Source of the DNA: an uncultured Candidatus Saccharibacteria bacterium | GTDB taxonomy: Bacteria > Patescibacteriota > UBA1384 > XYA2-FULL-43-10 > 1-14-0-10-43-13 | DNA: 64,000 nt | Direction of reading: 5' to 3' | Assembly (NCBI GenBank): GCA_964543385.1 | Contig: CAZIYE010000001.1 | Location: 551,123 to 615,122, forward strand | Shown: positions 1-64,000 of the stretch, in pieces | Numbering within the stretch: the first letter of the stretch is position 1 | Layout: every line of letters starts with the position of its first letter | Made by a program: the position numbers and the translations under genes | The notes under the pieces: generated by a model | Told to the model about the DNA's origin: nothing | Database searches by the model: none | What the model saw: only the letters and a program-made list of their open reading frames with translations

Positions 1-446
1 TCTCAAAGTTTGTACTCAAAACTCCTTATGGTATTGGTCTTGGTAGTCCTTGGACAATGCAGCTAGCGATACAAGAAGCAGGGTTATTCAGAATTTTCTT
101 AGGTGCCATTGCAGTAATAATAACCAAACCATTTGGCATCCGTGGAGTTTTCTATAAAGTTGTTGGCAAGAGAGTAAATGCTATTGATGGGCCTTGCGAA
201 TATACGCTCCCACCGTATAACAAATATGCTAAACTGCCACCCAAAGACCCAGATAAAGTCGCCAGAGAAATCAAAGATGTACTTGGGCACGAAGTAGTTA
301 TAATAGATGCGAATGATTTGGGAGTAGAAATCTTGGGTAAATCATCAAGTGGTATTGAAGATAGTTTTGCTAAAGCGGTTTTTCGAGATAATCCTCTCGG
401 TCAGACCAACGAGCAGACTCCTATTTGTATTGTCCGTAAATCTTAA
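1..446 (+). CDS. C-terminal part of a CofE-like F420-0:gamma-glutamyl ligase-family protein (PF01996-like); gene starts upstream of the window
   Basis: The frame is open from nt 3 with no stop before the first Met at 57. The tail ...VIIDANDLGVEILGKS...GQTNEQTPICIVRK resembles the CofE C-terminus (...GVIITDTNGR...GEGGDGIPAVVVRG). Confidence 0.4.
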   Translation, partial: SKFVLKTPYGIGLGSPWTMQLAIQEAGLFRIFLGAIAVIITKPFGIRGVFYKVVGKRVNAIDGPCEYTLPPYNKYAKLPPKDPDKVAREIKDVLGHEVVIIDANDLGVEILGKSSSGIEDSFAKAVFRDNPLGQTNEQTPICIVRKS

Positions 447-464
447 CAAAGCCATTGGAGGGCT

Positions 465-2582
465 GTGCGCAATATTGATGGTATAAGGAAAAAAAGCACA
501 AGATCTGCATGGAGAGAGGAAGAAAATCCTCATATTTTGCCGTTGGCAAAAGAAAATGCACCTCCTCGAGATAATCCAAAGATAATCATCCCTGTAGATA
601 TCGCAAAAGAGGATTATCAAAAACCGCCAGTCTCAGATAAGCCAATCTCCAATGGCAAAAAAGTTTGGAGAGCAGGTACCGGTTTGTCGCAAAAAAACTT
701 GATAATAGTTTTTCTGATTGCTTTGCTTTTATTTGGCGGTAAGACAGCCTTTTCCAGTGGCGAAAAAAAAGCCATTGCTTTGAAAAGGGAAATGGGTACG
801 AAAATTGCAATTATTGAGAACAAAATATCAAAAGTCCAAAAAGAAGCTGCTAGCGGCAATATCTCCAATGCGGTTAATGATCTGACAAATTTAAAAACAG
901 ACATTTTAGAATTAAAAATGTTTGCTCAATCATGGGGTCAGGATATAAAGTACTTTCAAATTTTAAATGCCAACACAGAACTAACTAAGAATGAAAAATT
1001 GCTGAGTACGGCCTATGAAGCCATTATGATTATTGATTCTCTTCCTGTTGATATGAAGAAACTAGAATCAACTTCATATCTTAGTCAAGGTGATTCTATC
1101 GCCGATATCAAAGCATTTAGACTGGAGCTATCTAGAGTAATAGATAAATTCGATAGTTTCGCAGTTCGGGCTAGGGATAATCTTCAAGGCATAAGCTATA
1201 CCAAAAGTTTGCTCCCAAAAATTGATCAATTAATTAATAAAATTAATTATGCTAAGAAGATAGCCAATAATGATCTTTTTTGGCTTTCCGGAGAAGATGG
1301 TACAGATAAAAATATTTTGGTCATTTTCCAAAATAATCGTGAATTACGTGGTGGCAGTGGTGGCTCATTTGGTTCGTTTGGGGTTGCTAGAATCAAGGGG
1401 GGCAAATTGCAAAAAATTGATTTTGGCACAAATATATACAAGCTCGACAAAGCTTTTATGGAAAAGGAGCAGATAGCTTCTCCATCTGAGCTCGAGGCTT
1501 TTGGTGGTATTTGGAGCTTAAAGCATTCTGGATTTGCTGTTGATGGCGCCGAAGCACTAGACAAAATCCGTTGGTTCTATGAAAAGGAAACCGGTGAGAA
1601 AGTTGACGGTGCTGTCACTATCGATACAGATACAATCGTATCTTTGCTTAGAGTAACTGGTCCAATCGACATGCCGGCATATCAGAAGACCTTAAATGCT
1701 GACAATTTTGTTGATGAGACAATGGCTGAAGTTCAAAATGACTATTTCGAGCGCACTGGAGGCAAAGTAGAAAATGAACCAAAGAAAATAATAGGAGATA
1801 TGACTCCAATCTTCATCACAAAACTTACTGCTGCTCTCAATGACAAGCAAAAATCGTTGGAGATAGTAAACTCATTGAAGCAATCATTCGCACAGAAACA
1901 CATATTGTTCAACTTTGCCAAGGAAGATTTACAGAAAGAAATGGTCGGTCTCAATCTAGCCGGAACAGTAAAGAATTCAATCGGGGACTATCTCTATATA
2001 AACAATTCAAACTTAGCCGGTGCTAAGACTAACCAAAATATGGTCGAAAATGTCATTCTGAATTCAGAAATATCTAAAGATGGTAAAATAACTAATAATC
2101 TCTCTCTAGAGAGAGTCCACACTGGAAAATCAAAAGCCCCTGATGGCTTGGACCGCAATTACGTTAGAATTTTGATCCCAAGTGACAGTAAGGTATTGTC
2201 ATTTAATGCCAAGAAGGGAAATTTCCAGCGTTATTATGATCGAGGATTTAGAAATAGTCAGCCTTTTTGGACAGATAAAGAGGCTGGAAAGAGTAGCATA
2301 AATTTCTGGATGTCGACATTGCCTCAAAATTCAACTCAGGCGGAGATGAGTTACGAGCCCAATTATCACCTAGACCTTACAAAAAGTTTTACCTATATTA
2401 TGAATTTTCAGAGACAGCCTGGTGCACCGGCTGATAATATTGAGTTAAATTTGAGCTACCCTGAGGGTTTCCAGCCTATAAATGTGGATAATCTGGGTCA
2501 GCTTGATAGCAAGATCAAACTTAAATTCAAAGTTGACACTGACAAAGAGATTAAAATAAAGTTTATTAAAACTACAAAGTAG
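465..2582 (+). CDS. DUF4012 domain membrane-anchored protein (cell-envelope glycopolymer associated)
   Basis: N-terminal TM helix (LIIVFLIALLLFGG). The motif FQNNRELRGGSGGSFGSFG matches the DUF4012 core (QNNAELRPTGGFIGSYG). The true start may be an internal Met. Confidence 0.6.
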   Translation: MRNIDGIRKKSTRSAWREEENPHILPLAKENAPPRDNPKIIIPVDIAKEDYQKPPVSDKPISNGKKVWRAGTGLSQKNLIIVFLIALLLFGGKTAFSSGEKKAIALKREMGTKIAIIENKISKVQKEAASGNISNAVNDLTNLKTDILELKMFAQSWGQDIKYFQILNANTELTKNEKLLSTAYEAIMIIDSLPVDMKKLESTSYLSQGDSIADIKAFRLELSRVIDKFDSFAVRARDNLQGISYTKSLLPKIDQLINKINYAKKIANNDLFWLSGEDGTDKNILVIFQNNRELRGGSGGSFGSFGVARIKGGKLQKIDFGTNIYKLDKAFMEKEQIASPSELEAFGGIWSLKHSGFAVDGAEALDKIRWFYEKETGEKVDGAVTIDTDTIVSLLRVTGPIDMPAYQKTLNADNFVDETMAEVQNDYFERTGGKVENEPKKIIGDMTPIFITKLTAALNDKQKSLEIVNSLKQSFAQKHILFNFAKEDLQKEMVGLNLAGTVKNSIGDYLYINNSNLAGAKTNQNMVENVILNSEISKDGKITNNLSLERVHTGKSKAPDGLDRNYVRILIPSDSKVLSFNAKKGNFQRYYDRGFRNSQPFWTDKEAGKSSINFWMSTLPQNSTQAEMSYEPNYHLDLTKSFTYIMNFQRQPGAPADNIELNLSYPEGFQPINVDNLGQLDSKIKLKFKVDTDKEIKIKFIKTTK

Positions 2583-2585
2583 ATT

Positions 2586-3890
2586 ATGTTAAAAAATATA
2601 GATCAAGCAATATTGTTGAAAAGTAGAGCATTACGTTGGATTTTGTTAATAATTATTGCCTATATTCCTTTTTACCGCTTTGTCCAAGCATTTCTTGAAA
2701 ATCATACTCAGCTTTCTAGCGGGACAGTTTTTTGGCTCTCGCATTGGTATGAGCCAGCAATTGTCATTTTAATATTCTTCTATTTTGCCATTTACCTATT
2801 TAAGAAAGAGCGGAAAATTGGGGCTGATCTTGTCTTGGCACTCATATTATTAAGTATGGGCACTCTTTCTATTTTTCTAGGAACTAAAGGTATCAGTAGG
2901 GGGATAGAGGGTTTTCGTTTTGTTGTGTTGCCCGTAGCGATTTTTGCCACTGCCTATCTGGCTGGTTTTGATAAGAATGCTCTCAAGAAATTTATTAATG
3001 TTTACATCGTAAGCGCTGTCATGATTGGCTTGTGGGCGTTGATTGAGCAAATCTTACCTTCAAATTATTGGTCACTTTGGGGTATCTTAAGCCCTAGTGC
3101 TTCGACATGGTTCGGTGCCCATACCGTTGATGGTATTAGACAAAGTGTATCTTTTATCGGCGGGCCCAATCAATTGGCTGCATATCTTCTGCCAGCATTT
3201 TTTATCTTGTTATCTAGTGGTAATGACATTACAAAGAAATTTCGTTGGGCACTGATCATCATTCTGGGAGCGGCTATAATTTTGACTTTTTCACGCTCTG
3301 CATTTATCGGGTTGATTATTGGTCTTATTTTATTCTTTATCTTAAATAAGAGTAATTTCGTTCGCTGGTTTGGATTGGCTTCATTTGTATTAGTCTTTGT
3401 TGCTATGTTCTTTATTTACCAATTTGGTGGTCCAACGGTTAAGAGTGTTTTTACTCATGGGGCTTCACAATCAGGTCATGCCTCGGCTCTGCAGGAATCG
3501 GTTTCAGAATTGAAATCAAGGACGTCTGATCTGCCAACTCTTATCTTCGGTTCTGGCTTGGGCAGTGCAGGGCCAGCCGCAATGAAATATGGCGATGGGA
3601 TTATCTCGGAATCATGGTATTTAGAAATTATTTTAGAGCTCGGCCTTTTTGGTATTTTTATATGGCTGCTTTATTTCTTTTTTATCGCCAAAAAGACAAT
3701 CAATTCGAATAGGGGATTATTTCTTGGTTTTATTTCCGTCGCAATCGCATCGTTATTTTTGCACACGCTCTCTGACAATCCGGCTGGAACATTTATTCTA
3801 TTTGCATTACTAGGCATAAACAACAGTTTATTATCAAAGGATAGCAAAAATATTCAAATAAAATTTGACCAAAGAACCGATAAAAGTTAG
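2586..3890 (+). CDS. O-antigen ligase-like (Wzy_C/WaaL family) polytopic membrane protein
   Basis: About 10 TM segments. The loop TFSRSAFIGLIIGLILFF is typical of the Wzy_C / O-antigen ligase family. Confidence 0.6.
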   Translation: MLKNIDQAILLKSRALRWILLIIIAYIPFYRFVQAFLENHTQLSSGTVFWLSHWYEPAIVILIFFYFAIYLFKKERKIGADLVLALILLSMGTLSIFLGTKGISRGIEGFRFVVLPVAIFATAYLAGFDKNALKKFINVYIVSAVMIGLWALIEQILPSNYWSLWGILSPSASTWFGAHTVDGIRQSVSFIGGPNQLAAYLLPAFFILLSSGNDITKKFRWALIIILGAAIILTFSRSAFIGLIIGLILFFILNKSNFVRWFGLASFVLVFVAMFFIYQFGGPTVKSVFTHGASQSGHASALQESVSELKSRTSDLPTLIFGSGLGSAGPAAMKYGDGIISESWYLEIILELGLFGIFIWLLYFFFIAKKTINSNRGLFLGFISVAIASLFLHTLSDNPAGTFILFALLGINNSLLSKDSKNIQIKFDQRTDKS

Positions 3891-3922
3891 ATTTAAAAAT
3901 AAATCATTATGGAAAGCCAAAA

Positions 3923-5128
3923 ATGAAACTTAATTCTCAAACAAGTATATTTTATCTTCTCTGCGTACTACTCATTTTTTTGCCATTAAGCTCATGGCTA
4001 GTCAGTTTGACCGGCTTGGCTTCTCTAACTTTAGTCAGGGATATCTTGATACTAATAATGGCTGCTTTGATAATTTTTAATTTTGACTGGAAAAAGATAA
4101 ATAAGACAATTTTCTGGTTAGCACTCGCCTTTATAATTTGGGGAGTCCTATCATTCTTTTGGAGGGAAGCCAGTGCAATGCAGTGGCTCAAAGGCTTCAG
4201 ATTCACATTTCTACCAATTATTTTCTTCCTTTCCATCGCAAATTCTAAGCTGAGTGAAAGTCAGAAGAGTACTATTTATAAGTTGATATTCGGCGGGGCA
4301 ATAGTGATATTAATTCTGGCAGCCCTTTCCCTATTTGGAGTCAATGTCCCTCTCATTACCTCTTTCTCAAGTCAGGGCGCCTTGGAAAGCGTTCATTATG
4401 TTGGCGATAGTAGTATCCCAAGACTGCAATCAGTTCTCGCTGGCCCAAATGCACTCGGGCTTTATTTAATGGCAATATTTGGCTTAGCAATTGGTCATTT
4501 AAAAAATAATAAACTTGCCAAATTTTTGCTTTTACCGATTATAATTATCCTTTTTCTAACATTTTCCAGAAGTGCTTTGATCGGTGCTTTTGTCTTGACT
4601 TTGGCAACAATATTCCTCTTTTTCAAAGAAAAGATTGGCGCTTGCAAATCGGCCATTATTATAGCCGTCATTTCAGTGGCGGTAGCTCTCGCCGGTTTCA
4701 TAGCTTATAAGAGTCCTGCATTGCAAAATTATTTTACTCATGACAATTCCTCTTCGCTCAGATATGAACAATATCAGAGGATTTGGGATATAAAAGCTGA
4801 AATCGGCTTGTTTGGAAGAGGATCAGGTACGGCCGGACCTTCCTCTCAATCTCGTCTTGATAACGGCGAAAATCATTGGACTGAAAATATCTACTTAGAT
4901 ATATTTGAGGAGCTTGGGTTTATCGGTTTATTTTTATATTTAATTTTAATTGGCGCCCTAATCTTTTCAACTTATAAGCGGGGGAACAAGAGCGCATTCT
5001 TAATTTTGACCGCTTTTGCCGTCACTGGTATTTTTATCAACTATTACACTGGCCAAGTCGGTATTTTCCTGATGTGGCTGATGGCAGCTTTAGTTTTGAA
5101 TAATGATAAAAAGGATATTAATGAATAA
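3923..5128 (+). CDS. O-antigen ligase-like (Wzy_C family) membrane protein, tandem paralog of the upstream gene
   Basis: Polytopic. The motif LTFSRSALIGAFVLTLATIFLFF matches Wzy_C. The architecture and length are the same as the preceding ORF. Confidence 0.6.
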   Translation: MKLNSQTSIFYLLCVLLIFLPLSSWLVSLTGLASLTLVRDILILIMAALIIFNFDWKKINKTIFWLALAFIIWGVLSFFWREASAMQWLKGFRFTFLPIIFFLSIANSKLSESQKSTIYKLIFGGAIVILILAALSLFGVNVPLITSFSSQGALESVHYVGDSSIPRLQSVLAGPNALGLYLMAIFGLAIGHLKNNKLAKFLLLPIIIILFLTFSRSALIGAFVLTLATIFLFFKEKIGACKSAIIIAVISVAVALAGFIAYKSPALQNYFTHDNSSSLRYEQYQRIWDIKAEIGLFGRGSGTAGPSSQSRLDNGENHWTENIYLDIFEELGFIGLFLYLILIGALIFSTYKRGNKSAFLILTAFAVTGIFINYYTGQVGIFLMWLMAALVLNNDKKDINE

Positions 5129-6287
5129 GGCAAAAAGAATCCTAGTTGATGGCAGGTTTGTCGGTGTTGGCGAATCTATCTCTCGATACACCTTAGAAAT
5201 GCTTAATGGTATTTTAAAATTGGATAAAGAAAATCAATATACCTTACTGATAAGACCCCAAGGTGAGCGTGCACTTGAAAGGTACCCAGATATTGTCAAT
5301 GCGCCAAACCTCAAAGTTGATATTTTAGAAATTCCTCATTACTCACTAGCTGAACAAACGAAGCTTTTAACCTACTTAAACAAAGAGAAATTTGATCTAG
5401 TTCACTTTACCCAATTCAATCATCCTATTTTTTACAAAGGTGATTATGTCACCACAATTCATGATCTTACTCTTGTCGGCCATTTACACTATTTCAATTT
5501 TGCTAAACAATTGGCCTATAATATGGTGATGAAATCGGCTGCCAGAGACTCAAAAAAGGTGATAGCAATCTCAAAGACTTCGATGGACGATGTAATAGAT
5601 TTTTTTGGCACACCAAAGAAGAAGTTTGAGATCATTTATCATGGTATTGACCACGCCAATTACAATTGGCAAGTCAAAAGTCAAAAGTCAAAAGTCAAAA
5701 GTTTTAAGGAAAAATATGGCATTCAACGCGACTATATTCTCTATACCGGTATGTGGAAGAAACACAAAAATTTGATCCGACTTTTCCAAGCCTTCGAAGA
5801 ATTCAAAAAAGAAACAAAAAACCCAATCCAGCTTGTCATGACGGGTAAAATTGATAAGAATGAGCCAGAAGTCATCGCCGAAATGGAAAGAGTCAATAAG
5901 TCTCTATCTTCTATATCAAAAAATCAATCTTCTATCCAAACAACTGGTTTTATTGACGAAGAAGAGCTGCCGATCGCTTATGCTGGGGCGTCTATGTACG
6001 TGATCCCTTCACTATCTGAAGGTTTTGGTTGGCCACCGCTCGAAGCAATGGCTTGCGGTACACCAGTAATTGCCTCAGATATCTCATGTATTCCTGAAAT
6101 ATTGGGTGATGCCCCATATTATTTTGATCCATATAAAATAGAAGAAATAACCAAAGCGATCTCAACTGTGTTGGGTGATGAAAAAGTTCAGAAAGAGCTA
6201 GCGGAAAAAGGGCTCAAACGGGTCAAAAAGTATAATTGGAACGAAACCGCTAAAAAGACCTTGGAAGTATATAAAAGTTTGATATAA
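5103..6287 (+). CDS. Glycosyltransferase family 4 (GT-B, RfaB-like)
   Basis: C-terminal motif [31 protein letters not shown] (GT4 E-x7-E signature). The real start is possibly ATG 5121, overlapping the upstream stop. Confidence 0.85.
5673..5700 (+). repeat. Heptanucleotide microsatellite (GTCAAAA)x4 inside the GT4 coding sequence
   Basis: Direct read: gtcaaaa gtcaaaa gtcaaaa gtcaaaa, encoding [10 protein letters not shown] in frame. Confidence 0.8.
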
Positions 6288-6359
6288 GTTTAATCATTTC
6301 CTTACTATAATTATTCTTGCGAAGCAATCTATTCTTTTGGCACTCTCTATATAACTAAA

Positions 6360-6391
6360 GTACGCCTGATCCCCGAAGGGAACAGGCGTAC
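6360..6391 (-). terminator. Rho-independent terminator for the GC-rich lipoprotein gene (weaker on the plus strand for the GT4 gene)
   Basis: GTACGCCTG-atccccgaagggaa-CAGGCGTAC perfect 9-bp stem. On the minus strand it is followed by TTTAGTTATATAG. Confidence 0.7.
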
Positions 6392-6411
6392 TTGATACTT
6401 GGCAGGGAAAG

Positions 6412-7176
6412 TCAGCGACTAAATCCCATGCCGGGGTCATCTGGTAAACCGGTGACCGTGTAGGTGGTGGTTTCTTCTATTGTTTCTCCAGTGTCAAGGT
6501 TTGTCACGATGACATGGAGGGTGCCCTCGCCATTAGCTGCGGCGTAGAAGCCATCAGCTGTTTTGGCCAGTGCATTTCTTTCTCCCGGGACATCCCACTC
6601 CGTTTTGATATGGTACCACGAGGTACCAAAACCAATGCGGAAGTAGTGTGCACCGGTGATACTAAAATGCCTGGTGCGATCTGGCATGACTTGGGCCATG
6701 TCTCCAACGGTTGTGTCAAAGACAGTTGTTAATGCAGTGCCAATAGGCGGTTTGGGATTGCAGATAAAGATATACTCACCTGCATTCCATTTGAAGGCGC
6801 CCTGTTGTGCAGTCGCAGTTGCAGTGTAGGCTTTGCCAGCCGCAACTATGGTGCTCAAGGTTGGCATAACTCCTTTTACATCATTGCTGATGCTCAGGCC
6901 CCCCCCAGGGGTGTTTTCGGTCTCGGTCACTTTGATCGTGACCTCTATTGGTAGCGGCTGGGGTGACCAGGTGGCGATTGCCTTCAAGGTCGTGCCAGCG
7001 GTGAGCTTGGTCGTACCCTCGGAGAGGGTGACCATGTTTCCAGCGCCATCCGTGAAACGGAGGCTGAGCCGGGGTTGCTCGTTGGAAGTCGAAGTGGCAC
7101 CAGTGCCACAGCCGGCCAGAATTCCGGCGCAAGCGATGATGAGCAACAGGCTCATGGCTGAGAGGATACGGCGCAT
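6412..7176 (-). CDS. Secreted lipoprotein of unknown function, compositionally foreign (GC-rich)
   Basis: Signal peptide plus lipobox (LLLIIACAGILAGC). The Thr/Gly/Ala-rich beta-type sequence is markedly GC-rich relative to its flanks. Strong SD AAGGAG 6 nt upstream of the ATG. Confidence 0.6.
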   Translation of the reverse strand: MRRILSAMSLLLIIACAGILAGCGTGATSTSNEQPRLSLRFTDGAGNMVTLSEGTTKLTAGTTLKAIATWSPQPLPIEVTIKVTETENTPGGGLSISNDVKGVMPTLSTIVAAGKAYTATATAQQGAFKWNAGEYIFICNPKPPIGTALTTVFDTTVGDMAQVMPDRTRHFSITGAHYFRIGFGTSWYHIKTEWDVPGERNALAKTADGFYAAANGEGTLHVIVTNLDTGETIEETTTYTVTGLPDDPGMGFSR

Positions 7177-7241
7177 CGATTTTCTCCTTATGCTTTCTTC
7201 AGCTGGTGGGATGATCCCATCGTCAGCTTAAAAACTTGCTA

Positions 7242-7270
7242 TATATTAACATAAATAACGTAAAATGTCA
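7242..7270 (-). promoter_or_regulatory. Sigma70-like promoter for the lipoprotein gene (TTGACA-17-TAATAT on the minus strand)
   Basis: Read on the reverse complement: cTTGACAttttacgttatttatgtTAATATatag. A GC-rich quasi-palindrome (cagctggtgggatgatcccatcgtcagct, 7205-7228) lies in the 5'UTR. Confidence 0.4.
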
Positions 7271-7273
7271 AGA

Positions 7274-7302
7274 TTGAAGAAAGAGTCCCCTTATGCTAGA
7301 TT
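7274..7302 (+). promoter_or_regulatory. Putative promoter for hppA (TTGAAG-17-TAGATT)
   Basis: Divergent from the lipoprotein promoter, about 100 nt upstream of the hppA ATG. Confidence 0.3.
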
Positions 7303-7400
7303 ATGCTTAATATATAAGGTCAAAAGTTTGTAAAGCAACTCAAAAGAGTGCTTTATGAGCTTTTTACTTTATAACTTTATTAACCAATCGGGAGTTTTCC

Positions 7401-9503
7401 ATGTACACAATTGCGATGATCCTGGCGCTTGGTGCCGCCATTGTTTCTATTATTTACGGCCTTATTTTGGTCATGAGCGTTAATAAGATGCCTGCTGGCA
7501 ATAAGAAAATGGTTGACATTGCGAAAGCAATCCAAGAAGGCGCGATGGCGTTTCTAAATCGCCAATATTCCGCTGTTGGCATGGTTGCCGCAGTTCTCTT
7601 TGTAATATTGCTTTATGCACTTGGCTGGAAAATTGCCGTTGGCTTCTTGGTCGGCGCAATCTTTTCTGCTTTGGCTGGCTATATCGGTATGAATGTTTCC
7701 GTTCGCGGAAATGTCAGAACTGCTGAAGCTTCCAGAAAGGGTCTGCCATTTGGCATGGATGTTGCTTTCAAGTCAGGAACTGTGACTGGAATGCTTGTTG
7801 TAGGTTTAGCACTTCTCGCGGTTGCTGGGTATTATGCACTCACCAAAGACATCAACGCCCTGATCGGTCTTGGTTTCGGCGGATCTCTTATCTCAATTTT
7901 TGCTAGACTTGGCGGCGGAATCTTTACAAAGGCTGCAGACGTCGGAGCTGATCTAGTTGGCAAGGTAGAAGCAGGAATTCCTGAAGATGATCCAAGAAAT
8001 CCGGCTGTTATCGCTGATAATGTTGGTGATAATGTTGGTGACTGTGCTGGCATGGCCGCTGACCTATTTGAGACCTACTCAGTAACTGCTATTGCTGCAA
8101 TGCTTTTAGGACACCTTTTCTTCCCAGATTTCGAGAATGCAGTTTTATTTCCACTCATTCTTGGTGCTGCTTCAATCGTAACTTCAATTATCGGTAGTTG
8201 GTTTGTAAAGCTTGGAAAAAATTCCAAAAACATCATGGGCACTCTATATAGAGGTTTGATTGTTGCTGGTGTTTTAGCTGCTATTGCTTTCTACTTCATC
8301 ACAAATTGGATGATGGCAGACAACGGACAATATACAACTCTTGAAATTTATCTGACAGCCTTGATTGGCTTGGGTGTCACCGCTGCATTATGTATAATTA
8401 CGGAATATTTTACTTCGACAAAATTTCAACCAGTCCAATCGATCGCACAGAGTTCTCAGACAGGTCACGGTACAAATATTATCACTGGTTTGGCTGTCTC
8501 GATGAGATCAACAGCAATGCCTGTAATAGTTATTGGTGCTGCTATCTTGGGCGCTTACTCTCTTGCCGGACTTTTCGGTATCGCTATCGCCGCTATGGCA
8601 ATGCTTTCAATGGCAGGTATCATCGTAGCTATTGATGCTTTCGGTCCAGTTGTTGATAATGCTGGCGGAATAGCAGAGATGAGTGAAATGCCATCTGATG
8701 TTCGTGTTCACACTGATGCACTTGACGCAGTAGGAAACACTACAAAAGCTGTTACCAAGGGTTATGCTATCGGTTCAGCTGCTCTTGCCGCTATGGTTTT
8801 ATTTGCTGACTACACTGAGAAACTTAAAGCAGCTGGTGGACATTATGCTTTTGATCTTACTGATCCAAAAGTTTTAGTAGGTTTATTTATTGGTGGCTTG
8901 CTTCCATATTATTTTGGTTCTCTGGCTATGGAGGCTGTCGGTAAGGCTGCTGGTGCTGTTGTCGAAGAAGTACGAAGACAATTCCGCGAGATGAAAGGCA
9001 TCATGGAAGGCAAAGTAAAGCCTGATTATGCTAAAGCTGTTGATATTGTAACTAAAGCAGCTATCAAAGAAATGATCCTTCCTGCTGCTATTACAGTTGC
9101 TGCTCCAATCCTAGTTGGCTTCTTGCTCGGTCCTGTTGCCCTCGGTGGCTTTCTGATTGGTACGATTATCACCGGACTTTTTGTTGCAATCTCGATGACT
9201 TCTGGCGGCGGTGCTTGGGATAATGCCAAGAAATACATCGAAGAAGGTAATTTCGGCGGCAAGGGCTCGATCGCTCATCAAGCTGCTGTGACAGGTGATA
9301 CTGTTGGTGATCCATATAAAGACACTGCTGGTCCTGCTATCAATCCGATCATCAAGGTTGTGAATATTATTGCTCTTCTGATTGCTGGTACATTGATCAA
9401 GGTTGAGCTCACAAATACAACCAAGATTGTAGTTGTTGCAGTTATCATTCTCGGTATTACTGCTTGGATGCTCCTCGGTAACAAGAAGAAATCTGTTAAA
9501 TAG
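7401..9503 (+). CDS. hppA: Membrane-bound H+-translocating pyrophosphatase, K+-independent type
   Basis: Motifs [18 protein letters not shown] and [26 protein letters not shown]. The GNTTKA motif has Lys at the Ala/Lys position, which indicates K+ independence. Confidence 0.9.
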
Positions 9504-9513
9504 TTGAGACAAT

Positions 9514-9533
9514 GGCTCCGCGAATGCGGGGCC
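9514..9533 (+). terminator. GC-rich hairpin after hppA (GGCTCCGC-gaat-GCGGGGCC)
   Basis: 8-bp stem including one G-U pair, followed by a U-containing tail. Weak-to-moderate terminator. Confidence 0.35.
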
Positions 9534-9563
9534 ATCTCTTACATATTTAAAGATAGTGGAAAT

Positions 9564-9836
9564 ATGACTAAGAAGATAATATTGCCTGTTGCAGCCTTGT
9601 TGCTCTCGGTAATTATCTTTTTGTCATATCAATATTTCAGAGATTATCAGACAAAAGAACAGGAAGAACAGTACGAAAAACAGACTTGTGCCAAAGAGGG
9701 AGAAGAAACTTTTGAACTGGTCGCTGACGCTAATCCTAGAAATTGTTGCGCAGGGCTAAAACCTTTTCGTGATTCAGAAACCCGTCCAGATGGTAGCTCG
9801 TGGATTTCAGGGACAGAGATATGTGTTAAGAATTAA
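9564..9836 (+). CDS. Small secreted/membrane-anchored Cys-containing protein (hypothetical)
   Basis: Internal Met start MTKKIILPVAALLLSVIIFL (signal/anchor) with GGAAAT upstream. The C-terminal part carries 4 Cys. Confidence 0.35.
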   Translation: MTKKIILPVAALLLSVIIFLSYQYFRDYQTKEQEEQYEKQTCAKEGEETFELVADANPRNCCAGLKPFRDSETRPDGSSWISGTEICVKN

Positions 9837-9849
9837 TTTATAAAGCTAA

Positions 9850-10104
9850 TTGCCAATGAAAACAGAACGAAGCAACAAAATCAGGTTCATCTTCGGTAGC
9901 GCTATTATTCTAATGGCAGTTCTTATTCTTTATAATGCTCTAAATAATGGTCCTAGCGATCACGCCTGGGCAAACTTTATGATTTTGACATTACTGGGAG
10001 TCAGTTGGTTCTTGCCTCCGGTCAAAGAAATGTCCTTGTGGCTGTTTCTAAGAATATTAGTTATCATGGTGATGGCTTTTACTGCCGGTTATATCTGGAG
10101 ATAG
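9850..10104 (+). CDS. Small two-TM membrane protein (hypothetical)
   Basis: Two hydrophobic helices. The stop overlaps the start of the next ORF (TAGATG). Confidence 0.3.
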   Translation: MPMKTERSNKIRFIFGSAIILMAVLILYNALNNGPSDHAWANFMILTLLGVSWFLPPVKEMSLWLFLRILVIMVMAFTAGYIWR

Positions 10105-10344
10105 ATGAAAAATATTGAAAAAGGTACCAAAAGAACCAAATTAGAGCTAGACCGAATAGAGGGAGAAAAATCAGTTTTATTTACTGATGACGGGGATGAA
10201 ATTGTCCTATCGAACAAAATACTTCCTAAAGACATTGCCGAAGGTGATTGCCTTATTCTGACAGTAGCGACCGACGAAGCCGAGAAGTTGGCAAATGACC
10301 AAAAAGCCAAGGATATTCTAAACGCGATAATGAATCCAAGATAA
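10105..10344 (+). CDS. DUF3006-like small protein
   Basis: LDRIEGEKSVLFTDDGDEIVLSNKILPKDIAEGDCLIL fits the DUF3006 pattern (IDRFEGDYAVLE..DG..IDVP...LPEGAKEGDVL). Confidence 0.45.
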   Translation: MKNIEKGTKRTKLELDRIEGEKSVLFTDDGDEIVLSNKILPKDIAEGDCLILTVATDEAEKLANDQKAKDILNAIMNPR

Positions 10345-10442
10345 GAAGTCATTACACTTTCTGGAAAAGCTTAAAATATTTATGGTTTTTCTGTATGATA
10401 GAGGCGAGACATGATTTAGAGCTGATTGTATATATGGATTAA

Positions 10443-12398
10443 TTGATGATAAAGAAAGATAAAGAAACCGCGAGAGAGGAAGATAAAGGGGAAAAGACAA
10501 AAGTAAAAATTCCTCTGAAATATTTGATTTTTGGCGGAGCAGGCCTCATCGTCCTGTCTTTGCTTTCTTTTGCTGCATATTCTATCGCTTTTCAAAATAA
10601 AAATTACATAAATCAATATGTAGGTACTATTAATCTAGGTGGCAGAGATAAGAATGATACTAAAAATGTTTTAAAAGAGGCAGCTGAGAAATATCAGAAC
10701 TCCCAGATCGTTCTCAAGAACACAAACTTAAACAAAGTCTATAATATTGATCCGACAGAAATCGGCTTAACTTTTGATGTAGATAGATCAGCAGATGAGA
10801 TTTGGTCCTTCGGTAGAGGAGGAAGTGCCTTAGGAAATATGCTGGATCAGATAAAAAGCATTTTCGTTCGCAGAAATTTTGATTTGTTTATATCATTGAA
10901 TGAAAAAGGCCTAAATCAAAAGATAAAAACAATTGCCGAAGAACTAGATAAACCTGAAAAAGATTATTCCCTTGTTTACACTGGTAACGGTTTCGAAATC
11001 ACAACAGAACGTGTTGCCGGTGAAAGGATAAACCAAGCTAAAATAGTATTGGATCTGAAAAAGAGCTTTTCTAGCCTATCTACTGCTGAAAATATTTTCA
11101 CAATCGATGTATATGAGCCAAAAGTAACGCTCGAGAGTGCTAATAAGACGCTGTCTGAGGCTAACGGGATTATTTCTCCGGGAGAATTAATAATAAAAGG
11201 GGAAGGCCAGGAATTCAAAGCAGATAAAGACACTATTGCTGGTTTTATAAAATCAAGCCACAATGGTAGCGATTTGGAGCTTGATTTTAATGAAGATAGG
11301 ATAAAAAAGTTTCTCGACGTTGTTGCCAAGGCTGTCAATGTTGATGCTGGCAATGCAAAACTTAGAATGGAAAATGGCAAAGTGGTTGTTTTTAATCAAT
11401 CAAAAGTTGGCAAGGCGCTCAAAATTGATCAGACAATTAATGAAATAAAAAGTGCATTACTGGCAAGAATTACTGGAGTCTATAACCAAGTCACATTAGT
11501 TGTAGAAAGTAAAAGCCCCCAAATTACCGAGACGGAGGTAAGTTCATTGGGGATCAACGAATTAATCGGAACTGCCAGTACTTCCTTCAAGGGATCTCCG
11601 CCAAATCGTGTTCATAATATAACCATAGGGGCAAATGGCTTGAACGGAGTTTTGCTCAAACCAGGTGAAGAATTCTCCACTCTCAGCCATCTTGGCGTAA
11701 TTGATGCCAGCGGAGGATATCTAGAAGAGCTTGTGATCAAAGAGAACAGGACCATACCAGAATTTGGTGGTGGGTTATGTCAGGTCTCCTCAACTATTTT
11801 TCGTACAGCTATATATGCGGGGATGAAAATAACAGAGCGTAGCGCTCACAAATATCGAGTTGGCTATTTTGAGCCACCTATTGGCATGGATGCCACAATC
11901 TATGATCCGGCGCCAGATTTTAAATTTGTTAATAACTATAAGAGTCACGTCCTGATCCAATCAAGGATAGAAGGAACAAAACTTACATTTGATATTTATG
12001 GCACTAAGGATGGCAGAAAAATAGATGTTTCTAATCCTATAGCATTCGATTACGTTAATCCTGGCGAACCGATAATTACTGAGACGGATACTCTACCTGC
12101 CGGTGAAAGAAAAAAAATTGAATCAGCACATCAGGGGGCAACTGCCAGATTTGATTATAAAGTGACGAGCGCTTCTGGGGACGTATTGCAACAAAAGACA
12201 TTTGTCTCCAAGTATGTCCCATGGCCAGAGAAATGGCTAGTAGGTAAGGCTGCTGCTCCTGCTGTTGTCCCTGATCCAATTCCGGCAACGCCCGAGACTC
12301 CGGCTCCATTGCCAACCACAACATGTACCGATGGAACTCAAAACGGTGATGAAACAGGTGTTGATTGTGGCGGAAGCTGCTCAGTCTGTGCGCAATAA
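10443..12398 (+). CDS. VanW-family protein with N-terminal TM anchor and Cys-rich C-terminal tail
   Basis: VanW core PEFGGGLCQVSSTIFRTAIYAGMKITERSAHKYRVGYF. Pro/Thr linker, then the tail CTDGTQNGDETGVDCGGSCSVCAQ. Confidence 0.75.
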   Translation: MMIKKDKETAREEDKGEKTKVKIPLKYLIFGGAGLIVLSLLSFAAYSIAFQNKNYINQYVGTINLGGRDKNDTKNVLKEAAEKYQNSQIVLKNTNLNKVYNIDPTEIGLTFDVDRSADEIWSFGRGGSALGNMLDQIKSIFVRRNFDLFISLNEKGLNQKIKTIAEELDKPEKDYSLVYTGNGFEITTERVAGERINQAKIVLDLKKSFSSLSTAENIFTIDVYEPKVTLESANKTLSEANGIISPGELIIKGEGQEFKADKDTIAGFIKSSHNGSDLELDFNEDRIKKFLDVVAKAVNVDAGNAKLRMENGKVVVFNQSKVGKALKIDQTINEIKSALLARITGVYNQVTLVVESKSPQITETEVSSLGINELIGTASTSFKGSPPNRVHNITIGANGLNGVLLKPGEEFSTLSHLGVIDASGGYLEELVIKENRTIPEFGGGLCQVSSTIFRTAIYAGMKITERSAHKYRVGYFEPPIGMDATIYDPAPDFKFVNNYKSHVLIQSRIEGTKLTFDIYGTKDGRKIDVSNPIAFDYVNPGEPIITETDTLPAGERKKIESAHQGATARFDYKVTSASGDVLQQKTFVSKYVPWPEKWLVGKAAAPAVVPDPIPATPETPAPLPTTTCTDGTQNGDETGVDCGGSCSVCAQ

Positions 12399-12455
12399 TT
12401 TATAAGAATAGAAAAAAGTTATCTTTTTAGTGTTTTGTTGGTACAATAGGAACTA

Positions 12456-15053
12456 ATGAATGGGAGGGAATACTCTTTTTACCAATGGCCAGTCAAAGAT
12501 GTCGAAAAACATCTGGAAACTGATGTTACCAATGGTCTTAGCAACAGCAAGGCCTCTTTTCGTTTGCAAAAATATGGACCAAATACTTTAGAAAAGTTTT
12601 CGGAGGTTTCTCCTTTTACCATTCTACTGCGACAGTTCACAAATCTATTTGTGATAATTTTATTCGCTGCCGGCATGATCTCTTATTTTGTTGACGGTTT
12701 GGTTCAAGCATTTATTCTCTTTGCCATAGTTTGCATAAATGTTAGTCTCGGTTTTCTTCAGGAATATAAAGCAGAAAAATCAATTACAGCTCTGAAAAAA
12801 TCTTTCTTTTCAAATGCCAAGGTAATCAGGGATGGTAAAGTTATATTAGTTGATAGCAGAGAAATAGTCTTGGGAGATATTGTTACCTTTGAAGCGGGAG
12901 ATAAAATTCCTGCAGATATGCGATTAGTAGATGAGGAATCTCTTCAAATAAATGAGTCATCCTTGACTGGAGAATCGATGCCCGTAAGCAAGAGCAGTGA
13001 TACACTGCCCATAGATACGAGTTTGGCGGATAGAAAAAATATGCTATTTGGCTCCACAACCGTTTTAAAAGGTCATGGAAAGGGCATAATCGTTAGTACC
13101 GGTGCAGGGACCGAATTCGGCAAGATTGCTAGCATGGTAGATAAAGCTGAAGATACAACTCCACTAGAAAAACAGATCGCATACATTGCTAAGGTTTTTT
13201 CCTTAATAGGTATAATTCTTGCAGTCATAATATTTGTGCTTGGTTATGCCCGTGGATATGAGGTATGGAAATTGTTAACATTCACCATCGCCCTGTTGGT
13301 GGCTGTGGTGCCTGAGAGTCTGCCGACAGTTATAACACTGTCTCTTGCAACTGGAGTAACTCGAATGTCACATAAAAAGGCCATTGTAAGAAAGTTGTCA
13401 GTGATAGAGGCTCTTGGTTGTGTGGATACAATTGCGACAGACAAGACAGGGACTTTGACCAATAATGAATTAGAGTTAGAGATTATATCCGTCCTTGAGG
13501 ATGGTAAATTAACACCAATAACTTTATCTGCAAATAATATTAACAAAGAATCCTTAGAAATTATCTATCAAAGCTTGGCTTGTTCTAATATCGATATGAA
13601 TAACGAAAAAGAATATATAGGTGATCCTGTGGAGATAGCTATAGCCAAGCGGTTGCAATCGCTTGGAAAAACAAAAGATTTCCAATCAAAGGGATATGAG
13701 CGCTTAATGGAGATTCCTTTCGATTCTGATAAAAAATATATGGCTGTCCTCACCAGTTTTGAAGGCAAAAAGTTTTTGATTTCTAAGGGATCTCCTGAAA
13801 GAATTATAAAATTCTGTTCATTTAAATCCGATATCGGAAAAGAGCATATCTTGTCTGAGGCAGCACGTCTTAGCGGGTTGGGGTATAAGGTAATTGCTTT
13901 AGCTGAAAAAAATATTGGGAAACTTTCTAGCAGTATTCTGTCTGGTATGAAATTTTGTGCGCTTCTAGTGATGATCGACGAGCCAGCTGAAGGAGTCAAA
14001 GAGGCGATTAGAAAAACAATATCTGCTGGGATCAGGCCAATTATTATTACTGGCGATCACCCCGAGACGGCAAAGTTTATTGCTAATAAATTAGGTCTAA
14101 AAGTAACTGATGATGAGATCATTTCAGAAAAAGAATTCGAACGTCTAGATCGCGCAGAATTAATCAGGGCACTTGGCAAGGTAAAAGTTTTTGCTAGAGT
14201 GACTCCCTCAGATAAGATAAAGATCGTCAGAGTGCTCCAGGAGATGGGATATTCGGTTGCTGTCACCGGAGATGGTGTAAATGATGCCCCGGCCTTAAAA
14301 GAGGCTTCAGTGGGCATAGCAATGGGTATAAAAGGTACGGATGTTGCTCGTGAATCGTCAGATATCATTCTTTCTAATGACCGATACAATACTATCGTGT
14401 CTGCCATAGAATATGGTCGGACTATTTACGATAATATCAGAAACATTGTTACCCAGCTTGTCTCTGGAAATTTCACTGAAATATTTTTAGTAATAGTGGC
14501 ATTTATTTTCGGTCTACCGATGCCATTTGTGACTTTGCAAATCCTCTGGATCAATCTGATAATAGAAAGTTTTGCCGGCCTTTCTTTCAGTTTCGAAAAA
14601 CCAAGTCCGAATGTATTAAGAAGCAAGCCCAGAATATCCGGCTCAAATTCGATGAGTAAATCTATTATTTATGCTTCATATCTCGCTGCATCATCTTTTG
14701 CTGTCTCTCTTGTTCTCTTTCTATGGGGATTAAATTCTTCTGTATCCAAAGCCAGGACACTAGTATTCTTTTTTATAGTCTTCTCCCAACTTTGTTTTGC
14801 CCTGTCAATAAGATCCAAGAAGAGGATATGGGAAAGTCCAAAAAGCTTTATTGAGAACAAATATTTATTGATCTCGGTTATTGCCGCTGTACTTCTCCAG
14901 CTATCGCTTCTTTTTGAGCCAGTTGCCCAGATATTTAGTATTACTGTTCCTAATTTCAGGGAGTGGATTGTCCTATCTATCGCAGTTATAATTACTTTCT
15001 TATTTGCCGAAATCATAAGAAGCAAACACGACAGCCACTTGCATAAACGTTGA
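12456..15053 (+). CDS. P-type cation-transporting ATPase (type II-like; Ca2+/Mg2+ family)
   Basis: Phosphorylation motif DKTGTLT, hinge VTGDGVNDAPALKEASVGIAMG, TM4 PESLP, and about 10 TM segments. Confidence 0.9.
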   Translation: MNGREYSFYQWPVKDVEKHLETDVTNGLSNSKASFRLQKYGPNTLEKFSEVSPFTILLRQFTNLFVIILFAAGMISYFVDGLVQAFILFAIVCINVSLGFLQEYKAEKSITALKKSFFSNAKVIRDGKVILVDSREIVLGDIVTFEAGDKIPADMRLVDEESLQINESSLTGESMPVSKSSDTLPIDTSLADRKNMLFGSTTVLKGHGKGIIVSTGAGTEFGKIASMVDKAEDTTPLEKQIAYIAKVFSLIGIILAVIIFVLGYARGYEVWKLLTFTIALLVAVVPESLPTVITLSLATGVTRMSHKKAIVRKLSVIEALGCVDTIATDKTGTLTNNELELEIISVLEDGKLTPITLSANNINKESLEIIYQSLACSNIDMNNEKEYIGDPVEIAIAKRLQSLGKTKDFQSKGYERLMEIPFDSDKKYMAVLTSFEGKKFLISKGSPERIIKFCSFKSDIGKEHILSEAARLSGLGYKVIALAEKNIGKLSSSILSGMKFCALLVMIDEPAEGVKEAIRKTISAGIRPIIITGDHPETAKFIANKLGLKVTDDEIISEKEFERLDRAELIRALGKVKVFARVTPSDKIKIVRVLQEMGYSVAVTGDGVNDAPALKEASVGIAMGIKGTDVARESSDIILSNDRYNTIVSAIEYGRTIYDNIRNIVTQLVSGNFTEIFLVIVAFIFGLPMPFVTLQILWINLIIESFAGLSFSFEKPSPNVLRSKPRISGSNSMSKSIIYASYLAASSFAVSLVLFLWGLNSSVSKARTLVFFFIVFSQLCFALSIRSKKRIWESPKSFIENKYLLISVIAAVLLQLSLLFEPVAQIFSITVPNFREWIVLSIAVIITFLFAEIIRSKHDSHLHKR

Positions 15054-15082
15054 TCTCTTAGGAGTACTTAATATAATAAGAA

Positions 15083-15109
15083 AAATCCCCCGATAACTCC
15101 GGGGGATTT
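15083..15109. terminator. Bidirectional rho-independent terminator between the convergent ATPase and pyrG genes
   Basis: AAATCCCCCG-ataact-CCGGGGGATTT perfect stem, flanked by T-runs on both strands. Confidence 0.8.
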
Positions 15110-15112
15110 CTT

Positions 15113-16756
15113 CTATTTACCTGCTGCTTTAACGAAAGCTATAAAAAGTGGATGAGGTCGGAGCGGGCGTGAAGCTAACTCTGGATGGAACTGTACTCCG
15201 ACGAAGAAAGGATGACTTTCTACTTCTACGATCTCTACTAGATCTCTTTCAGGATTAAGACCACCTATTCTGAGTCCTGCTTTGGTAAGCTGTTCCCTAT
15301 AATCGTTATTAAACTCATAACGATGGCGATGGCGTTCAAGAATCACTGGGAATTCACCTGGGTAGTCCTTGGCTTTATAAGCATCATATGAGATAGACCC
15401 TTTTTGCAGTTCACAAGCATATTCTCCTAGTCTCATAGAGCCGCCGAAGTCTTTCTTCCGAAGTTTCTCTTTTTGATCTTTCATAATGTGAATTACTGGG
15501 TATGGAGTTTTGGAATTTATCTCTTCAGTATGAGCGTCCTTCAGGCCGCAAACATTACGGGCGTATTCGATAGTTGCGATTTGCATGCCATAGCAAAGGC
15601 CAAAATAGGGGATTTTATTCTCACGACAGTATTTTGCTACAGCAATTTTCCCTTCGATCCCACGTGAACCAAAACCTCCAGGCACGATTACGCCGTCAAG
15701 GCTTTTTAACTCTGTTAGCTTCTCGGGATCTTCCTCATATGTAGTAGAGGAGAGCCAGACCATTTCTGGCTTGAAGCCTTGAGACCAAGCAGCATGTTTG
15801 ACCGCTTCAATAACTGAAATATAGGAGTCAGATAATATGAATTCTCCTGTTTCGAAATATTTTCCGATAACTCCGATCTTGATCGGTTTATTTGCTTTCT
15901 TTGATTTATCGACAAAAGCTCGCCATTCTACCAAGTCTTTCCGTCTTGGTTTCAAGTGTAATCTTTTCAAGATCTTCTCACCGAGCTGTTCATTCTCAAA
16001 ATTAACCGGAATTTCATAAATAGAATCGACGTCGGGTGCTGAGACAGCATTTTCTGGCAATATTGAGCAGAATGTGGCTAACTTTTCACGTCTCCTATCA
16101 TCGATTGGATATTCACTACGGCATAGTATAAAGTCCGGTTGAATACCACATGAGTTAAGCTCTCTAGAGGCATGTTGAGTCGGTTTTGTTTTCATCTCCC
16201 CAACTTTTGATGGTATTGGCAAATATGAAACTAATACAAAGATTACGTCATTTGGATGCTCGAGCTTCATCATGCGGGCAGCTTCCAGAAAAAGCAGGTT
16301 TTCATATTCACCTACAGTTCCACCTATTTCGACAATAGAAATTTCAGCCTTTGTTTTTAAAGAAGCAGTTTCTATTCTATTGATTATTTCTTCAGGTACA
16401 TGAGGCACGACCTGAACACATTTTCCACCATATTCAAGATTTCTTTCTTTATTGATTACGGATTGGTAAATACGTCCAGTGGTCATGTAATTCATCTTTG
16501 TAAGATCCTCTCCGATAAAACGCTCATAGTTACCCATGTCTTGATCGGTTTCGTCTCCATCTTTGGTTACAAAAACCTCACCATGTTCAGTTGGGTTCAT
16601 AGTGCCAGCGTCAACATTTACATATGGATCAGCCTTGATTGCAGTTACGCAGAAGCCTTTTGATTTTAGTATTGTTCCTATAGATGCTGCTGCAATGCCC
16701 TTACCTACAGAGGACATAACACCGCCAACTACAAAGATGAATTTTTTCGAAGCCAT
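15113..16756 (-). CDS. pyrG: CTP synthase
   Basis: N-terminus KFIFVVGGVMSSVGKGIAAASIG. Glutamine amidotransferase C-terminus (GLCYGMQ, HPEL). 547 aa. Confidence 0.95.
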   Translation of the reverse strand: MASKKFIFVVGGVMSSVGKGIAAASIGTILKSKGFCVTAIKADPYVNVDAGTMNPTEHGEVFVTKDGDETDQDMGNYERFIGEDLTKMNYMTTGRIYQSVINKERNLEYGGKCVQVVPHVPEEIINRIETASLKTKAEISIVEIGGTVGEYENLLFLEAARMMKLEHPNDVIFVLVSYLPIPSKVGEMKTKPTQHASRELNSCGIQPDFILCRSEYPIDDRRREKLATFCSILPENAVSAPDVDSIYEIPVNFENEQLGEKILKRLHLKPRRKDLVEWRAFVDKSKKANKPIKIGVIGKYFETGEFILSDSYISVIEAVKHAAWSQGFKPEMVWLSSTTYEEDPEKLTELKSLDGVIVPGGFGSRGIEGKIAVAKYCRENKIPYFGLCYGMQIATIEYARNVCGLKDAHTEEINSKTPYPVIHIMKDQKEKLRKKDFGGSMRLGEYACELQKGSISYDAYKAKDYPGEFPVILERHRHRYEFNNDYREQLTKAGLRIGGLNPERDLVEIVEVESHPFFVGVQFHPELASRPLRPHPLFIAFVKAAGK

Positions 16757-16845
16757 ATTTTTCCCAAGATTAAGAATTAAGAGCTAAGGATTAAGCTCAT
16801 ACACACAGCTTAACTCTTACTATCTTATCTCTAATCCAAACAAGC

Positions 16846-16882
16846 AAAAAACTCCGGACGCAATTTTTTTGGAGTTTTTTTT
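16846..16882 (-). promoter_or_regulatory. Terminator-like hairpin in the pyrG 5' leader (candidate attenuator)
   Basis: AAAAAACTCC-ggacgcaattttttt-GGAGTTTTTTTT. It lies between the predicted pyrG promoter (16909-16937) and the ATG. Confidence 0.4.
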
Positions 16883-16908
16883 GAGGATACTATATCGTAT
16901 TTAATGCC

Positions 16909-16937
16909 ATTTTACAGAATTGCCAGAAATAATGCAA
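16909..16937 (-). promoter_or_regulatory. Putative pyrG promoter (TTGCAT-17-TAAAAT on the minus strand)
   Basis: Read on the reverse complement: cTTGCATtatttctggcaattctgTAAAATggc. Confidence 0.4.
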
Positions 16938-16946
16938 GACCTAAGA

Positions 16947-16975
16947 TTGACACAACAACACTTATCTTATATAGT
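16947..16975 (+). promoter_or_regulatory. Near-consensus sigma70 promoter TTGACA-17-TATAGT driving the GC-rich islet 1 small ORF
   Basis: gaTTGACAcaacaacacttatcttaTATAGTgtc. Divergent and back-to-back with the pyrG promoter. Confidence 0.5.
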
Positions 16976-17016
16976 GTCAACACAACGAACCCCCGATCCA
17001 TTCTGAAGGAGACACC

Positions 17017-17175
17017 ATGGGAACAAAGACCGACGCTGCTGATCACAGCCAACAAACCCTACCGCCGGATGTTGCGCCGGTGCACGACTCTGTACTTGCC
17101 GATGGCACTGTCATTAAGGGGAATGAAGAATCCCCTCAGTCAGTGTCGCCCGACAAGAAGCCAATTAGCGGCTAG
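17017..17175 (+). CDS. Small ORF (52 aa), hydrophilic and acidic, in GC-rich islet 1 (hypothetical; not in the ORF track because it is under 60 aa)
   Basis: Strong SD ctGAAGGAGacaccATG. Product MGTKTDAADHSQQTLPPDVAPVHDSVLADGTVIKGNEESPQSVSPDKKPISG. Followed by a 9-bp GC hairpin. The codon usage and GC are atypical for this genome. Confidence 0.3.
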   Translation: MGTKTDAADHSQQTLPPDVAPVHDSVLADGTVIKGNEESPQSVSPDKKPISG

Positions 17176-17199
17176 TCTGCTTGGCACGTTCTTTCTCTT

Positions 17200-17227
17200 G
17201 GGTCCCCGTCGCTTGCGCCGGGGACCC
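17200..17227 (+). terminator. GC-rich hairpin after the islet 1 ORF (GGGTCCCCG-tcgcttgcgc-CGGGGACCC)
   Basis: Perfect 9-bp stem. The T-run (tctatttttt) starts about 17 nt downstream, so this is a non-canonical but plausible terminator. Confidence 0.4.
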
Positions 17228-17250
17228 TTAGCTTATCCCTGTCTATTTTT

Positions 17251-17259
17251 TGGTATAAT
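17251..17259 (+). promoter_or_regulatory. Extended -10 element TGGTATAAT immediately upstream of the NTase gene, implying a leaderless or near-leaderless mRNA
   Basis: ttttttgGTATAATcatcgcataATG. The ATG at 17269 is only 10 nt from the end of the -10 element. Confidence 0.4.
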
Positions 17260-17268
17260 CATCGCATA

Positions 17269-17946
17269 ATGAATCAATACAAAGATAAGTATTTAAAAAG
17301 AACAGTTAGATTCTCAGGGATTCTCCAATGTGTGCCATTTCTGCGTGCAATCATTCTAAATGGCTCTCTAGCAGGAGGTAATATTAAAGAAAGCTCTGAT
17401 ATAGATCTACTTATTATTGCAAGATCAGGGCGGATTTATACCACCAGATTCTTTGTTAATCTACTTGGTAATCTGCTGGGAGAAAAAAGATCGAAGAATG
17501 AAGAGAAGTCTCATGCTGGGAAGTTCTGCTTTAATTATTTTTTAACTGATGGTTATCTTAAAATCCCGACAGGTAGGGGAGAAAAGATGGACAAATATTG
17601 TGCGATGAATTATTCAAGAAGTGTCCTCCTTTGGGGTGATGATAAATTATTTGATAAGTTTCTTGCAATAAATAGTGATTTGTTTGCAAAATTTGGTTGT
17701 TTTTCGTCATTAAATGATTCAAAAGAGCTAGAATATTATTTCCCAGCCAGAAGTATTACTTTTCTCTTGTTTATTAGAAAAATGCAAGAGATTGTTTTTG
17801 GCGGAATGTTTGGTAATTGGATTGAAAGAAGGCTTAAACATTTACAAATAAAAATGATAGAAAGTGACCCGAGAACTAGCAAATTTCCGAGTTTGATCGT
17901 CTATAATGATCAAGAAGCTCGCTTTCATCCACCAAAAAATCTTTAA
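17269..17946 (+). CDS. Pol-beta-superfamily nucleotidyltransferase-fold protein of unknown substrate
   Basis: NTase signature GSLAGGNIKESSDIDLLII (hG[GS]-x9-13-[DE]h[DE]h). 225 aa, no TM. Confidence 0.55.
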   Translation: MNQYKDKYLKRTVRFSGILQCVPFLRAIILNGSLAGGNIKESSDIDLLIIARSGRIYTTRFFVNLLGNLLGEKRSKNEEKSHAGKFCFNYFLTDGYLKIPTGRGEKMDKYCAMNYSRSVLLWGDDKLFDKFLAINSDLFAKFGCFSSLNDSKELEYYFPARSITFLLFIRKMQEIVFGGMFGNWIERRLKHLQIKMIESDPRTSKFPSLIVYNDQEARFHPPKNL

Positions 17947-18012
17947 AATAGTCCTTGACTAATGTTTGTTCAACTTGACTTTTCGTGCTCATTTGCGCTA
18001 GTATAGGTTATA

Positions 18013-18052
18013 CGGCAACGGTGTTATCCCCCTTACACTTGTTGCCGTTTTT
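18013..18052 (+). terminator. Weak hairpin with T5 tail after the NTase gene (CGGCAAC...GTTGCCG TTTTT)
   Basis: 7-bp stem with a long 20-nt loop, followed by TTTTT. Confidence 0.25.
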
Positions 18053-18120
18053 AATATGAATTAATAGTAATAATGCACAAAGTGAATTCATCGCTATCTC
18101 AATAAGAGATGAAAAAAGTA

Positions 18121-18150
18121 TTGACAAAAATGTAAAGTTTACTTTACAAT
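18121..18150 (+). promoter_or_regulatory. groESL promoter (TTGACA-17/18-TACAAT)
   Basis: TTGACAaaaatgtaaagtttacTTTACAAT. No CIRCE inverted repeat was seen upstream. Confidence 0.5.
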
Positions 18151-18220
18151 TCCTTATGTATCAAGTCCTGATGTGGCTAACAATTGGGTCAATAGTAATA
18201 AGCAAAGAAAGGAAGATTTT

Positions 18221-18493
18221 ATGTTCAAACCACTAGCTGATAGGGTTTTAATCAAACCATTGGAAGCAGAAGTAAAAACTAAGGGAGGAATCTACATCCC
18301 AGACACTGCCAAAGAAGCTCCTGATCAAGGAGAAGTTGTCGCTTTAGGAAACGGCAAGATGACTGATGGCAAGAAATATGATTTTACCGTTAAAAAAGGT
18401 GATAAAGTAATTTTTAAATACGCTCAGGAGATCGAAGTTGATAATACTTCATATAAAATCTTAAAAGAAGAAGATATTTTAGGAATTATTTAA
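18221..18493 (+). CDS. groES: Co-chaperonin GroES (start at internal Met [13 protein letters not shown] with AAGGAAG SD)
   Basis: Canonical GroES sequence: [23 protein letters not shown]...GEVVALGNG. The ORF-track start at 18173 is probably too long. Confidence 0.9.
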
Positions 18494-18512
18494 TTTTTAG
18501 GGAAAGGATTAA

Positions 18513-20174
<1,662 letters not shown>

Positions 20175-20204
20175 AAGTATATACGAATAAACTAATCTCA
20201 CAAT

Positions 20205-20238
20205 AAAAGAAGACCCTCTCTATTTAGGGTCTTCTTTT
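20205..20238. terminator. Bidirectional terminator after groEL (AAAAGAAGACCCT-ctctattt-AGGGTCTTCTTTT)
   Basis: Perfect 11-13 bp stem with U-rich tails on both strands. Confidence 0.8.
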
Positions 20239-20240
20239 AT

Positions 20241-20762
20241 TTAATTCGTTGAGATTGCATCTACTGTTGCCATTGAACTTATTTTATTAGAGGTAAAATT
20301 GTCTTTTATTCTGATAATTTTTCCATTTATGGATATGACTTTGTCTGCGCTTATTATTCTTTCCGCAAAAAGGTGTTTGATATAAAACTTAACAATTGCA
20401 AGATTTCCAGTCTCAATTAGGAAGTCATATACATAACCGATATACGTGCCACTGCTCGTCTCAACTCTCTGATTTATACCAAAGACTTTTCTTTTAATCA
20501 GCTTTTCTAACTGGATTGATTCGTCTAAATCTACAATTGACTCTATGTCATTTATCATAATCCCGTCCTTGAGAAGATGAACAATATCAATATTAAGGAC
20601 AAATTTATCCTTTTGAAAAGACCAAAAGGGCATATCTACCGCAATGGCCGCAATTGAGATTGAGCTATCGTCAATAATGACTTCTGAGATTCGCCCTATT
20701 TTGGTTTGATCTCTTAATTCAGCGACCGTCGATCCAATAATAGAAGTATATCGAACTATCAT
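20241..20762 (-). CDS. PRC-barrel domain protein (two PRC-like repeats), hypothetical
   Basis: IIGSTVAELRDQTKIGRISEVIID and VFGINQRVETSSGTYIGYVYDFLIE resemble PRC-barrel / RimM C-terminal-like folds. Confidence 0.4.
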   Translation of the reverse strand: MIVRYTSIIGSTVAELRDQTKIGRISEVIIDDSSISIAAIAVDMPFWSFQKDKFVLNIDIVHLLKDGIMINDIESIVDLDESIQLEKLIKRKVFGINQRVETSSGTYIGYVYDFLIETGNLAIVKFYIKHLFAERIISADKVISINGKIIRIKDNFTSNKISSMATVDAISTN

Positions 20763-20781
20763 CTATGCCTTAGTTAATTTG

Positions 20782-20815
20782 TTATGGATTGATTTATTCT
20801 TTAATCAATCCATAA
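20782..20815. promoter_or_regulatory. Perfect 11-bp inverted repeat TTATGGATTGA-N12-TCAATCCATAA between efp and the PRC-barrel gene
   Basis: Direct read. AT-rich palindrome with no U-tail, so it is a possible operator or RNA processing site rather than an intrinsic terminator. Confidence 0.4.
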
Positions 20816-20825
20816 ACATATAAAC

Positions 20826-21383
20826 CTAGGCTCTTTCTACGTAGCTTCCGTCGGAGGTGTTAACAACAATTTTATCGCCTTCTTTGATAAAAATTGGTGC
20901 ATCGATAATAGTTCCAGTAGACAGGGTAACTTTTTTAGTAATACTTCCTGCAGAATTGCCTTTAACAGCAGGTGGAGCAGAGATAATATCAAAGGTCATT
21001 TTGATTGGTAGTTCAATATTCAGTGGCTCGTCGCCAAAGTATAATATATCAACATTCGAATTATCAATCAGAAATTGTTTCTGATCTCCAATTTTCTGCA
21101 ATGGCAATGTAAATTGCTCATATGTTTCGTTGTCCATAAAGTATGCATCCTGCTCGTCAAAATACAAATACATTACGACTTTTTTGCTCAGATCGGCTTC
21201 TTCAACCTTGTCAGCCCCCTGAAAGGTTTTATCTATATTGCCGCCAGTTCTTAAATTCTTTAGCTTTGTCTTTACAACAGCGCCACCACGCCCCATTTTG
21301 GAATGTGAATAAGAGATGACAATATATGGATCACCATCCAGGGTCAATTTAGCGCCAGTTTTTAAATCAGTGATACCTAACAT
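20826..21383 (-). CDS. efp: Translation elongation factor P
   Basis: MLGITDLKTGAKLTLDGDPYIVISYSHSKMGRGGAVVKTKLKNLRTGG. 185 aa. Confidence 0.9.
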   Translation of the reverse strand: MLGITDLKTGAKLTLDGDPYIVISYSHSKMGRGGAVVKTKLKNLRTGGNIDKTFQGADKVEEADLSKKVVMYLYFDEQDAYFMDNETYEQFTLPLQKIGDQKQFLIDNSNVDILYFGDEPLNIELPIKMTFDIISAPPAVKGNSAGSITKKVTLSTGTIIDAPIFIKEGDKIVVNTSDGSYVERA

Positions 21384-21399
21384 AAATAAGTTCCTTTCA

Positions 21400-21480
21400 T
21401 ACTAAATACAGATTGAACAGATTACAGATTAACAGCATATAAACCTCTTTTGTATCTGTTATTCGAGTGATCTGTATTCT
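21400..21480 (-). promoter_or_regulatory. Repeat-rich imperfect hairpin after rpsR (ACAGATT x3 facing ATCTGT x3). Candidate terminator/attenuator of the rpsF-ssb-rpsR operon, or the efp promoter region.
   Basis: atacagattgaacagattacagattaacag ... tgtatctgttattcgagtgatctgtattctgtatg. Confidence 0.3.
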
Positions 21481-21487
21481 GTATGTC

Positions 21488-21694
21488 TTAGCGAACTGTA
21501 AAAGGTAGAAGAGCTAAAAATCTTGCTCTCTTGATAGCGCGCTCTACTTGTCTTTGGTGTTTAGCGCAGTTACTGTTACGACTTGCTGGTTGAATTTTAT
21601 TCCAACGATCTAAATAACGTCCTAAAGTTGTGATGTCTTTATAATCAACCTCAGTCATCTTGGCAGCACATATTAAACATTTTTTTCTTGACAT
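21488..21694 (-). CDS. rpsR: 30S ribosomal protein S18
   Basis: MSRKKCLICAAKMTEVDYKDITTLGRYLDRWNKI...RARFLALLPF. Confidence 0.9.
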   Translation of the reverse strand: MSRKKCLICAAKMTEVDYKDITTLGRYLDRWNKIQPASRNSNCAKHQRQVERAIKRARFLALLPFTVR

Positions 21695-21712
21695 AATTTT
21701 CCTTAAAAAGTA

Positions 21713-22147
21713 TTAAAATGGTATTTCTTCTATATCTATTTCTTCTTCGTTCTTCGGCGCAGATTGAGCGATATTTTCCACTGGATTGCTTGCCTTTGGA
21801 GTATAGCTTCCTTTGCCTCTGCTTCCTAGAGCGATGATGCTTTCAGCAATAATCTCTGTTTTGTATCTTTTCACACCGTCTTGACCTTCCCAATTTCGTG
21901 TCTGGATTCTACCTTCGACGAAGACAGGATCGCCCTTTTTTATCATTGGGGTCACATTTTCTGCTTGTTTTCCCCAGACAACAACGTCATGGTATTCTGT
22001 GGCTTCGCCATCAGTACCGTCCTGATTCTTCCATCTTCGATTTGTCGCAACTGCGAAGTTCGCAACTGCTTGACCGTTCGGAGTGAATCTCATCTCAGGG
22101 TCTCTGGTCATATTTCCAAGTATTTGAGCTCTGTTCAAATTAAGCAT
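21713..22147 (-). CDS. ssb: Single-stranded DNA-binding protein
   Basis: OB-fold N-terminus (LNRAQILGNMTRDPEMRFTPNGQAVANFAVATNRRW) and acidic C-terminal tip EEIDIEEIPF. Confidence 0.9.
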   Translation of the reverse strand: MLNLNRAQILGNMTRDPEMRFTPNGQAVANFAVATNRRWKNQDGTDGEATEYHDVVVWGKQAENVTPMIKKGDPVFVEGRIQTRNWEGQDGVKRYKTEIIAESIIALGSRGKGSYTPKASNPVENIAQSAPKNEEEIDIEEIPF

Positions 22148-22237
22148 AACACCTCACTTTATTGAGAGCTGAGAGTTAAGTGTTTAGAGATTATTTTTTA
22201 AAATACTCTCAACTCTATACTCTAAACACTGAGCTAA

Positions 22238-22924
22238 TTATAACTCATCTTTCAAGATATCGTCGAGCTCATCGTTCAATTTTGAAAGTCTCTCAACTTC
22301 ATCGTTGACTTTTTCTTTCTTAGCAGCTTTTGGAGCAGAAGCCTTTTTTTCTGGCTTAGCCTCTACTACTTCCTCTGTTTTCTCTTTCTTAGCAGCTTTT
22401 GGAGCAGAAGCCTTTTTTTCTGGCTTAGCCTCTACTACTTCTTCTTCTTCTACCTGAATCTCTTCTTTTGCAGCTTCTTCAACGACTTCTGCTTTTTCTT
22501 CTTGGCGCTTTGCCATTAGGCTTTTGCTATCTTTGGTTTCTCCTATAATAGCTTCAAATGATTTTTCGCCACCGACAACTTCTTCGATCTCATTTGCTTG
22601 AGCGATCTCCTCAGCAGAAAGGCTTATTTTTTCATTGCTGAGCTCTTTGATAATCATTAACTGGCGAAGAACACCATCAATGTGTCGAAGGTCTTTCTCA
22701 AATTCGATTGCCTTGTTTGCTGGCAAATCAAAATAAAGGGTAACGTAAGTAGCAAAATCCTGTTTTTTAATAGGATATGCCAACTTTCTTCGTCCCCAAA
22801 TGTCTTCCTTGGTAGTCTTCCCGCCAAGTTCTTTAACGAAACCGGAAACTTTTCCGGTCACTTTGTTCAAATCACTCTCTGGTACCTCATCAGAAACGAG
22901 GTACGTAAGCTCGTACTTTCTCAA
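22238..22924 (-). CDS. rpsF: 30S ribosomal protein S6 with a long charged C-terminal extension containing a 23-aa tandem repeat
   Basis: S6 core MRKYELTYLVSDE...ATYVTLYFDLP... followed by about 125 aa rich in E/K/A, with EEVVEAKPEKKASAPKAAKKEK duplicated. Confidence 0.85.
   Translation of the reverse strand: MRKYELTYLVSDEVPESDLNKVTGKVSGFVKELGGKTTKEDIWGRRKLAYPIKKQDFATYVTLYFDLPANKAIEFEKDLRHIDGVLRQLMIIKELSNEKISLSAEEIAQANEIEEVVGGEKSFEAIIGETKDSKSLMAKRQEEKAEVVEEAAKEEIQVEEEEVVEAKPEKKASAPKAAKKEKTEEVVEAKPEKKASAPKAAKKEKVNDEVERLSKLNDELDDILKDEL
22319..22440 (-). repeat. 69-nt tandem duplication (2 copies) within the rpsF 3' extension
   Basis: cttagcagcttttggagcagaagcctttttttctggcttagcctctactactt is repeated with a 69-nt period. 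Confidence 0.8.
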
Positions 22925-23068
22925 TGTGCTCCTTTCATGGCGCCGATTCGGTCAGAATTTCTTCTTAGTCCGCTTGAGATCGAACATCGGCTCTCCCGTC
23001 ATACAACAGGAGAAAAGTTAATTAATTTGTATGCTGACAATAGCAGAAAATATGTAAAAGCGCAAGTT

Positions 23069-24154
23069 TTATACGTTGAATCTAAATACTACGACGTCGC
23101 CGTCTTTCATTACATAATTTTTGCCTTCAGTGCGGACCAGACCATGTGATTTGGCGCCTAACCAGCCACTCTGTGCATAAATATCCTGCCAGGGAACTAT
23201 TTCCGCAGCAATAAAGCCTTTTTCAAAGTCACCATGTATTGCTCCTGCTGCCTTTGGCGCAGTGTCGCCTTGATGAATTGTCCAAGCACGAGTTTCGTCT
23301 TCACCAGTCGTCAAATAGGTTTGAAGCCCTAATGTTTTAAAAGCCTCTTTTATTAAGCGATTTAGGCCAGAATCTGTTATCCCTAGAGTTTCGAGGTATT
23401 CACTCTTTTCTGGGTCTGTAAGATCATTTAATTCTGCTTCAAGCTTGGCAGAAATCGGAATAAATTGATCGGATTTCTCAGCAGAGATTACCTTTTTCCA
23501 CGAGTTATCTGCAAGCTGTTCTTCGCTGACATTAGCTATATATATAATAGGTTTTTGTGTCATCAGGCCAAGACCTTTTAGAACCTCTTTCTCCTGTTCG
23601 CTAAGGTCTGCTTCTCGAGCATTTTTACCAGCATAAAGCTGATCCTTTATCTTTTGCAGGCCAGAATGGGCAAATTTAGACTCTTTGCTGCCTGATTTAA
23701 GCTCTTTTTCGATAGAGAAAAGTCTTTTCTCTACAGTCGAAATATCGGCAAGTTGGAGCTCAGTTTCTATTGTTGAGATATCATCAAAAGGGTTGATCTT
23801 GCCGTCGACATGAGTCACATTGTCGTCGACAAAAAATCTAGTGACCATGCCGACAGCGTCACATTCTCGGATATGGGCAAGGAATTTATTGCCAAGACCT
23901 TCTCCCTTGGAGGCACCACGAACAAGTCCTGCAATATCAACGAATTCGACGACAGCCGGTACAATCTTTTTTGATTTAGAAATTTCAGCCAATGGTTTCA
24001 AGCGCTCATCGGGAACCTCGACAATACCAACATTTGGCTCAATAGTGCAAAAAGGATAATTTGCTGCTTCTGCGTGAGAGCCCTTTACTAGAGCGTTGAA
24101 AAGTGTAGATTTACCTACATTTGGCAGTCCGACGATACCTATCTTTAATGACAT
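23069..24154 (-). CDS. ychF: Ribosome-binding ATPase YchF (Obg-family GTPase)
   Basis: MSLKIGIVGLPNVGKSTLFNAL...NYPFCTIEPNVGIV. TGS-like C-terminus. 361 aa. Confidence 0.9.
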   Translation of the reverse strand: MSLKIGIVGLPNVGKSTLFNALVKGSHAEAANYPFCTIEPNVGIVEVPDERLKPLAEISKSKKIVPAVVEFVDIAGLVRGASKGEGLGNKFLAHIRECDAVGMVTRFFVDDNVTHVDGKINPFDDISTIETELQLADISTVEKRLFSIEKELKSGSKESKFAHSGLQKIKDQLYAGKNAREADLSEQEKEVLKGLGLMTQKPIIYIANVSEEQLADNSWKKVISAEKSDQFIPISAKLEAELNDLTDPEKSEYLETLGITDSGLNRLIKEAFKTLGLQTYLTTGEDETRAWTIHQGDTAPKAAGAIHGDFEKGFIAAEIVPWQDIYAQSGWLGAKSHGLVRTEGKNYVMKDGDVVVFRFNV

Positions 24155-24246
24155 TTGTTCCTTTTACGTTTACTTTCAAATAATAATATTTAAAAAACTC
24201 CGGCTAAATATACCAGATCTAAGCGTATTTGTGAACAAGCAAGCAT

Positions 24247-24275
24247 TTGACTAGCAAGAAATTTAGGGGTATAAA
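24247..24275 (+). promoter_or_regulatory. Near-consensus promoter TTGACT-17-TATAAA for the GC-rich islet 2 small ORF
   Basis: catTTGACTagcaagaaatttaggggTATAAAaat. Confidence 0.45.
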
Positions 24276-24332
24276 AATACTTAATCAACCCCCAAGGTTG
24301 ACCATCCAAACCCCATAGGAGGTCACTGTATC

Positions 24333-24497
24333 ATGGCTAGCAAGCCGACAGGTAAAGGTTTCACCTCGTCGCAGATGAAATCTCGAAGGCTCAAGGAGCA
24401 GCGGCAAAAGCGCCGTGAAAGCGAAGCGCTCGAAAAGGCGCGACGTAATCGCGAATCGCAGATGCGGCAACAGGCCCGCCGGTGGCAACCGGCATAA
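24333..24497 (+). CDS. Small highly basic ORF (54 aa) in GC-rich islet 2 (hypothetical; under 60 aa, so absent from the ORF track)
   Basis: Strong SD atAGGAGGtcactgtatcATG. Product MASKPTGKGFTSSQMKSRRLKEQRQKRRESEALEKARRNRESQMRQQARRWQPA. Arginines use CGN codons, unlike host genes. Followed by a GC hairpin. Confidence 0.3.
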   Translation: MASKPTGKGFTSSQMKSRRLKEQRQKRRESEALEKARRNRESQMRQQARRWQPA

Positions 24498-24526
24498 CTT
24501 AGCGCACTAATGCGCACTCATACTAT

Positions 24527-24565
24527 CGGCTCCCTGCACCTCGTGTACGGGAGCCGAAGTCTTTT
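24527..24565 (+). terminator. GC-rich hairpin plus U-tract after the islet 2 ORF (CGGCTCCC-N14-GGGAGCCG aagtcttttc)
   Basis: Perfect 8-bp stem with a U-rich tail. A small GCGCA-ctaa-TGCGC hairpin lies just upstream. Confidence 0.45.
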
Positions 24566-24658
24566 CAGTCAAGTTTTTATTACATGAAATTGCTATTTTA
24601 TTGCAATATATTTCCGTTTTGTTGTTAGCATAATTGCTTTTTAGTATACTTAAAAGCA

Positions 24659-27600
24659 ATGACTACAGAAGATGGGGACAAACCAATTGCGGTAGCCGAA
24701 AATCCCGCAGAAGGAAGCGAACTGGAGGAAATCGAAGCATCGGATACCGCTTTGCTGCACAGTGATTTTGATGTGGCTGTTTCTGAGGTTGTGAGTCGAC
24801 AGGAAATAGCGGCTGCAGTTTTTGATGAAGAACAAACCATTTTATCGCAGGCAAGCTCAACGGAAGAATTTATTGGAATTGAGAATGAGACAATCCCGAT
24901 CGAATTAGTGGCTAGTATCCAGGGGATTGAAAAATTATTTGAAGAAATTGACGTAATTGATATTAAGGAATTCCCATCACTGATCCTTAAAATCAAGATA
25001 CTTGCTGATGAAGCAAAAAAATTGCTCAAAAAGTCAGAGGATGGTCTTCAGGCTAGTGGAGGTGAACTTCTTGGTATTGAAAGTGAAATCAAGAAAAAAA
25101 CAACTACTCTGAGTGAGGAAAATGAAAAAGATTTTTGGGGAAAACTTTTCCGCATTGGAGAGCGCAGTTCGCTTAAGAAAGCAATAAAAGATTTGAAGGT
25201 CAAAGAAGGCAAAATTTCTACGATTAAAGATGATCAATTAGGCAGAAAAACTGATGCCGAAAAATTATTAAGAAAAGTTGAAAAATATCTTGATGATACC
25301 ATTGTCAAACTTGTCACTAAGATTTTCCAAAGTTTAAAAGCTGAAACTGAAAAAACTAGAGAAAAAATGACTGATCCGCGGCTAAGAGCTGGTATGAATG
25401 AGCAGCTCGTCGATTCAGAATTTTTACCACTTTTTGAGCAACTAAAATTAGAGGGGAAATATTTTAGCGATGAGGAGATATCCTTTTATCTGCAGCACAG
25501 AAAAGAAATTGCCAGAGACGGGATTCAAGATACGTATAGTATGTCAGCTGAAGATCGAGAAGCATATGAAGCCAAATTTGATCAAATCAGAAAATTAGAG
25601 GAAAGAAGTGGCTATAAATTATACTGGAAGTCAACGGCCCTGAGTCTCGATCCTGATCGAGGTTCGACACCAGATGAGAGATATGACGATATTTTCAAAT
25701 TGTTAACAGAAATAGGTTTGCGCCAAAAAGTTGATGCCGTTCTTGATCTTGTGGGTGATCTTGGTATAAGCACTGAAGCAAAAACGAAAATCTATACTGA
25801 AACGAAGAAGGAGTTCTTGGAATATTATTATAGTTATCAAGATCTAGATAAACGCCCAGACATTCAAGTCTACGCTGATTTTTGTGAAATGCCGGGAGAA
25901 TTGGGAAGATGGCAAACAACTAGGGATATTTGTATAGAGTCCGGCCTGATTGATGAGGCAACTTTCCATCAAGCCGAGGAAATACTAATAGACTATTTAC
26001 AGCAAAAATATCTTAGTAAAAAAGGTGGGGAACCAGATACACAAGTCGAACAGGTTTTTAACTTGGGTAATCCCGGGGTAATCCCCGTTCTTTATCAGTT
26101 TGTAGTTTTGCACGGTAGCCACTCAGGCGAACGGGCAATGAGGCGTCTTCTTACGCTAATAGACGAAAAATATTCCCACGAAGAGGTGCTACAGTCAACC
26201 AAAGATTTGCCAGGTGATGACCAAAAAATTTTTGAGTTGCTCCTTGATAAGGACTCATGTCTTAATAGATTTGCTAGAGAAAGCTATTTATGGACAATGT
26301 TTGGTTACCTGGGAGATCCAAAAAAAACTCTGAGGAATGAGGCATACACCCAGAAATTGCTTGATAGTGGATACCCAGAAGACAAAGCAGCCGAGTTTTT
26401 TACCGGTAGGTGGTGGGGGAAGGACTTACTTATCGGTTGCGTTGAAATTGCCGAGGTCTTGGGCATAGATAAGGAGATAATTATCGAAGATTATTTCAAA
26501 GACATCACTCGTTCAGTTTACCTTGAAAGTCCAGATTCTTTAGAGATTATTGGGTTAGTAGCAAAAGAGCTGGGAGTGCCAGCTCTAGAAATTTATCACC
26601 GCATTGAGTCTGAGATGGTGCGAAGTAAAGAAGATAAGCAAAGCGTTCATTCTCCGCAGGGCATTATTGAATCTTGCAGAGTTTTGTCTGACATTACCGG
26701 CGAAAGCTTGAAAGCTGTGGTTGATCGATACTATCCAATCAAGGCTATTCCAACGTATCAAGAAAAGTACGCTGAAATATTTGAGGAATTAGCACAGATA
26801 CTAGAGGTGCCAGTCGGCTCTCTTGTTTTAGAGAATCTCTTACCACAATTGTCATCCAAAAGGGGAGATAGAGGCGGACTCTATATTGTCAATAGCAAGG
26901 ATAAAAGAAATTTTTTATTCAATTCTGTTAGCTCTTTTTTACAAACCAATCCCGTACTTAGTTCCACAGAAGATTATTGCAAAATTTTCAACCTATTCGA
27001 TGAATTAAATAAAGATTGGTTGGGCTCTGATTTTGAAAAATTTTCTGATGAAGAAAAAGAGAAGATAAATTCAGGCAAAGTTGATCTTGCTAGATCCTTT
27101 GGAGAGATTTTAGCAAAAGGCGGAAATCGAGAAGAGATTATTCGGGCAATTCGGGCATTTGCTCCGGTTATATCTCTGGATGACTCAAAGTATGCTGAAA
27201 TATTTACTCTTTTGGCTGAAACAATGGAAATGGCTCCAGAGTCGTTGGTATCAGAAACGCTTATTTTCGACGAAAAGCTCGGACTTATTCTACCAAAAAT
27301 CAAAAAAAGTGACTCAAGGTGTTTGATCGGAAAGGCACTTTTTGAATTGGCCAAAACCGATCGAGTCCTAAGTTCTGCCAAAGAGATTAAAAAAGTTTTT
27401 AATGCTTTGTCGGCCCTCCAGTTGATTGGGGCAGAAGAAGATCCATCTGATGAAGAAATCAAGGTTATTTTTGAAACAAAGGAATACCTGATTGGCTATG
27501 TGAGGGAAAAAATGAAGAATGATCCAAATAAAATAGACATAATTGGAACACTTATTTCCCTCAAATCAGTTACCTTCCAAGACTTGTTGCTATTTTCATC

Positions 27601-30286
27601 TTTCCGAGAAGAATTTCCTGACTCGCAGACCTTTGAAAAGATTTTTTCGGATGGTTTAATTGCAATTGATCCTAATTTGCAGGAAATTTTTGATAATCCT
27701 AGGAAACTCGGCACAATGAGACCGCAAATTATTTCAAAAATTATCGATTATATTGAGGAGGCTTACAAGGGAGAGGAGATTGATAATGAAAAAATAGCCA
27801 AGGAACTTCTTTCTTTGCTGAATAATATTCGTCATATCTTCGAAAGTAGTGATTCCACGATTATAGAAAAGCGTTCTCTCTTCTTGGAGAAATATACTTT
27901 AGAAGATGCCAAAGATCCTGATTTTAAAATTGCAGTCGAATCATTAATGGAACAAGGGCTGTCATTGCACGAAGCGATTAAGCAGCTTGTTCAGGGTGAT
28001 TTTGAAGATATTTTAATCGCCTCTGGTAGTATTGATATGCAAAAACACTACAAAAAGAAGCTGAAAGACCCAAATATATCAGAAGAAGATCGGTTGGACT
28101 TAGAGAAAAAGCTTAAGTGGATGAAAGAGGCGTACCTACAAGCTGACCAGAGAAATAGAGAAATTTTTCAACGACTGCAGAGAGGGGGCCTGACAGAAGA
28201 GGAAAGAGCAGAAATTGCTTGTCCGCTAGCAACAAGTGTATCCCAAGTTGGTCCTCCAGATGTCACTTACCCGATCCTTGACCAAGGCACTCTATGTGAT
28301 GCTTTACTTGGTGAAATTGCTAAAGACCAGGAGAATAATCTTGGAGCTCATATTTCAAAAACAAGTCGTGTACCAGGAGATAGAAGTACTTTGGCTGGTA
28401 GATTGCCTTCTTATGGTAATCCTCATGGCACTCAGGTCAACCGTATCTATGGAGATGTCAGTGCTAATAAATATCAGTCATATGGACCGGATGGTACAGC
28501 AGAAACACACTTTCAGATGGGGCCAGCTCATCAATGCATTATGCTCGGTCTCCCCAGTACCGAAATATCTGCCATTGTTATTTCTGATACCTCCTTTCTT
28601 GCGGACCAAAAGAAGTACATTGCCATGAAAAACTTGTTTATTCCAATTCTCGATTCCAGTGGCAATAATCTCTGGACTCCTGAAGAGTTCGATCAAATGA
28701 AAATATTTTATTATGCGCTGAATTATAAGGGCTATCCCTTAGCCGTTATTGATAATGTTTATAAATATTATCTGGAACTAAATCAGACAACTGAGAAAAC
28801 AAAACATAATATTGTCTTGAATAAGGCCGTTGATTTGGTTAAAAAGCAGATAGAAAATGATGAACAAGGTTTTGAGGATTTGGCGGTGCTCGTTGACTTC
28901 TTGAAGAGCAATGATCTTAACACCAAGGATATTCAATGGTATGAGGAGGCAGATTTCGAGCAAGTGATGCAAATGGTTGAAGAAAATGTCGGCGCAAAAA
29001 ATCGTTGGAAAGCGAGGGATATACTCTTCATATATCCGGATGACCAAGCTAAAACTCATAGAACAATTGGCGATAGCGTTGATTATGAAAGGCAGATAAC
29101 GAGGCGTCCCCATGGTTTCATCGACTCATTTCTGGACGATCAGCTTGGATACATTTCCCCTGGAAATATAGATGAAAGACGAGCTGCCGAAGGCCACCTA
29201 ACAAGTTTAATGTTCCGCGATTCGATTTCAAGGCAGGCGCGAGAAGGCATAATTGTTGATGACGTGATTGAAACTGCAGAGTATATGACAGAAAAGAAGA
29301 AGGAGCTGATGGTCAAGATTTGGGAAGACGCATGGGAAGATATATTGAAGATGGATTCCATTGATAAAGCTATGGCGGGGCTTTATAAAAAGGCAATAAT
29401 CCCAGTTGTGACTGGTAGCGGTGGCCGAGGAGAGATAACGTTGGGCTCAGATTTGGATTATTCACTTCTAGTTGATGATGATCACTTGTTGGAAATACTT
29501 CCGGAGAGAACTGATCTAGCTCAATTTATTAAAGATCTTGGTAATTTTGTTAATAATGTTCTGGCCATATCAATTAATAAGTCTTTAGGTGAAGCGGGGA
29601 TCAGAGCTGATGCTGGATTGGCACGGAAAGACCGGCAACCGTTTAGCCTGATTAGTCGGATTCGGCAATTTGAGATTAATCCTTCTCAGGGCCGCCAGGA
29701 AGAAGAGCCGACTGAGATTATTAGTAATTATCCTCTTTTTGCAGAACACCAAGGGATTGTAGCTAAATGCAAGGAAGATCTGATTGTTCACAATCAATCT
29801 GCCCATCTACTAGACTCATATATTCTTCGAGATCTGGAAACTGGCTTTGGAAAGGCTTCTTTCACGGCTGAATTTGAGAAATTATATGCCTGTGCAGCAA
29901 GTGGAGAATTATTGCAAAAAATTAAAGAATCACTCCAGCGTTCGTTAGTCTTCAAAATTAACTATCTTCTCTTTTCTGCTTTTGACAAGGGAACTATAGA
30001 TCCGAGTGAGGCTAGTAAAATCCCTTCTGGAACGATTGATACAATTAATTTTCTTAAAGATCATAAAATTTTGACTGATCAAGAAGCGGAAATTTGTATT
30101 GAATTATGGGCAATCACTTACAAAATTAGATTTTTGGGGGAAGTATTCTCTCCAGAAGGTCAGAATGCAGATGAGCTCAAGAAGGTGAAGAATATTACAT
30201 TCAAACTAGATGATATATCCTTTGCCGAAAGAGTTCGCCTTTTCGATCTGCTTAAGCTTTTCAAGGATAATGTACTTTATAAATAG
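24659..30286 (+). CDS. Giant (1875 aa) cytoplasmic multidomain protein. N-terminal acidic/coiled-coil region, long alpha-helical repeat region, and a C-terminal GlnD/GlnE (DUF294)-type nucleotidyltransferase domain.
   Basis: No signal peptide or TM. Internal repeats YAEIFEELAQILEVP / YAEIFTLLAETMEMAP. C-terminal motif PVVTGSGGRGEITLGSDLDYSLLV matches the DUF294/GlnD consensus GSLGRGEQtLaSDqDnalif. No P-loop or kinase motifs. Confidence 0.6.
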   Translation: MTTEDGDKPIAVAENPAEGSELEEIEASDTALLHSDFDVAVSEVVSRQEIAAAVFDEEQTILSQASSTEEFIGIENETIPIELVASIQGIEKLFEEIDVIDIKEFPSLILKIKILADEAKKLLKKSEDGLQASGGELLGIESEIKKKTTTLSEENEKDFWGKLFRIGERSSLKKAIKDLKVKEGKISTIKDDQLGRKTDAEKLLRKVEKYLDDTIVKLVTKIFQSLKAETEKTREKMTDPRLRAGMNEQLVDSEFLPLFEQLKLEGKYFSDEEISFYLQHRKEIARDGIQDTYSMSAEDREAYEAKFDQIRKLEERSGYKLYWKSTALSLDPDRGSTPDERYDDIFKLLTEIGLRQKVDAVLDLVGDLGISTEAKTKIYTETKKEFLEYYYSYQDLDKRPDIQVYADFCEMPGELGRWQTTRDICIESGLIDEATFHQAEEILIDYLQQKYLSKKGGEPDTQVEQVFNLGNPGVIPVLYQFVVLHGSHSGERAMRRLLTLIDEKYSHEEVLQSTKDLPGDDQKIFELLLDKDSCLNRFARESYLWTMFGYLGDPKKTLRNEAYTQKLLDSGYPEDKAAEFFTGRWWGKDLLIGCVEIAEVLGIDKEIIIEDYFKDITRSVYLESPDSLEIIGLVAKELGVPALEIYHRIESEMVRSKEDKQSVHSPQGIIESCRVLSDITGESLKAVVDRYYPIKAIPTYQEKYAEIFEELAQILEVPVGSLVLENLLPQLSSKRGDRGGLYIVNSKDKRNFLFNSVSSFLQTNPVLSSTEDYCKIFNLFDELNKDWLGSDFEKFSDEEKEKINSGKVDLARSFGEILAKGGNREEIIRAIRAFAPVISLDDSKYAEIFTLLAETMEMAPESLVSETLIFDEKLGLILPKIKKSDSRCLIGKALFELAKTDRVLSSAKEIKKVFNALSALQLIGAEEDPSDEEIKVIFETKEYLIGYVREKMKNDPNKIDIIGTLISLKSVTFQDLLLFSSFREEFPDSQTFEKIFSDGLIAIDPNLQEIFDNPRKLGTMRPQIISKIIDYIEEAYKGEEIDNEKIAKELLSLLNNIRHIFESSDSTIIEKRSLFLEKYTLEDAKDPDFKIAVESLMEQGLSLHEAIKQLVQGDFEDILIASGSIDMQKHYKKKLKDPNISEEDRLDLEKKLKWMKEAYLQADQRNREIFQRLQRGGLTEEERAEIACPLATSVSQVGPPDVTYPILDQGTLCDALLGEIAKDQENNLGAHISKTSRVPGDRSTLAGRLPSYGNPHGTQVNRIYGDVSANKYQSYGPDGTAETHFQMGPAHQCIMLGLPSTEISAIVISDTSFLADQKKYIAMKNLFIPILDSSGNNLWTPEEFDQMKIFYYALNYKGYPLAVIDNVYKYYLELNQTTEKTKHNIVLNKAVDLVKKQIENDEQGFEDLAVLVDFLKSNDLNTKDIQWYEEADFEQVMQMVEENVGAKNRWKARDILFIYPDDQAKTHRTIGDSVDYERQITRRPHGFIDSFLDDQLGYISPGNIDERRAAEGHLTSLMFRDSISRQAREGIIVDDVIETAEYMTEKKKELMVKIWEDAWEDILKMDSIDKAMAGLYKKAIIPVVTGSGGRGEITLGSDLDYSLLVDDDHLLEILPERTDLAQFIKDLGNFVNNVLAISINKSLGEAGIRADAGLARKDRQPFSLISRIRQFEINPSQGRQEEEPTEIISNYPLFAEHQGIVAKCKEDLIVHNQSAHLLDSYILRDLETGFGKASFTAEFEKLYACAASGELLQKIKESLQRSLVFKINYLLFSAFDKGTIDPSEASKIPSGTIDTINFLKDHKILTDQEAEICIELWAITYKIRFLGEVFSPEGQNADELKKVKNITFKLDDISFAERVRLFDLLKLFKDNVLYK

Positions 30287-30360
30287 ACTATTTAAATTGT
30301 TCTTCTGCTCAATTATGTAAGTTGATATTGGGCACAGTGGTTGTTAGGATATTCAGATAA

Positions 30361-31728
30361 ATGAAAAAAATGAACAAAAAACAATCTGTTGCCCTAAGCT
30401 CGGTTTTTGCTAGTTTTGGTTTGACGGCTATGAAGTTAGTTGTAGGTATCGCTACTGGCAGTATGGGTATAATCTCTGAGGCAGCTCACTCAGCATTGGA
30501 TTTTGTTGCCGCTTTAATGACCTATTTCGCAGTTAACATTGGAGATAAACCTGCTGATAAGAGGCACCCTTATGGCCATGCTAAGGTTGAAAGTGTCTCT
30601 GCACTCTTAGAGACATGTTTGCTTGTCCTTACTAGCGCGTGGATAATCTATGAGGCAGTAAAAAGGTTAATTCACGGCAAATCGGAGGTTGAAGTTGCTT
30701 GGTATTCATTCACTGTGATAATAATCTCTATTGTCGTGGACATATCTCGGTCTAGAGCACTTTCTAAGGTTGCAAAAGAGACTAAAAGCCAGGCTCTGGA
30801 AGCCGACGCTTTACATTTCAGTTCAGACATTTTAAGCTCCTTGGTCGTTCTGGTGGGATTAATCTTTGTTTATTTCGGCAATACCACAGCTGACTCAATC
30901 GCAGCGATCATAGTTTCTTTTGTAGTACTATATGCTGCCTATGATCTAGGGCGTAAGACAATTAACGTTTTAGTAGATACTGCTCCAGAGGGTTTGGTTG
31001 ATGAAATAAATCAGGCTGCCAGTAGTGTTGCCGGTGTCATAGGAGTTGAAAAAATTCGTGCCAGAGCAGTTGGGGCGGCAGTAATCATCGATATCACAGT
31101 ATATCTGCACAGAAAAAACAATCTTCTCCTAACTCAAAAAATCTGCCAGCAAATAGAGGATAAAATAAAAAAAGATTTTTCCGATTCCGATATTACTATT
31201 CATACTAAACCTCTGCCACTAAATAGCGAAACAATTTTCGAAAGGGTTCAATTAATTGCCTCGACACATGGTCTCGCGGCCCATAATATTATTTTACACA
31301 GAGACTTCAAGGGCAAAAAATTAGACTTTGATCTTGAGGTTGATGGTAATTTAAACTTGCAAGAGGCTCACAGAATAGCTTCAGATTTGGAAAGAGAGAT
31401 AGAAGCTGAATTCGGGGATATAGAAATAAATAGTCATATAGAACCACTGAAATCCGAGATTATCTCCGGGAAAAATGTAAGTGGAGTGAAAGAGGCGAAG
31501 TTAAAAAACAAAATTTTACTTATAACAAGAAACATTCCTCTCATAAGAGACATTCATGATATTTCAATAATTGAGGATAATGATAAACTTTTCATTTCCC
31601 TCCATTGTCTATTCGACAAAAATTCTTCTCTGGATGAAGTTCACAGCGTAACGAGTAGACTTGAATACACAATTCGCGAAAATATGTCTGAGGTCTCCAA
31701 GGTTTCTATCCACGCTGAGCCAGCCTAA
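30361..31728 (+). CDS. Cation diffusion facilitator (CDF) family divalent-metal efflux transporter with extended C-terminal cytoplasmic domain
   Basis: HSALDFVAALMTYFAVNIGDKPADKRHPYGHAKVESVSAL (CDF signature). 6 TM. Confidence 0.85.
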   Translation: MKKMNKKQSVALSSVFASFGLTAMKLVVGIATGSMGIISEAAHSALDFVAALMTYFAVNIGDKPADKRHPYGHAKVESVSALLETCLLVLTSAWIIYEAVKRLIHGKSEVEVAWYSFTVIIISIVVDISRSRALSKVAKETKSQALEADALHFSSDILSSLVVLVGLIFVYFGNTTADSIAAIIVSFVVLYAAYDLGRKTINVLVDTAPEGLVDEINQAASSVAGVIGVEKIRARAVGAAVIIDITVYLHRKNNLLLTQKICQQIEDKIKKDFSDSDITIHTKPLPLNSETIFERVQLIASTHGLAAHNIILHRDFKGKKLDFDLEVDGNLNLQEAHRIASDLEREIEAEFGDIEINSHIEPLKSEIISGKNVSGVKEAKLKNKILLITRNIPLIRDIHDISIIEDNDKLFISLHCLFDKNSSLDEVHSVTSRLEYTIRENMSEVSKVSIHAEPA

Positions 31729-31784
31729 TTTGATATAGGCAAAAATGCCTTTCATTTTAATACAGCTTGGGATATATTTAAGCC

Positions 31785-32798
31785 ATGGATAGTGAACTCA
31801 AAAAATTAGTTCTCATTGACTCAAACGCGATCATTCATCGTGCTTATCATGCTTTGCCAAAGACTATGTCTACTAGAAAAGGTGAATTAACGAATGTAGT
31901 TTATGGTTATACCACAACACTCATAAAAGTTTTAGAAGATATAAAACCTGATTATATTGCTGCCTCTTTTGATATTTCCAAGGCGACATTTCGAACGCAG
32001 GAGTATGCTGAATACAAGGCGCATAGAGTGAAAGCCGACCAGGAATTATATGACCAAATACCAAGAGTGCGGCAACTTTTGGAAGTTTTGAATATTCCGA
32101 CATATGAGATGGAAGGCTTTGAAGCTGATGATTGTATCGGTACTATCTCCAATATGTTCGAAGAAAGAAGTCCTCAACAAAAGTTTAAAGGCTTCAAAGT
32201 ATATATTGTAACGGGGGATAAGGATGCCTTTCAGCTCATCGACGGGAACATATTCGTCTACGATCTTAAAAAGGGTCTCTCCGTCGCCCAAATCATTAAT
32301 AGAAAAGTGATTGAGATAGAATGGGCGCTACAGCCAGAGGATTTTATTGATCTAAAAGCACTGGCAGGAGATCCTTCGGATAACATTCCTGGAGTGCCAG
32401 GGATAGGCCCAAAAACAGCCATTGATTTGTTGCAAAGATTTGATACTTTAATAAAACTATATGAACAGATTGAATCAAGGGATTTAAATTCCGAGGATAG
32501 CAAACAATTTGATTTGACAGCCAAAGAGCTTAATCTAAAGCCCCGTATTCTCAAACTTCTTATTGACCACAAAGACCAAGCGTTTCTTTCCCAGCGTCTT
32601 GCTACTATCCGACGTGATGTACCGTTAGATTTCAATCTTGAAGATTGTAAATGGGGAGACTATGATAAGGAGAAGGTCCAGGATTTTTTTGAGGAAATGC
32701 AATTTCATTCATTGCTTCGGAGGTTTGGGGCAGAAAGAGCTGTAGAGCCGAAAACAAAAGAGCAAAAAGAAAAAGATGAGCAATTAAAGTTACTTTAA
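31785..32798 (+). CDS. 5'-3' exonuclease (FEN-like; Pol I N-terminal domain encoded as a separate ORF)
   Basis: LVLIDSNAIIHRAYHALP..., GDKDAFQL, HhH region GIPGVPGIGPKTAIDLL. 337 aa. Ends with a stop 14 nt before the polymerase ORF in another frame. Confidence 0.85.
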   Translation: MDSELKKLVLIDSNAIIHRAYHALPKTMSTRKGELTNVVYGYTTTLIKVLEDIKPDYIAASFDISKATFRTQEYAEYKAHRVKADQELYDQIPRVRQLLEVLNIPTYEMEGFEADDCIGTISNMFEERSPQQKFKGFKVYIVTGDKDAFQLIDGNIFVYDLKKGLSVAQIINRKVIEIEWALQPEDFIDLKALAGDPSDNIPGVPGIGPKTAIDLLQRFDTLIKLYEQIESRDLNSEDSKQFDLTAKELNLKPRILKLLIDHKDQAFLSQRLATIRRDVPLDFNLEDCKWGDYDKEKVQDFFEEMQFHSLLRRFGAERAVEPKTKEQKEKDEQLKLL

Positions 32799-32812
32799 AG
32801 TCAAAAAATACT

Positions 32813-34081
32813 ATGTCACAGTCAATAATAGAAAAAGCTAAAGTGATGGGCATCACAATTCCTTCTGCAACATCAGAAGATATTAATGAACAGATAAAGC
32901 CTGTTTTGCGAAAAATGGAGCTAGCAGGTATTAGAATCGATACAGCGGTTTTCAAAAGTTTAGAGGATACTTTGAGCGAAAGAGTAGAGGAGCTAGAGCT
33001 TGAGATTATTAAATTAGCTGGAGTTGAGTTTAATATCGGTTCCCCCATTCAGATGGCAGAAGTATTATTTGAGAAATTGAATCTTCCAACCGATGATCTC
33101 AAAAAAACAAAGACGGGCATCTCTACTGCAGCTAGTGAGCTCAAAAAGATTCAGGATAATCATCCGATAGTTTCTTTAATTATTGAGCAAAGAGAGCTTT
33201 CTAAGCTAATTTCGACTTATCTAAAACCAATGCCAATCTTAGTCGATGAAAACTCGAGACTCCACACTACTTATGGTCTTGAAACATCCACTGGCAGAAT
33301 TAATTCATCTGAGCCGAACTTACAGAATATTCCAATAAGGGGCAAATATGGTATGGAGATTAGAAAAGCCTTTATCGCTTCTCCTGGAGCTAAACTAATT
33401 TCTGCTGACTATTCCCAGATAGAGCTAAGGATAGTTGCATGTCTAGCTGATGACAAAAATATGATCGCATCTTTCCAGAATGGAGAAGATATTCATAGCA
33501 GGACAGCCTCTGAAATATTTGAAGTTCCTTTGCCCAAGATCACAAAGGATCAAAGACGGGTAGCTAAAGCTGTCAATTTTGGTATAGTCTATGGTCAAAC
33601 ACCTTTTGGTCTCTCTCAGGCTTTAGGTATAGAGACCTCGAAGGCTGCTGAATACATTATGCACTACTTCGACATACATAAAGGTATTAAGGATTATATT
33701 AATAAAATGATTCAGCAGGCTCATAAGGAGGGTTATGTAGAAACTCTCTTCGGTATGAGAAGATATCTGCCGAATATCAACTCGAGAATCAGATATATTG
33801 CAGAGGGTGAAGAAAGAATGGCAATAAACACTCCTGTTCAGGGGACAGCATCCGAGATCATCAAATTAGCAATGATCAAGCTAGATAGCGAGTTGTCTTC
33901 AAAATATCCAGAGGCTAAAATGCTTTTAACAGTTCATGATGAACTAGTGGTGGAAGTTCCAGAAAAAGATGTAAAAAAGGTTGCGAGTGTGGTTAAAGAA
34001 CTTATGGAAGGTGTAATCAAGCTTTGCATTCCATTAGAAGCAAGCGTGGGTATCGGTAATAATTGGGCTGCAACAAAGTAA
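32813..34081 (+). CDS. polA: DNA polymerase I polymerase domain (family A), lacking any 3'-5' exonuclease domain
   Basis: Motif A LISADYSQIELRIVA, motif B RRVAKAVNFGIVYGQ, motif C VHDELVVEV. 422 aa starting at the thumb/N-terminal polymerase region. Confidence 0.85.
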   Translation: MSQSIIEKAKVMGITIPSATSEDINEQIKPVLRKMELAGIRIDTAVFKSLEDTLSERVEELELEIIKLAGVEFNIGSPIQMAEVLFEKLNLPTDDLKKTKTGISTAASELKKIQDNHPIVSLIIEQRELSKLISTYLKPMPILVDENSRLHTTYGLETSTGRINSSEPNLQNIPIRGKYGMEIRKAFIASPGAKLISADYSQIELRIVACLADDKNMIASFQNGEDIHSRTASEIFEVPLPKITKDQRRVAKAVNFGIVYGQTPFGLSQALGIETSKAAEYIMHYFDIHKGIKDYINKMIQQAHKEGYVETLFGMRRYLPNINSRIRYIAEGEERMAINTPVQGTASEIIKLAMIKLDSELSSKYPEAKMLLTVHDELVVEVPEKDVKKVASVVKELMEGVIKLCIPLEASVGIGNNWAATK

Positions 34082-34129
34082 AATTTTTATTTTTTGTATT
34101 TTAAAACTTTCAGGTTGATAACTTAATCG

Positions 34130-35083
34130 ATGATTTATTTTATTTACGGTGAAGATAACTTTCGGTCGTCTCTTGCTCTCAAAAAAATTGAGACAGATTT
34201 TGTTAAAGAACATGGCGATCTTAACATCGAGAAACTTGACGGGGACAATCTGAGAGCAGATGTCCTGGAGGCGAAGGTCTCAGCATTGCCGTTTCTAGGG
34301 GATAAAAGATTAATAATAATAAATAATTTTCTGACAGCCGGAAAAAAAGAAGAAAAAGAACGGATTGTACAAGTTATAAAATCAATCCCGGAGACATCTG
34401 ATTTAGTCTTCTTTGAGAATATCTTGCCAGATCGAAGAGAGAGCATCTTTAAAGTTCTTGATAAATTACCCTTCAAACAATTTTTTCCACAGTTAGATGA
34501 TTTTGGCCTAAAACAGTGGATAGTAGAGAGAATTAGTCAGCAAAATTTTGGAATATCTAGCTCGGCCTGCGCTCGCCTCATAGCTTATGTTGGTTCCGAT
34601 CTTTTCCGGCTTCAAAATGAGATCGCCAGACTCATTGATTTTGTAAGATCAGATAACAGAAGCCAAATAGAGGATCAAGATGTAAATAATCTCATAGAAC
34701 CCAACAATAACTATAAGATTTTTGATCTTACCGATGCGATTGCACAAAAAAATATTAATAAAGCAATCATGGTTCTGCATGCATTCAAAAAATCAGGGGA
34801 GGACGATTATCGTATTTTTAACCTTATCGTCCACCAAATACGGACAATGCTTGTTATTAATGATTTTTCAAAAAAAATGACTGGAGATCAAATGGCGAAA
34901 GAAGCGGGTATCCATCCATTTGTTGTGAAAAAAACGATGGCAAACTTAAGAAATTTCCCTAAAAGTGAATTAATTAAGATGTATTCTAGGTTAGAAGAGA
35001 TTGATTGGAAGTCGAAAAATGGTATTGCGGATATTGCCATAATGACAGAGCTGCTTATAGTAGATTTCTGCAGAAAGTGCTAA
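34130..35083 (+). CDS. holA: DNA polymerase III delta subunit
   Basis: MIYFIYGEDNFRSSLALKKI...LNIEKLDGDN...KRLIIINNFL. 317 aa with HolA-like architecture. Confidence 0.7.
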   Translation: MIYFIYGEDNFRSSLALKKIETDFVKEHGDLNIEKLDGDNLRADVLEAKVSALPFLGDKRLIIINNFLTAGKKEEKERIVQVIKSIPETSDLVFFENILPDRRESIFKVLDKLPFKQFFPQLDDFGLKQWIVERISQQNFGISSSACARLIAYVGSDLFRLQNEIARLIDFVRSDNRSQIEDQDVNNLIEPNNNYKIFDLTDAIAQKNINKAIMVLHAFKKSGEDDYRIFNLIVHQIRTMLVINDFSKKMTGDQMAKEAGIHPFVVKKTMANLRNFPKSELIKMYSRLEEIDWKSKNGIADIAIMTELLIVDFCRKC

Positions 35084-35118
35084 AATAATTAGTAAGTAGA
35101 AGACTAGGGAGGGAGATC

Positions 35119-36600
35119 TTGGCCCAGCAGAAAAATAACATGAGCGTAGTTTCTTTTGGGTTTTATTGGAAAAAACTCCTGTTTTTTGGATGTTTTTTTC
35201 TGATGGCAATTTGGGGAATAGATTCTATAAGTAGTATCAAAGCTGACAGTGGCGATTTTGACTATGCAGTATATTCTGAAAATCCTGCTTCTAATATTCA
35301 AATAAAGCCAAACGGCAAGGTAGTTGTAGGAGAAAATAAGACCTCTATTAAGCTCTCTATAATGGAGGATTTTGATGAACTCAGAACACCGGTCTTGGAC
35401 AAGCCAGGCATTTACATGGATGAATTTGTGGTTAATCTAAGCTTGCCTGAAGATGTTGCCAACAAGGTTAGTTTCGAAGTCCTTGGAATCCACGGCGTTG
35501 ATAGCACGGAGTCATACATCTCTGATTCTAAAACCATCGTATATAAAGCCTATGGTGTTGGCCCTTCAGCGACAATCTCAATAATAGCGAAACTCCCAAA
35601 AGGAGTGGTCGGCTACAGCTTGATGGATAATGCCTTATTCGCCCTAAGACAGTTGGGGCCGAAACAATGGATAATACTTAGTATACTTGTACCTCTAATG
35701 GCTATTGTTATAATGATTTGGGTTATAGCGAAGCAGTTAGCTTCGGATAAAGTTGAGATTCCTGATAAGGAGATAGATTGTCCTCCAATGGCGTTACCAC
35801 CGGCAATAGTCGGGGCGCTATACCATCAGAAGGTTACTTCTAGAGAGATAGCAGCCACCCTCATTGATCTGGCCATAAGGGGAAATATCTATATCATGGA
35901 TAGGGAAAGAGATTTCGCCTTTGCTAAAAACAATTTTGATAAGCGTTTAATATCCTACGAGAAGATACTTCTGTCGAAGATTTTCAGTGAGCATGTATTC
36001 TCAAACAAAGAGGATATTGAAAAGAGAATCAATGATCATCTGTACAGCAAAAAGATATCCTTATTTACTTCGGGTGTTTATAACTTATCTACCAGATTAG
36101 GCTATTTCAAAACGAACCCCCAGAATATTCATTCCAAATATAGACTTGTTTGTCTTCTTATCTTATTTGTTTCTTTGGGTGGATTTCTTGTGAGCTTCGG
36201 TTTTACCGATTATCCTTATCTTTCATTTATATGGATTGGATTGATGATAACCGCTCTTGTTATTGCTTCACTAGCTCAGAAGATCCCTATGAGGGCTCCA
36301 ATGGGCCGTGAAGCTTTGAGCAATTGGCTAGCATTTAGAAAATTTCTCACTTCTAAAGACAGAATTCCTTTCTCATTAAACAATGTTGAAAGTTTTGAGA
36401 AATATCTACCTTATGCTATGGTGCTTGATTGCGAAGTTGCCTGGGCTAAGAGATTTTCGGAGGAAAGCTTTGCAATTCCTAGGTGGTTTATCTCTAGTAA
36501 AGATGGTTTTAGCTTACAGGACTTTTGTCTCTCGTTGTTTCCGATAGTTTCGTATATTTCAAGGAGTTTAGCTTCGGTAAGAGAACCTGGTTTTGAATAA
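35119..36600 (+). CDS. DUF2207-like membrane protein (signal peptide, extracytoplasmic beta domain, TM, cytoplasmic segment, C-terminal TM pair)
   Basis: Topology and the motif CPPMALPPAIVGALYH resemble the DUF2207 conserved PP..L.PA.VG.L segment. Confidence 0.45.
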   Translation: MAQQKNNMSVVSFGFYWKKLLFFGCFFLMAIWGIDSISSIKADSGDFDYAVYSENPASNIQIKPNGKVVVGENKTSIKLSIMEDFDELRTPVLDKPGIYMDEFVVNLSLPEDVANKVSFEVLGIHGVDSTESYISDSKTIVYKAYGVGPSATISIIAKLPKGVVGYSLMDNALFALRQLGPKQWIILSILVPLMAIVIMIWVIAKQLASDKVEIPDKEIDCPPMALPPAIVGALYHQKVTSREIAATLIDLAIRGNIYIMDRERDFAFAKNNFDKRLISYEKILLSKIFSEHVFSNKEDIEKRINDHLYSKKISLFTSGVYNLSTRLGYFKTNPQNIHSKYRLVCLLILFVSLGGFLVSFGFTDYPYLSFIWIGLMITALVIASLAQKIPMRAPMGREALSNWLAFRKFLTSKDRIPFSLNNVESFEKYLPYAMVLDCEVAWAKRFSEESFAIPRWFISSKDGFSLQDFCLSLFPIVSYISRSLASVREPGFE

Positions 36601-36612
36601 TAATCTTTCAAT

Positions 36613-37161
36613 ATGGGAAACGATAGTTTTTTAGCTAAAATTTTATATGGCAGTGTCGCAATTTTTGATCTGGCAAAATGGCTAATTTTGGTTTTGATAA
36701 TTTTAAGTTTGATCAATGCTTTTTTTGTGGGTGTGTTTGTCGTTGACGGCGAATCCATGCATCCGAGTTTTAAAGATAAGGAGCTTGTTTTTTGGAATAA
36801 AGGCATATATAAAGACAGTAAACCTGAGAGAGGAGACATAGTTGTCGTCCAATACCCAGGCGATCCTAAACATAAGGTTTATGTTAAGAGAGTTGTTGGT
36901 CTGCCTGGCGAACGCGTAGAGATAAAGAGTGGCAAAATCTACATAAACAACAAGCTCTATCGGGAGAAATACTTAAATCAAAGCTTGTTAACCGAACCAA
37001 GTGGTGTGTGGATATCAAAAAGTAATGAGTATTTTGTAATGGGTGATAACAGGCCAAACTCAAACGATTCAAGATTTTTCGGATCTATAGAAAAACGTTT
37101 TGTTTTAGGAAAAGCTCTCGGTGTGATATTCCCGAGGTTCCGTGTCGTAGACGATATCTAA
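36613..37161 (+). CDS. lepB: Signal peptidase I
   Basis: Catalytic Ser box VDGESMHPSF, Lys box VKRVVGLPGE, and C-box GDNRPNSNDSRFFG. Confidence 0.9.
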   Translation: MGNDSFLAKILYGSVAIFDLAKWLILVLIILSLINAFFVGVFVVDGESMHPSFKDKELVFWNKGIYKDSKPERGDIVVVQYPGDPKHKVYVKRVVGLPGERVEIKSGKIYINNKLYREKYLNQSLLTEPSGVWISKSNEYFVMGDNRPNSNDSRFFGSIEKRFVLGKALGVIFPRFRVVDDI

Positions 37162-37163
37162 AA

Positions 37164-37607
37164 CTAATTGCTGGTGACTGTAAAATCAATAGTTTTATTA
37201 AGAGAGGTCATTTTTATTTTATATTTGCCAGGCTTTATTGGAGACCCGGAGCTATCCTTCATTGACCATTGCCAATCTTCTTTCTCTCCAGGTTTCAGAT
37301 TAACGATGGTTTTATCAGCGGAATCTGCTTTATAGATTTGTTTGTTATTTGCATCGACTACGGTCCACGGGCCTATATCATTCCTTATCTTTAAGGTACA
37401 TTTGCTATATTTATCATTCTTAATACCTATAGTGACCAACTGATTAGGAAAGTAGCTCTTTCTATCTGTAAAGGCATAAAATTTGCAATCCTTGCTTTCG
37501 ACGTCAGCTGAAATAGATCCTGCCTTTCCAACATAAAAAACTATGCCTCCTACTATTGCCAAGATAGCAATACTAGAAAGTATTATCGTGTTTCTCAATG
37601 AGTTCAT
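37164..37607 (-). CDS. Membrane-anchored/secreted hypothetical protein
   Basis: N-terminal TM (IILSSIAILAIVGGIVFYV) and beta-rich body. Its stop is 2 nt from the lepB stop on the opposite strand. Confidence 0.4.
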   Translation of the reverse strand: MNSLRNTIILSSIAILAIVGGIVFYVGKAGSISADVESKDCKFYAFTDRKSYFPNQLVTIGIKNDKYSKCTLKIRNDIGPWTVVDANNKQIYKADSADKTIVNLKPGEKEDWQWSMKDSSGSPIKPGKYKIKMTSLNKTIDFTVTSN

Positions 37608-37642
37608 TACCGCTCCTATTTAATAGCTATATTACAAATTTA

Positions 37643-37663
37643 ACATCTTCCAGTGGAAGATGT
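37643..37663 (-). terminator. Rho-independent terminator for rpsT (ACATCTTCC-agt-GGAAGATGT)
   Basis: Perfect 9-bp stem. The minus-strand RNA is followed by UUAAAUUUGUAAUAU. Confidence 0.6.
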
Positions 37664-37693
37664 CAAAATTTGCTATTAGATCAAATATATCTA

Positions 37694-37954
37694 CTATTTT
37701 TTAGGAGATGTAGCTTTTGCTAGTTGAGACTTAAGTCTAGCAGCTTTATTTTTGTGAATAACATGTTTTTTCGCAGCGAGGTCGAGCTGTTTGTAGGCAT
37801 TGCTCAAAAGTTCGGTGACATTCTTTTCACCTTTAACTGTAGCAACTTTTAGTCCTTTAACGGCATTCTTTACCTTGGCTCTGGTATCGTCGTTTTCTAA
37901 TTTTCTTCTGGCTTCAACTTTTAAAGCTTTTTTTGCTGATTTGATAATTGGCAT
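37694..37954 (-). CDS. rpsT: 30S ribosomal protein S20
   Basis: MPIIKSAKKALKVEARRKLENDDTRAKVKNAVKG. Confidence 0.9.
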   Translation of the reverse strand: MPIIKSAKKALKVEARRKLENDDTRAKVKNAVKGLKVATVKGEKNVTELLSNAYKQLDLAAKKHVIHKNKAARLKSQLAKATSPKK

Positions 37955-38057
37955 GTTTATCTCTTTATTCTTATTTACAAACTAAGTGCTATTTTATCAG
38001 AAAGATGACAAATTGTAAAGAATATAATATAAAGCTATATTGGATCTTTTAGTAATC

Positions 38058-39020
38058 TTATTTAGCGGCTACTTTAGGGTCGGTGGAAATATTCTTCTTT
38101 AGTAAATTGTCGTAGATTTCTTTTATACCGTCTTCTAGATCAACAGTTGGCTGGTAGCCCAGTTCTGTTGTTATCTTCGTTAGATCAGCCCTTTGATCGC
38201 CAATATAACCCTCTTTGACGGGATTCTCGACAAATATTGGTTCGAGGTTTTTCTCTGTCACTTTATTAATCTTTTCAACAAGCTCTATCAGATTTATGGA
38301 GTGGTTTGTGCCAATATTAAAAATAGTAAAACCAAATTTCTTTTCAACATTCATTGCCCGTTCGATTCCTTGGACAACATCTTTGACATTGGTGAAGTCC
38401 CTTCTTTGTGTTCCGTCACCATAAAGAGTCGGGCGTTCACCCTTCTCCGTCATCCAAATGAATTGCGAAACAAGGTTGGCGAAATTTCCCTTATGATCCT
38501 CATGTAATCCATAAATACTCATAAAACGAAATGCAATAATCTCAAGTCCATAGCGTTTGCTGAATGCTCTTGATGTTTCCTCTTGCGCATGTTTAGTAAC
38601 AGCATAAAAATTTGGCGGAGTGACTTCCTGATCCTCAGTTAGGGGAGTAGGATTATTGCCATAAATAGAACTAGTTGAGGCGAATAGTACTTTTTTAGCA
38701 TTAATATCTCTAGCAAATTCCAAAACATTTAGGTGGCCAATAATGTTATTTTCAAATGATCCCTTTAGATCAGTTTCAAACATTGGAGCTGAAGAAGCTC
38801 CTGCCAAGTGTACTATGTAATCAAAGTCTGTTCCGGCTTTTTCTAAGTCTGATCTGTCCAAAACACTACCTTTTACAAACTTTACCTCTTTAGATAGGTT
38901 ATCTTCTCTTCCGAGAAAGAGATTATCCAATACTGTCACATTGTGGCCTTTTTGAGCCATTATGTTTGAAAAATTTGAACCTATAAACCCTGCACCACCT
39001 GCAACTAAAATTTTTGCCAT
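38058..39020 (-). CDS. NAD-dependent sugar-nucleotide epimerase/dehydratase (GalE-like SDR)
   Basis: MAKILVAGGAGFIGSNF Rossmann motif. Catalytic YAVTKHAQE (YxxxK). 320 aa. Confidence 0.85.
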   Translation of the reverse strand: MAKILVAGGAGFIGSNFSNIMAQKGHNVTVLDNLFLGREDNLSKEVKFVKGSVLDRSDLEKAGTDFDYIVHLAGASSAPMFETDLKGSFENNIIGHLNVLEFARDINAKKVLFASTSSIYGNNPTPLTEDQEVTPPNFYAVTKHAQEETSRAFSKRYGLEIIAFRFMSIYGLHEDHKGNFANLVSQFIWMTEKGERPTLYGDGTQRRDFTNVKDVVQGIERAMNVEKKFGFTIFNIGTNHSINLIELVEKINKVTEKNLEPIFVENPVKEGYIGDQRADLTKITTELGYQPTVDLEDGIKEIYDNLLKKNISTDPKVAAK

Positions 39021-39034
39021 ATTAACCTTAAATA

Positions 39035-41593
39035 TTAAACTAATTCTTTATAGACATTATAATTTATAGCGATCGTTTTCAATCTTTGCAACCCTTGGCT
39101 TGTCAGATCGTCAATTGAATGAATGCCAAAAAGTTGTAAAACATCATAAAGATTATATTTAGGTAGTTCGCTCAATGCCTCTGTAAGATTAGTAGTTTCT
39201 TCTTTAGACAACTTCTCGGCGTCAATATAAACCTTGCTTTTTAGGGGGTCGGTTCCTGATGGTCGAAAATCCAATTCGATGATAGCAGGGCCTAAATTGT
39301 TCTCATCTCCGAAGATCAAAGGAGTCCCTTCTGGTCTTGTTCTCCCCCCAGAGAGGGGCTCCTCATTCAAAGTCGTAAATCTGATTCTAGACCATAATGA
39401 TCTGTAATTTGGTAAAGCCATAGATAGAATATCTTTTACTTTGTCTAATCCGATATGCCCATCACGAACAGCTTTACTAATTGAAAAGAAAAAATTATTA
39501 AAGTTAGTCTTTAGATCGCTGCATTCTGCAAAAGCCTCATGTTGCTTCTTGAACGGAAGTTGAGCAATATAACCCTGATCTCCATGCAAAATGTCAATTC
39601 TAATATCAATTTTTGACTTCAAGTCGTATTTCTTAAAACCTTGATCAATAAGATTCAAGTAAGAGTAATCTCCTAAAAAGTTATTTTCCTTTAGATATAA
39701 TTCAGAGGAACGTGTAAGCTCTGAGAAAAGGGAATCCGCTGCACTTTTCTCTGGCATTGCCAATGTGTTTTTACCGAAGATGTTATAGCAATCATGGTTT
39801 AGACCAGCGACTCTACCGCCGCTTTCCTCGCTCTTAGCGTGTATCCTTATTGATTTATCCTTGTTTAAGATTATCTTATGACCAAGCTGATCAGTAAATT
39901 CACATTCATTGTCTGAATTCTTATTGAAATACCAATTTTCGATCACTTGTTGCATTTCAGACAGGTTCTTAAAGCCGACTCTCTCCATGAAATTTTCGAG
40001 ACCTACAACTGAGTTAGCAAATTCTGCCCATGCTCTTGTCGATACGTAGGTCGTCAAATAAACCGAGTGATATTTGTCCCATGTACCGTTTTGTTTCATT
40101 CTCTCATAATCAGCAATGTCGAGAAGCAAAAACTCCTTATTCGGTGTCGGAGCAACTAGGATCTTGTCATTATCTAAAATATAATAATCGATGCCGTATT
40201 CGGTAATAAGCCTTCTGTTATTTTCTGTATCGTCAACAACTTGTTTTACTACGAATCTGTCAGAATCTGGGTCACATTCATAAATTTTTATTCCTGTTTG
40301 ATACTTTTTTAATAAATCGCTATAAGGGATAGTCTCAGCAATTTTTTTCATTGTTGTATCAACGCCAAGATGATCAACACTGTAGATCTCAGATCCCGGA
40401 GAACCACCGGTTTTTATAATAATATAGCCCACATTGAAAAATTGGTCTTCTTCGGGATAAATAAGATCGAAAACATCTTTATCCACACCAAGTTTTTCCA
40501 TTAAGGGTTTAAGAGTTCTCCAAGTAGATCCGTTAAGAGGGTTTAAAAGTATTTTATGGCCGTTTTCTGTCGCCTTATTAATTAGATTGACATCATCCGG
40601 AGTCACATTTAAAGCTATACGATAGAGAGTTGTCATTCTATCGTAGGTAAGAGTTTTTTTGATGTTCTTGTGATTTGCTGCTGCTATTGTTACCGAATGC
40701 CCGCCTTCTGCATATATTTTTTGTTCAATAATTTTACGCAAAATTCGGCGGTAATCTTCATATTTATCGGGCAAAAGTTGTGCGCCACCAATGCCCAGAG
40801 CTTTTCTTCCGCACATATAATTAGAACTGTGGCTTGATGAATAATATGTTGATCCAGCGGCTCCAAGTAAGTGAGTTAAAAGCGATATTACTGTTATAGT
40901 CGAACTATCTGAAAAATCACTTGTTGTAATAACGGTGATTCCTTTTTCGGCAAGAATCCTTGATTCAAACTCGATAAATTTGGCTGTATGAGGTCTGACT
41001 TCACCGCTGATAATTTTGACTATGTTATCTTTGACAAAGGGTAATATTTTTTCGAGAGACAATCCATAGATATCTTCTACAATCTCTATTGTTTCTTTGT
41101 CTATTGTCTCTCTTAGCCATTTTGTATGAAGGGTAAAGCCAGGATCATCTTTTTCTATTTGCTCGAGGTTAGTCCTGATCTCATCATGAATCTGTACTAA
41201 AAACTCGGCCTCAGCTTCAACTAAAAGAGTTAAAAATAAGTCGTTGTACATCATGTTGGGATTTTCGCTGTGCAAAATATCCACAAAAGCTCTTATTCCG
41301 GCGGTTGATGCATCCGACTTCTTGTCAAATTCTTTCAAATGTTCGGAAAGATTATACAGATCAGCGAGTTCCGGTGTAACATTTACATCAAAAGCCTCTT
41401 TCTTATCTAAGTCAAAAATTGGCTTGAAAGATATATCATTAGTAGATTCAGCCCACATTTCGTTGTATTTTTGGATTATCGTTTCTCTGAGTCGGAGTTG
41501 GTTCTTCTGAATTTCACCCATTTGTCCGCTATTTTGTGCGGCAAATAAGTCCTTTAACTCCTGTTGGGATAGAGGGGTAACCTTGGCTTCCAT
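39035..41593 (-). CDS. Expanded, divergent alpha-D-phosphohexomutase (PGM/PMM) superfamily protein
   Basis: Metal loop CDPDSDRFVV (consensus DPDADR), phosphate-binding loop RPSGTDPLKSKVYIDAE (consensus RPSGTEP), and a degenerate Ser loop SSSHSSN (consensus TASHNP). 852 aa with an N-terminal extension and insertions. Confidence 0.45.
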   Translation of the reverse strand: MEAKVTPLSQQELKDLFAAQNSGQMGEIQKNQLRLRETIIQKYNEMWAESTNDISFKPIFDLDKKEAFDVNVTPELADLYNLSEHLKEFDKKSDASTAGIRAFVDILHSENPNMMYNDLFLTLLVEAEAEFLVQIHDEIRTNLEQIEKDDPGFTLHTKWLRETIDKETIEIVEDIYGLSLEKILPFVKDNIVKIISGEVRPHTAKFIEFESRILAEKGITVITTSDFSDSSTITVISLLTHLLGAAGSTYYSSSHSSNYMCGRKALGIGGAQLLPDKYEDYRRILRKIIEQKIYAEGGHSVTIAAANHKNIKKTLTYDRMTTLYRIALNVTPDDVNLINKATENGHKILLNPLNGSTWRTLKPLMEKLGVDKDVFDLIYPEEDQFFNVGYIIIKTGGSPGSEIYSVDHLGVDTTMKKIAETIPYSDLLKKYQTGIKIYECDPDSDRFVVKQVVDDTENNRRLITEYGIDYYILDNDKILVAPTPNKEFLLLDIADYERMKQNGTWDKYHSVYLTTYVSTRAWAEFANSVVGLENFMERVGFKNLSEMQQVIENWYFNKNSDNECEFTDQLGHKIILNKDKSIRIHAKSEESGGRVAGLNHDCYNIFGKNTLAMPEKSAADSLFSELTRSSELYLKENNFLGDYSYLNLIDQGFKKYDLKSKIDIRIDILHGDQGYIAQLPFKKQHEAFAECSDLKTNFNNFFFSISKAVRDGHIGLDKVKDILSMALPNYRSLWSRIRFTTLNEEPLSGGRTRPEGTPLIFGDENNLGPAIIELDFRPSGTDPLKSKVYIDAEKLSKEETTNLTEALSELPKYNLYDVLQLFGIHSIDDLTSQGLQRLKTIAINYNVYKELV

Positions 41594-41666
41594 AATTTCC
41601 TATAATTACTTTGATTCTTTTAATTATTAAAATTATATATAAAAGCCTTCAAATAAGCCATCTCTC

Positions 41667-42758
41667 TTACAAATAAAGGTGTTTGCCATCATCTCTGAGT
41701 TTGCTCAGTAAATCTTTAACATTGTTAGCTTTGGTTTTATCGGCGATAAAGAGAACATCATCAGTATCAATAACAATGATGTTTTCCAAACCCATAGTGG
41801 CAACCAATTTTTCATTGGCATAGACTAGACTGTCCTTGCTGCCGATATCGACATGATTACCTCTTGAAATTATGTGGGTTGAGTAGTTATCTAACAATAC
41901 GTCGCTCAATGTCTGCCATGTACCAATGTCGCTCCAGCCGAGATCAGCAGGAACTGCTAGGAATTTATTGAATTTAGAGTCTTCAACAATTGCATTCTCG
42001 ATTTGTTCCTTATCGAGTGTATTATAGAGAGCTTTAATTCGGCTTTCTGCTACTATTGATTTATCATTTTTTTCAATCTCATGGATTTCATTAACCACCT
42101 CAATTACCTTTGGTCGATATTGCTCAATCCATTTTAAAATTTGTTCAGCCTTGAAGAAATAGTATGCACCATTCCAAAGATGACTCCAACTTCTGACATA
42201 TCCTTTTGCAGTTTCAAGGTCCGGTTTCTCAGTAAACTGTTCAATATTAAAAACCTGACGGTTATCAACACGGCATTTCTCACTACCTATTCTCATATAG
42301 CCGAGCTCAGTACTTGGAAAATCAGGGTTGATACCAACAGCGACTAGGTGATCAGGATATTTTTCAATTACCTTTTGGCATGTCTTAACGGTTTCAATAA
42401 ATGCATCCGTATTTCTGATCATATGGTCGGAAGCAATTGTCGCGATCGTTGCATCAGGATCTTTTTCGAGCAGTTTGGTCGCAATGTACGCAAATGCCGG
42501 CGTGGTGTTTTTGGGACATGGCTCGATTATATAATTTTCGATTGGCACGTTTGGAAGTTGGCTTTTGATTTCATCCACAAATTTTGGTATTGCGGATATA
42601 TAGATTTTGTCTAGCGGTACAGCCTTACTCAACCTCTCGTAGGTTTCCTGAAGCAGGGTTTTGTCAGAAATTAATTTGTGCAATTGCTTCGGTTTTGACT
42701 CCCGACTCATAGGCCATAGCCTTGTTCCAGAACCACCAGCCATTATTACTGCATACAT
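41667..42758 (-). CDS. manC: Mannose-1-phosphate guanylyltransferase (GDP-mannose pyrophosphorylase)
   Basis: MYAVIMAGGSGTRLWPMSRESKPKQL nucleotidyltransferase motif. 363 aa. Confidence 0.8.
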   Translation of the reverse strand: MYAVIMAGGSGTRLWPMSRESKPKQLHKLISDKTLLQETYERLSKAVPLDKIYISAIPKFVDEIKSQLPNVPIENYIIEPCPKNTTPAFAYIATKLLEKDPDATIATIASDHMIRNTDAFIETVKTCQKVIEKYPDHLVAVGINPDFPSTELGYMRIGSEKCRVDNRQVFNIEQFTEKPDLETAKGYVRSWSHLWNGAYYFFKAEQILKWIEQYRPKVIEVVNEIHEIEKNDKSIVAESRIKALYNTLDKEQIENAIVEDSKFNKFLAVPADLGWSDIGTWQTLSDVLLDNYSTHIISRGNHVDIGSKDSLVYANEKLVATMGLENIIVIDTDDVLFIADKTKANNVKDLLSKLRDDGKHLYL

Positions 42759-42851
42759 AGTATCCTTGTTTGTTTAATATAAACTAAATAATTAAGCCAT
42801 AATTTAACACTATAAAGTGGGTTTATCAATCACTGGTTTAACAAAATTTGA

Positions 42852-43760
42852 CTAATATCGTTCGATTTCTAGTGTTGAAGCGTCTGCTGATACTCTCAAT
42901 TCTATTTGCTTGGGACTACTGTCAAAGTCATCGCTTTTATAAGTATTGTCCTGCTTCTTTAATCCTAGTTCTCCAAAATTATTTTCTAATAACCCAGAGT
43001 CAGAAATTATACAGAGGGCATATTCTTTTGGTAACAGAATATTACTTTTTGATGCGCCAATGTCAAACCCCATCGTAACTTTATCAATCACTGATCCAAT
43101 CTTTATATTGCTTTTGCTAGCACCCGCATTGATTTTGAGTTTGGTGAGCTTGATCGCCGAAAAATCTAGATCTAGTTTGCTGGCGCCAGAATCGATATTT
43201 ATCTCCATGGGGATACTTTTATTGAGGCTCAACGAAAAATTTCTTTTTGTATTGCCAGGGTTGAATATGCCGAAATCACGATGGTCTTCAGAGAAGTTGA
43301 TGTCTGCAACATTGCCGTTTATGTTATTTTTTGCTCTAATTTCACTGTTAGATTCAAAAAAAACCTCATATAATTTACTATCATTATTAAGAGAGTTGAC
43401 CTCGATATTTGCTGCTCCTAGATTCAGATCTAATTTAACTTCTTCAATATTTGTATCTGTATCATATGAAAATTTCTGGGTCTCGACATTCTCCGATCTA
43501 CCAGTATTCATTTTTTTGTTTAAGTCTTTGAAGTTTGAAATATAAAGTATCCCAAGAATTGACATTGCTACAAGTAGTACCGCGGGAATTATACTATCCT
43601 TACCGAAAATTATTCCAGCTCCGAGAAGGATAAGAAAGAGTGGCCAAAGATCAAAAGCAGAACGCCAAACACTTTCATTCCACCAGCCAAAGTTTATTCC
43701 CAAAAGCAGAACGCCGATAAAAAGAATTATAAACCCCCAGAGTAATCTTCCAAATCTCAT
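42852..43760 (-). CDS. LiaF/LiaG-like (DUF4097) membrane protein, envelope-stress associated
   Basis: N-terminal TM helices. C-terminal repeats ...GASKLDLDFS..., INAGASKSNIKIG, FDIGASKSNILLP are typical of the DUF4097 beta-helix. Adjacent to pspC. Confidence 0.45.
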   Translation of the reverse strand: MRFGRLLWGFIILFIGVLLLGINFGWWNESVWRSAFDLWPLFLILLGAGIIFGKDSIIPAVLLVAMSILGILYISNFKDLNKKMNTGRSENVETQKFSYDTDTNIEEVKLDLNLGAANIEVNSLNNDSKLYEVFFESNSEIRAKNNINGNVADINFSEDHRDFGIFNPGNTKRNFSLSLNKSIPMEINIDSGASKLDLDFSAIKLTKLKINAGASKSNIKIGSVIDKVTMGFDIGASKSNILLPKEYALCIISDSGLLENNFGELGLKKQDNTYKSDDFDSSPKQIELRVSADASTLEIERY

Positions 43761-43770
43761 AATTGCCTAC

Positions 43771-44214
43771 CTATTTTTTGCTATTTAATATTACAGCAAT
43801 ACCAACAACCACTAATACTAATGGCCAAAATACTGACCAAGCGCGGAAGCCTAGAACATTCTGTAATAAGAACAGTATTCCAATGACTATAATAACGAAG
43901 CCGATTATAAGTCTGCCATCGTCTTTGGAAACTATATTTTTATGGTCTTTAGCCTCTTTCTTGATTTCGCTAGCAAATTTTTCTGCTTTTTCCTTTATCT
44001 CTTCCGCTCCTGTTTTCCCTGTGGCACAACTAGGATCCTCGGGGATTATTATCCAAGCGACAATGTAAAATATGATTGATATACCTGTAAAGATTAGAAG
44101 CGCAACAATCAATCTTATTAAAACAGGATCAATATCAAAATATTTTCCTAGGCCTCCGCAGACGCCTCCTAATATTCTATTGTCGCAAGAACGATAAAGA
44201 TGTTTTTCTTTCAT
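43771..44214 (-). CDS. PspC-domain membrane protein
   Basis: LYRSCDNRILGGVCGGLGKYFDIDPVLIRLIVALLIF matches the PspC domain consensus. Confidence 0.8.
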   Translation of the reverse strand: MKEKHLYRSCDNRILGGVCGGLGKYFDIDPVLIRLIVALLIFTGISIIFYIVAWIIIPEDPSCATGKTGAEEIKEKAEKFASEIKKEAKDHKNIVSKDDGRLIIGFVIIVIGILFLLQNVLGFRAWSVFWPLVLVVVGIAVILNSKK

Positions 44215-44297
44215 ATGTTCCTTTTTATTTTAATAATTGTAACACCAATTATATCATATAGCCTTGCTATTTTAAACCAATATTCTATTCAAATACC

Positions 44298-44325
44298 TTG
44301 ACAAAATGGCAGTTTTTGCTATATT
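44298..44325 (+). promoter_or_regulatory. Promoter TTGACA-16-TATATT upstream of nrnA
   Basis: ccTTGACAaaatggcagtttttgcTATATTtac. Two copies of GATTGGACAT lie downstream (44367 and 44411). Confidence 0.4.
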
Positions 44326-44408
44326 TACTAGTTTCCCAGAAACAAAAAAAACCGAATAGCAAATAGATTGGACATATCTAACTCAGCATATTTGCTTAAT
44401 TCGATTGA

Positions 44409-45572
44409 TTGGACATTAGATTTTATATGGAATTATCCCCCAAACAACAAGTCGTAGATGTTATAAAGAACAGCCAAAGAGTTCTTCTTTTGACACACAA
44501 AAATCCTGATGGCGATGCCGTTGGTAGTATTTTGGGCTTATATTTCTCTCTTAAGAAGCTGGGCAAGGATGTCGTTGTTGTATGTGCTGATGTGCCGTCA
44601 GCTATATTCGACTATATGCCGGGGGTCAAAGAAATTGCCCAAAACTTTGCTTCTGGCAGAGATTTTGTCATATCTGTCGATACTTCCAAGGTGCAGGCAG
44701 ACAAAATAATGTATAAGATGGATGAAAATAAACTTAACATAATTGTTACTCCTAGGAATGGTCAGTTTAGCAAGGATATGATTTCATGTTGTGACGGCAA
44801 TTTTCATTATGATGCTGTTGTTGTCCTCGATTCAACTGATTTGGAAAGAATCGGCAATCCTTATGAGAAACATCCTGAACTTTTCTTCGACATTCCTGTT
44901 ATTAATATAGATCACCATGCCGGTAATGATTTTTTTGGCAAAGTTAATCTTGTCGACATTACAGCAACATCCACTTCTGAAATTTTGGTCTCGGTCTTGG
45001 AAGCATTGACTGGGGATCCCAAGTTTATTAATGAAGAAATCGCCACTGCTTTGCTAACGGGAATTATCACAGATACAAATTCTTTTCAAAATACCAATAC
45101 AACTCCAAAATCGCTTACAGTTGCAGCACAACTTGTTGCATTTGGAGGAAGACAACAAGACATAATAAAAAGTATCTATAAGACTAAACCTCTTTCTACT
45201 TTGCGCTTGTGGGGTAGGGCATTATCAAATTTACGTGATGAAAAATCTCATAAATTTGTCTGGACGCAGTTATACAAAAAGGATTACCTTGAAGTGGGGG
45301 CGGCAGAAACAGAATCTTCTGGCGTTATTGATGAATTATTGAAGACTGCCTCGGGCGTAGATTTTGCTCTACTATTGTCAGAAAAAAATGGCGATGTCCA
45401 TGGTTCACTTAGATCCACAACCAAATCTAAAGATGTTTCTATTATTGCTAAACTCTTTGGCGGGGGTGGTCATCCGATGGCAGCAGCTTTTCAGATGAAC
45501 AGCACGTCGCTAGAGGCTTCATCTGACTCCGTTATCCAAAAGATAAAGGAATACCAAGACTCCCTAGTCTAA
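44409..45572 (+). CDS. nrnA: DHH/DHHA1 phosphoesterase, NrnA-like bifunctional oligoribonuclease / pAp phosphatase
   Basis: DHH motifs LLLTHKNPDGDAVGS and NIDHHAGND. DHHA1 motif GGGGHPMAAAF. Confidence 0.8.
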   Translation: MDIRFYMELSPKQQVVDVIKNSQRVLLLTHKNPDGDAVGSILGLYFSLKKLGKDVVVVCADVPSAIFDYMPGVKEIAQNFASGRDFVISVDTSKVQADKIMYKMDENKLNIIVTPRNGQFSKDMISCCDGNFHYDAVVVLDSTDLERIGNPYEKHPELFFDIPVINIDHHAGNDFFGKVNLVDITATSTSEILVSVLEALTGDPKFINEEIATALLTGIITDTNSFQNTNTTPKSLTVAAQLVAFGGRQQDIIKSIYKTKPLSTLRLWGRALSNLRDEKSHKFVWTQLYKKDYLEVGAAETESSGVIDELLKTASGVDFALLLSEKNGDVHGSLRSTTKSKDVSIIAKLFGGGGHPMAAAFQMNSTSLEASSDSVIQKIKEYQDSLV

Positions 45573-45700
45573 CAATAACTCTATTGGGATAAAATAGATT
45601 GATATATAGACGAAATTATGATATAAAATAATAAATCAATAGTAATTAAGGGAGAAACCGGTTGGAGGTATAAACTTCCACTGCCGGCTGAAAGGAAAAG

Positions 45701-45979
45701 ATGGTTCAAGAAAAGGCTGCGAAAGCAGCGAAAGATGATCTGGTCAAAAAATACCAGACTCACAAAAATGACACTGGTTCGACTGAGGTACAGGTAGCAA
45801 TCCTGACAAAGAAGGTTTCTGACCTTACTAAGCATTTGAAAGAACACAAGAAGGATTTCGATTCTCGACGCGGACTTCTCATGATGGTTGGTAAACGCCG
45901 AAGACTTCTAAACTATCTTCGCAAAAATGACGAAGAAAAGTATACAAAAGTTATCACTGATTTAGGTCTCAAAAAATAG
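45701..45979 (+). CDS. rpsO: 30S ribosomal protein S15
   Basis: TGSTEVQVAILTKKVSDLTKHLKEHKKDFDSRRGLLMMVGKRRRLLNYL. Confidence 0.95.
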   Translation: MVQEKAAKAAKDDLVKKYQTHKNDTGSTEVQVAILTKKVSDLTKHLKEHKKDFDSRRGLLMMVGKRRRLLNYLRKNDEEKYTKVITDLGLKK

Positions 45980-45991
45980 GGGATTAAGATA

Positions 45992-46013
45992 AGGCTCCGA
46001 TTCATCGGAGCCT
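45992..46013 (+). terminator. rpsO terminator / pnp leader hairpin (AGGCTCCGAT-tca-TCGGAGCCT)
   Basis: Perfect 9-bp stem. Classic rpsO-pnp intergenic organisation. Confidence 0.55.
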
Positions 46014-46161
46014 CTCTTAGTTCATTGAAAAATTTATTAATTTAAAGAGATGCAAGTTTCTAGTTTCTAATTACAAATTTCTAATCGAAATAGGGATCTT
46101 TGAAAATTGATTGGAAATTGAAAATTGGATATTGGAAATTGCTCTCCAGGGAAGGACCTTT

Positions 46162-48315
46162 ATGGTTAAGAAAATGGAATTCAAAACTCGTTCATACGAG
46201 GTTGATTTTGGTGGGGAAAAAATAATGCTCGAGACGGGCAAATTGGCAGGTCTTGCTAGCGGTTCAATTACTGCTAGATACAAAGATACTGTTGTATTGG
46301 CAACTGTTTGTCTGGCTGCTGAGCCAAAAGAAGGGATGGATTTCTTCCCGCTCATGGTGGAGTTTGAGGAGAGATTTTATGCTGCTGGCAAAATTTCAGG
46401 TAGTCGTTTTATTAAGAGAGAGGGTAGACCATCCGATGCTGCCGTTTTGGCTGGCCGTAAGATTGATCGTCCGATTAGACCCCTTTTTCCAAAAAGCTAC
46501 CGAAATGATGTTCAGATTATTATAACGGCTCTATCGTATGATGGTTCAATAAATATTGATGTTCTCGGCACTTTTGCTGCTTCCGCTGCTTTAATGCAGA
46601 CAAATGCTCCTTTCAAAGGTCCGATTGCCTCAGTCAACGTCGGTATGATTGATGATAAATTTGTTCTTAACATGGATGAAGACCAGCAAGAATTATCTAA
46701 ATTGAACCTAACTTTTGCTGCTACTGCCGAACGCATTATGATGATTGAGACCGAAGCAAATGAAGTTAGTGAAGAGCAAGTTTTTGAGGCAATGCAATTT
46801 GGTCACAAAGCTATCCAACCGCTTATTCAACTTCAGCACAAGATTGCCGAGGATCATTCACGAGAAGTCGCTGCTGAAGCTACTGAGGAAAAAATTGTTG
46901 GTGTTCATGCCGAGGTATATAATCTAGTTGCTGACAAAATCAAGGATGCTATGGTCGCACTTGATAAACAAGAGCGAGAGTCAAAACTTAAATCTTATGA
47001 ACAGGAAGTACTCGACTCTCTCGATGGTGCTTATAAACAAATTGATATCAAAAATGCTTTTACTAAGATTGTTGAAAAAGAAATCAGACGGCTGATTCTT
47101 GAAAAAGGCATACGACCAGATGGTCGAGGTATCGAAGAGATTAGACCTATAGGTGTCGAAGTTGGCATTCTTCCACGACCTCATGGCTCCGCCTTATTTA
47201 CTCGTGGCCAAACCCAGGCTTTAACCGTTGCTACCCTTGCTTCTCCTGGTTTTGAACAATTGATTGATACTATGGAGGGCGAAAGTACCAAGAGATTTAT
47301 GCATCACTATAATTTCCCACCATATTCAACTGGTGAGGTTAGACCTCTTAGAGGCACCGGCCGACGTGAAGTTGGACATGGTTACCTTGCCGAAAAAGCA
47401 TTGAAGCCAATGATTCCTGACTCTGAGTCATTTCCTTATACTATCCGCTTAGTTTCAGAAATTTTGAGCTCAAATGGTTCTAGTTCAATGGCAGCAACTT
47501 GTGGTTCTACTCTTGCGCTTATGGACGCTGGTATCCCTATTAAAAAACCTGTCTCTGGTATTGCTATGGGTCTTGTGACTGACGAAGATATCTCTAAATA
47601 TAAGGTTTTGATGGATCTCCAGGGTCTTGAAGACTTTGCGGGTGATATGGATTTCAAAATAGCCGGTACAAGTGATGGCATTACTGCTATTCAGATGGAC
47701 ACCAAGCTCACTGGATTAACATATGATATTATCAGAGACACATTTGCTATGGCTAAAAAGGGCCGAGCTGATATTCTGGCGGCTATGCTAGAGATAATCC
47801 CAGAGCCAAGAGCAAATCTCTCTAAATATGCTCCTAGAATTGAAGCGATAAAGATTAATCCTGATAAGATTGGTGAATTGATTGGCCCAGGCGGCAAAAA
47901 TATCAAGAAGCTTGTCGAAGAGTGCGGTGGCAAAGAAATTTGTAGCATTGATATCGAAGATGATGGCACAGTTATGATCTCCTCAATTGATCCAGAAATG
48001 GGCGCAAAGGCAATATCAATGGTTAAATCAATGACTCGAGAAGTACAGGTCGGCGAAATACTGACCGGAGAGATTATTGATATTAAGAAAGATCGTATGA
48101 CTGGCAAGGAGATTGGTGCAATCTTCGCTATCTCTCCAAAACAAGATGGCATGATCCATATCTCTCAGATCGCAAATGAGAGAGTTGAAAAAGTATCTGA
48201 CAAGCTAAAAATTGGCCAGACTGTCACAGTAAAAGTTATCGAAGTCGATCCAATGAAGGGCAGAGTTTCTCTCTCTATAAAGGCTTTACTTGACAATAGT
48301 CAGGACCGACAATAA
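46162..48315 (+). CDS. pnp: Polyribonucleotide nucleotidyltransferase (PNPase). Start placed at internal Met with GGAAGGA SD.
   Basis: Two RNase PH domains, a KH domain (GPGGKNIKKLVEECG) and an S1 domain (GEILTGEIIDIKKD...). The ORF-track start at 46111 is probably too early. Confidence 0.95.
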   Translation: MVKKMEFKTRSYEVDFGGEKIMLETGKLAGLASGSITARYKDTVVLATVCLAAEPKEGMDFFPLMVEFEERFYAAGKISGSRFIKREGRPSDAAVLAGRKIDRPIRPLFPKSYRNDVQIIITALSYDGSINIDVLGTFAASAALMQTNAPFKGPIASVNVGMIDDKFVLNMDEDQQELSKLNLTFAATAERIMMIETEANEVSEEQVFEAMQFGHKAIQPLIQLQHKIAEDHSREVAAEATEEKIVGVHAEVYNLVADKIKDAMVALDKQERESKLKSYEQEVLDSLDGAYKQIDIKNAFTKIVEKEIRRLILEKGIRPDGRGIEEIRPIGVEVGILPRPHGSALFTRGQTQALTVATLASPGFEQLIDTMEGESTKRFMHHYNFPPYSTGEVRPLRGTGRREVGHGYLAEKALKPMIPDSESFPYTIRLVSEILSSNGSSSMAATCGSTLALMDAGIPIKKPVSGIAMGLVTDEDISKYKVLMDLQGLEDFAGDMDFKIAGTSDGITAIQMDTKLTGLTYDIIRDTFAMAKKGRADILAAMLEIIPEPRANLSKYAPRIEAIKINPDKIGELIGPGGKNIKKLVEECGGKEICSIDIEDDGTVMISSIDPEMGAKAISMVKSMTREVQVGEILTGEIIDIKKDRMTGKEIGAIFAISPKQDGMIHISQIANERVEKVSDKLKIGQTVTVKVIEVDPMKGRVSLSIKALLDNSQDRQ

Positions 48316-48350
48316 AGGTTTTAGTATAGAATATTTGACCTACCAGAATA

Positions 48351-48384
48351 AAGAATACCTCCCCTAAAAAGGGGAGGTATTCTT
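48351..48384 (+). terminator. Rho-independent terminator after pnp (AAGAATACCTCCCC-taaaaa-GGGGAGGTATTCTT)
   Basis: Perfect 14-bp stem. Confidence 0.75.
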
Positions 48385-48524
48385 GTCTAACAGTTTGTAT
48401 GTTGACTGCTTAACAGTTGACAAATGTTGTGATATCTGGTAATTTTATATCAAATAATAAATTTTGAACTCCAAAAAAATTATTGACCACACTATTTGAT
48501 TTATTTTCTACATTTTTTCTTTGA

Positions 48525-49154
48525 ATGGACGATTTAGATAAAAGAAGAGAGCTAAAAGAGATCCGAGAGGAGGTTGCCCCTTGTCTTAAGTGTTCTCTTT
48601 CAAAAACTAGAAAGAATGCAGTTCCTGGCGAAGGAAATCATTTGGCTAAAATTATGTTTATTGGTGAAGCGCCGGGTGCCACCGAAGATGAAAAGGGAAT
48701 ACCTTTTTGCGGCGCTGCAGGCAAATTTCTTGACGAAATGCTTTCAAGTATCGGTTTGAACCGCGAGAACATTTTTATTACCAATACCGTCAAGTGTCGT
48801 CCTCCGGGAAATCGTGATCCTGAGGATTCTGAAAAGATTGCTTGTAGACCATATCTAGAGCACCAGGTTGCTCTTATCAAGCCGAAATTGATCATTGCCC
48901 TTGGGCGACATGCAGCAGCTTCCCTATTACCAGGCCAGCCGAGCATCTCTAAAATTCATGGCAAGGCACTGCAAAGGCCAAATGGAATAGTTTATTTGCC
49001 TTTATATCATCCAGCTGCTGCGCTGCATAACGGCGGGCTAAGGCAAACACTAATGGATGATTTCTCCAAGATTCCAGTCATCCTCAAAAAAATAGAAGAA
49101 AAAGAGTCAAATAATTATACAGAAGAAGAATTAAAACAAGAAAAATTAATATAA
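48525..49154 (+). CDS. Uracil-DNA glycosylase, family 4 (Fe-S type)
   Basis: Motif A GEAPGATED. GIPFCGAAGKFL. C-terminal HPAAAL motif. Conserved Cys residues. Confidence 0.8.
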   Translation: MDDLDKRRELKEIREEVAPCLKCSLSKTRKNAVPGEGNHLAKIMFIGEAPGATEDEKGIPFCGAAGKFLDEMLSSIGLNRENIFITNTVKCRPPGNRDPEDSEKIACRPYLEHQVALIKPKLIIALGRHAAASLLPGQPSISKIHGKALQRPNGIVYLPLYHPAAALHNGGLRQTLMDDFSKIPVILKKIEEKESNNYTEEELKQEKLI

Positions 49155-49178
49155 AGAAAACAAACTATAAGGAAATTA

Positions 49179-51137
49179 ATGCAAAATGAAATTAAGACCA
49201 CTGCTAGTGGTGAAAAGAAACAAATTGTACCAGAGAGAAATAATGTTCTCGATAAAGTACTAAAGGATGACGGGGTTAGCTCCCGCTATCAAAATAATAA
49301 TAATGGTCAGAAAAGACCGGCTAATGCTAATAGAAATATGGAACCTCGCTATACAGCGCAGGTTGCCCCTAACTCGGCACAGAAGAAAAGTGAAGAGCCA
49401 CGTTTTACTGCTCAACAAGTTGATCCAAATGCTTACAAGTCAAAGTTTTTTTACGAACCAAAACTAAAAATTATTCCACTTGGTGGCGTAGAGGAAACGG
49501 GTGGCAAGAACTGTACTGTTATTGAATATAAAGATGATATTCTAGTTATAGATATGGGCTTTATGTTCCCAGACGAGAGTATGCCAGGTGTTGATTATGT
49601 AATCCCTGATGTTACTTATTTGGAACAAAATAAGAAAAAAATCAGAGGTTTGATCATAACTCATGGTCATTTGGATCATATTGGCGCTATCCCTTATGTC
49701 TATGAGAAAATAGGCTCCCCAACTATCTATTCAGCACCATTAACGCTAGGTTTGATTAAAAGCAAGCTCGAAGAGTTTGGTCTTGATAAAGTAGTCAAAG
49801 TTGCTTCAATTAACTGTGGAGTCGATATTCTTCAGCTTGGTTGTTTCAAAGTTGAGAGTTTTAAGGTAAATCATAGTATCCCTCAAGCAATGGGTTTCGC
49901 TATCACGACCCCAGAGGGCGTTATCGTTAACACTGGCGACTTCAAATTTGATCATACCCCTGCTGATGGTAAATCTGTTGATTTTTCTGCCATCGCTAAA
50001 ATTGGCGACAAAAAGCCGATCCTTTTGATGTCGGATTCGACAAACATAGAAAAACCAGGAGTATCTATATCTGAAAAAGTTTTGGAAGATTCCTTGATGT
50101 CTGTCATGGAAAATGCACAAAACAGACTCATTGTCTCCACATTCTCGACCCTTATTGGTCGTATTCAACAAATTCTAAATGTGTCCAAGAAGATTGATAG
50201 AAAAGTATGTTTTGTTGGTAGAAGTATGGCTACAACTGTGGAGATTGCAATATCTCTGGAAGCCCTTATAATTCCCAAGGACACTATCATCGATGTTAAG
50301 GATTTGAATAAGTATCCTGATAACAGAGTTGTTATCGTCTGTACCGGCTCTCAGGGTGAGGATAATGCTGCTCTGACTCGTATTGCAACTGGCGAGCATC
50401 GTCAAGTAAAGATGAAAAAAGGTGATCTTGTGATCCTTTCATCATCTCCAATTCCAGGTAACGAGCGTGCAGTTTCCGGTCTTATGGACAATCTTTTCCG
50501 TGCTGGTGCGCAGGTTGTCTACCAAAAATTAATGGATGTTCATACCTCTGGTCATGCAAATCAGGAGGACTTGAAGTTAATGCTTGCCTTAATCAAGCCT
50601 AAATATTTTATGCCTGTTCACGGTGAACGTTTCAGGCTTATGTTGCATAGTCAGATTGCTCAAAGCATGGGCGTAGTAGACGAAGAGCATTGTCTTGTCG
50701 CTGATGACGGCCAAACTATTGAATTCAGTAAAGGTAAGGGAGAAGTTACTAATAAACGTGTTCCAGCCTCATATGTCATGGTTGACGGTTTGGGTGTTGG
50801 TGATGTCGGTAATATAGTACTTCGTGATCGTAAGGCAATGGCCCAAGATGGTATCTTTGTGGTTATTGTTACCGTTGATCATTCTACAAATCAGATTGTG
50901 ACTTCGCCTGATATTATTTCTCGCGGATTTATTTATATGAGGGAGAGCGAAGATCTTGTTCACAAAGCTCGTGCTGAGGTCAAGAAAATCTTCCTAAAAT
51001 ATGTTGCTAAAGAAAAAGGTGGAGCGAAGGCTGATTATGGTGTTTCTAAGCAAAAACTTCGTGACGAACTTAGCGAGTTTCTTTTCAAGGAAACCGAGCG
51101 AAGACCAATGGTAATCCCGGTAATAATCGAGGTCTAA
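49179..51137 (+). CDS. rnj: Ribonuclease J (metallo-beta-lactamase / beta-CASP) with low-complexity N-terminal extension
   Basis: ITHGHLDHIGAIPYV (HxHxDH), beta-CASP motif HTSGHANQEDL. 652 aa. Confidence 0.85.
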   Translation: MQNEIKTTASGEKKQIVPERNNVLDKVLKDDGVSSRYQNNNNGQKRPANANRNMEPRYTAQVAPNSAQKKSEEPRFTAQQVDPNAYKSKFFYEPKLKIIPLGGVEETGGKNCTVIEYKDDILVIDMGFMFPDESMPGVDYVIPDVTYLEQNKKKIRGLIITHGHLDHIGAIPYVYEKIGSPTIYSAPLTLGLIKSKLEEFGLDKVVKVASINCGVDILQLGCFKVESFKVNHSIPQAMGFAITTPEGVIVNTGDFKFDHTPADGKSVDFSAIAKIGDKKPILLMSDSTNIEKPGVSISEKVLEDSLMSVMENAQNRLIVSTFSTLIGRIQQILNVSKKIDRKVCFVGRSMATTVEIAISLEALIIPKDTIIDVKDLNKYPDNRVVIVCTGSQGEDNAALTRIATGEHRQVKMKKGDLVILSSSPIPGNERAVSGLMDNLFRAGAQVVYQKLMDVHTSGHANQEDLKLMLALIKPKYFMPVHGERFRLMLHSQIAQSMGVVDEEHCLVADDGQTIEFSKGKGEVTNKRVPASYVMVDGLGVGDVGNIVLRDRKAMAQDGIFVVIVTVDHSTNQIVTSPDIISRGFIYMRESEDLVHKARAEVKKIFLKYVAKEKGGAKADYGVSKQKLRDELSEFLFKETERRPMVIPVIIEV

Positions 51138-51163
51138 TAACTAGAAAGTGAATACGGAATATA

Positions 51164-51198
51164 AAAAAACACCACCTACTAATTAGGTGGTGTTTTTT
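51164..51198 (+). terminator. Rho-independent terminator after rnj (AAAAAACACCACCT-actaatt-AGGTGGTGTTTTTT)
   Basis: Perfect stem plus a T6 tail. Confidence 0.85.
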
Positions 51199-51210
51199 AT
51201 TCTTATTTTG

Positions 51211-51239
51211 TTGCAACTTGCCTTGTATTGGCCTATAAT
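51211..51239 (+). promoter_or_regulatory. ftsK promoter (TTGCAA-17-TATAAT)
   Basis: gTTGCAActtgccttgtattggccTATAATtaa. Downstream, CCTCC-a-GGAGG pairs the SD with an anti-SD. Confidence 0.55.
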
Positions 51240-51301
51240 TAAATCCAAGAAGTGCTCTTTTGCACAATTATTGTTAATGGACTCCTCCAGGAGGGAAAAC
51301 A

Positions 51302-53551
51302 ATGGGAAGAAGAAGAATACATTCTAAAATAAAACCTGAACAGAAGTGGTACCAAAAGGATAATGGATTTGGAAAATATGTTTTTGACTGGTCTCTTGGT
51401 TTATCATCAGAAACCTGGCGTACCATCTTTTCGATCTTCATTATAATTCTCGGCGTGATCATATTCTTGGGCTTTCTTGGTACGGCAGGTTCACTAGGCG
51501 AAGCGATTTCTGAACTTGTCCGGAATACTTTTGGCTCGTTTGGTGCATATGTATTTGATATGATATTCCTATATCTTGGCGTTATCCTTATCTGGCCAAA
51601 AAGAAAATACAGAGTATCAGAATTTCTTGGCCTACTTATACTTATACTAGCGCTTCCTACATTTTTGCACTTATTCATTCCGGAGGAAGTAGCTCTTGAA
51701 GCAGCTGATTATGGCCGAAATGGTGGGAAAATTGGATACCTGATATCTACTCCGCTTAGAGAAGCCATTGGCTTATTTCCAACATTTTTGTTATCCGTAG
51801 CGATGGTTGCAATCTCGCTAGTCATGATTTTTGATTTCTCGTTGTTAGAGTTCCTGGGTATCTCTAAAAAAGAGGTTGAAGATGATGATTCTAAGGTTAA
51901 TATAAATAATCGTAGCGAGGCAAGAGTTTCCGTTTTTGAATCAGTCAAAAAGAAATTTGGCTCTTTCGGAAAACCTAAGACAGTGGAGAATAAGGCTCAA
52001 GTAATAGAGGTCGCTGCAAGTGAAAATCATCAGCCATCAGTACGAAAAGATGTTGCTTGGCAATATCCGCCACTAGATTTATTAAAGGAGTTAGACGAAG
52101 TTGCTAATCCTGGCAATATTTATAAAAATGCGGAGATAATTCAAAAGTGTCTCGAGACATTTGGCATAGAGGTTAGTCTCGGTGATGCCAATGTTGGCCC
52201 GACTGTCACTCAATATACTATCAAACCAAAACAGGGAGTTAAATTGAATCAGATAGTTGCTAGACAAAATGATCTTGCGCTAGCTCTTTCTGCTAAATCA
52301 ATAAGAATTGAAGCTCCTATCCCTGGAAAAGACGCTGTTGGTATCGAAATTCCAAACAAAGTCGGGGCAAAAGTGACCCAAAAAGAGATCTTGCTCGAAC
52401 CACAATTTAAGGCAGTCAAGAGTAAACTTGCGCTTGCGCTCGGTCGCGATGTTGCCGGCGAGCCGGTAGCGATTGATTTGGAAAAAATGCCTCATATGCT
52501 GATTGCCGGCTCAACTGGATCTGGTAAATCTGTCTGCATAAATTCAATCATTGTTTCGCTATTATTCAATAATTCGCCAGCCGATCTTCGGATTCTTTTA
52601 GTTGATCCAAAAAGAGTAGAGCTTACTGGCTACAATGATATACCACATTTGTTGACTCCTGTCGTAATCGAAGTTGACAAGACGGTTTCTGCTTTAAAAT
52701 GGGCTGTTTGGGAAATGGAACGACGTTACAAAATGTTCTCAGAACTTGGTAAAAGAAATATTGTTGCTTACAATCAGGCGCCAGGTCCAGAAGGTAAACT
52801 TCCTTATATAGTAATAATCATCGATGAGTTAGCCGACCTTATGGCAACTTCTTCAAAAGAAGTTGAAGGCTCCATTGTAAGACTCGCCCAGATGGCTAGA
52901 GCAACCGGAATGCATTTAATTATAGCAACGCAACGTCCATCTGTAGATGTCTTGACTGGTCTTATCAAAGCTAATATCGCTTCTCGTATTGCTTTTGCTA
53001 CTGCTTCTCAAGTTGATTCTCGTACGATCTTAGATATGTCTGGTGCTGAGAAGCTACTTGGTTTTGGAGACATGCTTTTCATGGCAGCAGGTATAAAACC
53101 AAAACGTGTTCAGGGCTGTTTTGTCTCTGACCCCGAAATTGAGAAAGTAACCGAATTTTTAAAACATGAAGAAGCTCCTCGTTACGATGAATCAATTCTA
53201 TCTTTTGGCGCCAGTCGAGGTGGAGGTATGGGCGGCGGGAATGGCAGTAGCGAAGATGATCTTTATAATGAAGCCATTGATACAGTTGTCGCTGCCGGAA
53301 AAGCATCTGCTTCTTTACTGCAAAGACGCCTAAAAGTTGGCTATGCCAGGGCTGCTAGACTACTTGATCTAATGGAAGAGAATGGAGCAATAGGTCCTGC
53401 AGATGGGGCTAGGCCTAGAGATGTTTTAGTTTCTGGTGCCGATCTTGGTTCTTATAGCAATAGCGGCGGCGGAAACTATGTTAGCTCATATGATAATACT
53501 GCAGATTATGTTGACGAGAATGAGATAAAAAAAGACAATGGATCTTATTAA
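51302..53551 (+). CDS. ftsK: DNA translocase FtsK/SpoIIIE
   Basis: N-terminal TM helices. Walker A LIAGSTGSGKS. Walker B IVIIIDELADLM. C-terminal winged-helix gamma domain. Confidence 0.9.
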   Translation: MGRRRIHSKIKPEQKWYQKDNGFGKYVFDWSLGLSSETWRTIFSIFIIILGVIIFLGFLGTAGSLGEAISELVRNTFGSFGAYVFDMIFLYLGVILIWPKRKYRVSEFLGLLILILALPTFLHLFIPEEVALEAADYGRNGGKIGYLISTPLREAIGLFPTFLLSVAMVAISLVMIFDFSLLEFLGISKKEVEDDDSKVNINNRSEARVSVFESVKKKFGSFGKPKTVENKAQVIEVAASENHQPSVRKDVAWQYPPLDLLKELDEVANPGNIYKNAEIIQKCLETFGIEVSLGDANVGPTVTQYTIKPKQGVKLNQIVARQNDLALALSAKSIRIEAPIPGKDAVGIEIPNKVGAKVTQKEILLEPQFKAVKSKLALALGRDVAGEPVAIDLEKMPHMLIAGSTGSGKSVCINSIIVSLLFNNSPADLRILLVDPKRVELTGYNDIPHLLTPVVIEVDKTVSALKWAVWEMERRYKMFSELGKRNIVAYNQAPGPEGKLPYIVIIIDELADLMATSSKEVEGSIVRLAQMARATGMHLIIATQRPSVDVLTGLIKANIASRIAFATASQVDSRTILDMSGAEKLLGFGDMLFMAAGIKPKRVQGCFVSDPEIEKVTEFLKHEEAPRYDESILSFGASRGGGMGGGNGSSEDDLYNEAIDTVVAAGKASASLLQRRLKVGYARAARLLDLMEENGAIGPADGARPRDVLVSGADLGSYSNSGGGNYVSSYDNTADYVDENEIKKDNGSY

Positions 53552-54257
53552 TATGATAAGAGGATTTTCAACAAGAAAAATTGAAGGCCAAAAAACGTTA
53601 GGAGAGAGACTCAGGTCTGTCCGACAGTCTTTGAATTTATCTATTCAAGACGCTGAAAATGGTTCTAAAGTAAGGGCTAAATTTCTAGTTGGGTTAGAGA
53701 ACGGAGATTGGAATAACTTACCGACCCCTGTCTACGTTCGAGGTTTTGTTTTGGCATATGCCAAATTTTTAGACATCAGCAGAGAAGAAATAATCCGTCT
53801 ATATGAAGCCGAATTGTCTCTCAAAAAGACGCAGAACCCGAGTGAATTTAGCTATAAAAACAGTATCAAAGATGTAAAAGTTATACTTACACCAAAAGTT
53901 TTGGGTTATTCATTGTTAGCCACTTTTGTTTTAGTTATGTTTGGCTACATCTTTTATCAAGTCATGAATTTTGCAGGTAGCCCCAATCTGCAAGTATCTG
54001 CTCCGGGAAATAATTTAGTTCTCGAAACAGATTCAACGGATATCCGTGGTGTGACTGACAGTGATACTGTTATAAGCGTTAATAATGAGACAATCCCTGT
54101 TACTAATGATGGACGTTTCTCAGCTTCTTTAAAACTTCATCGTGGCGTAAATGTTATTAAGGTCAAGGCTCTAAACAAGGCAAAGAAAGAGACGACCAAT
54201 GTGCTTACGATAGAGTATAAGCCAAAGACCGCACTAATTGATCTGGAAAGAAATTAA
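53538..54257 (+). CDS. rodZ: RodZ-like cytoskeleton protein (XRE-type HTH, TM, C-terminal beta domain)
   Basis: LGERLRSVRQSLNLSIQDAENGSKVRAKFLVGLENGDWNNLPTPVYVRGFVLAYAKFL matches the RodZ N-terminus. Single TM follows. Confidence 0.65.
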   Translation: MDLINMIRGFSTRKIEGQKTLGERLRSVRQSLNLSIQDAENGSKVRAKFLVGLENGDWNNLPTPVYVRGFVLAYAKFLDISREEIIRLYEAELSLKKTQNPSEFSYKNSIKDVKVILTPKVLGYSLLATFVLVMFGYIFYQVMNFAGSPNLQVSAPGNNLVLETDSTDIRGVTDSDTVISVNNETIPVTNDGRFSASLKLHRGVNVIKVKALNKAKKETTNVLTIEYKPKTALIDLERN

Positions 54258-54291
54258 TCAAAAAGTTAGAAATTAATAGTTAGGGTAAATT

Positions 54292-55335
54292 ATGGTCAAG
54301 AAAGAATCTGCTGAAGAAATAAAAATAGATGGTAAAAATGAGGCCCTAAAGGCCGCACTCATGTCGATAGAAAAACAGTTTGGCAAGGGTGCAATTATGA
54401 CCCTTTCTGATAGCAGTTCCATGAAAGTCGATGCTATATCAACAGGCTCATTTTCTCTAGATTTGGCTCTTGGAATAGGTGGTTTGCCAAGGGGGAGAGT
54501 CATCGAGATATTTGGCCCAGAGTCATCTGGCAAAACTACTTTAGCTATTTCAACGGTTGCAGAAGCACAGAAAAATGGCGGCAATTGTGCCTTTATTGAT
54601 GCTGAACATGCTTTTGATCCAGAATATGCCAAAAATTTGGGTGTTGATTTGGACAATTTATTGATATCTCAGCCAGACAATGGCGAACAAGCTCTAGAGA
54701 TCTGTGAGACCCTGGTCCGTTCAAATGCTCTCGATGTCGTAGTAGTTGATTCAGTCGCTGCTCTTGTTCCGCGTGCTGAAATTGAAGGCGAGATGGGCGA
54801 TTCAATGATGGGTGTCCAAGCTAGATTGATGTCACAGGCCCTAAGAAAATTAACCGGAGCAGTCTCTAAATCAAAAACAATATTAATATTCATTAATCAG
54901 ATAAGAATGAAAATTGGTGTTATGTTTGGAAATCCGGAAACTACTACTGGCGGAAATGCTCTGAAATTTTATTCGTCGGTTCGTTTAGATATTCGTCGCA
55001 AAGCTGCATTGAAAAAAGGAGAAGATACTGTTGGCAACAATGTCACAGTTAAGGTTGTTAAAAACAAAGTTGCGCCACCATTTAAGACTGCTGAATTCGA
55101 TATTATGTATGGTACTGGCATAGACTATGCAGGGGAAATTCTTGATTCCGGTGTGAAATATGGAATTGTAGATAGAGCAGGGTCATGGCTTTCATATAAC
55201 GATGAAAAGCTTGGCCAAGGCAAAGAGGGCGCTAGAAGTTTCCTGAAGAAGAACCCCAAAATTATTGAGGAAATAAAGAAAAAGATTCTAGACAAAGTTG
55301 TGTCCGATAAACTTGAGGCGGACAAGCAAGATTAA
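54292..55335 (+). CDS. recA: Recombinase RecA
   Basis: [20 protein letters not shown], Walker [11 protein letters not shown]2 loop region. 347 aa. Confidence 0.97.
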
Positions 55336-55357
55336 GTTTGTAGACTTATAGATAAAA

Positions 55358-55801
55358 ATGAAAAAATCTCCGCTTCAATATGCATTAGACCTAGTTGCTC
55401 TTAGAGACAGAACCGAGTTCGAGATAAAAAATAAAATGACTGAGAAGCAGTATCTGGGAGAGGAAATCATCAAAACAATAGAATGGTTGAAGGACAAAAA
55501 GTTTATCAACGATGAAAGGTTCGTCGACAATTATGTCAAAGATCAGTGCTCCCTCGGACGAAATGGATTTTACAAAATTAAATTTAAGCTATATTCATTG
55601 GGTATTAGTAAAGAATTAATAGAAAAATATTGCAACGAGATCGATTTGGATAATGAACAAAATAGAGCAAAAGAGCTGGCTGATAAGTGGCTAATCAAAA
55701 ATGAGAGCAAAGATAATAAGTATGATAAACTGGGACGTTTTCTGGTCGGTAGAGGGTTTGAGATAAATATCGTCAGAGAAGTTTTAAAACAGGTCATTTA
55801 A
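55358..55801 (+). CDS. recX: RecA regulator RecX
   Basis: YALDLVALRDRTEFEIKNKM... with a three-repeat helical architecture. Immediately follows recA. Confidence 0.7.
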   Translation: MKKSPLQYALDLVALRDRTEFEIKNKMTEKQYLGEEIIKTIEWLKDKKFINDERFVDNYVKDQCSLGRNGFYKIKFKLYSLGISKELIEKYCNEIDLDNEQNRAKELADKWLIKNESKDNKYDKLGRFLVGRGFEINIVREVLKQVI

Positions 55802-55832
55802 TAATTTTAAATTGAAAATATAAGGAGGGGTA

Positions 55833-58169
55833 GTGTTTGGAAAAAAGACGAAAAAGAAGTCAAAGTATATTTTATGGTTTGAGGAAATCCATAAGGAGGA
55901 CATACCCCATGTCGGAGGCAAGGGTGCTAACCTTGGAGAACTAACCAATCACAAAATTCCAGTTCCAAATGGTTTTTGTGTCACGGCCGAGGCCTTTTTT
56001 TATTATCTTGAAAAAACTGGTGCAAAAGCTCAGATAACAAAATTGCTTAGCGGTTTAAATCCTGAAGATAACAAAAAATTAAACCAAGTCTCAAGGACAA
56101 TAAAGAAACTTATTCTTAATACCAGACTGCCAAAAGACCTAGCAGATGAGATAAGAGTCGCTTATCGTAATCTTGGCGGTTTCCCAGTGGCCGTAAGATC
56201 ATCTGCGACTGCCGAAGATCTCCCAGAGGCTTCATTTGCAGGGCAACAAGCGACTTTTCTAAATACTATTGGTGCTGACAATGTAGTAGAGTCAACTATT
56301 CAATGTTATGCCTCTTTATTTGAAGCAAGAGCAATCTACTATAGGATTATCAATAAATTCGACCATATGAAGGTAGGGCTGTCAGCCGTTGTCCAAAATA
56401 TGGTTCAGTCTGATAAATCAGGAATTTTATTTACTGTAGACCCTGTCACTGAGAATAAAGACAATATCGTTATCGAGGCCGGCTATGGTCTCGGCGAAGC
56501 GATAGTTTCTGGGTCGGTCACCCCTGACCGTTATATCGTGGACAAAAACACTTTTGAAATTATCGAAAAGGAGATCAACAAACAGACTTGGAAGATTGTT
56601 CATGCAAAGAATGGCGGAGATCGCCATGCATCCGTAGAAGCAAAGCTCCAAAAAAGTCAAAAGATTACCGACATTGAAATAATAAAATTAGCCAAAATAG
56701 CCAAAAATATTGAGGATCATTATGGCAAACCACAAGATACAGAGTGGGCAATTGAAAATGGCTCTGTTTATTTTGTTCAATCCAGACCAATAACAACACT
56801 AGGAAACCAATTAGCGGAGAATAATAATCAGAAAGACGAAGATCCGCAGGTTGAGACAGAACAAAACAAAGAAGAAATTTTGCTCAAAGGCGCAGCGGCT
56901 TCTCTGGGTAGTGCATATGGCCCGGTAAAAATAATTCATAAACCAACAGAAATAGATAAGATCAATCAGGGTGATGTATTGGTTACTGAGATGACAACAC
57001 CTGATTTTGTGCCAGCGATGAGAAAGGCAACTGCAATTGTTACTGATACTGGGGGCAGAACTTGCCATGCTGCTATTGTTTCCCGCGAGCTCGGAATTCC
57101 TTGTGTCGTTGGAACAGGTACTGCCACTAATGTACTTAAAAATGGCCAGGTTATTACTGTTGATGGCGCAAGAGGTCTTGTTTACAAAGGAAAAATCAAG
57201 ACTAAATCAGCAGCTAAAGTATCAAATAGCGGTTTGTCGGGATCAGCTATCAGCGAAGAAATTCCAGTTACTGGTACAAAAGTTTATGTGAATCTTGGCG
57301 AGCCCCAATTAGCCGAAGAAGTTGCTAAGATGCCTGTCGATGGAGTTGGGTTATTGAGAGCTGAATTTATGGTCGCAAATTTAGGAGAGCATCCTAAGGC
57401 TATGGTGGCTGATGGCAGAGGAGATGACTATGTCAAAGCTTTAGTCGATGGTTTAAAAACTATTGCCGGAGCTTTCGCTCCAAGGCCTGTAGTTTATAGA
57501 GCAACTGACTTTAAAACAAATGAGTATAAAGGACTCAAAGGTGGAGAGCAGTATGAACCAGCCGAGGATAATCCAATGATTGGCTATCGTGGTGCTTCAC
57601 GTTACATCGCCGAGCCAGATATGTTTGCTTTAGAACTAAAGGCAATCAAGAAAGTCAGAGAAGAACACGATCTAAAAAATCTTTGGATGATGGTGCCATT
57701 TGTCAGAACTCTTTCTGAGATGGAGCAGTGTTTGGCATTGATCGAAAAAGGTGGATTAAAACAAGGTCCTGATTTCAAAATATGGATGATGTGTGAAATA
57801 CCTTCAAACGTGATATTGCTTGATAAATTTATTGATCTTGGGATCGACGGAGTTTCTATCGGCTCAAATGATCTAACCCAGTTAACATTGGGTGTAGATA
57901 GGGACAATCAGACTTTAGCTAAGTTGTTTGACGAAAGAGATGAAGCCGTCCGACTTTCAATAGAGTATGTGATCAAAACTTGTCGCAAGAGAAGTATTAC
58001 CTGTTCAATTTGCGGTCAAGCTCCTAGTACATATCCAGAAATCACGGAAATGATGGTAAAGGCGGGAACAACCAGCGTTTCTGTCACTCCTGATGTTATT
58101 ATCCAAACAAAAAAATTGATTGCTTCAGTTGAAAAAAGACTATTACTCTCAAATATTATTGATAGATAA
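55833..58169 (+). CDS. ppsA: Phosphoenolpyruvate synthase (pyruvate, water dikinase)
   Basis: ATP-grasp N-terminus (GGKGANLGEL). Phospho-His domain TDTGGRTCHAAIVSRELGIPCVVG. PEP-utilising C-terminus GSNDLTQLTLGVDRDN. 778 aa. Confidence 0.85.
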   Translation: MFGKKTKKKSKYILWFEEIHKEDIPHVGGKGANLGELTNHKIPVPNGFCVTAEAFFYYLEKTGAKAQITKLLSGLNPEDNKKLNQVSRTIKKLILNTRLPKDLADEIRVAYRNLGGFPVAVRSSATAEDLPEASFAGQQATFLNTIGADNVVESTIQCYASLFEARAIYYRIINKFDHMKVGLSAVVQNMVQSDKSGILFTVDPVTENKDNIVIEAGYGLGEAIVSGSVTPDRYIVDKNTFEIIEKEINKQTWKIVHAKNGGDRHASVEAKLQKSQKITDIEIIKLAKIAKNIEDHYGKPQDTEWAIENGSVYFVQSRPITTLGNQLAENNNQKDEDPQVETEQNKEEILLKGAAASLGSAYGPVKIIHKPTEIDKINQGDVLVTEMTTPDFVPAMRKATAIVTDTGGRTCHAAIVSRELGIPCVVGTGTATNVLKNGQVITVDGARGLVYKGKIKTKSAAKVSNSGLSGSAISEEIPVTGTKVYVNLGEPQLAEEVAKMPVDGVGLLRAEFMVANLGEHPKAMVADGRGDDYVKALVDGLKTIAGAFAPRPVVYRATDFKTNEYKGLKGGEQYEPAEDNPMIGYRGASRYIAEPDMFALELKAIKKVREEHDLKNLWMMVPFVRTLSEMEQCLALIEKGGLKQGPDFKIWMMCEIPSNVILLDKFIDLGIDGVSIGSNDLTQLTLGVDRDNQTLAKLFDERDEAVRLSIEYVIKTCRKRSITCSICGQAPSTYPEITEMMVKAGTTSVSVTPDVIIQTKKLIASVEKRLLLSNIIDR

Positions 58170-58184
58170 TCAAAAAGGATTTTA

Positions 58185-59525
58185 ATGGACGGACTTCAAG
58201 ATGATATCCCGCTTGAAAATGATGCTAAGAGGAGCAAAGGCTTAAGACCATTTTGGTTTTGGACAGCCATAATCTGTTTTACTGTTGCTAATTATGTTCT
58301 ATTCTATTTTTTCGCAAAATATCTCGTTCTATGGTTAATCGAAAAAATAGGATTAGTAGGCATTCTGTATATTGGTTACTATGGAATATATCCTCTTTTA
58401 ATTATATCCGCATTAACTGCATTTGCTACCTGGATTACCCTTAAAAAAAACTTTGTGGGTAAAAGGGCTGCCTATCTGTTGTTAGTTATCTATCTATCCA
58501 TCTCATGCTATGCCATTTCTTACGCACATATTGCATTGGCCAATTATCACAACCGTTTAATTGTGAAGCAAAAAGTATCTAAGTCTGTGCAGACCTATGG
58601 AGAGCACAAGATTACTAGTAATAGACAAGTTGTGAATACGGGCAACGCCAGTATTCAATCTTCATTATCGTCAAGTGGTATTTTTTCATGGGTTGGCCAT
58701 GATGACACCGAACTAGAGAAAGGAAATGTAGATAACTTAGTCACTCTTACTATTGACGGTGACAAATATAATAAAGAGAAAATCATACAAAATGCTTCAT
58801 CTGCAGTTATGTCTACGCAAAATAAGGTTTATTTTGTTAAAAATGATTTATTTGAGTATGATCTTAGAGCTAAAATCCAAAAGACTATTCTCTCAAATGT
58901 AGGGGACATCAAAAGTGAATATCAAGGAAGAATAGTATTGACTTATGGGGGCGTACTTTCTGTTTATGACACTGAGACGGGGAGACTGAATGATATTTCA
59001 GCAGCTACGGCAGATCTCCTATCCGACAATGTCTTCTATGCTGGAAAGTATATTCACACAAAGGAACCGATTGGTCTAGACATAAGGCTAAGAAGATTTG
59101 ACATTATCAGCCAAGTCAAAAAAGATGTTATAACAATTGAGAATGGCAAGCATCTTAATATGATAGCCTCAAATGATGATTATAGTGTATATACTATTAC
59201 CGATATAAATGGGACAAAATCAACATTTACTATAATCAGTAATGGTGATAACGCAGTAACATTTTCCGAAGAAGTTTCCGGCACTCCTAACTATCATGCG
59301 AAGGCTAAATTTATCGATAATATTTTGTATGTGACTGTCAGGGATGATAGTGACGGCAATAAATATAATATTGTAAAAATTGATCCAAAAACATCGCAAA
59401 AGGATATGGTATTTCACCTGTCTGACAATGGGGCAGGAAGAGAAGACTGGGATACAGATGGCCAATACCTAATTTATTCTACTGGACTTTACGGAGATCT
59501 GATTCTAAGTCCAATCGATAAATAA
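58185..59525 (+). CDS. Membrane-anchored hypothetical protein with extracytoplasmic beta-propeller-like (PD40/TolB-like) domain
   Basis: Four N-terminal TM helices. The C-terminal ...DWDTDGQYLIYSTGLYGDLILSP resembles PD40 repeats. Confidence 0.35.
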   Translation: MDGLQDDIPLENDAKRSKGLRPFWFWTAIICFTVANYVLFYFFAKYLVLWLIEKIGLVGILYIGYYGIYPLLIISALTAFATWITLKKNFVGKRAAYLLLVIYLSISCYAISYAHIALANYHNRLIVKQKVSKSVQTYGEHKITSNRQVVNTGNASIQSSLSSSGIFSWVGHDDTELEKGNVDNLVTLTIDGDKYNKEKIIQNASSAVMSTQNKVYFVKNDLFEYDLRAKIQKTILSNVGDIKSEYQGRIVLTYGGVLSVYDTETGRLNDISAATADLLSDNVFYAGKYIHTKEPIGLDIRLRRFDIISQVKKDVITIENGKHLNMIASNDDYSVYTITDINGTKSTFTIISNGDNAVTFSEEVSGTPNYHAKAKFIDNILYVTVRDDSDGNKYNIVKIDPKTSQKDMVFHLSDNGAGREDWDTDGQYLIYSTGLYGDLILSPIDK

Positions 59526-59583
59526 CAATTTATTTTCCATAAGTTAAATATTGATCTACGGCCAGAACACTCTTTGTCAGAGA

Positions 59584-59624
59584 AAAAAATAACTCCCTGC
59601 TGTAATTGCGGAGAGTTATTTTTA
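59584..59624. terminator. Bidirectional terminator between convergent genes (ATAACTCC-N12-GGAGAGTTAT with A/T-rich flanks)
   Basis: Imperfect 7-9 bp stem flanked by A7 upstream and T5 downstream. Confidence 0.45.
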
Positions 59625-59640
59625 TATAGAAGCTAGTAGG

Positions 59641-60195
59641 TTAGGATTTTCTCATAAACCTATTTTTCAATCCCTGAATAGACAGAGCAAGAACACCGCC
59701 TGCAAGTGCAGTATAGAGCTGAATCATACCCATCGAAATGGCAAATGGCTTTGGTAGTACATGAAGCTTGATCAATATTATGGCTATTGAATATAGAAAA
59801 GCCATTTTTAATACAGCGCCGATTATCAATCCCAGCCATTTATATTTTGCACCACGGATAGAATAACCGAGGATAAGATTTCCGAGCCAAATAAAGGGGA
59901 CCATGTAAACAAGGAATATCGAGAGTGGGCCGAAAACTAATCCCCTAGAAAGGACTCCAATGCTTGGCAGTAATAGGATTGGCAGTATCTGCCAATTTTT
60001 CAAATTTAATGCAGCAAGAACTATAGTGGCATTAACTAATATGCCGACAAGAAGCTGTGGGTGACCAAGTGAGAAGGGAATCATCAGGGCGGCAACTGAT
60101 ATAATCAGGAACTCTGCTATCTCTCTTGTTTTTACAATTTTCTGACTCTGTGTTTCTAACGCTACTGCTTTTATTTTTTCCATCGAATACTCCAA
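59641..60195 (-). CDS. Small polytopic membrane protein (possible ECF-type S-component-like substrate transporter)
   Basis: 184 aa, 5-6 TM, no diagnostic motif. Assignment is speculative. Confidence 0.3.
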   Translation of the reverse strand: MEYSMEKIKAVALETQSQKIVKTREIAEFLIISVAALMIPFSLGHPQLLVGILVNATIVLAALNLKNWQILPILLLPSIGVLSRGLVFGPLSIFLVYMVPFIWLGNLILGYSIRGAKYKWLGLIIGAVLKMAFLYSIAIILIKLHVLPKPFAISMGMIQLYTALAGGVLALSIQGLKNRFMRKS

Positions 60196-60206
60196 TTAAA
60201 TATTTC

Positions 60207-60821
60207 TTATCCTTTTAATTTCTTATAAATGAGAGCATCCGCCACCATGGATGTTGGTATTGTTGCAAAAAGGCCAATGCCTAGCGCCAAGGCTCCCAAA
60301 AGGTTCATTCCGATCAAAGTGAGACCGAAAAGAAAGAGTTGCCACTTTTTCCCTTTAGTTATCCGGCTGCTCTCTTTCATGGCGTCTATTGGATTCATTT
60401 GTTTATCAATAACTAAATATGGAGCCATAGAAAATTGAATAGCCCAGATGACACCTGGCACTACGAGTAGAACAAGCCCCGCCATAACTATTAAACTTAT
60501 TAGAATAGAAAGAACTAAAAAGCTTAGATAATGAGTTGTAGTACCCTTTAAGCTATCCAATGAGAGCTTTTTGTTGTTAGCAGCGTCTAATGATATCTTT
60601 GCCGATGCTAATGTTACAAGTGTAGAGAGAAGCAACCCTATAATCACAAAAATACTTGTTGCAGGGTCCCCAATAGGCATCTTTCTTGCAGAGGGATCTA
60701 TGCCTTGAAGTATGGCAGCTACAATCATGAAGATAACAAAAAACCAAAAATTTTTCTTCATGATTCCCCAACCTGAAGAAATTACCTCTTTTATAGAAAA
60801 ACTTTTCTCGCCCATAAACAT
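60207..60821 (-). CDS. DUF975-like membrane protein
   Basis: N-terminal SIKEVISSGWGIMKKNFWFFVIFMIVAAIL resembles the start of the DUF975 family. 5 TM. Confidence 0.35.
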   Translation of the reverse strand: MFMGEKSFSIKEVISSGWGIMKKNFWFFVIFMIVAAILQGIDPSARKMPIGDPATSIFVIIGLLLSTLVTLASAKISLDAANNKKLSLDSLKGTTTHYLSFLVLSILISLIVMAGLVLLVVPGVIWAIQFSMAPYLVIDKQMNPIDAMKESSRITKGKKWQLFLFGLTLIGMNLLGALALGIGLFATIPTSMVADALIYKKLKG

Positions 60822-60882
60822 CCTTTTTTATTTTAATTTATTATATTTTAATAATATTATAATTTAATTAACAATACTATCT

Positions 60883-61749
60883 CTATTTAAGAGATAGTAG
60901 GATAATACCTGCCACGATAAGTGCGATAGCAAAATATTGTTTTGGCGACAATTTTTCCTTGTATACAAACCAGCCATAGATACAAACTACCAAAGGACTT
61001 GCAGCTGCTATTGCTGTCATAACGCTGAGAGAATATATCTTTATTCCCTGGTAGTATGATAATACTCCCAGAACAGACAAAACAGCGATTATTAACACTG
61101 GTTTAATATTATTGTATGACGGTTTATCAACTTTCTCCTTACCTATTAGCATAATAATAAAAACTATTATAAGCATGATCGTCTCTTCTAAATACGTTGT
61201 AAGTACGGCTCCCATTTCCATTACTGGTATTCTGATAAGAAAAAAATAAATTCCCCAGCCAATTGCTGCCAATATCGCGTAATAAATCCCGCTGGATTTT
61301 TGAAAAAGATGCGAATTTTTAAAATCTCTAAAATTTATTGATATCAAAAATATACCGCAGATGATGATTGTGATAGAGATAATTTCAACCATTGAAAGAC
61401 GGTCCTTGTAAACAGCCATAGCCAGGAAGGTTGTAAATATTGTGTAAATAGATGAAACAGGGCTGACTATACCAACTTTCCCTAAATCCATTCCTTTATA
61501 AAAAAAGTATAGAGGCCAGTAGCCAATAAACGAGATGGCAACAGTGATGAGAGTATATTTGAGGGAAAAGTTTGTAAATTGCCCAGTGAACATAACAACA
61601 AAAAATAGAATAATAGACATGAAAACGCCGCGCCAAAACATAAGTTTATTTGGTCCAAAACTCTTTATGGGAACCTTTGAAATTGCGTTTCCAATGCCCA
61701 TGAATATCAGGGAAGATATTCCGAGCAATAATCCTAGCTGACTATTCAT
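60883..61749 (-). CDS. EamA/DMT-family transporter (10 TM)
   Basis: Two EamA-like 5-TM halves. 288 aa. Confidence 0.7.
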   Translation of the reverse strand: MNSQLGLLLGISSLIFMGIGNAISKVPIKSFGPNKLMFWRGVFMSIILFFVVMFTGQFTNFSLKYTLITVAISFIGYWPLYFFYKGMDLGKVGIVSPVSSIYTIFTTFLAMAVYKDRLSMVEIISITIIICGIFLISINFRDFKNSHLFQKSSGIYYAILAAIGWGIYFFLIRIPVMEMGAVLTTYLEETIMLIIVFIIMLIGKEKVDKPSYNNIKPVLIIAVLSVLGVLSYYQGIKIYSLSVMTAIAAASPLVVCIYGWFVYKEKLSPKQYFAIALIVAGIILLSLK

Positions 61750-62382
61750 TTATTTCTTGTTATCGATATTAATGTCATATTCTTTTTTCCATTCCCAGCC
61801 ATGCTTTGCAAATTCTGGTTTCAGGCGTTCCTGCAGCTCTTGTAACATTGGGATTAACTCTGGAAATTTTTGTACTGCTTTATTAGGGTATGGAGCGATC
61901 AGTTCCGGATGGTCGAAACATTTATGACCTTTGCACAACATATGGTTTATACCTTCAATTTTATCTAGAGCTTTGACGAACCTAGCCTCTTTAGTCTTTG
62001 CTTCATCATATTCACGCCAGAGTTCGGCTAATTCTTGACCGCTTGATGCTGGAGCGATTTCTCTAATTTTTGTTATTGCATCAACCTCTAGGTCATGTTT
62101 TTCTTCTGGCGACTTAATACCAAAGGCAATCAAGGAGTAATCAGTATCACCGGCTAATGCTTCAACCAAGTCATGAACAAGGGCTATTTTAACAGACTTT
62201 AGGACGTCGACGTTGAGCTTCATCTCATTGGCTGTAATAAAGGTTAGAAGGGCCAAATTCCAAGAGTGGTCGGCGCTGGACTCTTTCTTTTTCATCTCCT
62301 TGGTATGTAAAAAACGTTTTGTGGTCTTTAGTTTTTCAGATATTTCCAGAAGATCAAATAATTGTTTTATTTCCTGTGTCAT
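61750..62382 (-). CDS. HD-domain phosphohydrolase, YfbR-like (5'-deoxynucleotidase family)
   Basis: ADHSWNLALL ... IALVHDLVEALAGD matches the HD_3 / YfbR pattern (H...HD...D). Confidence 0.7.
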   Translation of the reverse strand: MTQEIKQLFDLLEISEKLKTTKRFLHTKEMKKKESSADHSWNLALLTFITANEMKLNVDVLKSVKIALVHDLVEALAGDTDYSLIAFGIKSPEEKHDLEVDAITKIREIAPASSGQELAELWREYDEAKTKEARFVKALDKIEGINHMLCKGHKCFDHPELIAPYPNKAVQKFPELIPMLQELQERLKPEFAKHGWEWKKEYDINIDNKK

Positions 62383-62548
62383 TTGTTCTTAATATAACAC
62401 AAAAATAGAGGAGTAAAAATAAAACTCTATTTTTCTTAGAACAAAAATGAAAAAAACGAAACCTTCCGCAGAAGCGGTTCTGGTGTTTGCTGTTATGCTA
62501 GATGGCGGCGATGGGGGAGCATGATTGCCCTCCCATCGCCTGATAGAA

Positions 62549-62725
62549 TCATGCAGTCACCTGCAGTGGCACATTCTGCGAGTAGGTCTTTGGAAGACCA
62601 TGACCATCGCATATTGGGCAAGTGATGTCTCTTGCATCGAATACGTTCCCGCATTCTTCGCAGAGCTTATCGCCAGTCCCAACAGTTTGCTGACGGTTGT
62701 CAGCATCGGTGTCCATATTAGGCAT
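62549..62725 (-). CDS. Small zinc-ribbon protein (58 aa; CxxC-N17-CxxC) in GC-elevated islet 3
   Basis: Strong SD AAGGAGGtcatcATG on the minus strand. Product MPNMDTDADNRQQTVGTGDKLCEECGNVFDARDITCPICDGHGLPKTYSQNVPLQVTA. Co-directional with flanking operon genes. GC-rich hairpin GGCGATGGG...CCCATCGCC downstream. Confidence 0.4.
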   Translation of the reverse strand: MPNMDTDADNRQQTVGTGDKLCEECGNVFDARDITCPICDGHGLPKTYSQNVPLQVTA

Positions 62726-62823
62726 GATGACCTCCTTCTGGTCTTCTCAAGCGCAACAGCTCAAATTCTCAAAATTATAACGTAAAAAAGACTACCAGTA
62801 TACAGTCAAAACTGTGGATAATG

Positions 62824-63141
62824 CTAAGAGTGCTTCTCGTTTATATTTTCCCAGTTCCAGTCTCTATTTTTATTCAATTCCATCTTTTGTAATATTGCTT
62901 TTTCAACATCAATATTGAGAGCTGTGGCCAGATGGAGAGTCCGCTGAATTACATCACCTAATTCCTCTGCAAAACCATCCTTGCCGTCAATGTTATTATG
63001 TCGGTATGCCTCATAAGCCTCTGAAACTTCCGAGTGGATCAAGGCAATCTTTTCAGCCACATTAATATCTTTTGGGTTTGTACCGAACCCCTTTTCTTTT
63101 GCTTGAATTAAAATTTTATTTTGCAACTCTTTAATTTCCAT
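62824..63141 (-). CDS. MazG-like nucleoside triphosphate pyrophosphohydrolase
   Basis: AEKIALIHSEVSEAYEAYR ... FAEELGDVIQRTLHLA (MazG/HisE-like EExxE/D helices). 105 aa. Confidence 0.65.
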   Translation of the reverse strand: MEIKELQNKILIQAKEKGFGTNPKDINVAEKIALIHSEVSEAYEAYRHNNIDGKDGFAEELGDVIQRTLHLATALNIDVEKAILQKMELNKNRDWNWENINEKHS

Positions 63142-63683
63142 TAGAACCTTAACTCCTTAAATGAATGTAGATCGATCCCATAGCGTTTATAGATTGCGAT
63201 CGTGCCTATATGGCCGGCATCCTTATTTTCTAACCCTAAGATCTTTAAGCCATTTTTTACTTCGGCTTCACTTTTTCCTTCGATCTCCATAATTGGCGGA
63301 ATTTTGGGCCAAGTGTCAAAGACAAATTCCATATTGAGATATCTAAATTTGTGCCTTCTATTTTCCTGATAATATTTGCCTTTAAACGGCACCTTGGAGA
63401 GTATTTGTGCAGTCCTGTCAAAGTCATCAACCTCGACCTCTATCTCCGAAGTATCACTCATGCCTTTACCAACTTTATTTTTATAGGTAATAATTGGTTT
63501 TTTGTCTCCGGCTTGACGTAGACGAATCCATTCACCCATATGGATATCATTACACGGATCGATATCAAAAATCCAACGATGCTGGAAAACCTCTGGTTCC
63601 TCAACAGCTCCCAATTTTCGTAATTTATCTTTTATTTCCTCGACATCAAGATCGAGGATCTGAGTTTCAAATTCTTTTTCCAT
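63141..63683 (-). CDS. CYTH-domain protein (triphosphate tunnel metalloenzyme; CyaB/ThTPase-like)
   Basis: EFETQILDLD...GA...WIRLRQ...ITYK...SEIEVEV...MEIEGKSEAEV. Alternating acidic beta-strands of the CYTH tunnel. Confidence 0.7.
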   Translation of the reverse strand: MEKEFETQILDLDVEEIKDKLRKLGAVEEPEVFQHRWIFDIDPCNDIHMGEWIRLRQAGDKKPIITYKNKVGKGMSDTSEIEVEVDDFDRTAQILSKVPFKGKYYQENRRHKFRYLNMEFVFDTWPKIPPIMEIEGKSEAEVKNGLKILGLENKDAGHIGTIAIYKRYGIDLHSFKELRF

Positions 63684-63686
63684 AAT

Positions 63687-64000
63687 TCATAAATATTCTT
63701 TTAGCTCTTCTAGTCTATCAATAATTATATCAGGCTCGTAAGGCAAGAACTCTTCTCTAGAGGCAAAACCGGTTGTTACTGCACAAGATGAGACACCTGA
63801 TTCTTTTGCTGCCAGTACATCGTTTACATGATCACCTATATACATGGCCTCTGATTTATTAACTCCAAGTTCATTAATACATTGGATAATTCTTTGAGCT
63901 TTGCTGTGTCCAGAATTTGTCTCATAAACAGCAGAGAATTGGATGTCACAATTATTTTTATTTTTTATGACATCATCAATAATTTCTTTTGTGTTGCCAG
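63687..64000 (-). CDS. HAD-superfamily hydrolase (C-terminal part; start lies beyond the window)
   Basis: Minus-strand translation ...YIGDHVNDVLAAKESGV... (HAD motif III/IV). Stop overlaps the CYTH start (TGAattATG). Confidence 0.6.
   Translation of the reverse strand, partial: GNTKEIIDDVIKNKNNCDIQFSAVYETNSGHSKAQRIIQCINELGVNKSEAMYIGDHVNDVLAAKESGVSSCAVTTGFASREEFLPYEPDIIIDRLEELKEYL

Follow-up and report, generated by a model that had tools for sequence, protein, structure and literature searches.

A GC-rich lipoprotein gene beside hppA in a Patescibacteria genome: a probable allele of a lineage-restricted variable surface family

The stretch of DNA analysed here (64 kb, referred to throughout as the window) has a GC content of 38.6%, and between hppA and a Wzy_C/GT4 glycan locus it carries a single gene, here called X, with a GC content of 54.4%. 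The locus therefore raises the question of whether so unusual a composition marks a horizontally acquired gene, as an earlier note on this DNA had proposed, or is a property of the gene and its relatives. The reading favoured here, with a probability of roughly 0.6, is that X is an allele belonging to a small family of variable surface lipoproteins, restricted to one lineage and housed in a variable slot whose place between hppA and the glycan locus is fixed. The features of the locus are as follows.

6351..6391, minus strand: intrinsic terminator, GTACGCCTGTTCCC-TTCG-GGGATCAGGCGTAC followed by TTTAGTTAT; the hairpin spans 6391-6360
6412-7176, minus strand: coding sequence of X, a complete lipoprotein CDS of 254 aa
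6415..6735, minus strand: C-terminal Ig-like beta-sandwich domain (about residues 148-250) and a short conserved D-x-G-x-G tail
6757..7107, minus strand: Thr/Ser-rich linker (residues 24-34) and N-terminal beta-rich domain (about residues 35-140), the most variable and most GC-rich part
6899..6906, minus strand: G8 homopolymer in the coding strand (CCT GGG GGG GGC), giving an extra Gly codon that is missing from the orthologues
7108..7176, minus strand: predicted signal peptide and lipobox, residues 1-23, MRRILSAMSLLLIIACAGILAG followed by C; Cys23 codon at 7110-7108
7184..7189, minus strand: Shine-Dalgarno sequence AAGGAG, 7 nt upstream of the ATG at 7176, conserved in the orthologues
7196..7236, minus strand: 5'-UTR stem-loop, beginning 1-2 nt from the predicted transcription start
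7229-7201, minus strand: core of an imperfect quasi-palindrome, AAGCTGACGATGGGATCATCCCACCAGCT, unique in the window (0 expected by chance)
7243..7271, minus strand: sigma-70-type promoter, with -35 TTGACA (7271-7266), a 17-nt spacer ending in TG (extended -10) and -10 TAATAT (7248-7243)

Composition and expression signals

The description of X as strikingly GC-rich in an AT-rich context was confirmed by calculating GC content for every 765-bp sliding interval of the 64 kb (mean 0.386, SD 0.029), the maximum of which (0.545) fell exactly at X. Its foreign-looking composition extends to all three codon positions (GC1/2/3 of 0.514/0.533/0.584) and to the amino-acid make-up, in which GARP residues are increased and FYMINK residues decreased. 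GC3 lies 9.1 SD above that of the 48 other long ORFs (mean 0.342, SD 0.026, maximum 0.387), codon usage is displaced mainly toward C-ending codons, and the highest GC3 within the gene (0.70-0.75) is found in the first 240 nt, which encode the N-terminal part. The GC skew of the coding strand is between -0.09 and 0.00 in five family members. The G8 tract is the sole G or C run of at least 7 nt in the 64 kb (chance of approximately 0.035 in shuffles of X) and is a possible candidate for phase variation. Identical or orthologous X loci were found in independent NCBI, Logan, ENA and JGI assemblies, which rules out an assembly artefact as the source of the gene. The antisense ORFs across X had been dismissed as spurious, and were rejected as genuine genes here also, because shuffling the same sequence yields stop-free stretches comparable in length to the 115 aa observed (mean 94, 95th percentile 139).

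The promoter that had been claimed for X (TTGACA-17-TAATAT) was recovered by a promoter scan at 7271..7243, with 10/12 positions matched and a TG ahead of the -10 element. The surrounding promoter cassette, ATTGACTTTTTTA..TGTGTTAATATATA.ACA.GTTT, occurs once in the 64 kb and has homologous counterparts in all three orthologues and in two of the L089 paralogues. The strong Shine-Dalgarno sequence is readily read from the sequence, and the terminator hairpin folds with a predicted energy of -23.7 kcal/mol (z = -4.9) and is invariant at all three orthologous loci amid diverging surroundings. It is a terminator as had been described, although near-perfect rather than perfect, as its stem contains one U.U mismatch. 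The convergent GT4 gene, which ends at 6287, may use this terminator too. The list produced by a simple scan did not contain it. X is thus equipped with strong expression signals of its own, as had been stated, and is probably strongly expressed, to judge from these signals.

The quasi-palindrome in the 5' UTR had been put forward as a candidate operator. The palindrome itself is genuine, unique in the window and imperfect, and the notion that it is a DNA site for a dimeric repressor draws on its dyad symmetry, on its location just downstream of the -10 element (the classic operator position) and on the invariance of its outer arms (AGCTG/CAGCT) across the three orthologues. The inner half-sites, however, vary symmetrically between orthologues (TGGGAT.ATCCCA becomes TGGGG...CCCCA) while the spacing at the centre shifts from 1 to 3 nt, and the paralogues with the same promoter have hairpins of unrelated sequence at the equivalent position, again with compensatory A-U to G-C changes. 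There is also no regulator gene adjoining X. An operator is therefore unlikely, and the symmetric half-site changes make a 5'-terminal RNA hairpin the more likely identity of the palindrome. The stem-loop folds at -14.5 kcal/mol (z = -2.2). L001 and L003 retain it, and its inner stem shows compensatory replacement of A-U by G-C; in a family this small (three orthologues and three distant members), the covariation amounts to one or two changes. No Rfam family matched the 5' UTR. A sub-threshold Rfam match to the fluoride riboswitch (18.7 bits) within the coding sequence was regarded as noise.

Signals of this kind suggest high expression, and the bias of X is mainly toward C-ending codons, so codon bias caused by translational selection in a very highly expressed gene was considered. 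Eight genes of the window (those for GroEL, GroES, EF-P, S6, S15, SSB, RecA and PNPase) have third-position C/(C+T) values of 0.28-0.45 and GC3 of 0.28-0.39, whereas C/(C+T) is 0.64 in X, and GC1 and GC2 of X are shifted too. Translational selection is extremely improbable, and was rejected on this comparison with highly expressed genes.

The predicted lipoprotein and its domains

The N-terminus of X consists of MRR, the hydrophobic segment ILSAMSLLLIIACAGI and LAG immediately before C23, and conforms to the lipobox pattern of bacterial lipoproteins exported by Sec and processed by SPase II ([LVI][ASTVI][GAS]C). The prediction of a secreted lipoprotein with an LAGC lipobox (MRR-hydrophobic-ILAGC, Cys23) was thereby upheld. 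All three orthologues have CAGILAGC unchanged, and the related genes of the slot have L(S/T)GC lipoboxes. Among the scanned ORFs of the window there was no LGT or Peptidase_A8 match that would represent Lgt or LspA, and the only signal peptidase was a signal peptidase I (36613-37161).

The earlier note had seen no recognisable domain in X, and this holds at the sequence level. Searches of Pfam, NCBIfam and PHROGs returned only sub-threshold noise (DUF5979 at E = 0.03 and an "invert_tail" match on the signal peptide), no Pfam Big_* family matched any of the six family members even at E values up to 1, a PDB profile search gave nothing below E = 0.18, and PDB sequence searches with both domains gave no match. 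An AF2 model of the full-length protein built from three sequences was all-beta but of low confidence (pLDDT 41), and was left out of the fold search; there was no confident model of the N-terminal domain. The predicted structure of the C-terminal domain, which is the defining domain of the six-member family, has an Ig-like beta-sandwich fold. The two domains have no detectable similarity to each other (hhalign probability 0.2%), and internal duplication was rejected. The surface or interaction role that had been suggested is compatible with the predicted Ig-like domain. The dN/dS of X is 0.11-0.23, which indicates that a functional protein is being maintained.

Family, slot and probable allele exchange

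The family of X is very small: six protein clusters were found in approximately 15 billion proteins, namely the three orthologues and three distant members. Word-indexed searches with a profile of the C-terminal domain and with P0004 yielded no further members, IMG/VR contained no relatives, and JGI metagenomes contained only the known contig. The family members with known flanks (L001, L003, L096, L089 and L088) share the slot between hppA and GT4. The slot holds one gene in the window and four GC-rich secreted-protein genes in L089; the latter are set apart by AT-rich spacers, in which the same promoter cassette is found. All genes of the slot are co-oriented, each with its own promoter. Its occupancy spans lineages whose VanW proteins are only 53% identical, and ordinary genes of the X-bearing lineages share 53-66% amino-acid identity. 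A search of genome contigs with HppA found only relatives of at most 70% identity, in a differing gene context, and in more distant Patescibacteria hppA has other surroundings, without an X-like gene. The HppA search thus shows the slot to be lineage-specific and the organism to be Patescibacteria-like.

All family members are GC-rich (48-58% against backgrounds of 38-43%), the orthologues having 53.6%, 48.4% and 54-58% against backgrounds of 39-43%. GC-richness is thus a stable trait of the whole cassette family rather than a sign that DNA was transferred into this genome recently, and the claim of a horizontally acquired, inserted gene was not borne out, because the same slot is occupied by a GC-rich gene in every sampled relative. 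Homologues of similar GC across the lineage, which the earlier note had named as evidence against its claim, are largely what the orthologues provide. Had a GC-rich donor recently supplied the gene, which then gained native expression signals once inserted between hppA and the glycan locus, this would account for a composition, codon usage and amino-acid make-up that would suit a genome of 55-60% GC; and a separate, non-secreted gene of elevated GC inserted elsewhere in L089 indicates that GC-rich DNA does reach this lineage. Against this, the slot is occupied across deep divergence; promoter, UTR and terminator are common to orthologues and paralogues; X is flanked by no tRNA, direct repeat or mobility gene (no tRNA was found in the whole 64 kb); and no donor, nor any homologue beyond the slot, was found in approximately 15 billion proteins, IMG/VR or JGI contigs. 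Recent insertion is consequently very unlikely.

The comparison of L001 with L003 revealed how the alleles differ. Identity is 93-100% across hppA, the spacer, the promoter, the UTR and the signal peptide, falls to 50-70% over the mature coding part of X, and returns to 97% at the terminator and 89-95% in GT4. The two X proteins match at every residue as far as 23 and are far less alike beyond it, and for this one pair of genomes dS is about 2 in X as opposed to 0.18 in hppA. As the breaks in identity coincide with the lipobox Cys and with the terminator, it is the cassette encoding the mature protein that has been swapped. Divergence between these alleles is greater in the N-terminal domain (dN 0.40) than in the C-terminal domain (0.15). 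Between the window and L001, conversely, the N-terminal domain is 87-92% identical at the nucleotide level, above the flanking hppA, and its dS (0.70) is below that of hppA (1.16).

Smaller exchanges are also evident. Over 3160 nt, 20 differences separate L096 from L001, and 16 of them lie inside one 95-bp patch of X (p = 2e-21). The differences in this patch, the sole polarisable one, comprise 9 AT-to-GC and 4 GC-to-AT changes. The hppA genes of L004 and L003 show 10 third-position differences within 49 bp, close to a contig end. As hppA also has imported patches, what sets X apart is how deeply its alleles have diverged, not patchy recombination as such. Deeply diverged "orthologues" in close genomes could alternatively result if different tandem paralogues had been lost from each genome. 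Neither the window nor the sequenced flanks of relatives contain partial copies of X, and the window contains no repeats of any part of it. A DGR target was rejected, since there is no template repeat in the window and the allele differences spread beyond any single short region. No recombinase families were found among the called genes of L001, L003, L005 and L089. The earlier note had overlooked that X is a recombining, mosaic and fast-diverging cassette.

Two accounts of why X stays GC-rich were weighed. One is that an ancestor of the lineage acquired the gene long ago, and that descent, duplication, loss and recombination followed, with the GC content either unameliorated or re-imported from an unsampled GC-rich reservoir. 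The GC-richness of all members at every codon position, the orphan-like family confined to one slot, and allele GC3 values ranging from 0.50 to 0.75, as partial amelioration predicts, are consistent with this. Every allele, however, retains a GC3 0.10-0.30 above background despite saturated dS (about 2), and at such divergence neutral amelioration should have removed most of the excess; nor was a reservoir found in IMG/VR, JGI contigs or protein searches. An ancient foreign ancestry of the whole cassette family is accordingly rather unlikely.

The other account is that GC-richness is actively maintained because it serves variation or arises from it, through a recombination-promoting composition or GC-biased repair, in a vls-like manner and with other alleles or silent copies as donors. 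GC stays high in spite of saturated divergence, the GC-rich segment coincides with the swapped one, the putative 95-bp conversion patch raises GC, and the vls cassettes of Borrelia (49% GC in a 28.6% GC genome, reported to be under selection for this) offer a selected precedent (PMC11499132). On the other hand, the coding-strand skew of X is far from the 0.52 of vls, the 64 kb holds no partial copies as donors, only one patch could be polarised, and hppA has a normal GC3 (0.35) in spite of its imported patches, which weakens simple biased gene conversion as the sole cause. Active maintenance is a tentative possibility only.

Under the favoured reading of X as an allele of a variable surface family, the gene is a self-contained expression unit comprised of a near-consensus extended -10 promoter, a 5' hairpin, a Shine-Dalgarno sequence, a lipobox signal peptide, a GC-rich body and a terminator. 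The 5'-terminal hairpin may stabilise the mRNA, by analogy with S-layer genes, which have strong promoters and a 5'-UTR stem-loop (PMC10221546). The protein would be exported, lipid-modified at Cys23 and held by its N-terminus on the cell surface, where it would expose the beta-rich domain, which varies, and the Ig-like domain, which is conserved. Homologous recombination between deeply diverged alleles would exchange the mature cassette, either in full or patch by patch, within two conserved flanks, the terminator on one side and the promoter, UTR and signal peptide on the other. Such exchange would generate surface variation at the level of the population, presumably under pressure from phages, host cells or partner cells.

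A more far-reaching proposal, speculative and decidedly unlikely as a whole, is that the slot is the expression site of a dedicated Patescibacteria (CPR) surface-variation system, a functional analogue of vls in which GC-richness drives, or results from, frequent segmental gene conversion. Its donors would be silent copies elsewhere in the 671-kb genome or a population pool of alleles acquired by transformation; the episymbiont would alter the surface protein seen by phages or host cells, and the G8 tract would add on/off switching.

Patescibacteria (CPR) are thought to live attached to other cells. To our knowledge, hardly any surface protein of these bacteria has been characterised, and little is known of how their surfaces recognise partners and evade phages. 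The X locus provides a small, concrete surface candidate that can be tracked in metagenomes: an orphan Ig-like lipoprotein gene with the hallmarks of strong expression, beside surface-glycan genes, in one to four copies and with cassette exchange between lineages. The persistence of its GC3 excess is at odds with the prediction of horizontal transfer followed by amelioration.

Comparison with known systems

X resembles a classical genomic island in its atypical GC, codon usage and amino-acid composition, but differs in being conserved in its slot, with no mobility genes, tRNA, flanking repeats or donor. The Big_2-type Ig domains of S-layer proteins and adhesins (EA1/Sap of B. anthracis, SbsB/SbsC of Geobacillus, and intimin/invasin) are 11-18% identical to it, without a Pfam Big_2 match. 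Unlike S-layer proteins, which are large, self-assemble and have SLH or cell-wall-binding domains, X is a predicted lipid-anchored protein of 23 kDa.

The variable lipoproteins of mycoplasmas (Vsp of M. bovis, Vpma of M. agalactiae and Vlp of M. hyorhinis) are alike in the clustering of several small lipoprotein genes at a single locus, as in L089, and in combining a conserved 5' UTR and signal peptide with its lipobox with divergent mature parts, as described for Vpma and Vsp (PMC2268961). X differs from Vsp and Vpma in having no adjacent tyrosine recombinase, no promoter-swapping inversion and no internal tandem repeats, and has no homology to them. Mycoplasma variable lipoprotein genes are not known to be GC-rich.

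The best-known parallel is the vls system of Borrelia burgdorferi sensu lato. VlsE is alpha-helical and X is predicted to be all-beta, with no relationship of sequence or fold. The vls sequences have a skew of about 0.5 with G runs and X has no skew and a single G8 run; vls has an array of promoterless silent cassettes and the 64 kb around X has none. The variation of X was observed between strains and lineages and not within a clone, and the bacterium that carries it, an environmental Patescibacteria-type organism, faces no adaptive immune system. In both systems, nevertheless, the variable part of a lipoprotein has a GC content of approximately 50% in a much more AT-rich genome, and the GC anomaly is conserved even where the sequence differs, between strains in vlsE (PMC11499132) and in all family members here. 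The 95-bp patch of X may correspond to the patch-wise replacement of internal segments by diverged sequence in vlsE. In vls the GC anomaly is believed to have a function. If X is comparable in this respect, genes of "foreign" composition in small AT-rich genomes are not automatically the result of horizontal transfer, and GC-rich islets could serve as a search key for the variable surface genes of uncultivated bacteria.

Composition and setting of the lipoprotein gene

The predicted lipoprotein gene (6412-7176, minus strand, 254 aa) contains 54.4% GC, compared with 38.6% for the window, and across all 765-bp windows (mean 0.386, SD 0.029) the highest value, 0.545, fell exactly on this gene. 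GC was raised at every codon position (GC1 0.514, GC2 0.533, GC3 0.584), and GC3 peaked at 0.67-0.77 over the first 270 nt. The GC3 of the 48 other long ORFs in the window averaged 0.342 +/- 0.026 and did not exceed 0.387, and the gene therefore lies 9 SD out. The shift involved all codon families and the amino-acid make-up of the product (Thr 15.4% vs 5.2%, Gly and Ala raised, Lys and Ile lowered). The earlier note was correct in describing a GC-rich gene in AT-richer surroundings, and also in regarding the antisense ORFs as spurious, as they were no longer than those in shuffles of the same sequence. Translational selection as the source of this composition was excluded by third-position C/(C+T), which was 0.28-0.45 in highly expressed genes (GroEL, GroES, EF-P, S6, S15, SSB, RecA and PNPase) and 0.64 in the lipoprotein gene.

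The coding strand of the gene also carries a run of eight G (6899-6906; C8 on the plus strand), which makes a Gly codon absent from the orthologues. It is the sole G or C homopolymer of at least 7 nt within the 64 kb (chance approximately 0.035, from shuffles of the gene) and could be a slipped-strand on/off switch. A second compositional outlier, a 121-aa ORF (16904-17269, plus strand; GC 0.49, GC3 0.525), sits between the CTP synthase and nucleotidyltransferase genes; searches for Pfam domains, Rfam families (even with E up to 1), tRNAs and tmRNAs gave no match, and it may be either an RNA gene that escapes recognition or a further gene of foreign-looking composition. Elsewhere in the window, the ribosomal protein S6 gene (22238-22924, minus strand) encodes 228 aa, of which only residues 3-91 form the S6 domain, and within the long extension on the C-terminal side there is a 69-nt tandem repeat (22292-22429; two copies, 87% identical). 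A 1875-aa ORF (24659-30286, plus strand) encodes a giant protein of no assigned function, whose sole match was a weak one to a DUF294 nucleotidyltransferase.

The family of the lipoprotein is very small. Among 5.8 billion clustered proteins it matched only itself and the clusters P0002 (68% identity) and P0003 (52%). When 1.84 billion representatives were searched exhaustively with a profile, only P0004, P0005 and P0006 were added, which share with it roughly the C-terminal 105 residues, and further profile and single-sequence searches, IMG/VR and JGI contigs yielded no additional members. In every locus with flanking DNA (the related contigs L001, L003, L005, L096, L089 and L088) the family gene lies between a divergent hppA (H+-pyrophosphatase) and convergent genes for a GT4 glycosyltransferase and then Wzy_C. 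In more distant Patescibacteria, hppA has nusA-like and trigger-factor-like genes beside it and no such neighbour; the best HppA matches include Patescibacteria MAGs (63-70% identity) and Proteobacteria MAGs of similar identity. The Patescibacteria matches and the 671-kb size of the contig make a Patescibacteria (CPR) bacterium the probable source.

The deeper relative L089 (hppA, GT4 and VanW proteins 87%, 66% and 53% identical to those of the window) has four GC-rich genes in this slot (8550-11757; GC3 0.65-0.75), all in the same orientation and all for secreted proteins or lipoproteins: two lipoproteins that are paralogues of each other (164 aa and 176 aa; E = 2e-7), a third lipoprotein of 137 aa, and the family member P0006 (351 aa), whose signal peptide is of the ordinary kind. 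A promoter like that of the lipoprotein gene, together with a 5' hairpin, precedes at least two of these genes, a GC-rich terminator hairpin follows three of them, and the spacers between them are AT-rich (24-37% GC), two containing the promoter cassette. The family members have GC contents of 53.6%, 48.4%, 53.7-58.5%, 55.9% and 58.4% (GC3 0.50-0.75), and their neighbouring genes 33-47%, mostly 36-42%. The slot flanks contain no tRNA, repeat or mobility gene; in the whole 64 kb, ARAGORN found no tRNA or tmRNA gene, and Rfam searches gave nothing at or above a family's gathering score. The insertion by horizontal transfer proposed in the earlier note is improbable as a recent event, because the slot is conserved in relatives, all members are GC-rich and mobility flanks are absent. 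L089 also has, between its VanW and DUF3006 genes, a 273-aa non-secreted gene (4563-5384, plus strand; GC 0.49, GC3 0.54) with no counterpart in the window, showing that GC-rich DNA entered the lineage elsewhere too.

Expression signals and mosaic divergence

The signals around the gene were as follows.

Signals of the lipoprotein gene (all minus strand)
7271-7243: promoter TTGACA-17-TAATAT, with TG ahead of the -10 element
7201-7229: quasi-palindrome, unique in the window
7 nt ahead of the ATG: Shine-Dalgarno sequence AAGGAG
N-terminus: canonical lipobox; the product begins MRRILSAMSLLLIIACAGILAG|C
20 nt past the stop: terminator hairpin of 14 bp with one mismatch, then TTTAGTTAT; -23.7 kcal/mol, z = -4.9

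The consensus-like promoter and strong Shine-Dalgarno sequence were confirmed. The hairpin terminator and the 5'UTR palindrome are likewise present, the former strong and the latter unique, although 'perfect', the earlier note's word for the terminator, would be an exaggeration for both. The promoter block (ATTGACTTTTTTA..TGTGTTAATATATA.ACA.GTTT) is homologous across the three orthologues and two L089 paralogues, and each of these genes has a stem-loop directly downstream of it, at the predicted mRNA 5' end. The orthologues all have the same outer stem (AGCUG/CAGCU); in the inner stem, GGGA-UCA-UCCC is replaced by GGGG-ACA-CCCC through A-U to G-C compensation, with L001 as a single-step intermediate. 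The L089 paralogues have a longer hairpin of different sequence in the same place (-24 to -25 kcal/mol, z down to -3.8), also with A-U to G-C compensation between copies. As pairing rather than sequence is conserved, albeit in a small sample, an RNA (or DNA) hairpin is more likely than the sequence-specific operator suggested previously. The 5'UTR matched no Rfam family. In S-layer genes a 5' stem-loop stabilises the transcript and keeps the Shine-Dalgarno sequence exposed (PMC10221546); by analogy, the stem-loop described here would do the same.

The lipoprotein gene is the fastest-diverging gene of its neighbourhood, and its divergence is a mosaic rather than uniformly fast. Between L001 and L003, identity is 93-100% across hppA, the spacer, promoter, 5'UTR and 23-residue signal peptide, falls suddenly to 50-70% in the part encoding the mature protein, and is 97% in the terminator and 89-95% in GT4. 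Over this comparison dS is 0.18 for hppA and approximately 2 (saturated) for the lipoprotein gene, and nonsynonymous acceleration in place is therefore not the cause; the pattern points to exchange of old alleles, or of paralogues. All three orthologous loci have an identical terminator amid diverged surroundings; this terminator and the 5' block are the homology arms of the cassette. The same mosaic could also have arisen if genes of a tandem array were lost differentially, by recombination between the repeated blocks of promoter and terminator.

Between the window and L001, the N-terminal domain is 87-92% identical (dS 0.70), closer than hppA at 80-85% (dS 1.16). Of 3160 positions compared between L096 and L001, 20 differ, and 16 of these lie within a 95-bp patch inside the lipoprotein gene (p = 2e-21), with nine changes towards higher GC and four towards lower. 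With dN/dS of 0.11-0.23, the protein is under purifying selection. Patches also occur in hppA, near contig ends: L004 differs from L003 by 10 third-position changes in 49 bp (L003 2422-2470), and the near-identical L096 and L097 by clustered third-position differences (L096 2524-2605). Such clusters reflect either imported, diverged DNA or joins made between strains in the assembly graph, and either way are not confined to the lipoprotein gene. The L004 patch suggests that these populations import DNA patch-wise as a general habit; the lipoprotein gene stands apart in the depth of the exchanged alleles. Logan contigs of three sequencing runs, 100% identical to the window, all end at 5673/5674 and two also at 7938. 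The breaks could mark branch points of the assembly graph on either side of the locus, and hint at strain heterogeneity there.

The patches in hppA weaken simple GC-biased conversion as the cause of the GC-richness, as that gene receives them yet has normal GC3. Maintenance of the GC content is a tentative explanation, with a precedent in the Borrelia vls cassettes (49% GC in a genome of 28.6% GC), which are "under strong selective pressure" (PMC11499132); however, the gene lacks vls-type GC skew and a search of the 64 kb turned up no silent copies. Slightly less probable is an ancient foreign origin, whether or not re-import came later. A single ancient transfer followed by neutral amelioration fits poorly with GC3 still 0.10-0.30 above background in every lineage and dS-saturated alleles, and repeated import needs a reservoir, none of which was visible in approximately 15 billion proteins.

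The encoded protein

The product bears the lipobox signature expected of a secreted lipoprotein, as the earlier note had proposed, and is probably lipidated and surface-exposed; Lgt and LspA were not found in the scanned part of the window. No Pfam, NCBIfam or PHROGs family matched it, in agreement with the earlier statement that it has no recognisable domain at the sequence level. The full-length model was all-beta and unreliable (pLDDT 41). A model of the C-terminal domain from the six sequences was confident (pLDDT 86.9, pTM 0.75) and comprised a nine-strand sandwich.

Structure comparison of the C-terminal domain
B. anthracis EA1 S-layer protein: 8.2
SbsB: 7.3
Phage T5 tail-tube Ig domain: 6.9
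Intimin: 6.7
Big_2-CBM56: 6.5
SbsC and Sap: 6.2-6.4

Foldseek support for this likeness was weak, the domain is not a Big_2 member by sequence, and similarity between the N- and C-terminal domains was undetectable. From N to C terminus, the protein would consist of a lipid anchor at Cys23, a Thr/Ser-rich linker, a variable beta-rich domain and a conserved Ig-like domain; P0004 and P0006 have longer, unrelated regions in place of the N-terminal domain. All six members end in a short D-x-G-x-G tail (e.g., PDDPGMGFSR, DDGGKG, IDIGRG; 6415-6440 in the window), disordered in the model and followed by no transmembrane segment, which could be a recognition or sorting motif. The adjacent glycan locus (465-6287) encodes GT4 together with a DUF4012 protein and two Wzy_C proteins. 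O-oligosaccharyltransferases are among the members of the Wzy_C family, and as pure speculation the lipoprotein, with its Thr/Ser-rich linker, might be a glycosylation substrate.

Comparison with known surface-protein systems

The earlier interpretation holds for a surface lipoprotein of foreign-looking composition; it does not hold for the insertion, at least not as a recent one, and the palindrome is more probably an RNA hairpin than an operator. On the basis of six protein clusters, the gene is a recombining cassette of a CPR-type bacterium that encodes an orphan, Ig-like, predicted surface lipoprotein and has a persistent GC anomaly. The locus is a tractable lead into CPR surface biology and a warning against calling horizontal transfer from composition alone.

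Tests of the gene as a genomic island and as a DGR target were negative. A published Gracilibacteria genome contains a hypervariable surface gene (PMC6851277), but that case differs in being a nucleotide-level repeat phenomenon. With vlsE the gene has in common a GC anomaly and, apparently, patch-wise replacement, and differs in skew and fold; no silent array was found in the 64 kb. Its fold and expression style are those of S-layer proteins and adhesins, although it is no sequence member of those families. The locus behaves like a variable surface lipoprotein locus. The Mycoplasma Vsp/Vpma loci are multigene clusters with conserved 5'UTRs and signal peptides and divergent mature parts (PMC2268961); unlike them, the locus has no recombinase, inversion or repeats, but it shares the conserved 5'UTR and signal peptide, the divergent mature parts and, in L089, the clustering.

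Follow-up and report, generated by a model that had tools for sequence, protein, structure and literature searches.

Organisation of the GC-rich islet

The DNA analysed here (the window) is a stretch of 64,000 nucleotides from contig CAZIYE010000001.1, within which a GC-rich islet is located directly upstream of a gene encoding a 225-residue nucleotidyltransferase (NTase) of the Pol-beta superfamily (17269–17946, + strand), the latter assignment being based on sub-threshold matches to Pfam Polbeta/NTP_transf_2. The islet opens with a predicted sigma-70-type promoter (16947–16975, + strand), read from the sequence as TTGACA at 16947–16952 and TATAGT at 16970–16975 with a 17-nt spacer, which matches the consensus at 11 of 12 positions. 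This is followed on the same strand by a putative 5' UTR (16983–17016; the transcription start was placed from the position of the −10 hexamer), with the Shine-Dalgarno (SD) sequence GAAGGAG at 17005–17011, and then by an open reading frame of 52 codons plus stop (17017–17175), referred to as pep1, that extends from the ATG at 17017 to the TAG at 17173–17175. The predicted product, MGTKTDAADHSQQTLPPDVAPVHDSVLADGTVIKGNEESPQSVSPDKKPISG, is an acidic and hydrophilic microprotein, an example of its tryptic peptides being TDAADHSQQTLPPDVAPVHDSVLADGTVIK. The islet closes with a GC-rich, terminator-like hairpin (17200–17227, + strand) with 9-bp arms, GGGTCCCCG (17200–17208) and CGGGGACCC (17219–17227), and a calculated energy of −22.1 kcal/mol (z = −3.8). 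Only a weak U-tail is present, with 4 T among the next 8 bases and no canonical U-tract, so the efficiency of termination is uncertain. An initial sequence-only reading had described the promoter, SD, 52-residue ORF and 9-bp GC hairpin, and all are present.

Four independent assemblies carry the islet with the same sequence, and the exact proteins are found also on a 671-kb NCBI contig, indicating that the islet is not an assembly artefact. The organism is present in the samples SRR12261223, SRR12261224, SRR12261227 and JGI 3300045131. The pep1 gene is apparently unannotated in the NCBI record, the cluster look-up sources being JGI and Logan only. When the flanks were read for direct repeats that might represent an insertion signature, just an imperfect and unconvincing pair, GACCTAAG / GACCCTTAG, was found.

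A further hairpin, comprising AAAAAACTCC, a variable loop of 15–21 nt and GGAGTTTTTTTT, and followed by GAGGATACTAT, is located at 16846–16893. Of the seven other syntenic lineages, six retain it, always in the gap upstream of the NTase gene; in L085 it is unrecognisable. The stem is invariant, save that the A-run is shorter in L096, and the loop varies freely. Even L096, which has a bAvd gene in place of pyrG on the left, carries the hairpin. No Rfam family matched this element, which may act as a bidirectional terminator or as an attenuator in the pyrG leader.

Conservation of the islet as a protein-coding gene

Relatives of the locus were reached via orthologues of the 225-residue NTase, the order of genes being ATPase, pyrG (− strand), gap, NTase, groES and groEL. 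Homologous cassettes were identified in the pyrG/NTase gap of two of them, L086/L092 (GCA_964409395.1) and L094/L095, with ORFs at L086:2760–2912 and L094:1536–1691 that translate to MCSAEETAETADHNLPDVAPVHKSILSDGTVREFEEFPQSVSPDKKPMNG and MCSAEETGKTVNHNLPDVAPVHDSILFDGTIIKGFEESPETVPSNKKPMNG, respectively. In the alignment, the L086 and L094 cassettes have the same two promoter hexamers as the window, at the same 17-nt distance. Since three matches of 11 of 12 positions were seen in the window against 2.9 expected, i.e. the chance rate, promoter strength was dropped as evidence by itself, and it is conservation, as opposed to the consensus match, that makes the promoter call credible. The SD core AGGAG is kept in all three homologues, 5–8 nt 5' of the ATG. 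Gene callers over-extend the ORFs of the relatives upstream through the promoter, to 89–94 residues, and the true start was recognised in these because the conserved SD marks it. The terminal hairpin has counterparts of −20.2 kcal/mol in L086 and −20.7 kcal/mol in L094, with stem positions 4–5 changed from UC to CU and the opposite arm from GA to AG, two compensatory changes that preserve pairing. By alignment, then, the predicted promoter hexamers, SD and terminal hairpin of the cassette are conserved, and the description of the islet as a complete mini-gene was borne out.

Differences from the window copy at codon positions 1/2/3 number 14/10/29 and 18/9/28 for the two homologues (chi-square p = 0.003 and 0.007). 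The value of dN/dS is approximately 0.19–0.27, falling to 0.08 in a conserved block that spans the C-terminal two-thirds, and both indels among the homologues are of whole codons. These statistics derive from two deep comparisons in which dS is saturated (1.3–1.7), among three distinct homologues in all, two of them close. The third-position excess, low dN/dS and whole-codon indels, together with retention of the frame, indicate that the islet is protein-coding, and on this comparative evidence 17017–17175 is judged to encode a protein under purifying selection. A 121-residue ORF in another frame spans 16904–17269; it had been regarded as spurious, correctly so, given that the frame is closed in L086.

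The alternative raised at the outset, that the islet specifies a structured non-coding or dual-function RNA in which the ORF is incidental, draws on the presence of a GC-rich transcribed segment inside an AT-rich genome, on the match between the rise in GC and the transcribed part, and on the high synonymous GC shared by the three hosts, a possible sign of constraint at the RNA level. However, Rfam 15 gave no match across the whole window at gathering thresholds, and at E ≤ 10 the region 16750–17400 gave four noise matches, all upstream of 16916 and none within the islet; a search for tRNA and tmRNA found none. The putative transcript folds with a z of −1.17, with 22 of 200 shuffles folding equally well, and in RNAalifold analysis of the three homologues only the terminal hairpin shows convincing compensatory changes, the covariation term elsewhere being small (−2.5 kcal/mol). 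The idea, also from RNAalifold, that a pyrimidine tract in the 3' UTR occludes the SD was rejected, as the duplex energies are those of shuffles in all three homologues. The covariance checks suggested by the sequence-only reading therefore count against its RNA alternative and, with substitutions that remain codon-periodic while dS is saturated, the RNA reading is rejected as highly improbable. The view that the islet is no gene at all, and merely an ORF that arose by chance within a GC-rich spacer, is scarcely credible: neither a 52-codon ORF nor an 11/12 promoter is remarkable by itself, but the frame, peptide motifs, SD, promoter and hairpin have all been kept where synonymous sites are saturated, and the comparative data effectively refute it.

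Properties of the peptide

The pep1 peptide and its homologues have pI values of 4.5–4.8 (4.6 for the window copy), net charges of −4 to −6 and GRAVY scores of −0.5 to −0.7. A Kyte-Doolittle scan revealed no hydrophobic or transmembrane segment in these peptides, the maximum 11-residue mean being ≤1.27, and a type I toxin or membrane microprotein was accordingly discounted. Invariant positions cluster in L-PDVAPVH-S-L-DGT, EE-P and KKP--G when the three peptides are compared, and all three end in KKP(I/M)(S/N)G. The AF2 model of pep1 is mostly coil (mean pLDDT 69), with a short beta-hairpin at residues 25–33, surrounding the invariant DG, as the lone regular element. The protein is predicted to be soluble and mostly disordered.

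No family was found for any of the three peptides in Pfam-A, NCBIfam, PHROGs or PADLOC (E ≤ 0.1 to 1), and a PDB profile search with the pep1 peptides gave no match at E ≤ 10. A word-indexed search of 5.8 billion proteins returned the query only, a profile search returned the L086 protein only, and an exhaustive HMMER search, covering 1.84 billion representatives, recovered the L086 protein and, beyond it, only noise from repeat proteins (P0078, P0080–82). Degenerate peptide patterns and a DNA pattern run against JGI metagenome contigs gave chance matches only (L104, L090/L091), and no pep1 match was present among IMG/VR, the INPHARED phages or the PLSDB plasmids. The family is so narrow that no function can be transferred from known proteins. 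Pep1 is best placed in a new family of its own, a very small and previously unclassified one among the bacterial microproteins, and is an object of an ordinary kind.

A Pup- or ubiquitin-like Gly tag and a RiPP precursor were considered and set aside, the C-terminus being neither GGQ nor GGE. No ligase, YcaO, radical-SAM or ThiF-like gene is present among the recorded Pfam domains of the neighbours. The resemblance of pep1 to Pup extends to small size, acidity and disorder, and no further.

Distribution of the cassette

The cassette is carried by the window, L086/L092 and L094/L095, and is lacking from L085, L087, L089, L093 and L096, i.e. from five of the eight syntenic NTase loci. The gap between pyrG and the NTase gene is 512 bp in the window versus 116–234 bp in L085, L087 and L089, and in L087 the flanking sequences can be aligned to either side of a cleanly missing ∼290 bp. 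L093 and L096, in whose visible stretch pyrG does not appear as the left neighbour, have 187–219 bp upstream of the NTase gene and likewise no cassette there. The pyrG genes of the window, L086/L094, L087 and L089 are 80–83% identical and hence about equidistant, and the patchy presence of the cassette among equidistant lineages implies repeated loss or repeated gain. Identity between the window copy and the others is 53–58% for pep1 and 55–59% for the NTase, a similarity in divergence that is compatible with long residence at the locus. No cassette was found at 80 pyrG-anchored loci in GTDB representative genomes (pyrG identity ≤ 68%). The relatives of pyrG in public genomes are all from Patescibacteria metagenome-assembled genomes, and the genes of the window are typical of Patescibacteria (CPR). 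As judged from these alignments, the pep1 cassette is a lineage-restricted accessory gene of a few related Patescibacteria.

Relationship with the nucleotidyltransferase and origin of the cassette

The 225-residue NTase has 70 homologues in Patescibacteria, with invariant residues that include N31, G32, S33, D44, D46, C87, C111 and H220. Its AF2 model (pLDDT 95) has a weak resemblance to the MNT/ANT fold, with a best TM of 0.37, and sequence matches to known enzymes are restricted to the catalytic motif. It is an uncharacterised, syntenically conserved enzyme without a close solved structure. The identity of the NTase was discarded as a clue to pep1, the MNT/ANT likeness being weak (TM ≤ 0.37) and without a tie to the peptide. 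The gene is preceded by the extended −10 promoter TGGTATAAT (17251–17259, + strand), which is outside the cassette and marks the independence of the latter; both the terminal hairpin and this promoter lie between pep1 and the NTase gene. The element TGnTATAAT precedes the NTase ATG by 9–10 nt (9 nt in the window) not only in the window, L086 and L094 but also in L087, which lacks the cassette, and in none of these does the gene have an SD. The NTase gene therefore has a promoter of its own, and its mRNA is probably translated with almost no leader.

The sequence-only reading had pointed to a second islet with the same architecture, located upstream of the other NTase-containing gene in the window, and had proposed that the pairing of small gene and NTase may be functional. 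The second islet (24247–24557) encodes pep2, a very basic peptide of 54 residues (MASKPTGKGF...RRWQPA, pI 11.9), and has homologues at L092:17024–17191 and L122:9102–9263, always just after ychF (− strand). The pep2 promoter, a stem in the 5' UTR (UCAACC...GGUUGA) and the hairpin are conserved in L092 and L122, and on this alignment evidence islet 2 is considered a real gene too. The similarity in architecture was upheld, whereas the pairing was not, and the islets have no sequence homology to each other. In both L092 and L122, pep2 is followed directly by a cation-efflux gene, the orthologue of that at 30361 in the window (18 of 20 N-terminal residues are identical in L092, and in L122 it is a Cation_efflux gene of 455 residues), without the giant NTase protein, which is thus not a conserved neighbour. 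The latter, an 1875-residue protein with a DUF294-like NTase segment (24659–30286), has no counterpart at this place in either L092 or L122 and looks like an insertion of 5.6 kb specific to the lineage of the window. Furthermore, L122 carries pep2 without pep1, indicating that the two cassettes are mutually independent.

The claim that a sharp rise in GC is embedded in AT-rich DNA was confirmed, the islet having a GC content of 0.53–0.59 versus 0.386 for the whole window. The GC3 of pep1 is 0.55, versus 0.337 ± 0.022 for 28 host genes. Measured against simulations of the same peptide with host codons, z is 3.7, and the pep1 value is reached by 0.03% of them; codon usage that had been called foreign is therefore, in quantitative terms, atypical. 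Approximately half of the GC excess of the islet stems from amino acid composition and half from synonymous choice. The copies of pep1 in the relatives have a GC3 of ∼0.50 versus 0.34–0.39 for their hosts, and pep2 has a GC3 of 0.62 in the window versus 0.43–0.48 in relatives. Two further genes have a similar character. A zinc-ribbon mini-gene of 58 residues (62549–62725, − strand) encodes a CxxC...CxxC protein and has a GGAGG SD, a strong hairpin (GGCGATGGGAGGG...CCCCCATCGCC) and an enriched GC content, and a lipoprotein-like gene of 254 residues (6412–7176, − strand), which gave no family match, has a GC content of 54% and a GC3 of 0.59 (z = 8.7), along with a TTGACA-17-TAATAT promoter, an AAGGAG SD and a GC hairpin. 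The window therefore contains at least four self-contained, GC3-enriched mini-genes.

It is very improbable that pep1 serves the NTase as a partner, whether by being its substrate, by regulating it or by acting as a carrier that is nucleotidylylated, for example, on the invariant C-terminal Gly. The cassette does immediately precede the NTase gene on the same strand in all three carrier lineages, and all three peptides end in KKPxxG, but the cassette is missing next to five of the eight syntenic NTase orthologues, the terminator and promoter are separate, the second pairing dissolves in L092 and L122, and the two peptides share no homology and carry opposite charges (pI 4.6 versus 11.9). The constant position upstream of the NTase is attributable to shared synteny; the islet–NTase link is not conserved among the relatives, and the adjacent NTase does not depend on the cassette. 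The notion that, within the carrier lineages, the neighbouring NTase uses pep1 as a C-terminal-Gly substrate is more speculative still. A separate matter, concerning origin and not function, is whether the cassette is foreign DNA from a GC-richer donor, such as a phage, a plasmid or a GC-rich relative. This is possible though doubtful: the GC3 of 0.55 versus a host value of 0.34, the three other self-contained GC-rich mini-genes with the same signature, the patchy presence among equidistant lineages and the moron-like architecture (PMC3594210) would all be in keeping with it. However, homologues are found at exactly the same locus with a peptide divergence like that of the NTase, which fits vertical residence with losses; a foreign composition should have ameliorated by now, yet all copies are GC3-enriched; and the phage, plasmid and IMG/VR collections contain no match.

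Comparison with known systems and a proposed role

Whatever its source, the islet is very probably an autonomous monocistronic unit that encodes a soluble, acidic and largely disordered protein of 52 residues, and that behaves as a moron-like accessory gene in the pyrG/NTase gap. The near-consensus promoter would drive a constitutive transcript of ∼245 nt ending at the hairpin, and the protein would be expected to remain in the cytoplasm. It may dock on a larger partner via the core LPDVAPVHxSxLxDGT, with its predicted small beta-hairpin, and the C-terminal KKPxxG tail, which is purely inferential. The presence or absence of the unit would likewise be moron-like, with some lineages carrying the cassette and sister lineages cleanly lacking it.

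A phage moron is a single small gene with its own promoter and terminator and a deviant GC content, inserted as 'more DNA' between genes that are adjacent in relatives (PMC3594210). The pep1 cassette is similar in having its own promoter and a hairpin of −20 to −22 kcal/mol, in its deviating composition (GC 0.56 versus 0.386), and in being extra DNA in the pyrG–NTase gap. It differs in lying between chromosomal housekeeping genes of a 0.67-Mb Patescibacteria genome, with pyrG, groES, groEL, efp and rpsR in the surroundings, and in appearing long resident at one locus. It is not in a phage or prophage setting, and no match was present in INPHARED, PLSDB, IMG/VR or PHROGs; the cassette is thus moron-like in its workings but no moron.

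Pep1 also resembles the intergenic microproteins of fewer than 70 residues described in a survey of Enterobacteriaceae ismORFs (PMC11188072) and a review of small proteins in Gram-positive bacteria (PMC10730256), in that it is intergenic, lineage-restricted, called inconsistently, and recognisable only via comparative evidence of purifying selection. Unlike these, it has no family, is hydrophilic, disordered and not a membrane peptide, and has unusually complete expression signals and a marked GC3 excess. The likeness to the MNT-HEPN (type VII) toxin–antitoxin modules consists of a Pol-beta NTase gene that adjoins a small gene in the same orientation. Conversely, pep1 has 52 residues, is predicted to be disordered and has no Rx4-6H HEPN motif, the 225-residue NTase has a large helical C-terminal domain and resembles MntA only in the catalytic motif, and the two genes are predicted to form separate transcripts, with a co-occurrence that is not conserved.

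The analysis turns a compositional anomaly into a clear annotation, that of a genuine microprotein gene, and removes a tempting link between small gene and NTase as unsupported. In the tiny genomes of Patescibacteria, almost any gene that has been kept can be presumed important. For this reason, conserved and strongly signalled microproteins are reasonable targets for metaproteomics or co-culture. The consistent GC3 excess could, in addition, guide the search for missed small genes in AT-rich genomes. A tentative and rather unlikely extension is that the four mini-genes belong to a pool of chromosomal moron-like cassettes that are gained, lost and exchanged as whole promoter-to-hairpin units between the genomes of ultra-small Patescibacteria. 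Were this so, the high synonymous GC would be maintained for a reason, perhaps because short mRNAs are thereby protected in an AT-rich, RNase-exposed transcriptome, or through repeated re-import from GC-richer relatives.

On the other side of the NTase gene, the gap between it and groES is a variable spot in the relatives (L085:3691–4453, L087:2040–2551 and L089:3784–5583). It is occupied by a receiver-like gene of 125 residues in L085, by an uncalled Cys-rich ORF of ∼70 residues with an SD and a hairpin in L087, and by a gene of 291 residues together with an N6/N4 methyltransferase in L089.

Follow-up and report, generated by a model that had tools for sequence, protein, structure and literature searches.

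The proteins bS21, bL34, bL36, bTHX and Sra are small basic ribosomal or ribosome-associated proteins. The ribosome-rescue peptides ArfA and BrfA are also small and basic; they carry a K-G-K-G-like motif, and their mRNA has a functional 3' hairpin. The hairpin or terminator lies inside their open reading frame (ORF), so that a non-stop mRNA results. At the other end of a transcript, 5'-terminal hairpins can stabilise the mRNA, as in ompA. Set beside these systems, islet 2 of the window (the whole 64-kb stretch of DNA analysed) is probably a self-contained, inherited gene for a small basic protein, lying between the divergently transcribed ychF gene and a cation-efflux (CDF) gene and equipped with its own promoter, 5' stem-loop, Shine-Dalgarno (SD) sequence and 3' hairpin.

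Islet 2 reaches a GC maximum of 0.60–0.625, compared with 0.386 over the window. An earlier note had described it as a complete mini-gene with a TTGACT-17-TATAAA promoter, an AGGAGG SD sequence, a 54-codon ORF and a GC hairpin, and each of these elements proved to be in place (Table 1). JGI and Logan data independently yielded assemblies with the same islet 2 sequence, which is therefore not an assembly artefact. The pattern TTGACN-N17-TATAAA occurs once in the window, against 0.15 occurrences expected by chance, and the corresponding sites are TTGACC-18-TATAAA in relative L086 and TTGACG-17-TATAAA in relative L090. Near-consensus hexamers, a spacer within the 16–18 nt range and conservation thus mark the site as a candidate sigma-70-type promoter. 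A generic promoter scan missed it for the sole reason that it accepts only -10 hexamers with T as the sixth base. On the opposite strand, the TTGTGAA and AATATACCAGAT blocks of the ychF promoter-like site are kept in L086 and L090. The 5' stem-loop is present in four of four lineages; its stem measures 6–9 bp and shows one U-A to U.G change, and its loop varies in length. The sequence GGAGG stands 8–11 nt ahead of the ATG in L086, L090 and L095.

Table 1. Features of islet 2, its neighbours and the other GC-rich islets (positions in the window)
Feature	Position	Strand	Remarks
Islet 1	16947-17250		Strong SD, 52-58 aa ORF, GC hairpin; consensus promoter confirmed by scan
ychF promoter-like site	24207..24235	-	TG-extended, TTCACA-17-TATATT; back-to-back with the small-gene promoter
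Small-gene promoter, sigma-70-type, putative	24247..24275	+	TTGACT (24247-24252), 17-nt spacer, TATAAA (24270-24275)
5' stem-loop	24285..24301	+	TCAACC-CCCAA-GGTTGA, about 1-4 nt past the predicted transcription start; read from the sequence
Shine-Dalgarno sequence	24317..24322	+	AGGAGG, 10 nt ahead of the ATG
Small-protein coding sequence	24333..24497	+	54 aa, MASKPTGKGF...RRWQPA; homologues, pN/pS, AlphaFold2
Small 3' UTR hairpin	24502..24515	+	GCGCA-CTAA-TGCGC; also in L086 (GCGCACTTATGCG); absent in L090 and L095
GC hairpin and TCTTTTC, presumed intrinsic terminator	24526..24566	+	9-bp outer stem TCGGCTCCC/GGGAGCCGA, inner TGCAC/GTGTA, loop CTC
Outer-stem arms of the GC hairpin	24526-24534 and 24549-24557	+	TCGGCTCCC/GGGAGCCGA
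Giant ORF	24659..30286	+	1875 aa, weak nucleotidyltransferase-domain match; outside the small-gene unit, before the cation-efflux gene
Cation-efflux (CDF) gene	30361-31728		Downstream of the giant gene in the window
Islet 3	62440-62815	-	Strong SD, 52-58 aa ORF, GC hairpin; no promoter found by scan

An exhaustive HMMER search with the 54-aa protein retrieved two full-length homologues, P0003 (E 8.5e-8) and P0004 (E 1.5e-6), and a profile search added a further one, P0005; the three are 53–55 aa long. Homologues of the same length were revealed by exhaustive HMMER only; the 54-aa sequence, used as query in a word-index protein search, returned itself alone. When metagenome and viral contigs were searched with the small protein, no relatives were present among the matches listed. 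Scanning metagenome contigs for the hairpin pattern yielded contigs of the L086 lineage and two unrelated high-GC chance matches (L091 and L094). Among the relatives that a YchF search of genome contigs gave, only L006 from the Saccharibacteria, with 76% identity, was of use; its contig stops exactly at the start of ychF and leaves the orthologous site outside.

The genomic context of the small ORF is conserved. Contigs L086 and L087 show the order GroES-GroEL-PRC-EFP-S18-SSB-S6-YchF(-), then the ORF(+), then CDF-5'3'exo, and the same order is found in the window, the giant gene excepted. The conserved neighbour of the small ORF is the divergently transcribed ychF, and the translation-gene cluster (ychF, rpsF, rpsR, efp) adjoins it. 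All four lineages keep an ORF of 53–55 codons in the same frame, together with a TTGACN-17/18-TATAAA promoter that stands back-to-back with that of ychF, the 5' stem-loop, GGAGG and the 3' hairpin. Among lineages YchF is 85–91% identical, whereas the small protein is only about 50% identical; consequently, the small gene can be described as fast-evolving but retained.

On the minus strand, two further ORFs (67 and 64 aa) overlap islet 2, and several reading frames across it are open in all lineages. The length of the ORF is thus no proof of coding, and the evidence is supplied by comparison with the relatives. A conserved ATG with an SD sequence ahead of it is found only in the frame of the ORF, the antisense frames being open but otherwise unsupported. 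In this frame pN/pS is 0.39–0.48, against 0.54–2.18 in the five other frames, and it is the lowest in six of six lineage pairs, which represent few independent comparisons, as two of the four lineages are close to each other. The Nei–Gojobori dN/dS of the ORF is 0.27–0.37 for the pairs with estimable dS, and synonymous sites are near saturation (pS 0.63–0.88). Third codon positions vary most (18, 12 and 28 differences at the first, second and third positions between the window and L086), and the indels are whole-codon, with gaps of one codon at position 2 and of two codons at the C-terminus. To judge by these substitution patterns, the 54-aa ORF is under purifying selection specific to its frame. 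Given the pN/pS minimum in the ORF frame, the whole-codon indels and the lack of an Rfam match, islet 2 is best read as a protein-coding gene and not as a known RNA.

As the earlier note had remarked, the ORF favours CGN codons for arginine: they make up 10 of 11 arginine codons, compared with 40% in the 26 long ORFs of the 64-kb window that were taken as host genes and served as the codon-usage reference. The GC content of the ORF is 0.593, whereas its amino-acid composition and the codon usage of the 26 ORFs predict 0.467 (z 5.5), and its GC3 is 0.63, against about 0.35 in other genes of the window. This synonymous GC excess is confined to the window lineage, the orthologues of the relatives having z of 0–1.7. 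It is not accounted for by the interpretation of islet 2 as an inherited small-protein gene.

The product is indeed small and very basic, as had been claimed (pI 11.9, net charge +12). Across all lineages the pI is 11.7–11.9 and the net charge +12 to +14, and the protein is predicted to form one long cationic helix: the AlphaFold2 model of the 54-aa protein is a single helix of residues 8–50 with a mean pLDDT of 83. Conserved motifs are found at the N-terminus (KPxGxGFxSxQ), in the centre (NRE) and at the C-terminus (ARRxQPA). The invariant residues do not gather on a single helical face (p = 0.33). Pfam gave no family for P0001, P0003 and P0004 and only sub-threshold DUF matches for P0005. 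The small protein found nothing relevant in NCBIfam and no match in PADLOC, and its best match in a PDB profile search was an unrelated HNH protein (E 1.4). With the small-protein family, the best PHROGs match (E 0.013) concerned one member only and was not significant. Searches of phages and plasmids with blastn and tblastn gave no match to islet 2 or the small protein, and viral contigs gave no relatives among the matches listed.

Taken as an inherited small-protein gene, islet 2 would function as follows. The gene is probably transcribed on its own and has apparently been inherited vertically, at a fixed site, in a narrow clade of Saccharibacteria-like bacteria. Transcription of the unit would be strong; by analogy with ompA, the 5' stem-loop would stabilise the mRNA, while the 3' hairpin would end transcription and may double as a site of post-transcriptional control. 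Judged by charge, helicity and neighbourhood alone, the protein would bind RNA, the ribosome or DNA; most likely it would act through nucleic-acid binding, with rRNA or the ribosome as the most plausible target and DNA as the second choice. A ribosomal protein would be expected to occur more widely than in three clusters at 50% identity.

A further interpretation, which we consider tentative and on the unlikely side, extends this proposal to the mRNA itself. The helix would be an unrecognised, lineage-specific protein associated with the ribosome or the nucleoid, and its own mRNA would be regulatory, the near-invariant 3' hairpin and the unusually stable fold of the coding part binding the protein, which would thereby regulate its own synthesis or stability, a mode of control known from some ribosomal proteins. 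If this is true, the GC enrichment of islet 2 would be the footprint of selection on RNA structure rather than a sign of foreign origin.

The properties of the RNA bear on this proposal and also on another one, the structured RNA that the earlier note had named as a possibility. In the form considered here, islet 2 would primarily be a structured RNA of about 280 nt, either non-coding or with a dual function; selection on RNA structure would account for its GC content, and the ORF would be secondary or incidental. In AT-rich genomes, GC-rich islets are typical of structured RNAs, and the presence of several open frames is what one expects of a GC-rich, stop-poor sequence. The transcripts of all four lineages fold better than their dinucleotide shuffles (z = -4.1, -5.7, -4.0 and -5.7), and so do the coding sequences taken separately (z = -2.0, -4.2, -3.3 and -4.1). 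The GC hairpin, about 30 nt beyond the stop codon in four of four lineages, is nearly invariant despite the saturation of synonymous sites: its identity to the window is 31/32 in L086 and about 29/32 in L090. Its stem is strong and conserved, whereas the U-run that follows comprises six residues in L086 and four in the window and is poor in L090 and L095; a consensus terminator scan did not call this hairpin. Such conservation, the loop included, goes far beyond the needs of termination alone.

However, RNAalifold applied to the four transcripts supported by covariation no fold beyond the terminal hairpin, the covariation term being unfavourable (+1.38) across the coding part, and the internal hairpins differ in register between lineages. 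Rfam gave no match over the whole window at gathering thresholds, and in a permissive scan of positions 24150-24700 the only match in the islet was to Acido-Lenti-1, on the minus strand (E 8.4, 11 bits). ARAGORN found no tRNA or tmRNA genes in the window. The codon periodicity of substitutions, the low pN/pS of the ORF frame and the conservation of the ATG, the SD sequence, the stop codon and the whole-codon spacing of indels are features of a coding sequence. We therefore find it unlikely that a structured RNA is the primary identity of islet 2, even if its mRNA is unusually stable.

The foreign appearance of the codon usage would be explained if islet 2 had been recently imported, either as a horizontal cassette like islet 1 or through xenologous replacement by the allele of a GC-richer relative; the GC excess restricted to the window lineage and the CGN-rich arginine codons are in line with such an event. 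Phylogenetic signals are also somewhat discordant: ychF groups the window with L090 (80% versus 74% nucleotide identity), whereas the ORF and the 3' UTR group it with L086 (65% versus 55%), with which it shares the GCGCA hairpin and the loop of the terminator. Moreover, GC-rich insertions do occur in the group, as islet 1 is absent in L086 and L006 carries a 1.4-kb block of 55–65% GC. Nevertheless, this discordance is mild and comes from short, saturated sequences, the CDF gene, over its first 252 nt, shows no clear grouping, and no donor was found in any collection searched. The relatives all have the gene at the identical site with a homologous promoter, 5' hairpin and terminator, so that islet 2 is not a de novo insertion. 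Recent import thus appears quite improbable.

An alignment of islets 1, 2 and 3 and the ends of a GC-rich lipoprotein gene revealed no common sequence. The statement that islet 2 has the same architecture as islet 1 holds for the form of the two elements and fails for their history: islet 1 is missing at the syntenic site of one relative, L086, and islet 2 is inherited. The islets of this genome, alike in form, thus have separate histories.

The proximity of the giant gene had suggested that the small basic protein could be a substrate or regulator of a nucleotidyltransferase, and a role as its cofactor can be considered as well. In the window the two genes are direct neighbours with a common orientation, 161 nt separating the stop codon of the small ORF from the ATG of the giant gene, and some read-through is conceivable, given the weak U-tract at the hairpin. 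The giant protein has a weak match to DUF294 of the Pol-beta-type nucleotidyltransferases (22.1 bits for a cutoff of 21, residues 1578–1635) and a GSGGRGE...DLD motif. However, the giant gene is seen in the window lineage only. It is absent in L086, L087 and L095 (three contigs, two lineages), where an orthologue of the small ORF directly precedes the CDF gene. The conservation test proposed for the pairing thus came out reversed, the small ORF being conserved and the giant gene not, and the idea of a substrate or regulator is left unsupported. In addition, no homologue of the giant protein was detected in the genome collection or, by a word-index search that returned only itself, among 5.8 billion proteins. 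A separate promoter-like site (TTGTTA-17-TATACT) belongs to the giant gene, a palindrome lies across its start, and the conserved hairpin stands between both genes. A partnership of the two proteins is very improbable and, as far as gene content in the relatives can tell, the small gene has no functional tie to the giant one.

Finally, it is hardly credible that the ORF serves the CDF gene as a leader peptide or as a regulatory element upstream of it, with the hairpin as attenuator. ORF and hairpin do lie about 125 nt upstream of this gene on the same strand in L086, L087 and L095, and the hairpin has a weak U-tract in most lineages and a degree of conservation that a generic terminator would not require. 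However, the peptide is long (53–55 aa) with motifs conserved at both ends, it contains no codon run or metal-binding residues able to sense a signal, no alternative anti-terminator pairing is conserved, both L086 and the window have a promoter-like site after the hairpin and ahead of the CDF gene, and in the window 5.8 kb of an unrelated gene intervenes while the small gene is still intact.

The interpretation of islet 2 as an inherited small-protein gene adds a genuine, conserved gene to a genome of the Saccharibacteria-like (candidate phyla radiation) type, one that some gene callers overlooked. The gene was called on JGI and ENA contigs and not on Logan contigs of the same strain; the exact 54-aa protein is on record from JGI only, and the giant protein from NCBI and Logan. 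This interpretation also corrects a guilt-by-association reading, as the conserved neighbours of the small gene are ychF and the translation cluster rather than the gene of the giant nucleotidyltransferase-like protein. A product that turned out to be a ribosome- or nucleoid-associated factor would extend the reduced machinery of these ultra-small symbionts by a component specific to the lineage. The small gene belongs to an orphan family of narrow distribution, and its importance is modest.

A literature search covering the ribosomes of Saccharibacteria as well as GC islands yielded no relevant work. Resemblances to RpoZ (NR-x7-ARR spacing) and to L34 were rejected, as there is no profile match. 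A resemblance to ArfA or BrfA was likewise rejected on the grounds of the missing profile match and of the position of the stop codon: unlike in these peptides, it stands ahead of the hairpin, at a distance of about 30 nt, in each of the four lineages; no sequence similarity to them was detected. Like the islet 2 product, small cationic nucleoid or DNA-binding proteins such as the chlamydial Hc1-type and protamine-like ones are very strongly positively charged and helical, with a low-complexity sequence rich in K, R, E and Q, but no homology was detected and the terminal motifs of the islet 2 family are its own. The unit as a whole resembles a canonical bacterial mini-operon in its -35 and -10 hexamers with a spacer of 17–18 nt, its hairpin near the predicted 5' end and its GC-rich stem-loop past the stop codon; it differs in the U-tract, which three of four lineages either lack or have in a short form, and in an apparent over-conservation of the hairpin. 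The small ribosomal and ribosome-associated proteins bS21, bL34, bL36, bTHX and Sra differ from the islet 2 protein, which has no Pfam, NCBIfam or PDB-chain profile match and belongs to a very narrow, fast-evolving family. Nevertheless, the likeness extends to size (40–70 aa), to a pI above 11, to an extended or helical structure without a hydrophobic core, and to strong expression signals at a site beside translation genes.

As far as comparison between lineages can establish it, the 54-codon ORF of the GC-rich islet 2 is protein-coding. We compared four lineages: the window, the mutually identical contigs L086-L089, L092 and L093, and the contigs L090 and L095. The ATG, reading frame and stop codon are retained in all four, and gaps comprise whole codons only. 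Third codon positions are the most changed, dN/dS (Nei-Gojobori) is 0.27-0.37 for pairs with estimable dS, and when one alignment was read in every frame, the proposed frame had the lowest pN/pS of the six in 6/6 lineage pairs (0.39-0.48 versus 0.54-2.18). The 21 invariant positions of the protein are clustered in three places: N-terminal (K-P-x-G-x-G-F-x-S-x-Q), middle (N-R-E) and C-terminal (A-R-R-x-Q-P-A). A GGAGG is retained 8-11 nt 5' of the ATG in the relatives. These observations bear out the 'mini-gene' reading put forward in the earlier note. The length of the ORF is by itself no proof of coding, because islet 2 is also overlapped by two ORFs of 64-67 aa on the minus strand, and each lineage has several open frames at this locus. 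The gene is overlooked by some gene callers.

Features of islet 2 and its flanks in the window
Feature	Coordinates	Strand	Basis or remark
ychF	23069-24154	minus	Pfam YchF-GTPase_C + MMR_HSR1
ychF promoter-like site, TTCACA-17-TATATT with TG extension	24235-24207	minus	promoter scan
Small-gene promoter, TTGACT, 17-nt spacer, TATAAA	24247-24252, 24270-24275	plus	sequence
5' stem-loop, TCAACC-CCCAA-GGTTGA	24285-24301	plus	additional to the earlier list
Shine-Dalgarno AGGAGG	24317-24322	plus	10 nt 5' of the ATG at 24333
Small ORF, 54 codons	24333-24497	plus	ORF listing
Small hairpin, GCGCA/TGCGC	24502-24515	plus	additional to the earlier list
3' hairpin, TCGGCTCCC-TGCAC-CTC-GTGTA-C-GGGAGCCGA	24526-24557	plus	followed by TCTTTTC
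Giant ORF, 1875 codons	24659-30286	plus	ORF listing

The promoter, Shine-Dalgarno sequence, ORF and GC hairpin described earlier are all found in the sequence (table). They lie in a 504-bp spacer between ychF and the giant ORF, in which GC climbs to 0.60-0.625 across about 24310-24584 of an otherwise AT-rich window (38.6% GC). The promoter composite has a single occurrence in the 64 kb, where 0.15 would be expected, and the 5' stem-loop lies about 1-4 nt past the transcription start that the -10 hexamer predicts. Given the promoter-like site on the ychF side, the spacer would carry two divergent promoters back-to-back. The hexamers are conserved (TTGACC-18-TATAAA in L086, TTGACG-17-TATAAA in L090), as is the 5' stem-loop, whose stem of 6-9 bp has a single U-A to U.G change and whose loop varies in length.

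At gathering thresholds Rfam gave no matches anywhere in the window, a permissive Rfam scan of islet 2 reached a best E of about 8, and ARAGORN detected no genes. The 54-aa protein has no significant match in Pfam, NCBIfam, PHROGs, PADLOC or a profile search of all PDB chains, and a word-index search of 5.8 billion proteins returned only the identical sequence, from a 962-bp JGI contig. Judged by these searches, islet 2 is not a known RNA and its product does not belong to a known protein family. Exhaustive HMMER found two full-length homologues among 1.84 billion cluster representatives, P0003 (53 aa, 50% identity, E 8.5e-8) and P0004 (55 aa, 53% identity, E 1.5e-6); P0005 (55 aa) came from a further profile search. 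On this evidence the protein represents a new orphan family of narrow distribution, with three clusters at 50% identity among the 1.84 billion representatives.

RNA structure accompanies the gene and is best treated as a secondary property of the locus, not its identity, since RNAalifold found no column-wise conserved structure within the ORF (covariation term +1.38) and the register of internal hairpins differs between lineages. Folding nevertheless beats dinucleotide shuffles in every lineage, for full transcripts (z -4.0 to -5.7) and for coding parts alone (z -2.0 to -4.2). The 3' hairpin is identical to that of the window at 31/32 nt in L086 and about 29/32 in L090, with one G-C to G.U change in L095; it is far more conserved than synonymous sites of the ORF (pS 0.63-0.88) and more so than ychF DNA (74-80% identity). 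A good U-tract follows it in L086 only; termination is therefore the default reading, yet the hairpin may do more than terminate.

The contigs of the homologues share the neighbourhood of the window, GroES-GroEL-PRC-EF-P-S18-SSB-S6-YchF on one strand, with the small ORF divergent from ychF and followed by a cation-efflux (CDF) gene and a 5'-3' exonuclease gene. YchF identity of 85-91% among the window, L086 and L090 marks them as related species or genera in one clade; an uncultured Candidatus Saccharibacteria MAG, L006, is the nearest named organism as measured by YchF, at 76% identity. The ribosomal protein S6 of the window (22238-22924, minus) is extended C-terminally by about 100 aa; this acidic and lysine-rich tail contains a duplicated VVEAKPEKKASAPKAAKKEK segment, and a comparable one is found in L006 as well as in L086 and L087, whose S6 genes are longer. 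The ENA contig L095 starts (1-30) with a remnant of the Nextera transposase adapter, CGTGGGCTCGGAGATGTGTATAAGAGACAG, so reads were untrimmed before assembly.

The functional link between the small protein and a nucleotidyltransferase suggested in the earlier note was not borne out. The CDF gene lies about 125 nt past the small-gene hairpin in L086, L087 and L095, and the L095 N-terminus is ~92% identical to the window CDF at 30361; in the window, the 5.6-kb giant ORF separates these neighbours. The giant protein has no detectable homologue in 5.8 billion proteins or in the genome collection. The conserved partner of the small gene is therefore its position next to ychF on the chromosome and not the giant ORF. 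The note had named a giant gene conserved without the ORF as refuting its reading; the reverse was found. The sole domain match of the giant protein is a borderline Pol-beta-type nucleotidyltransferase (DUF294, residues 1578-1635, 22.1 bits against a cutoff of 21), with weak PADLOC echoes, and the GC content of its gene is host-like.

A 28-bp palindrome without spacer (ATTGCTTTTTAGTA/TACTTAAAAGCAAT, 24633-24660, 93% complementary) covers a -10-like TATACT and the ATG of the giant gene; possible roles are that of an operator or of a hairpin at the mRNA 5' end that occludes the start of this nearly leaderless gene. In L090 (1541-1654), sequence 3' of the small-gene hairpin matches L095 for ~60 nt and continues as AT-rich sequence with no CDF gene; the small gene-CDF interval may be a recurrent insertion site. 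On the other side, where rpsF directly follows ychF in the window, L006 (1200-2600) has 1.4 kb of DNA at 55-65% GC, containing two ORFs and flanked by ychF and a TruD-like gene; GC-rich insertions beside ychF thus recur in the group.

The earlier claims on composition were also confirmed: CGN makes up 10/11 arginine codons of the small ORF versus 40% in 26 long window ORFs taken as host genes. With these as reference, its GC is 0.593 against 0.467 expected from amino-acid composition and codon usage (z 5.5), an excess of a kind not seen in S6, SSB, EF-P, GroEL or YchF. The Arg/Ala/Gly/Pro/Gln-rich composition supplies about 8 of the 20 extra GC points; the remainder is synonymous. This codon-level excess is peculiar to the lineage of the window, because composition accounts for nearly all the GC of the orthologues (z 0-1.7). 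It could reflect an allele of a GC-richer relative having replaced the original one, or selection acting on the mRNA in this lineage, both readings drawing on few data. The ORF and 3' UTR of the window are nearer to L086 than to L090 (65% versus 55% identity), and window and L086 share the extra hairpin and terminator loop; ychF groups in the opposite way (74% versus 80%).

The likeness to the other GC-rich mini-genes, islets 1 and 3, holds in form and not in sequence or history. There is no common sequence, and the promoter scan confirmed a consensus promoter in islet 1 only. The flanks of islet 1 (about 16940-17250) align to L086 1160-1368, where its GC-rich 52-aa mini-gene is absent; islet 1 was apparently inserted in the lineage of the window, or else deleted in L086. 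Islet 2, unlike islet 1, appears to be inherited, so the islets do not form a single class sharing one history. The 58-aa ORF of islet 3 (62549-62725, minus) shows a zinc-ribbon signature, CxxC...CxxC (Pfam Zn_ribbon_3, E 6e-5, under cutoff), and has AGGAGG 5 nt ahead of its ATG and a long GC hairpin after it; at standard spacing, no consensus promoter was picked up by the scan. A 254-aa lipoprotein-like gene (6412-7176, minus; GC 54%, z 8.9 above expectation) has a TTGACA-17-TAATAT promoter and a GC hairpin; the encoded protein carries a signal peptide and a lipobox Cys (…LAGCG…) and gave no family match. This gene is probably foreign DNA.

AlphaFold2, given the four-sequence alignment, predicts the product of islet 2 as a single uninterrupted helix (residues 8-50, mean pLDDT 83). 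In all lineages the protein has a pI of 11.7-11.9 and a net charge of +12 to +14; an independently folded globular domain is unlikely, because hydrophobic residues are almost absent. Taking small ribosomal and nucleoid proteins as the analogy, we infer that it probably binds nucleic acid or the ribosome; the strong expression signals and translation-related neighbours would fit this analogy.

Follow-up and report, generated by a model that had tools for sequence, protein, structure and literature searches.

A giant protein family of CPR bacteria carries a divergent ADP-ribosyltransferase fold next to a GlnE/DrrA-type nucleotidyltransferase

The window, the whole 64,000-nucleotide stretch of DNA that we analysed, contains one giant gene (Table 1), which, as the original prediction had it, is the largest there: its product has 1875 residues and that of the runner-up 865. 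The prediction had also raised the possibility of an assembly chimera. The gene is not a chimera, since the same protein occurs in separate assemblies, the conserved core of the protein is contiguous in relatives and the GC content is native (39.0% compared with 38.6% for the window). The exact 1875-aa protein was present on five contigs, and the three that were read belong to separate assemblies (SRR12261223, SRR12261225 and SRR12261226), with the same neighbours in each. The 1875-residue gene is real. We found neither a transmembrane segment nor a signal-peptide-like N terminus in the protein, as predicted; the highest Kyte-Doolittle value of any 19-mer was 1.51 and the N terminus is acidic.

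The gene was thought to be preceded by a dedicated small basic gene. The small open reading frame (ORF) exists, but it is followed by a strong hairpin, and we rejected it as a conserved partner because none of the related loci has a homologue of it beside the giant gene. Rfam searches, run on the window and on the GC-rich island upstream, returned no RNA family. The neighbours of the giant gene encode YchF, S6, SSB, EF-P, a transporter of the CDF family, a 5'-3' exonuclease and PolA. Comparison of neighbourhoods, which had been proposed as a check, revealed no neighbour conserved across related loci. In the window and in related loci alike, no DarG-like macrodomain, secretion-system gene or immunity gene lies beside the giant gene; the neighbours examined have housekeeping functions, and none belongs to a defence-related family. 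glnA was absent among the window ORFs scanned.

Table 1 Features of the giant gene and its upstream region in the window
Feature	Position	Strand	Residues	Remarks
Basic ORF in GC-rich island	24333..24497	+	54 aa	17 K/R and 5 D/E; AGGAGG site; outside the system
Terminator-like hairpin between small ORF and giant gene	24522..24560	+		-24.7 kcal/mol, z -4.1
Whole giant ORF	24659..30286	+	1875 aa	ATG start; stop codon included; identical product in independent assemblies
Lineage-specific N-terminal region	24659..27328	+	1 to ~890	Acidic at 1-120, K/E-rich at 120-260
Tandem duplication of a ~140-aa unit	26741..27613	+	695-840 and 836-985	Each copy opens with KYAEIF; Smith-Waterman
All-helical conserved region opening the family core	27656..28228	+	1000-1190	Alignments A1, A3; AlphaFold pLDDT 91
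Divergent ADP-ribosyltransferase-fold domain	28229..28723	+	1191-1355	Strand 1 VSQVG; H1291 invariant; E1302 in PSTE
Conserved helical linker	28724..29245	+	1356-1529	Motifs GYP..VID.VY.YY, KH.IVL.KA, DLAVLVDFLK.NDLN, PHGFID
GlnE/DrrA/DUF294-type nucleotidyltransferase alpha/beta core	29246..29728	+	~1530-1690	Catalytic G1586-S1587, D1598, D1600, D1651; RQEEEPTEI at 1679-1687
Active-site motif GSGGRGEITLGSDLDY	29414..29461	+	1586-1601	
C-terminal helical HEPN-like/KNTase_C-type domain	29729..30283	+	~1691-1875	K1756 and R1761 (IKESLQR), R1824 invariant

HMMER searches against 1.84 billion representative sequences recovered only 40 relatives, which are 1500-3600 aa long and annotated "hypothetical"; all those with named genomes come from CPR (Patescibacteria) MAGs. 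We found five loci in 185,579 species genomes, again all CPR MAGs, and three in 241 million metagenome records. Viral contigs contained no relative, and a phage origin was rejected on that ground. These searches describe a very rare, sporadic and unnamed family of giant proteins, so far known from CPR genomes only, and bear out the view that the architecture had not been described. Exhaustive HMMER searching was needed to recover the relatives: a word-indexed protein search returned only the query when given the full protein, nothing when given a five-sequence alignment and only P0017 when given residues 1185-1875. Relatives share at most 48 exact 5-mers with the query, and the prefilter of the word-indexed search was apparently swamped. 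Identity to relatives is 35-47% over ~900 residues, and the core common to them comprises the C-terminal ~900-1000 aa only. One relative (L012) is broken by an in-frame TAA and has a degenerate nucleotidyltransferase (NTase) motif, so certain lineages can do without the gene.

Ahead of this core, the region up to residue ~890 has no detectable homologues except a weak 83-aa match in L006. The N-terminal ~250 residues had been described as acidic, which holds for residues 1-120 (net charge -23); residues 120-260 carry a net charge of +5. Likewise, what had been read as ~900 aa of helical repeats with recurring YAEIF units comes down to one significant tandem duplication, whose two copies gave a Smith-Waterman score of 102, compared with 31 +/- 5.4 in shuffles (none of 200 shuffles reached 102). 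YAEIF occurs only twice, at residues 704 and 845, and the other segments are dissimilar, so the extent of the repeats was overstated. Being unique to its lineage and different in each relative, the ~900-residue N terminus probably serves in targeting or partner recognition.

The cassette that follows consists, in order, of a helical region, a divergent ADP-ribosyltransferase (ART)-fold domain, a helical linker, a GlnE/DrrA-type NTase and a HEPN-like nucleotide/substrate-binding domain. The helical region contains the motifs DP..L...F.NP.KLG, SSDST (1063-1067), SGS and ADQRNR (1162-1167). The protein terminates in VLYK, an ending common across the family.

The GlnD/GlnE/DUF294-type motif that had been noticed at the C terminus was confirmed as GSGGRGEITLGSDLDYSLLV (residues 1586-1605), and the active site is complete and invariant. 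G1586, S1597, D1598, D1600, D1651, K1756 and R1761 are each identical in all 24 aligned sequences. The Pol-beta superfamily pattern, hG[GS]x9-13 D-x-[DE] with a third carboxylate, is present as G1586-S1587...D1598-L-D1600 and D1651, again without variation in the 24 sequences. In PDB profile matches at the level of the motif, GS...SDxD aligns with the catalytic motif of the solved NTases 9xbd, 4ebj, 7ae2 and 6sxj. The protein matched Pfam DUF294 (PF03445) marginally, at 22.1 bits for the full protein and 23.2 bits for the core relative to a cut-off of 21; all five core members exceeded this cut-off, and relatives scored up to 32 bits. The other proposed Pfam models, DUF294_C (PF10335) and the GlnD uridylyltransferase (GlnD_UR_UTase), did not match the giant protein, and neither did GlnE. 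Up to an E value of 1, the full protein returned only DUF294 and a chance OrfB_IS605 match from Pfam. An NCBIfam search returned nothing, and a PDB sequence search with the full protein or the single C-terminal sequence gave no match.

An AlphaFold model of residues 1350-1875 was of high confidence (pLDDT 91.0, pTM 0.90). In this model the NTase core is followed by a helical KNTase_C/HEPN-like domain, with fold similarity to known structures over both, and fold comparison places the NTase specifically nearest the protein-AMPylating GlnE/DrrA group with its HEPN-like domain. The AMPylation domain of DrrA/SidM, an effector of Legionella pneumophila (PDB 6yx5, 3nku), has the same Pol-beta core, G-S...D-x-D motif and succeeding HEPN-like domain, and it is likewise a module of a large multi-domain protein lacking a Sec signal. 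However, identity is only 13%, the giant protein has neither the Rab-GEF nor the PI4P-binding domain of DrrA, and it carries the ART-like domain and ~1200 further residues upstream. It also comes from CPR bacteria and not from Legionella, so that any delivery system would differ. By analogy with the three closest structures, the most likely activity of the NTase is transfer of NMP from ATP or another NTP onto a hydroxyl of a target macromolecule, and the acceptor would most probably be a protein side chain, that is, the reaction would be AMPylation. Since Pol-beta NTases elsewhere act on the ends of RNA, on antibiotics or on HEPN toxins, the target might not be a protein.

The middle segment around residues 1195-1330 had been described as a Gly/Pro/His/Cys-rich region of unknown fold. 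In residues 1190-1350, Gly (8.7%) and Pro (6.8%) are enriched and His and Cys hardly so. A fold search revealed the split beta-sheet NAD-binding core of the ART superfamily in divergent form. The best matches were the nucleic-acid-specific ARTs DarT (ssDNA thymidine ADP-ribosyltransferase; PDB 7omv, 7yk3, 8baq), which had the highest Foldseek probabilities, and Tpt1/KptA (RNA 2'-phosphotransferase; PDB 9ld3, 7yw2). Sequence similarity to either was undetectable, and a PDB profile search with the middle domain gave no match. Unlike DarT and Tpt1, the domain forms part of a giant protein and lies beside an NTase; it lacks the DarG macrodomain partner of DarT, and in place of the N-terminal winged helix of Tpt1 the model has a long helical bundle ahead of the ART domain.

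Most family members have H-G on strand 1 and S/T-E before strand 5, as in H-Y-E-type ARTs. The window protein has neither an H-Y-E nor an R-S-E triad: Q1196-V1197 sit where most relatives have H-G, as placed by alignment and predicted strands rather than superposition, and E1302 is present. By alignment and strand order, column 1196 reads H in 13, Q in 9 and K in 2 of the 24 aligned sequences, and column 1197 reads G in 14, V in 8 and T in 2; the Q subgroup comprises the window protein and 8 of the 23 others. E1302, whose pocket position likewise comes from strand order and alignment and not from superposition, is kept in 19 of the 24 sequences overall but in only five of the nine in the Q subgroup. 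H1291, placed in the same way on another strand and with no assigned counterpart in DarT or Tpt1, is kept in all 24. An R-S-E-type motif (HISKTS, R1248) was rejected, as strand 1 has no Arg. Nor do we assign an ART-like domain to a second group of proteins (P0025-P0035), as alignment of the ART-like profile with their 'MGHGT...' region by hhalign revealed no relationship (probability 2.6%); this group has only the NTase module in common with the giant family. The ART-like domain of the window protein is probably a non-canonical catalytic or ligand/substrate-binding module that works alongside the NTase, and not a classical NAD-dependent ART. The fold seems to have shed its canonical NAD-binding residues yet stayed under selection beside another nucleotide-using enzyme.

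We tentatively favour, with slightly less than even confidence, the view that the gene encodes a soluble, single-gene, multi-domain NMP-transferase (AMPylase) on a variable scaffold, possibly a host-directed effector. Its most likely role, and the least certain step of the proposal, would be that of an effector- or toxin-like modifier in the interaction of a CPR cell with a host cell rather than in nitrogen or second-messenger signalling. This suggestion comes from the sporadic distribution, the hypervariable N termini, the lack of conserved neighbours and the two catalytic folds, each of them characteristic of bacterial effectors (DrrA, DarT, ART toxins); the pairing of an ART fold with a GlnE/DrrA-type AMPylase is typical of effector or toxin proteins and not of nitrogen regulators. 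Rarity, sporadic occurrence, restriction to CPR, hypervariable N termini and the lack of conserved neighbours suit an effector or a conflict protein more than they suit a signalling enzyme with a housekeeping function. The arguments are indirect, because no secretion signal, secretion-system gene or immunity gene is adjacent. Polymorphic toxins and multi-domain effectors similarly carry a conserved C-terminal catalytic cassette on hypervariable, lineage-specific N termini and are sporadically distributed, and relatives of the giant protein carry additional toxin-type modules, such as a sub-threshold DUF3990 match at the N terminus of P0013; P0037 and P0040 combine the ART-like domain with a different NTase. 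The giant protein differs from that class in having no recognisable trafficking domain (Rhs, PAAR, LXG, T7SS and so on) and no downstream immunity gene, and its conserved part is not a swappable tip but two enzymes with ~400 residues of conserved helices. CPR bacteria, which are ultra-small, account for a large share of the diversity of bacteria and live in attachment to other cells, but hardly any of the proteins that they direct at their hosts has, to our knowledge, been recognised; this family would be a concrete, testable candidate for such a factor and a new branch among the few GlnE/DrrA-type protein AMPylases.

Alternatively, the protein may be an endogenous signalling or regulatory enzyme whose helical N terminus senses a signal or binds a partner and whose NTase reversibly nucleotidylylates a cytoplasmic target in its own cell, in the way that GlnE acts on glutamine synthetase and GlnD on PII. 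Membership in DUF294, the lack of a secretion signal and of an immunity gene, and the position among housekeeping genes at native GC content are consistent with this possibility, which we nevertheless consider unlikely. GlnE (PDB 3k7d, 1v4a) has two tandem NTase domains, one adenylyl-removing and one adenylyl-transferring, whereas the giant protein has a single NTase motif and DUF294 match and hence no adenylyl-removing twin; GlnD continues with HD and ACT domains, whereas the giant protein ends directly after its HEPN-like domain; and the gene is not linked to glnA or glnB. The earlier suggestion of a large sensor found no support, as Pfam detected none of the cNMP, CBS, HD, ACT, PAS or GAF domains in the giant protein; typical DUF294 sensor proteins have cNMP-binding, CBS and DUF294_C domains. 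An extremely rare family, patchy even inside CPR, with unconserved N termini, no conserved neighbour as a possible target and a pseudogenised member (L012) also argues against a regulator. If it were an internal regulator, it would represent a novel type of control by AMPylation in organisms whose regulatory repertoires are minimal.

The likeness of the middle domain to DarT and Tpt1, together with the His-Gly and Glu kept in most family members, raises the question of whether both domains target the ends or bases of DNA or RNA, in a toxin or in repair or modification, for example by coupling ADP-ribosylation or 2'-phosphate chemistry to adenylylation. Many Pol-beta NTases do work on nucleic-acid ends. 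However, the proximity of this NTase to protein AMPylases, the absence of His-Gly from the window protein, the lack of any nucleic-acid-binding domain detected by Pfam and of a DarG-like macrodomain or RNA-ligase partner nearby make this quite unlikely. We regard as improbable an anti-phage or abortive-infection role, in which a large single-gene NTase system activated on infection would modify cellular or phage components. Sporadic distribution and a variable N terminus are typical of defence genes, and the distant relative P0037 joins an ART-like domain to a CBASS-cyclase-like NTase motif, but the weak PADLOC matches (PDC-M70A, E 2e-4; PDC-S09, E 4e-3) are confined to ~60-70 residues surrounding the generic NTase motif and do not make this a known anti-phage system, the neighbours are housekeeping genes and viral contigs lack homologues. 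We give almost no credence to a decaying ORF or an annotation or assembly artefact: the broken L012 and the N-terminal half without homologues would allow it, but a 5.6-kb frame uninterrupted in a 39% GC genome, identical in independent assemblies, conserved across ~900 residues with invariant catalytic residues and yielding high-confidence structure predictions, speaks against it.

Within the effector interpretation, the cassette could be an unrecognised two-enzyme module of episymbiotic CPR bacteria, delivered to a host bacterium on lineage-specific scaffolds and coupling ADP-ribose/NAD chemistry with AMPylation on one target. We put this forward as speculation that is unlikely to hold; the coupling may consist of two sequential modifications, or the ART-derived domain may read or position the substrate for the NTase. 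P0037 and P0040 join this ART-like domain to unrelated NTases and P0039 pairs it with a kinase-like domain; if the proposal is true, these combinations would point to a wider design in which an ART-like reader accompanies a nucleotide transferase.

The original prediction placed a GlnD/GlnE/DUF294-type nucleotidyltransferase (NTase) in the giant protein, and its active-site motif, GSGGRGEITLGSDLDYSLLV, was located at residues 1586-1605. Pfam DUF294 (PF03445; cut-off 21) matched the full protein at 22.1 bits and its conserved core at 23.2 bits; all five aligned core members matched, with scores of up to 32 bits among relatives. A 24-sequence NTase profile aligned GS.GR.E....SD.DY to the G-S...D-x-D catalytic motif of NTases with solved structures; its alignment to GlnE (3k7d) was marginal. 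Invariant in 24 of 24 sequences were G1586, S1597, D1598, D1600, D1651, G1653, Q1680, P1684, K1756, R1761, P1789 and R1824, which constitute a complete NTase active site and basic residues of the helical domain. The HEPN-related clan includes the C-terminal helical domains of GlnD, GlnE, DUF294 and DrrA (PMC3710099). Because the DUF294 match is accompanied by aligned, invariant catalytic acidic residues, the NTase assignment stands. In Pfam the giant protein shows one NTase only and lacks HD, ACT, cNMP and CBS domains; we therefore rejected its identity as GlnE, GlnD or a typical DUF294 sensor.

The ORF is the largest in the window, far ahead of the second (865 aa), and is not an assembly chimera: five contigs on record (longest 671 kb) carry the identical 1875-aa protein, the flanking genes are the same in the three places read in separate assemblies (SRR12261223, -225 and -226), and its GC content is native (39.0% versus 38.6% for the window). 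A maximum 19-residue hydrophobicity of 1.51 and an acidic N terminus indicate that it has no transmembrane segment or Sec signal, as predicted. The acidic character held for residues 1-120 (net -23), but residues 120-260 are K/E-rich. The YAEIF unit, described as recurring, occurs only twice (residues 704 and 845), as a result of one ~140-aa tandem duplication (residues 695-840 versus 836-985; Smith-Waterman 102 versus 31 +/- 5.4 for shuffles), and internal comparison found no mutual relatedness among the remaining N-terminal segments.

To the middle segment, previously called an unknown fold, we assign an ADP-ribosyltransferase (ART)-like fold with moderate strength. A model of residues 1000-1365 built from a 24-sequence alignment (pLDDT 91.2, pTM 0.88) comprises a helical bundle (residues 1000-1190) followed by an alpha/beta domain (residues ~1191-1355). 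Structure comparison, in which Tpt1 and DarT were the best ART-fold matches, also returned CC0527, OspC3, the Rhs toxins TreX and TreTu, CARDS, heat-labile enterotoxin, pertussis S1, CteC, Scabin and PARP15. Foldseek returned nothing significant; its top probabilities again belonged to DarT structures (0.5-0.6; TM 0.40-0.46 on target). Sequence methods applied to the domain detected no ART relationship. The model is thus consistent with an ART fold, only moderately so because Foldseek gave no significant match and sequence methods were blind to it.

Two triads, H-Y-E and R-S-E, define the ART classes, and Tpt1 (H-H-h), DarT and others have divergent sets (PMC8120803). In the 24-sequence alignment the strand-1 positions are His in 13 and Gly in 14 (T-H-G in the main family), S/T-E precedes strand 5 in the His/Gly-bearing members, and H1291 is the sole invariant residue. 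In the window protein and eight of its relatives, S-Q-V-G replaces T-H-G; the Glu is kept in 5 of these 9, including the window protein (E1302), and the nine have motifs of their own (CDALLG, NL..HI..T, RLPSYGNPHG and VNRVYG). Because of this replacement and the loosely kept Glu, together with the subgroup's own conserved motifs, we read these sequences as a domain that remains under selection, yet has probably left canonical NAD-dependent ART chemistry behind.

An exhaustive HMMER search with residues 676-1875 against 1.84 billion cluster representatives yielded only 40 proteins (E <= 1e-3). In about 20 of them (P0002-P0021) the similarity spans the entire C-terminal ~900-1000 residues; most full-length sequences of this set measure 1500-3600 aa, and their N termini are unrelated. 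Additional modules occur in some relatives: P0013 (3599 aa) has a sub-threshold N-terminal DUF3990 match, a hydrophobic segment near residue 2733 and a ~1500-aa C-terminal extension, and P0005 (1548 aa) continues ~740 aa past the usual VLYK end with another HGT-type motif. A further set, P0025-P0035, consists of giant proteins of mostly ~1670-2000 aa from Logan assemblies only, with similarity confined to the last ~350 residues, the NTase module; hhalign showed no relation between the ART-like domain and their conserved 'MGHGT...' region upstream of it. P0037-P0040, which lie outside the giant family, share only the ART-like domain. It precedes a different NTase (DTGSTGRGT..SDFDF) in P0037, which weakly matches a CBASS oligonucleotide-cyclase model, and in P0040, and a region kinase-like by eye only in P0039, which suggests a wider pairing of ART-like domains with nucleotide-using enzymes.

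All named members are annotated 'hypothetical protein'. Among 185,579 species (one genome each) we found five loci (35-47% identity), each in a candidate phyla radiation (CPR) MAG; the labels were Saccharibacteria, Parcubacteria, Berkelbacteria and, for two loci, Peribacteria. Only three loci turned up in 241 million metagenome records, and the viral contigs searched held none. The relatives, the split PolA and the length of the 671-kb contig indicate that the genome of the window is likewise of CPR origin. The L007 homologue, from a 'Peribacteria' MAG, is a 1729-aa frame open only with UGA as sense (genetic code 25), with 40 in-frame TGA codons and a TAA end, and under code 11 the L009 homologue is broken as well; the labels of these MAGs or the code assumed for them may be wrong (a Gracilibacteria/Absconditabacteria-type code). 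In L012 (GCA_003557185.1, PWPK01000120.1) a lone in-frame TAA splits the homologue into 912-aa and 811-aa genes and the NTase motif is degenerate (GSLGTMESGFASDNDF), probably reflecting a pseudogene or sequencing error; a gene for Fic, another AMPylase fold, lies upstream.

Features of the window and of related loci (coordinates are those of the sequence named)
Feature	Position	Strand	Details
Giant ORF, window	24659-30286	+	ATG start, 1875 aa
Basic Arg/Lys-rich ORF, window	24333-24497	+	54 aa; 17 K/R vs 5 D/E; strong AGGAGG site
GC-rich island, window	24300-24560		52-62% GC vs 38% genome; contains 54-aa ORF
Stable hairpin 3' of 54-aa ORF	24522-24560		-24.7 kcal/mol, z -4.1
DUF4012 protein, window	465-2582		705 aa
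VanW/PG_binding_4 protein, window	10443-12398		651 aa
5'-3' exonuclease, window	31785-32798		337 aa
Polymerase domain, window	32813-34081		422 aa
Uncharacterised ORF, window	39035-41593	-	852 aa; no Pfam match at E <= 1e-5
L004 neighbours			TGT, PaaX-like protein, methyltransferase
L005 neighbours			methyltransferase, NusA, YidC
L008 neighbours			Memo, AMMECR1, radical SAM protein
L007 homologue	288-5474
L012 homologue	3262-8436		in-frame TAA at 5998-6000
L012 Fic-domain gene	2292-2900

The small basic gene thought to be dedicated to the giant gene does exist, within the 504-bp gap 5' of it, but is not conserved there: none of the related loci has a homologue of it close to the giant gene, and the hairpin and promoter-like sites directly 5' of the giant gene intervene. 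It is therefore not a dedicated partner. Rfam matched no family in the island, which could specify a small protein associated with ribosomes or nucleic acid, or else an RNA not yet recognised.

Both catalytic folds are of known kinds. We found no description of their combination, the conserved cassette or the family in a non-exhaustive search of open-access full texts; with 40 representatives among the clusters searched, only in CPR genomes, this unnamed family and its cassette appear to be new. The ART-like domain, ~400 residues of conserved helices and the NTase would form one functional cassette, because the parts always co-occur in fixed order and the ART-like domain elsewhere joins other nucleotide-using domains; the variable N terminus may serve targeting. 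By analogy with GlnE, GlnD and DrrA, the NTase would move an NMP (AMP from ATP) onto a hydroxyl group of some macromolecule, most probably a protein. The role that we favour for the giant protein is that of an effector-like modifier with which an episymbiotic CPR bacterium would act on its host cell. This step is the least secure, since neither a secretion signal nor genes for secretion or immunity were found. An endogenous regulator, as originally proposed, is a rival reading. The giant gene is flanked by housekeeping genes: GroEL, a PRC-barrel protein, EF-P, SSB, S6 and YchF on the 5' side, a CDF cation-efflux transporter, a stand-alone 5'-3' exonuclease, a polymerase-only PolA and holA on the 3' side, and H+-PPase, a P-type ATPase, CTP synthase, PNPase, RNase J, FtsK and PPDK in the wider surroundings. 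Across the family, neighbours vary from locus to locus and no conserved partner gene emerged from the loci compared. The NTase might instead be directed at nucleic acid, the helical-domain kinship with protein-modifying enzymes notwithstanding, or the protein might serve anti-phage defence, a reading to be set beside the weak CBASS-like match of P0037. Decay of the ORF would have to be squared with the invariant active site. The giant protein is a well-supported candidate for an enzyme of CPR-host interaction, and one open to testing, although the effector argument is indirect and the function is predicted from sequence and model.

Other features of the window include a second large uncharacterised protein (852 aa), two cell-envelope proteins (DUF4012 and VanW/PG_binding_4) and a DNA polymerase I that is split into two genes and lacks a 3'-5' exonuclease domain.
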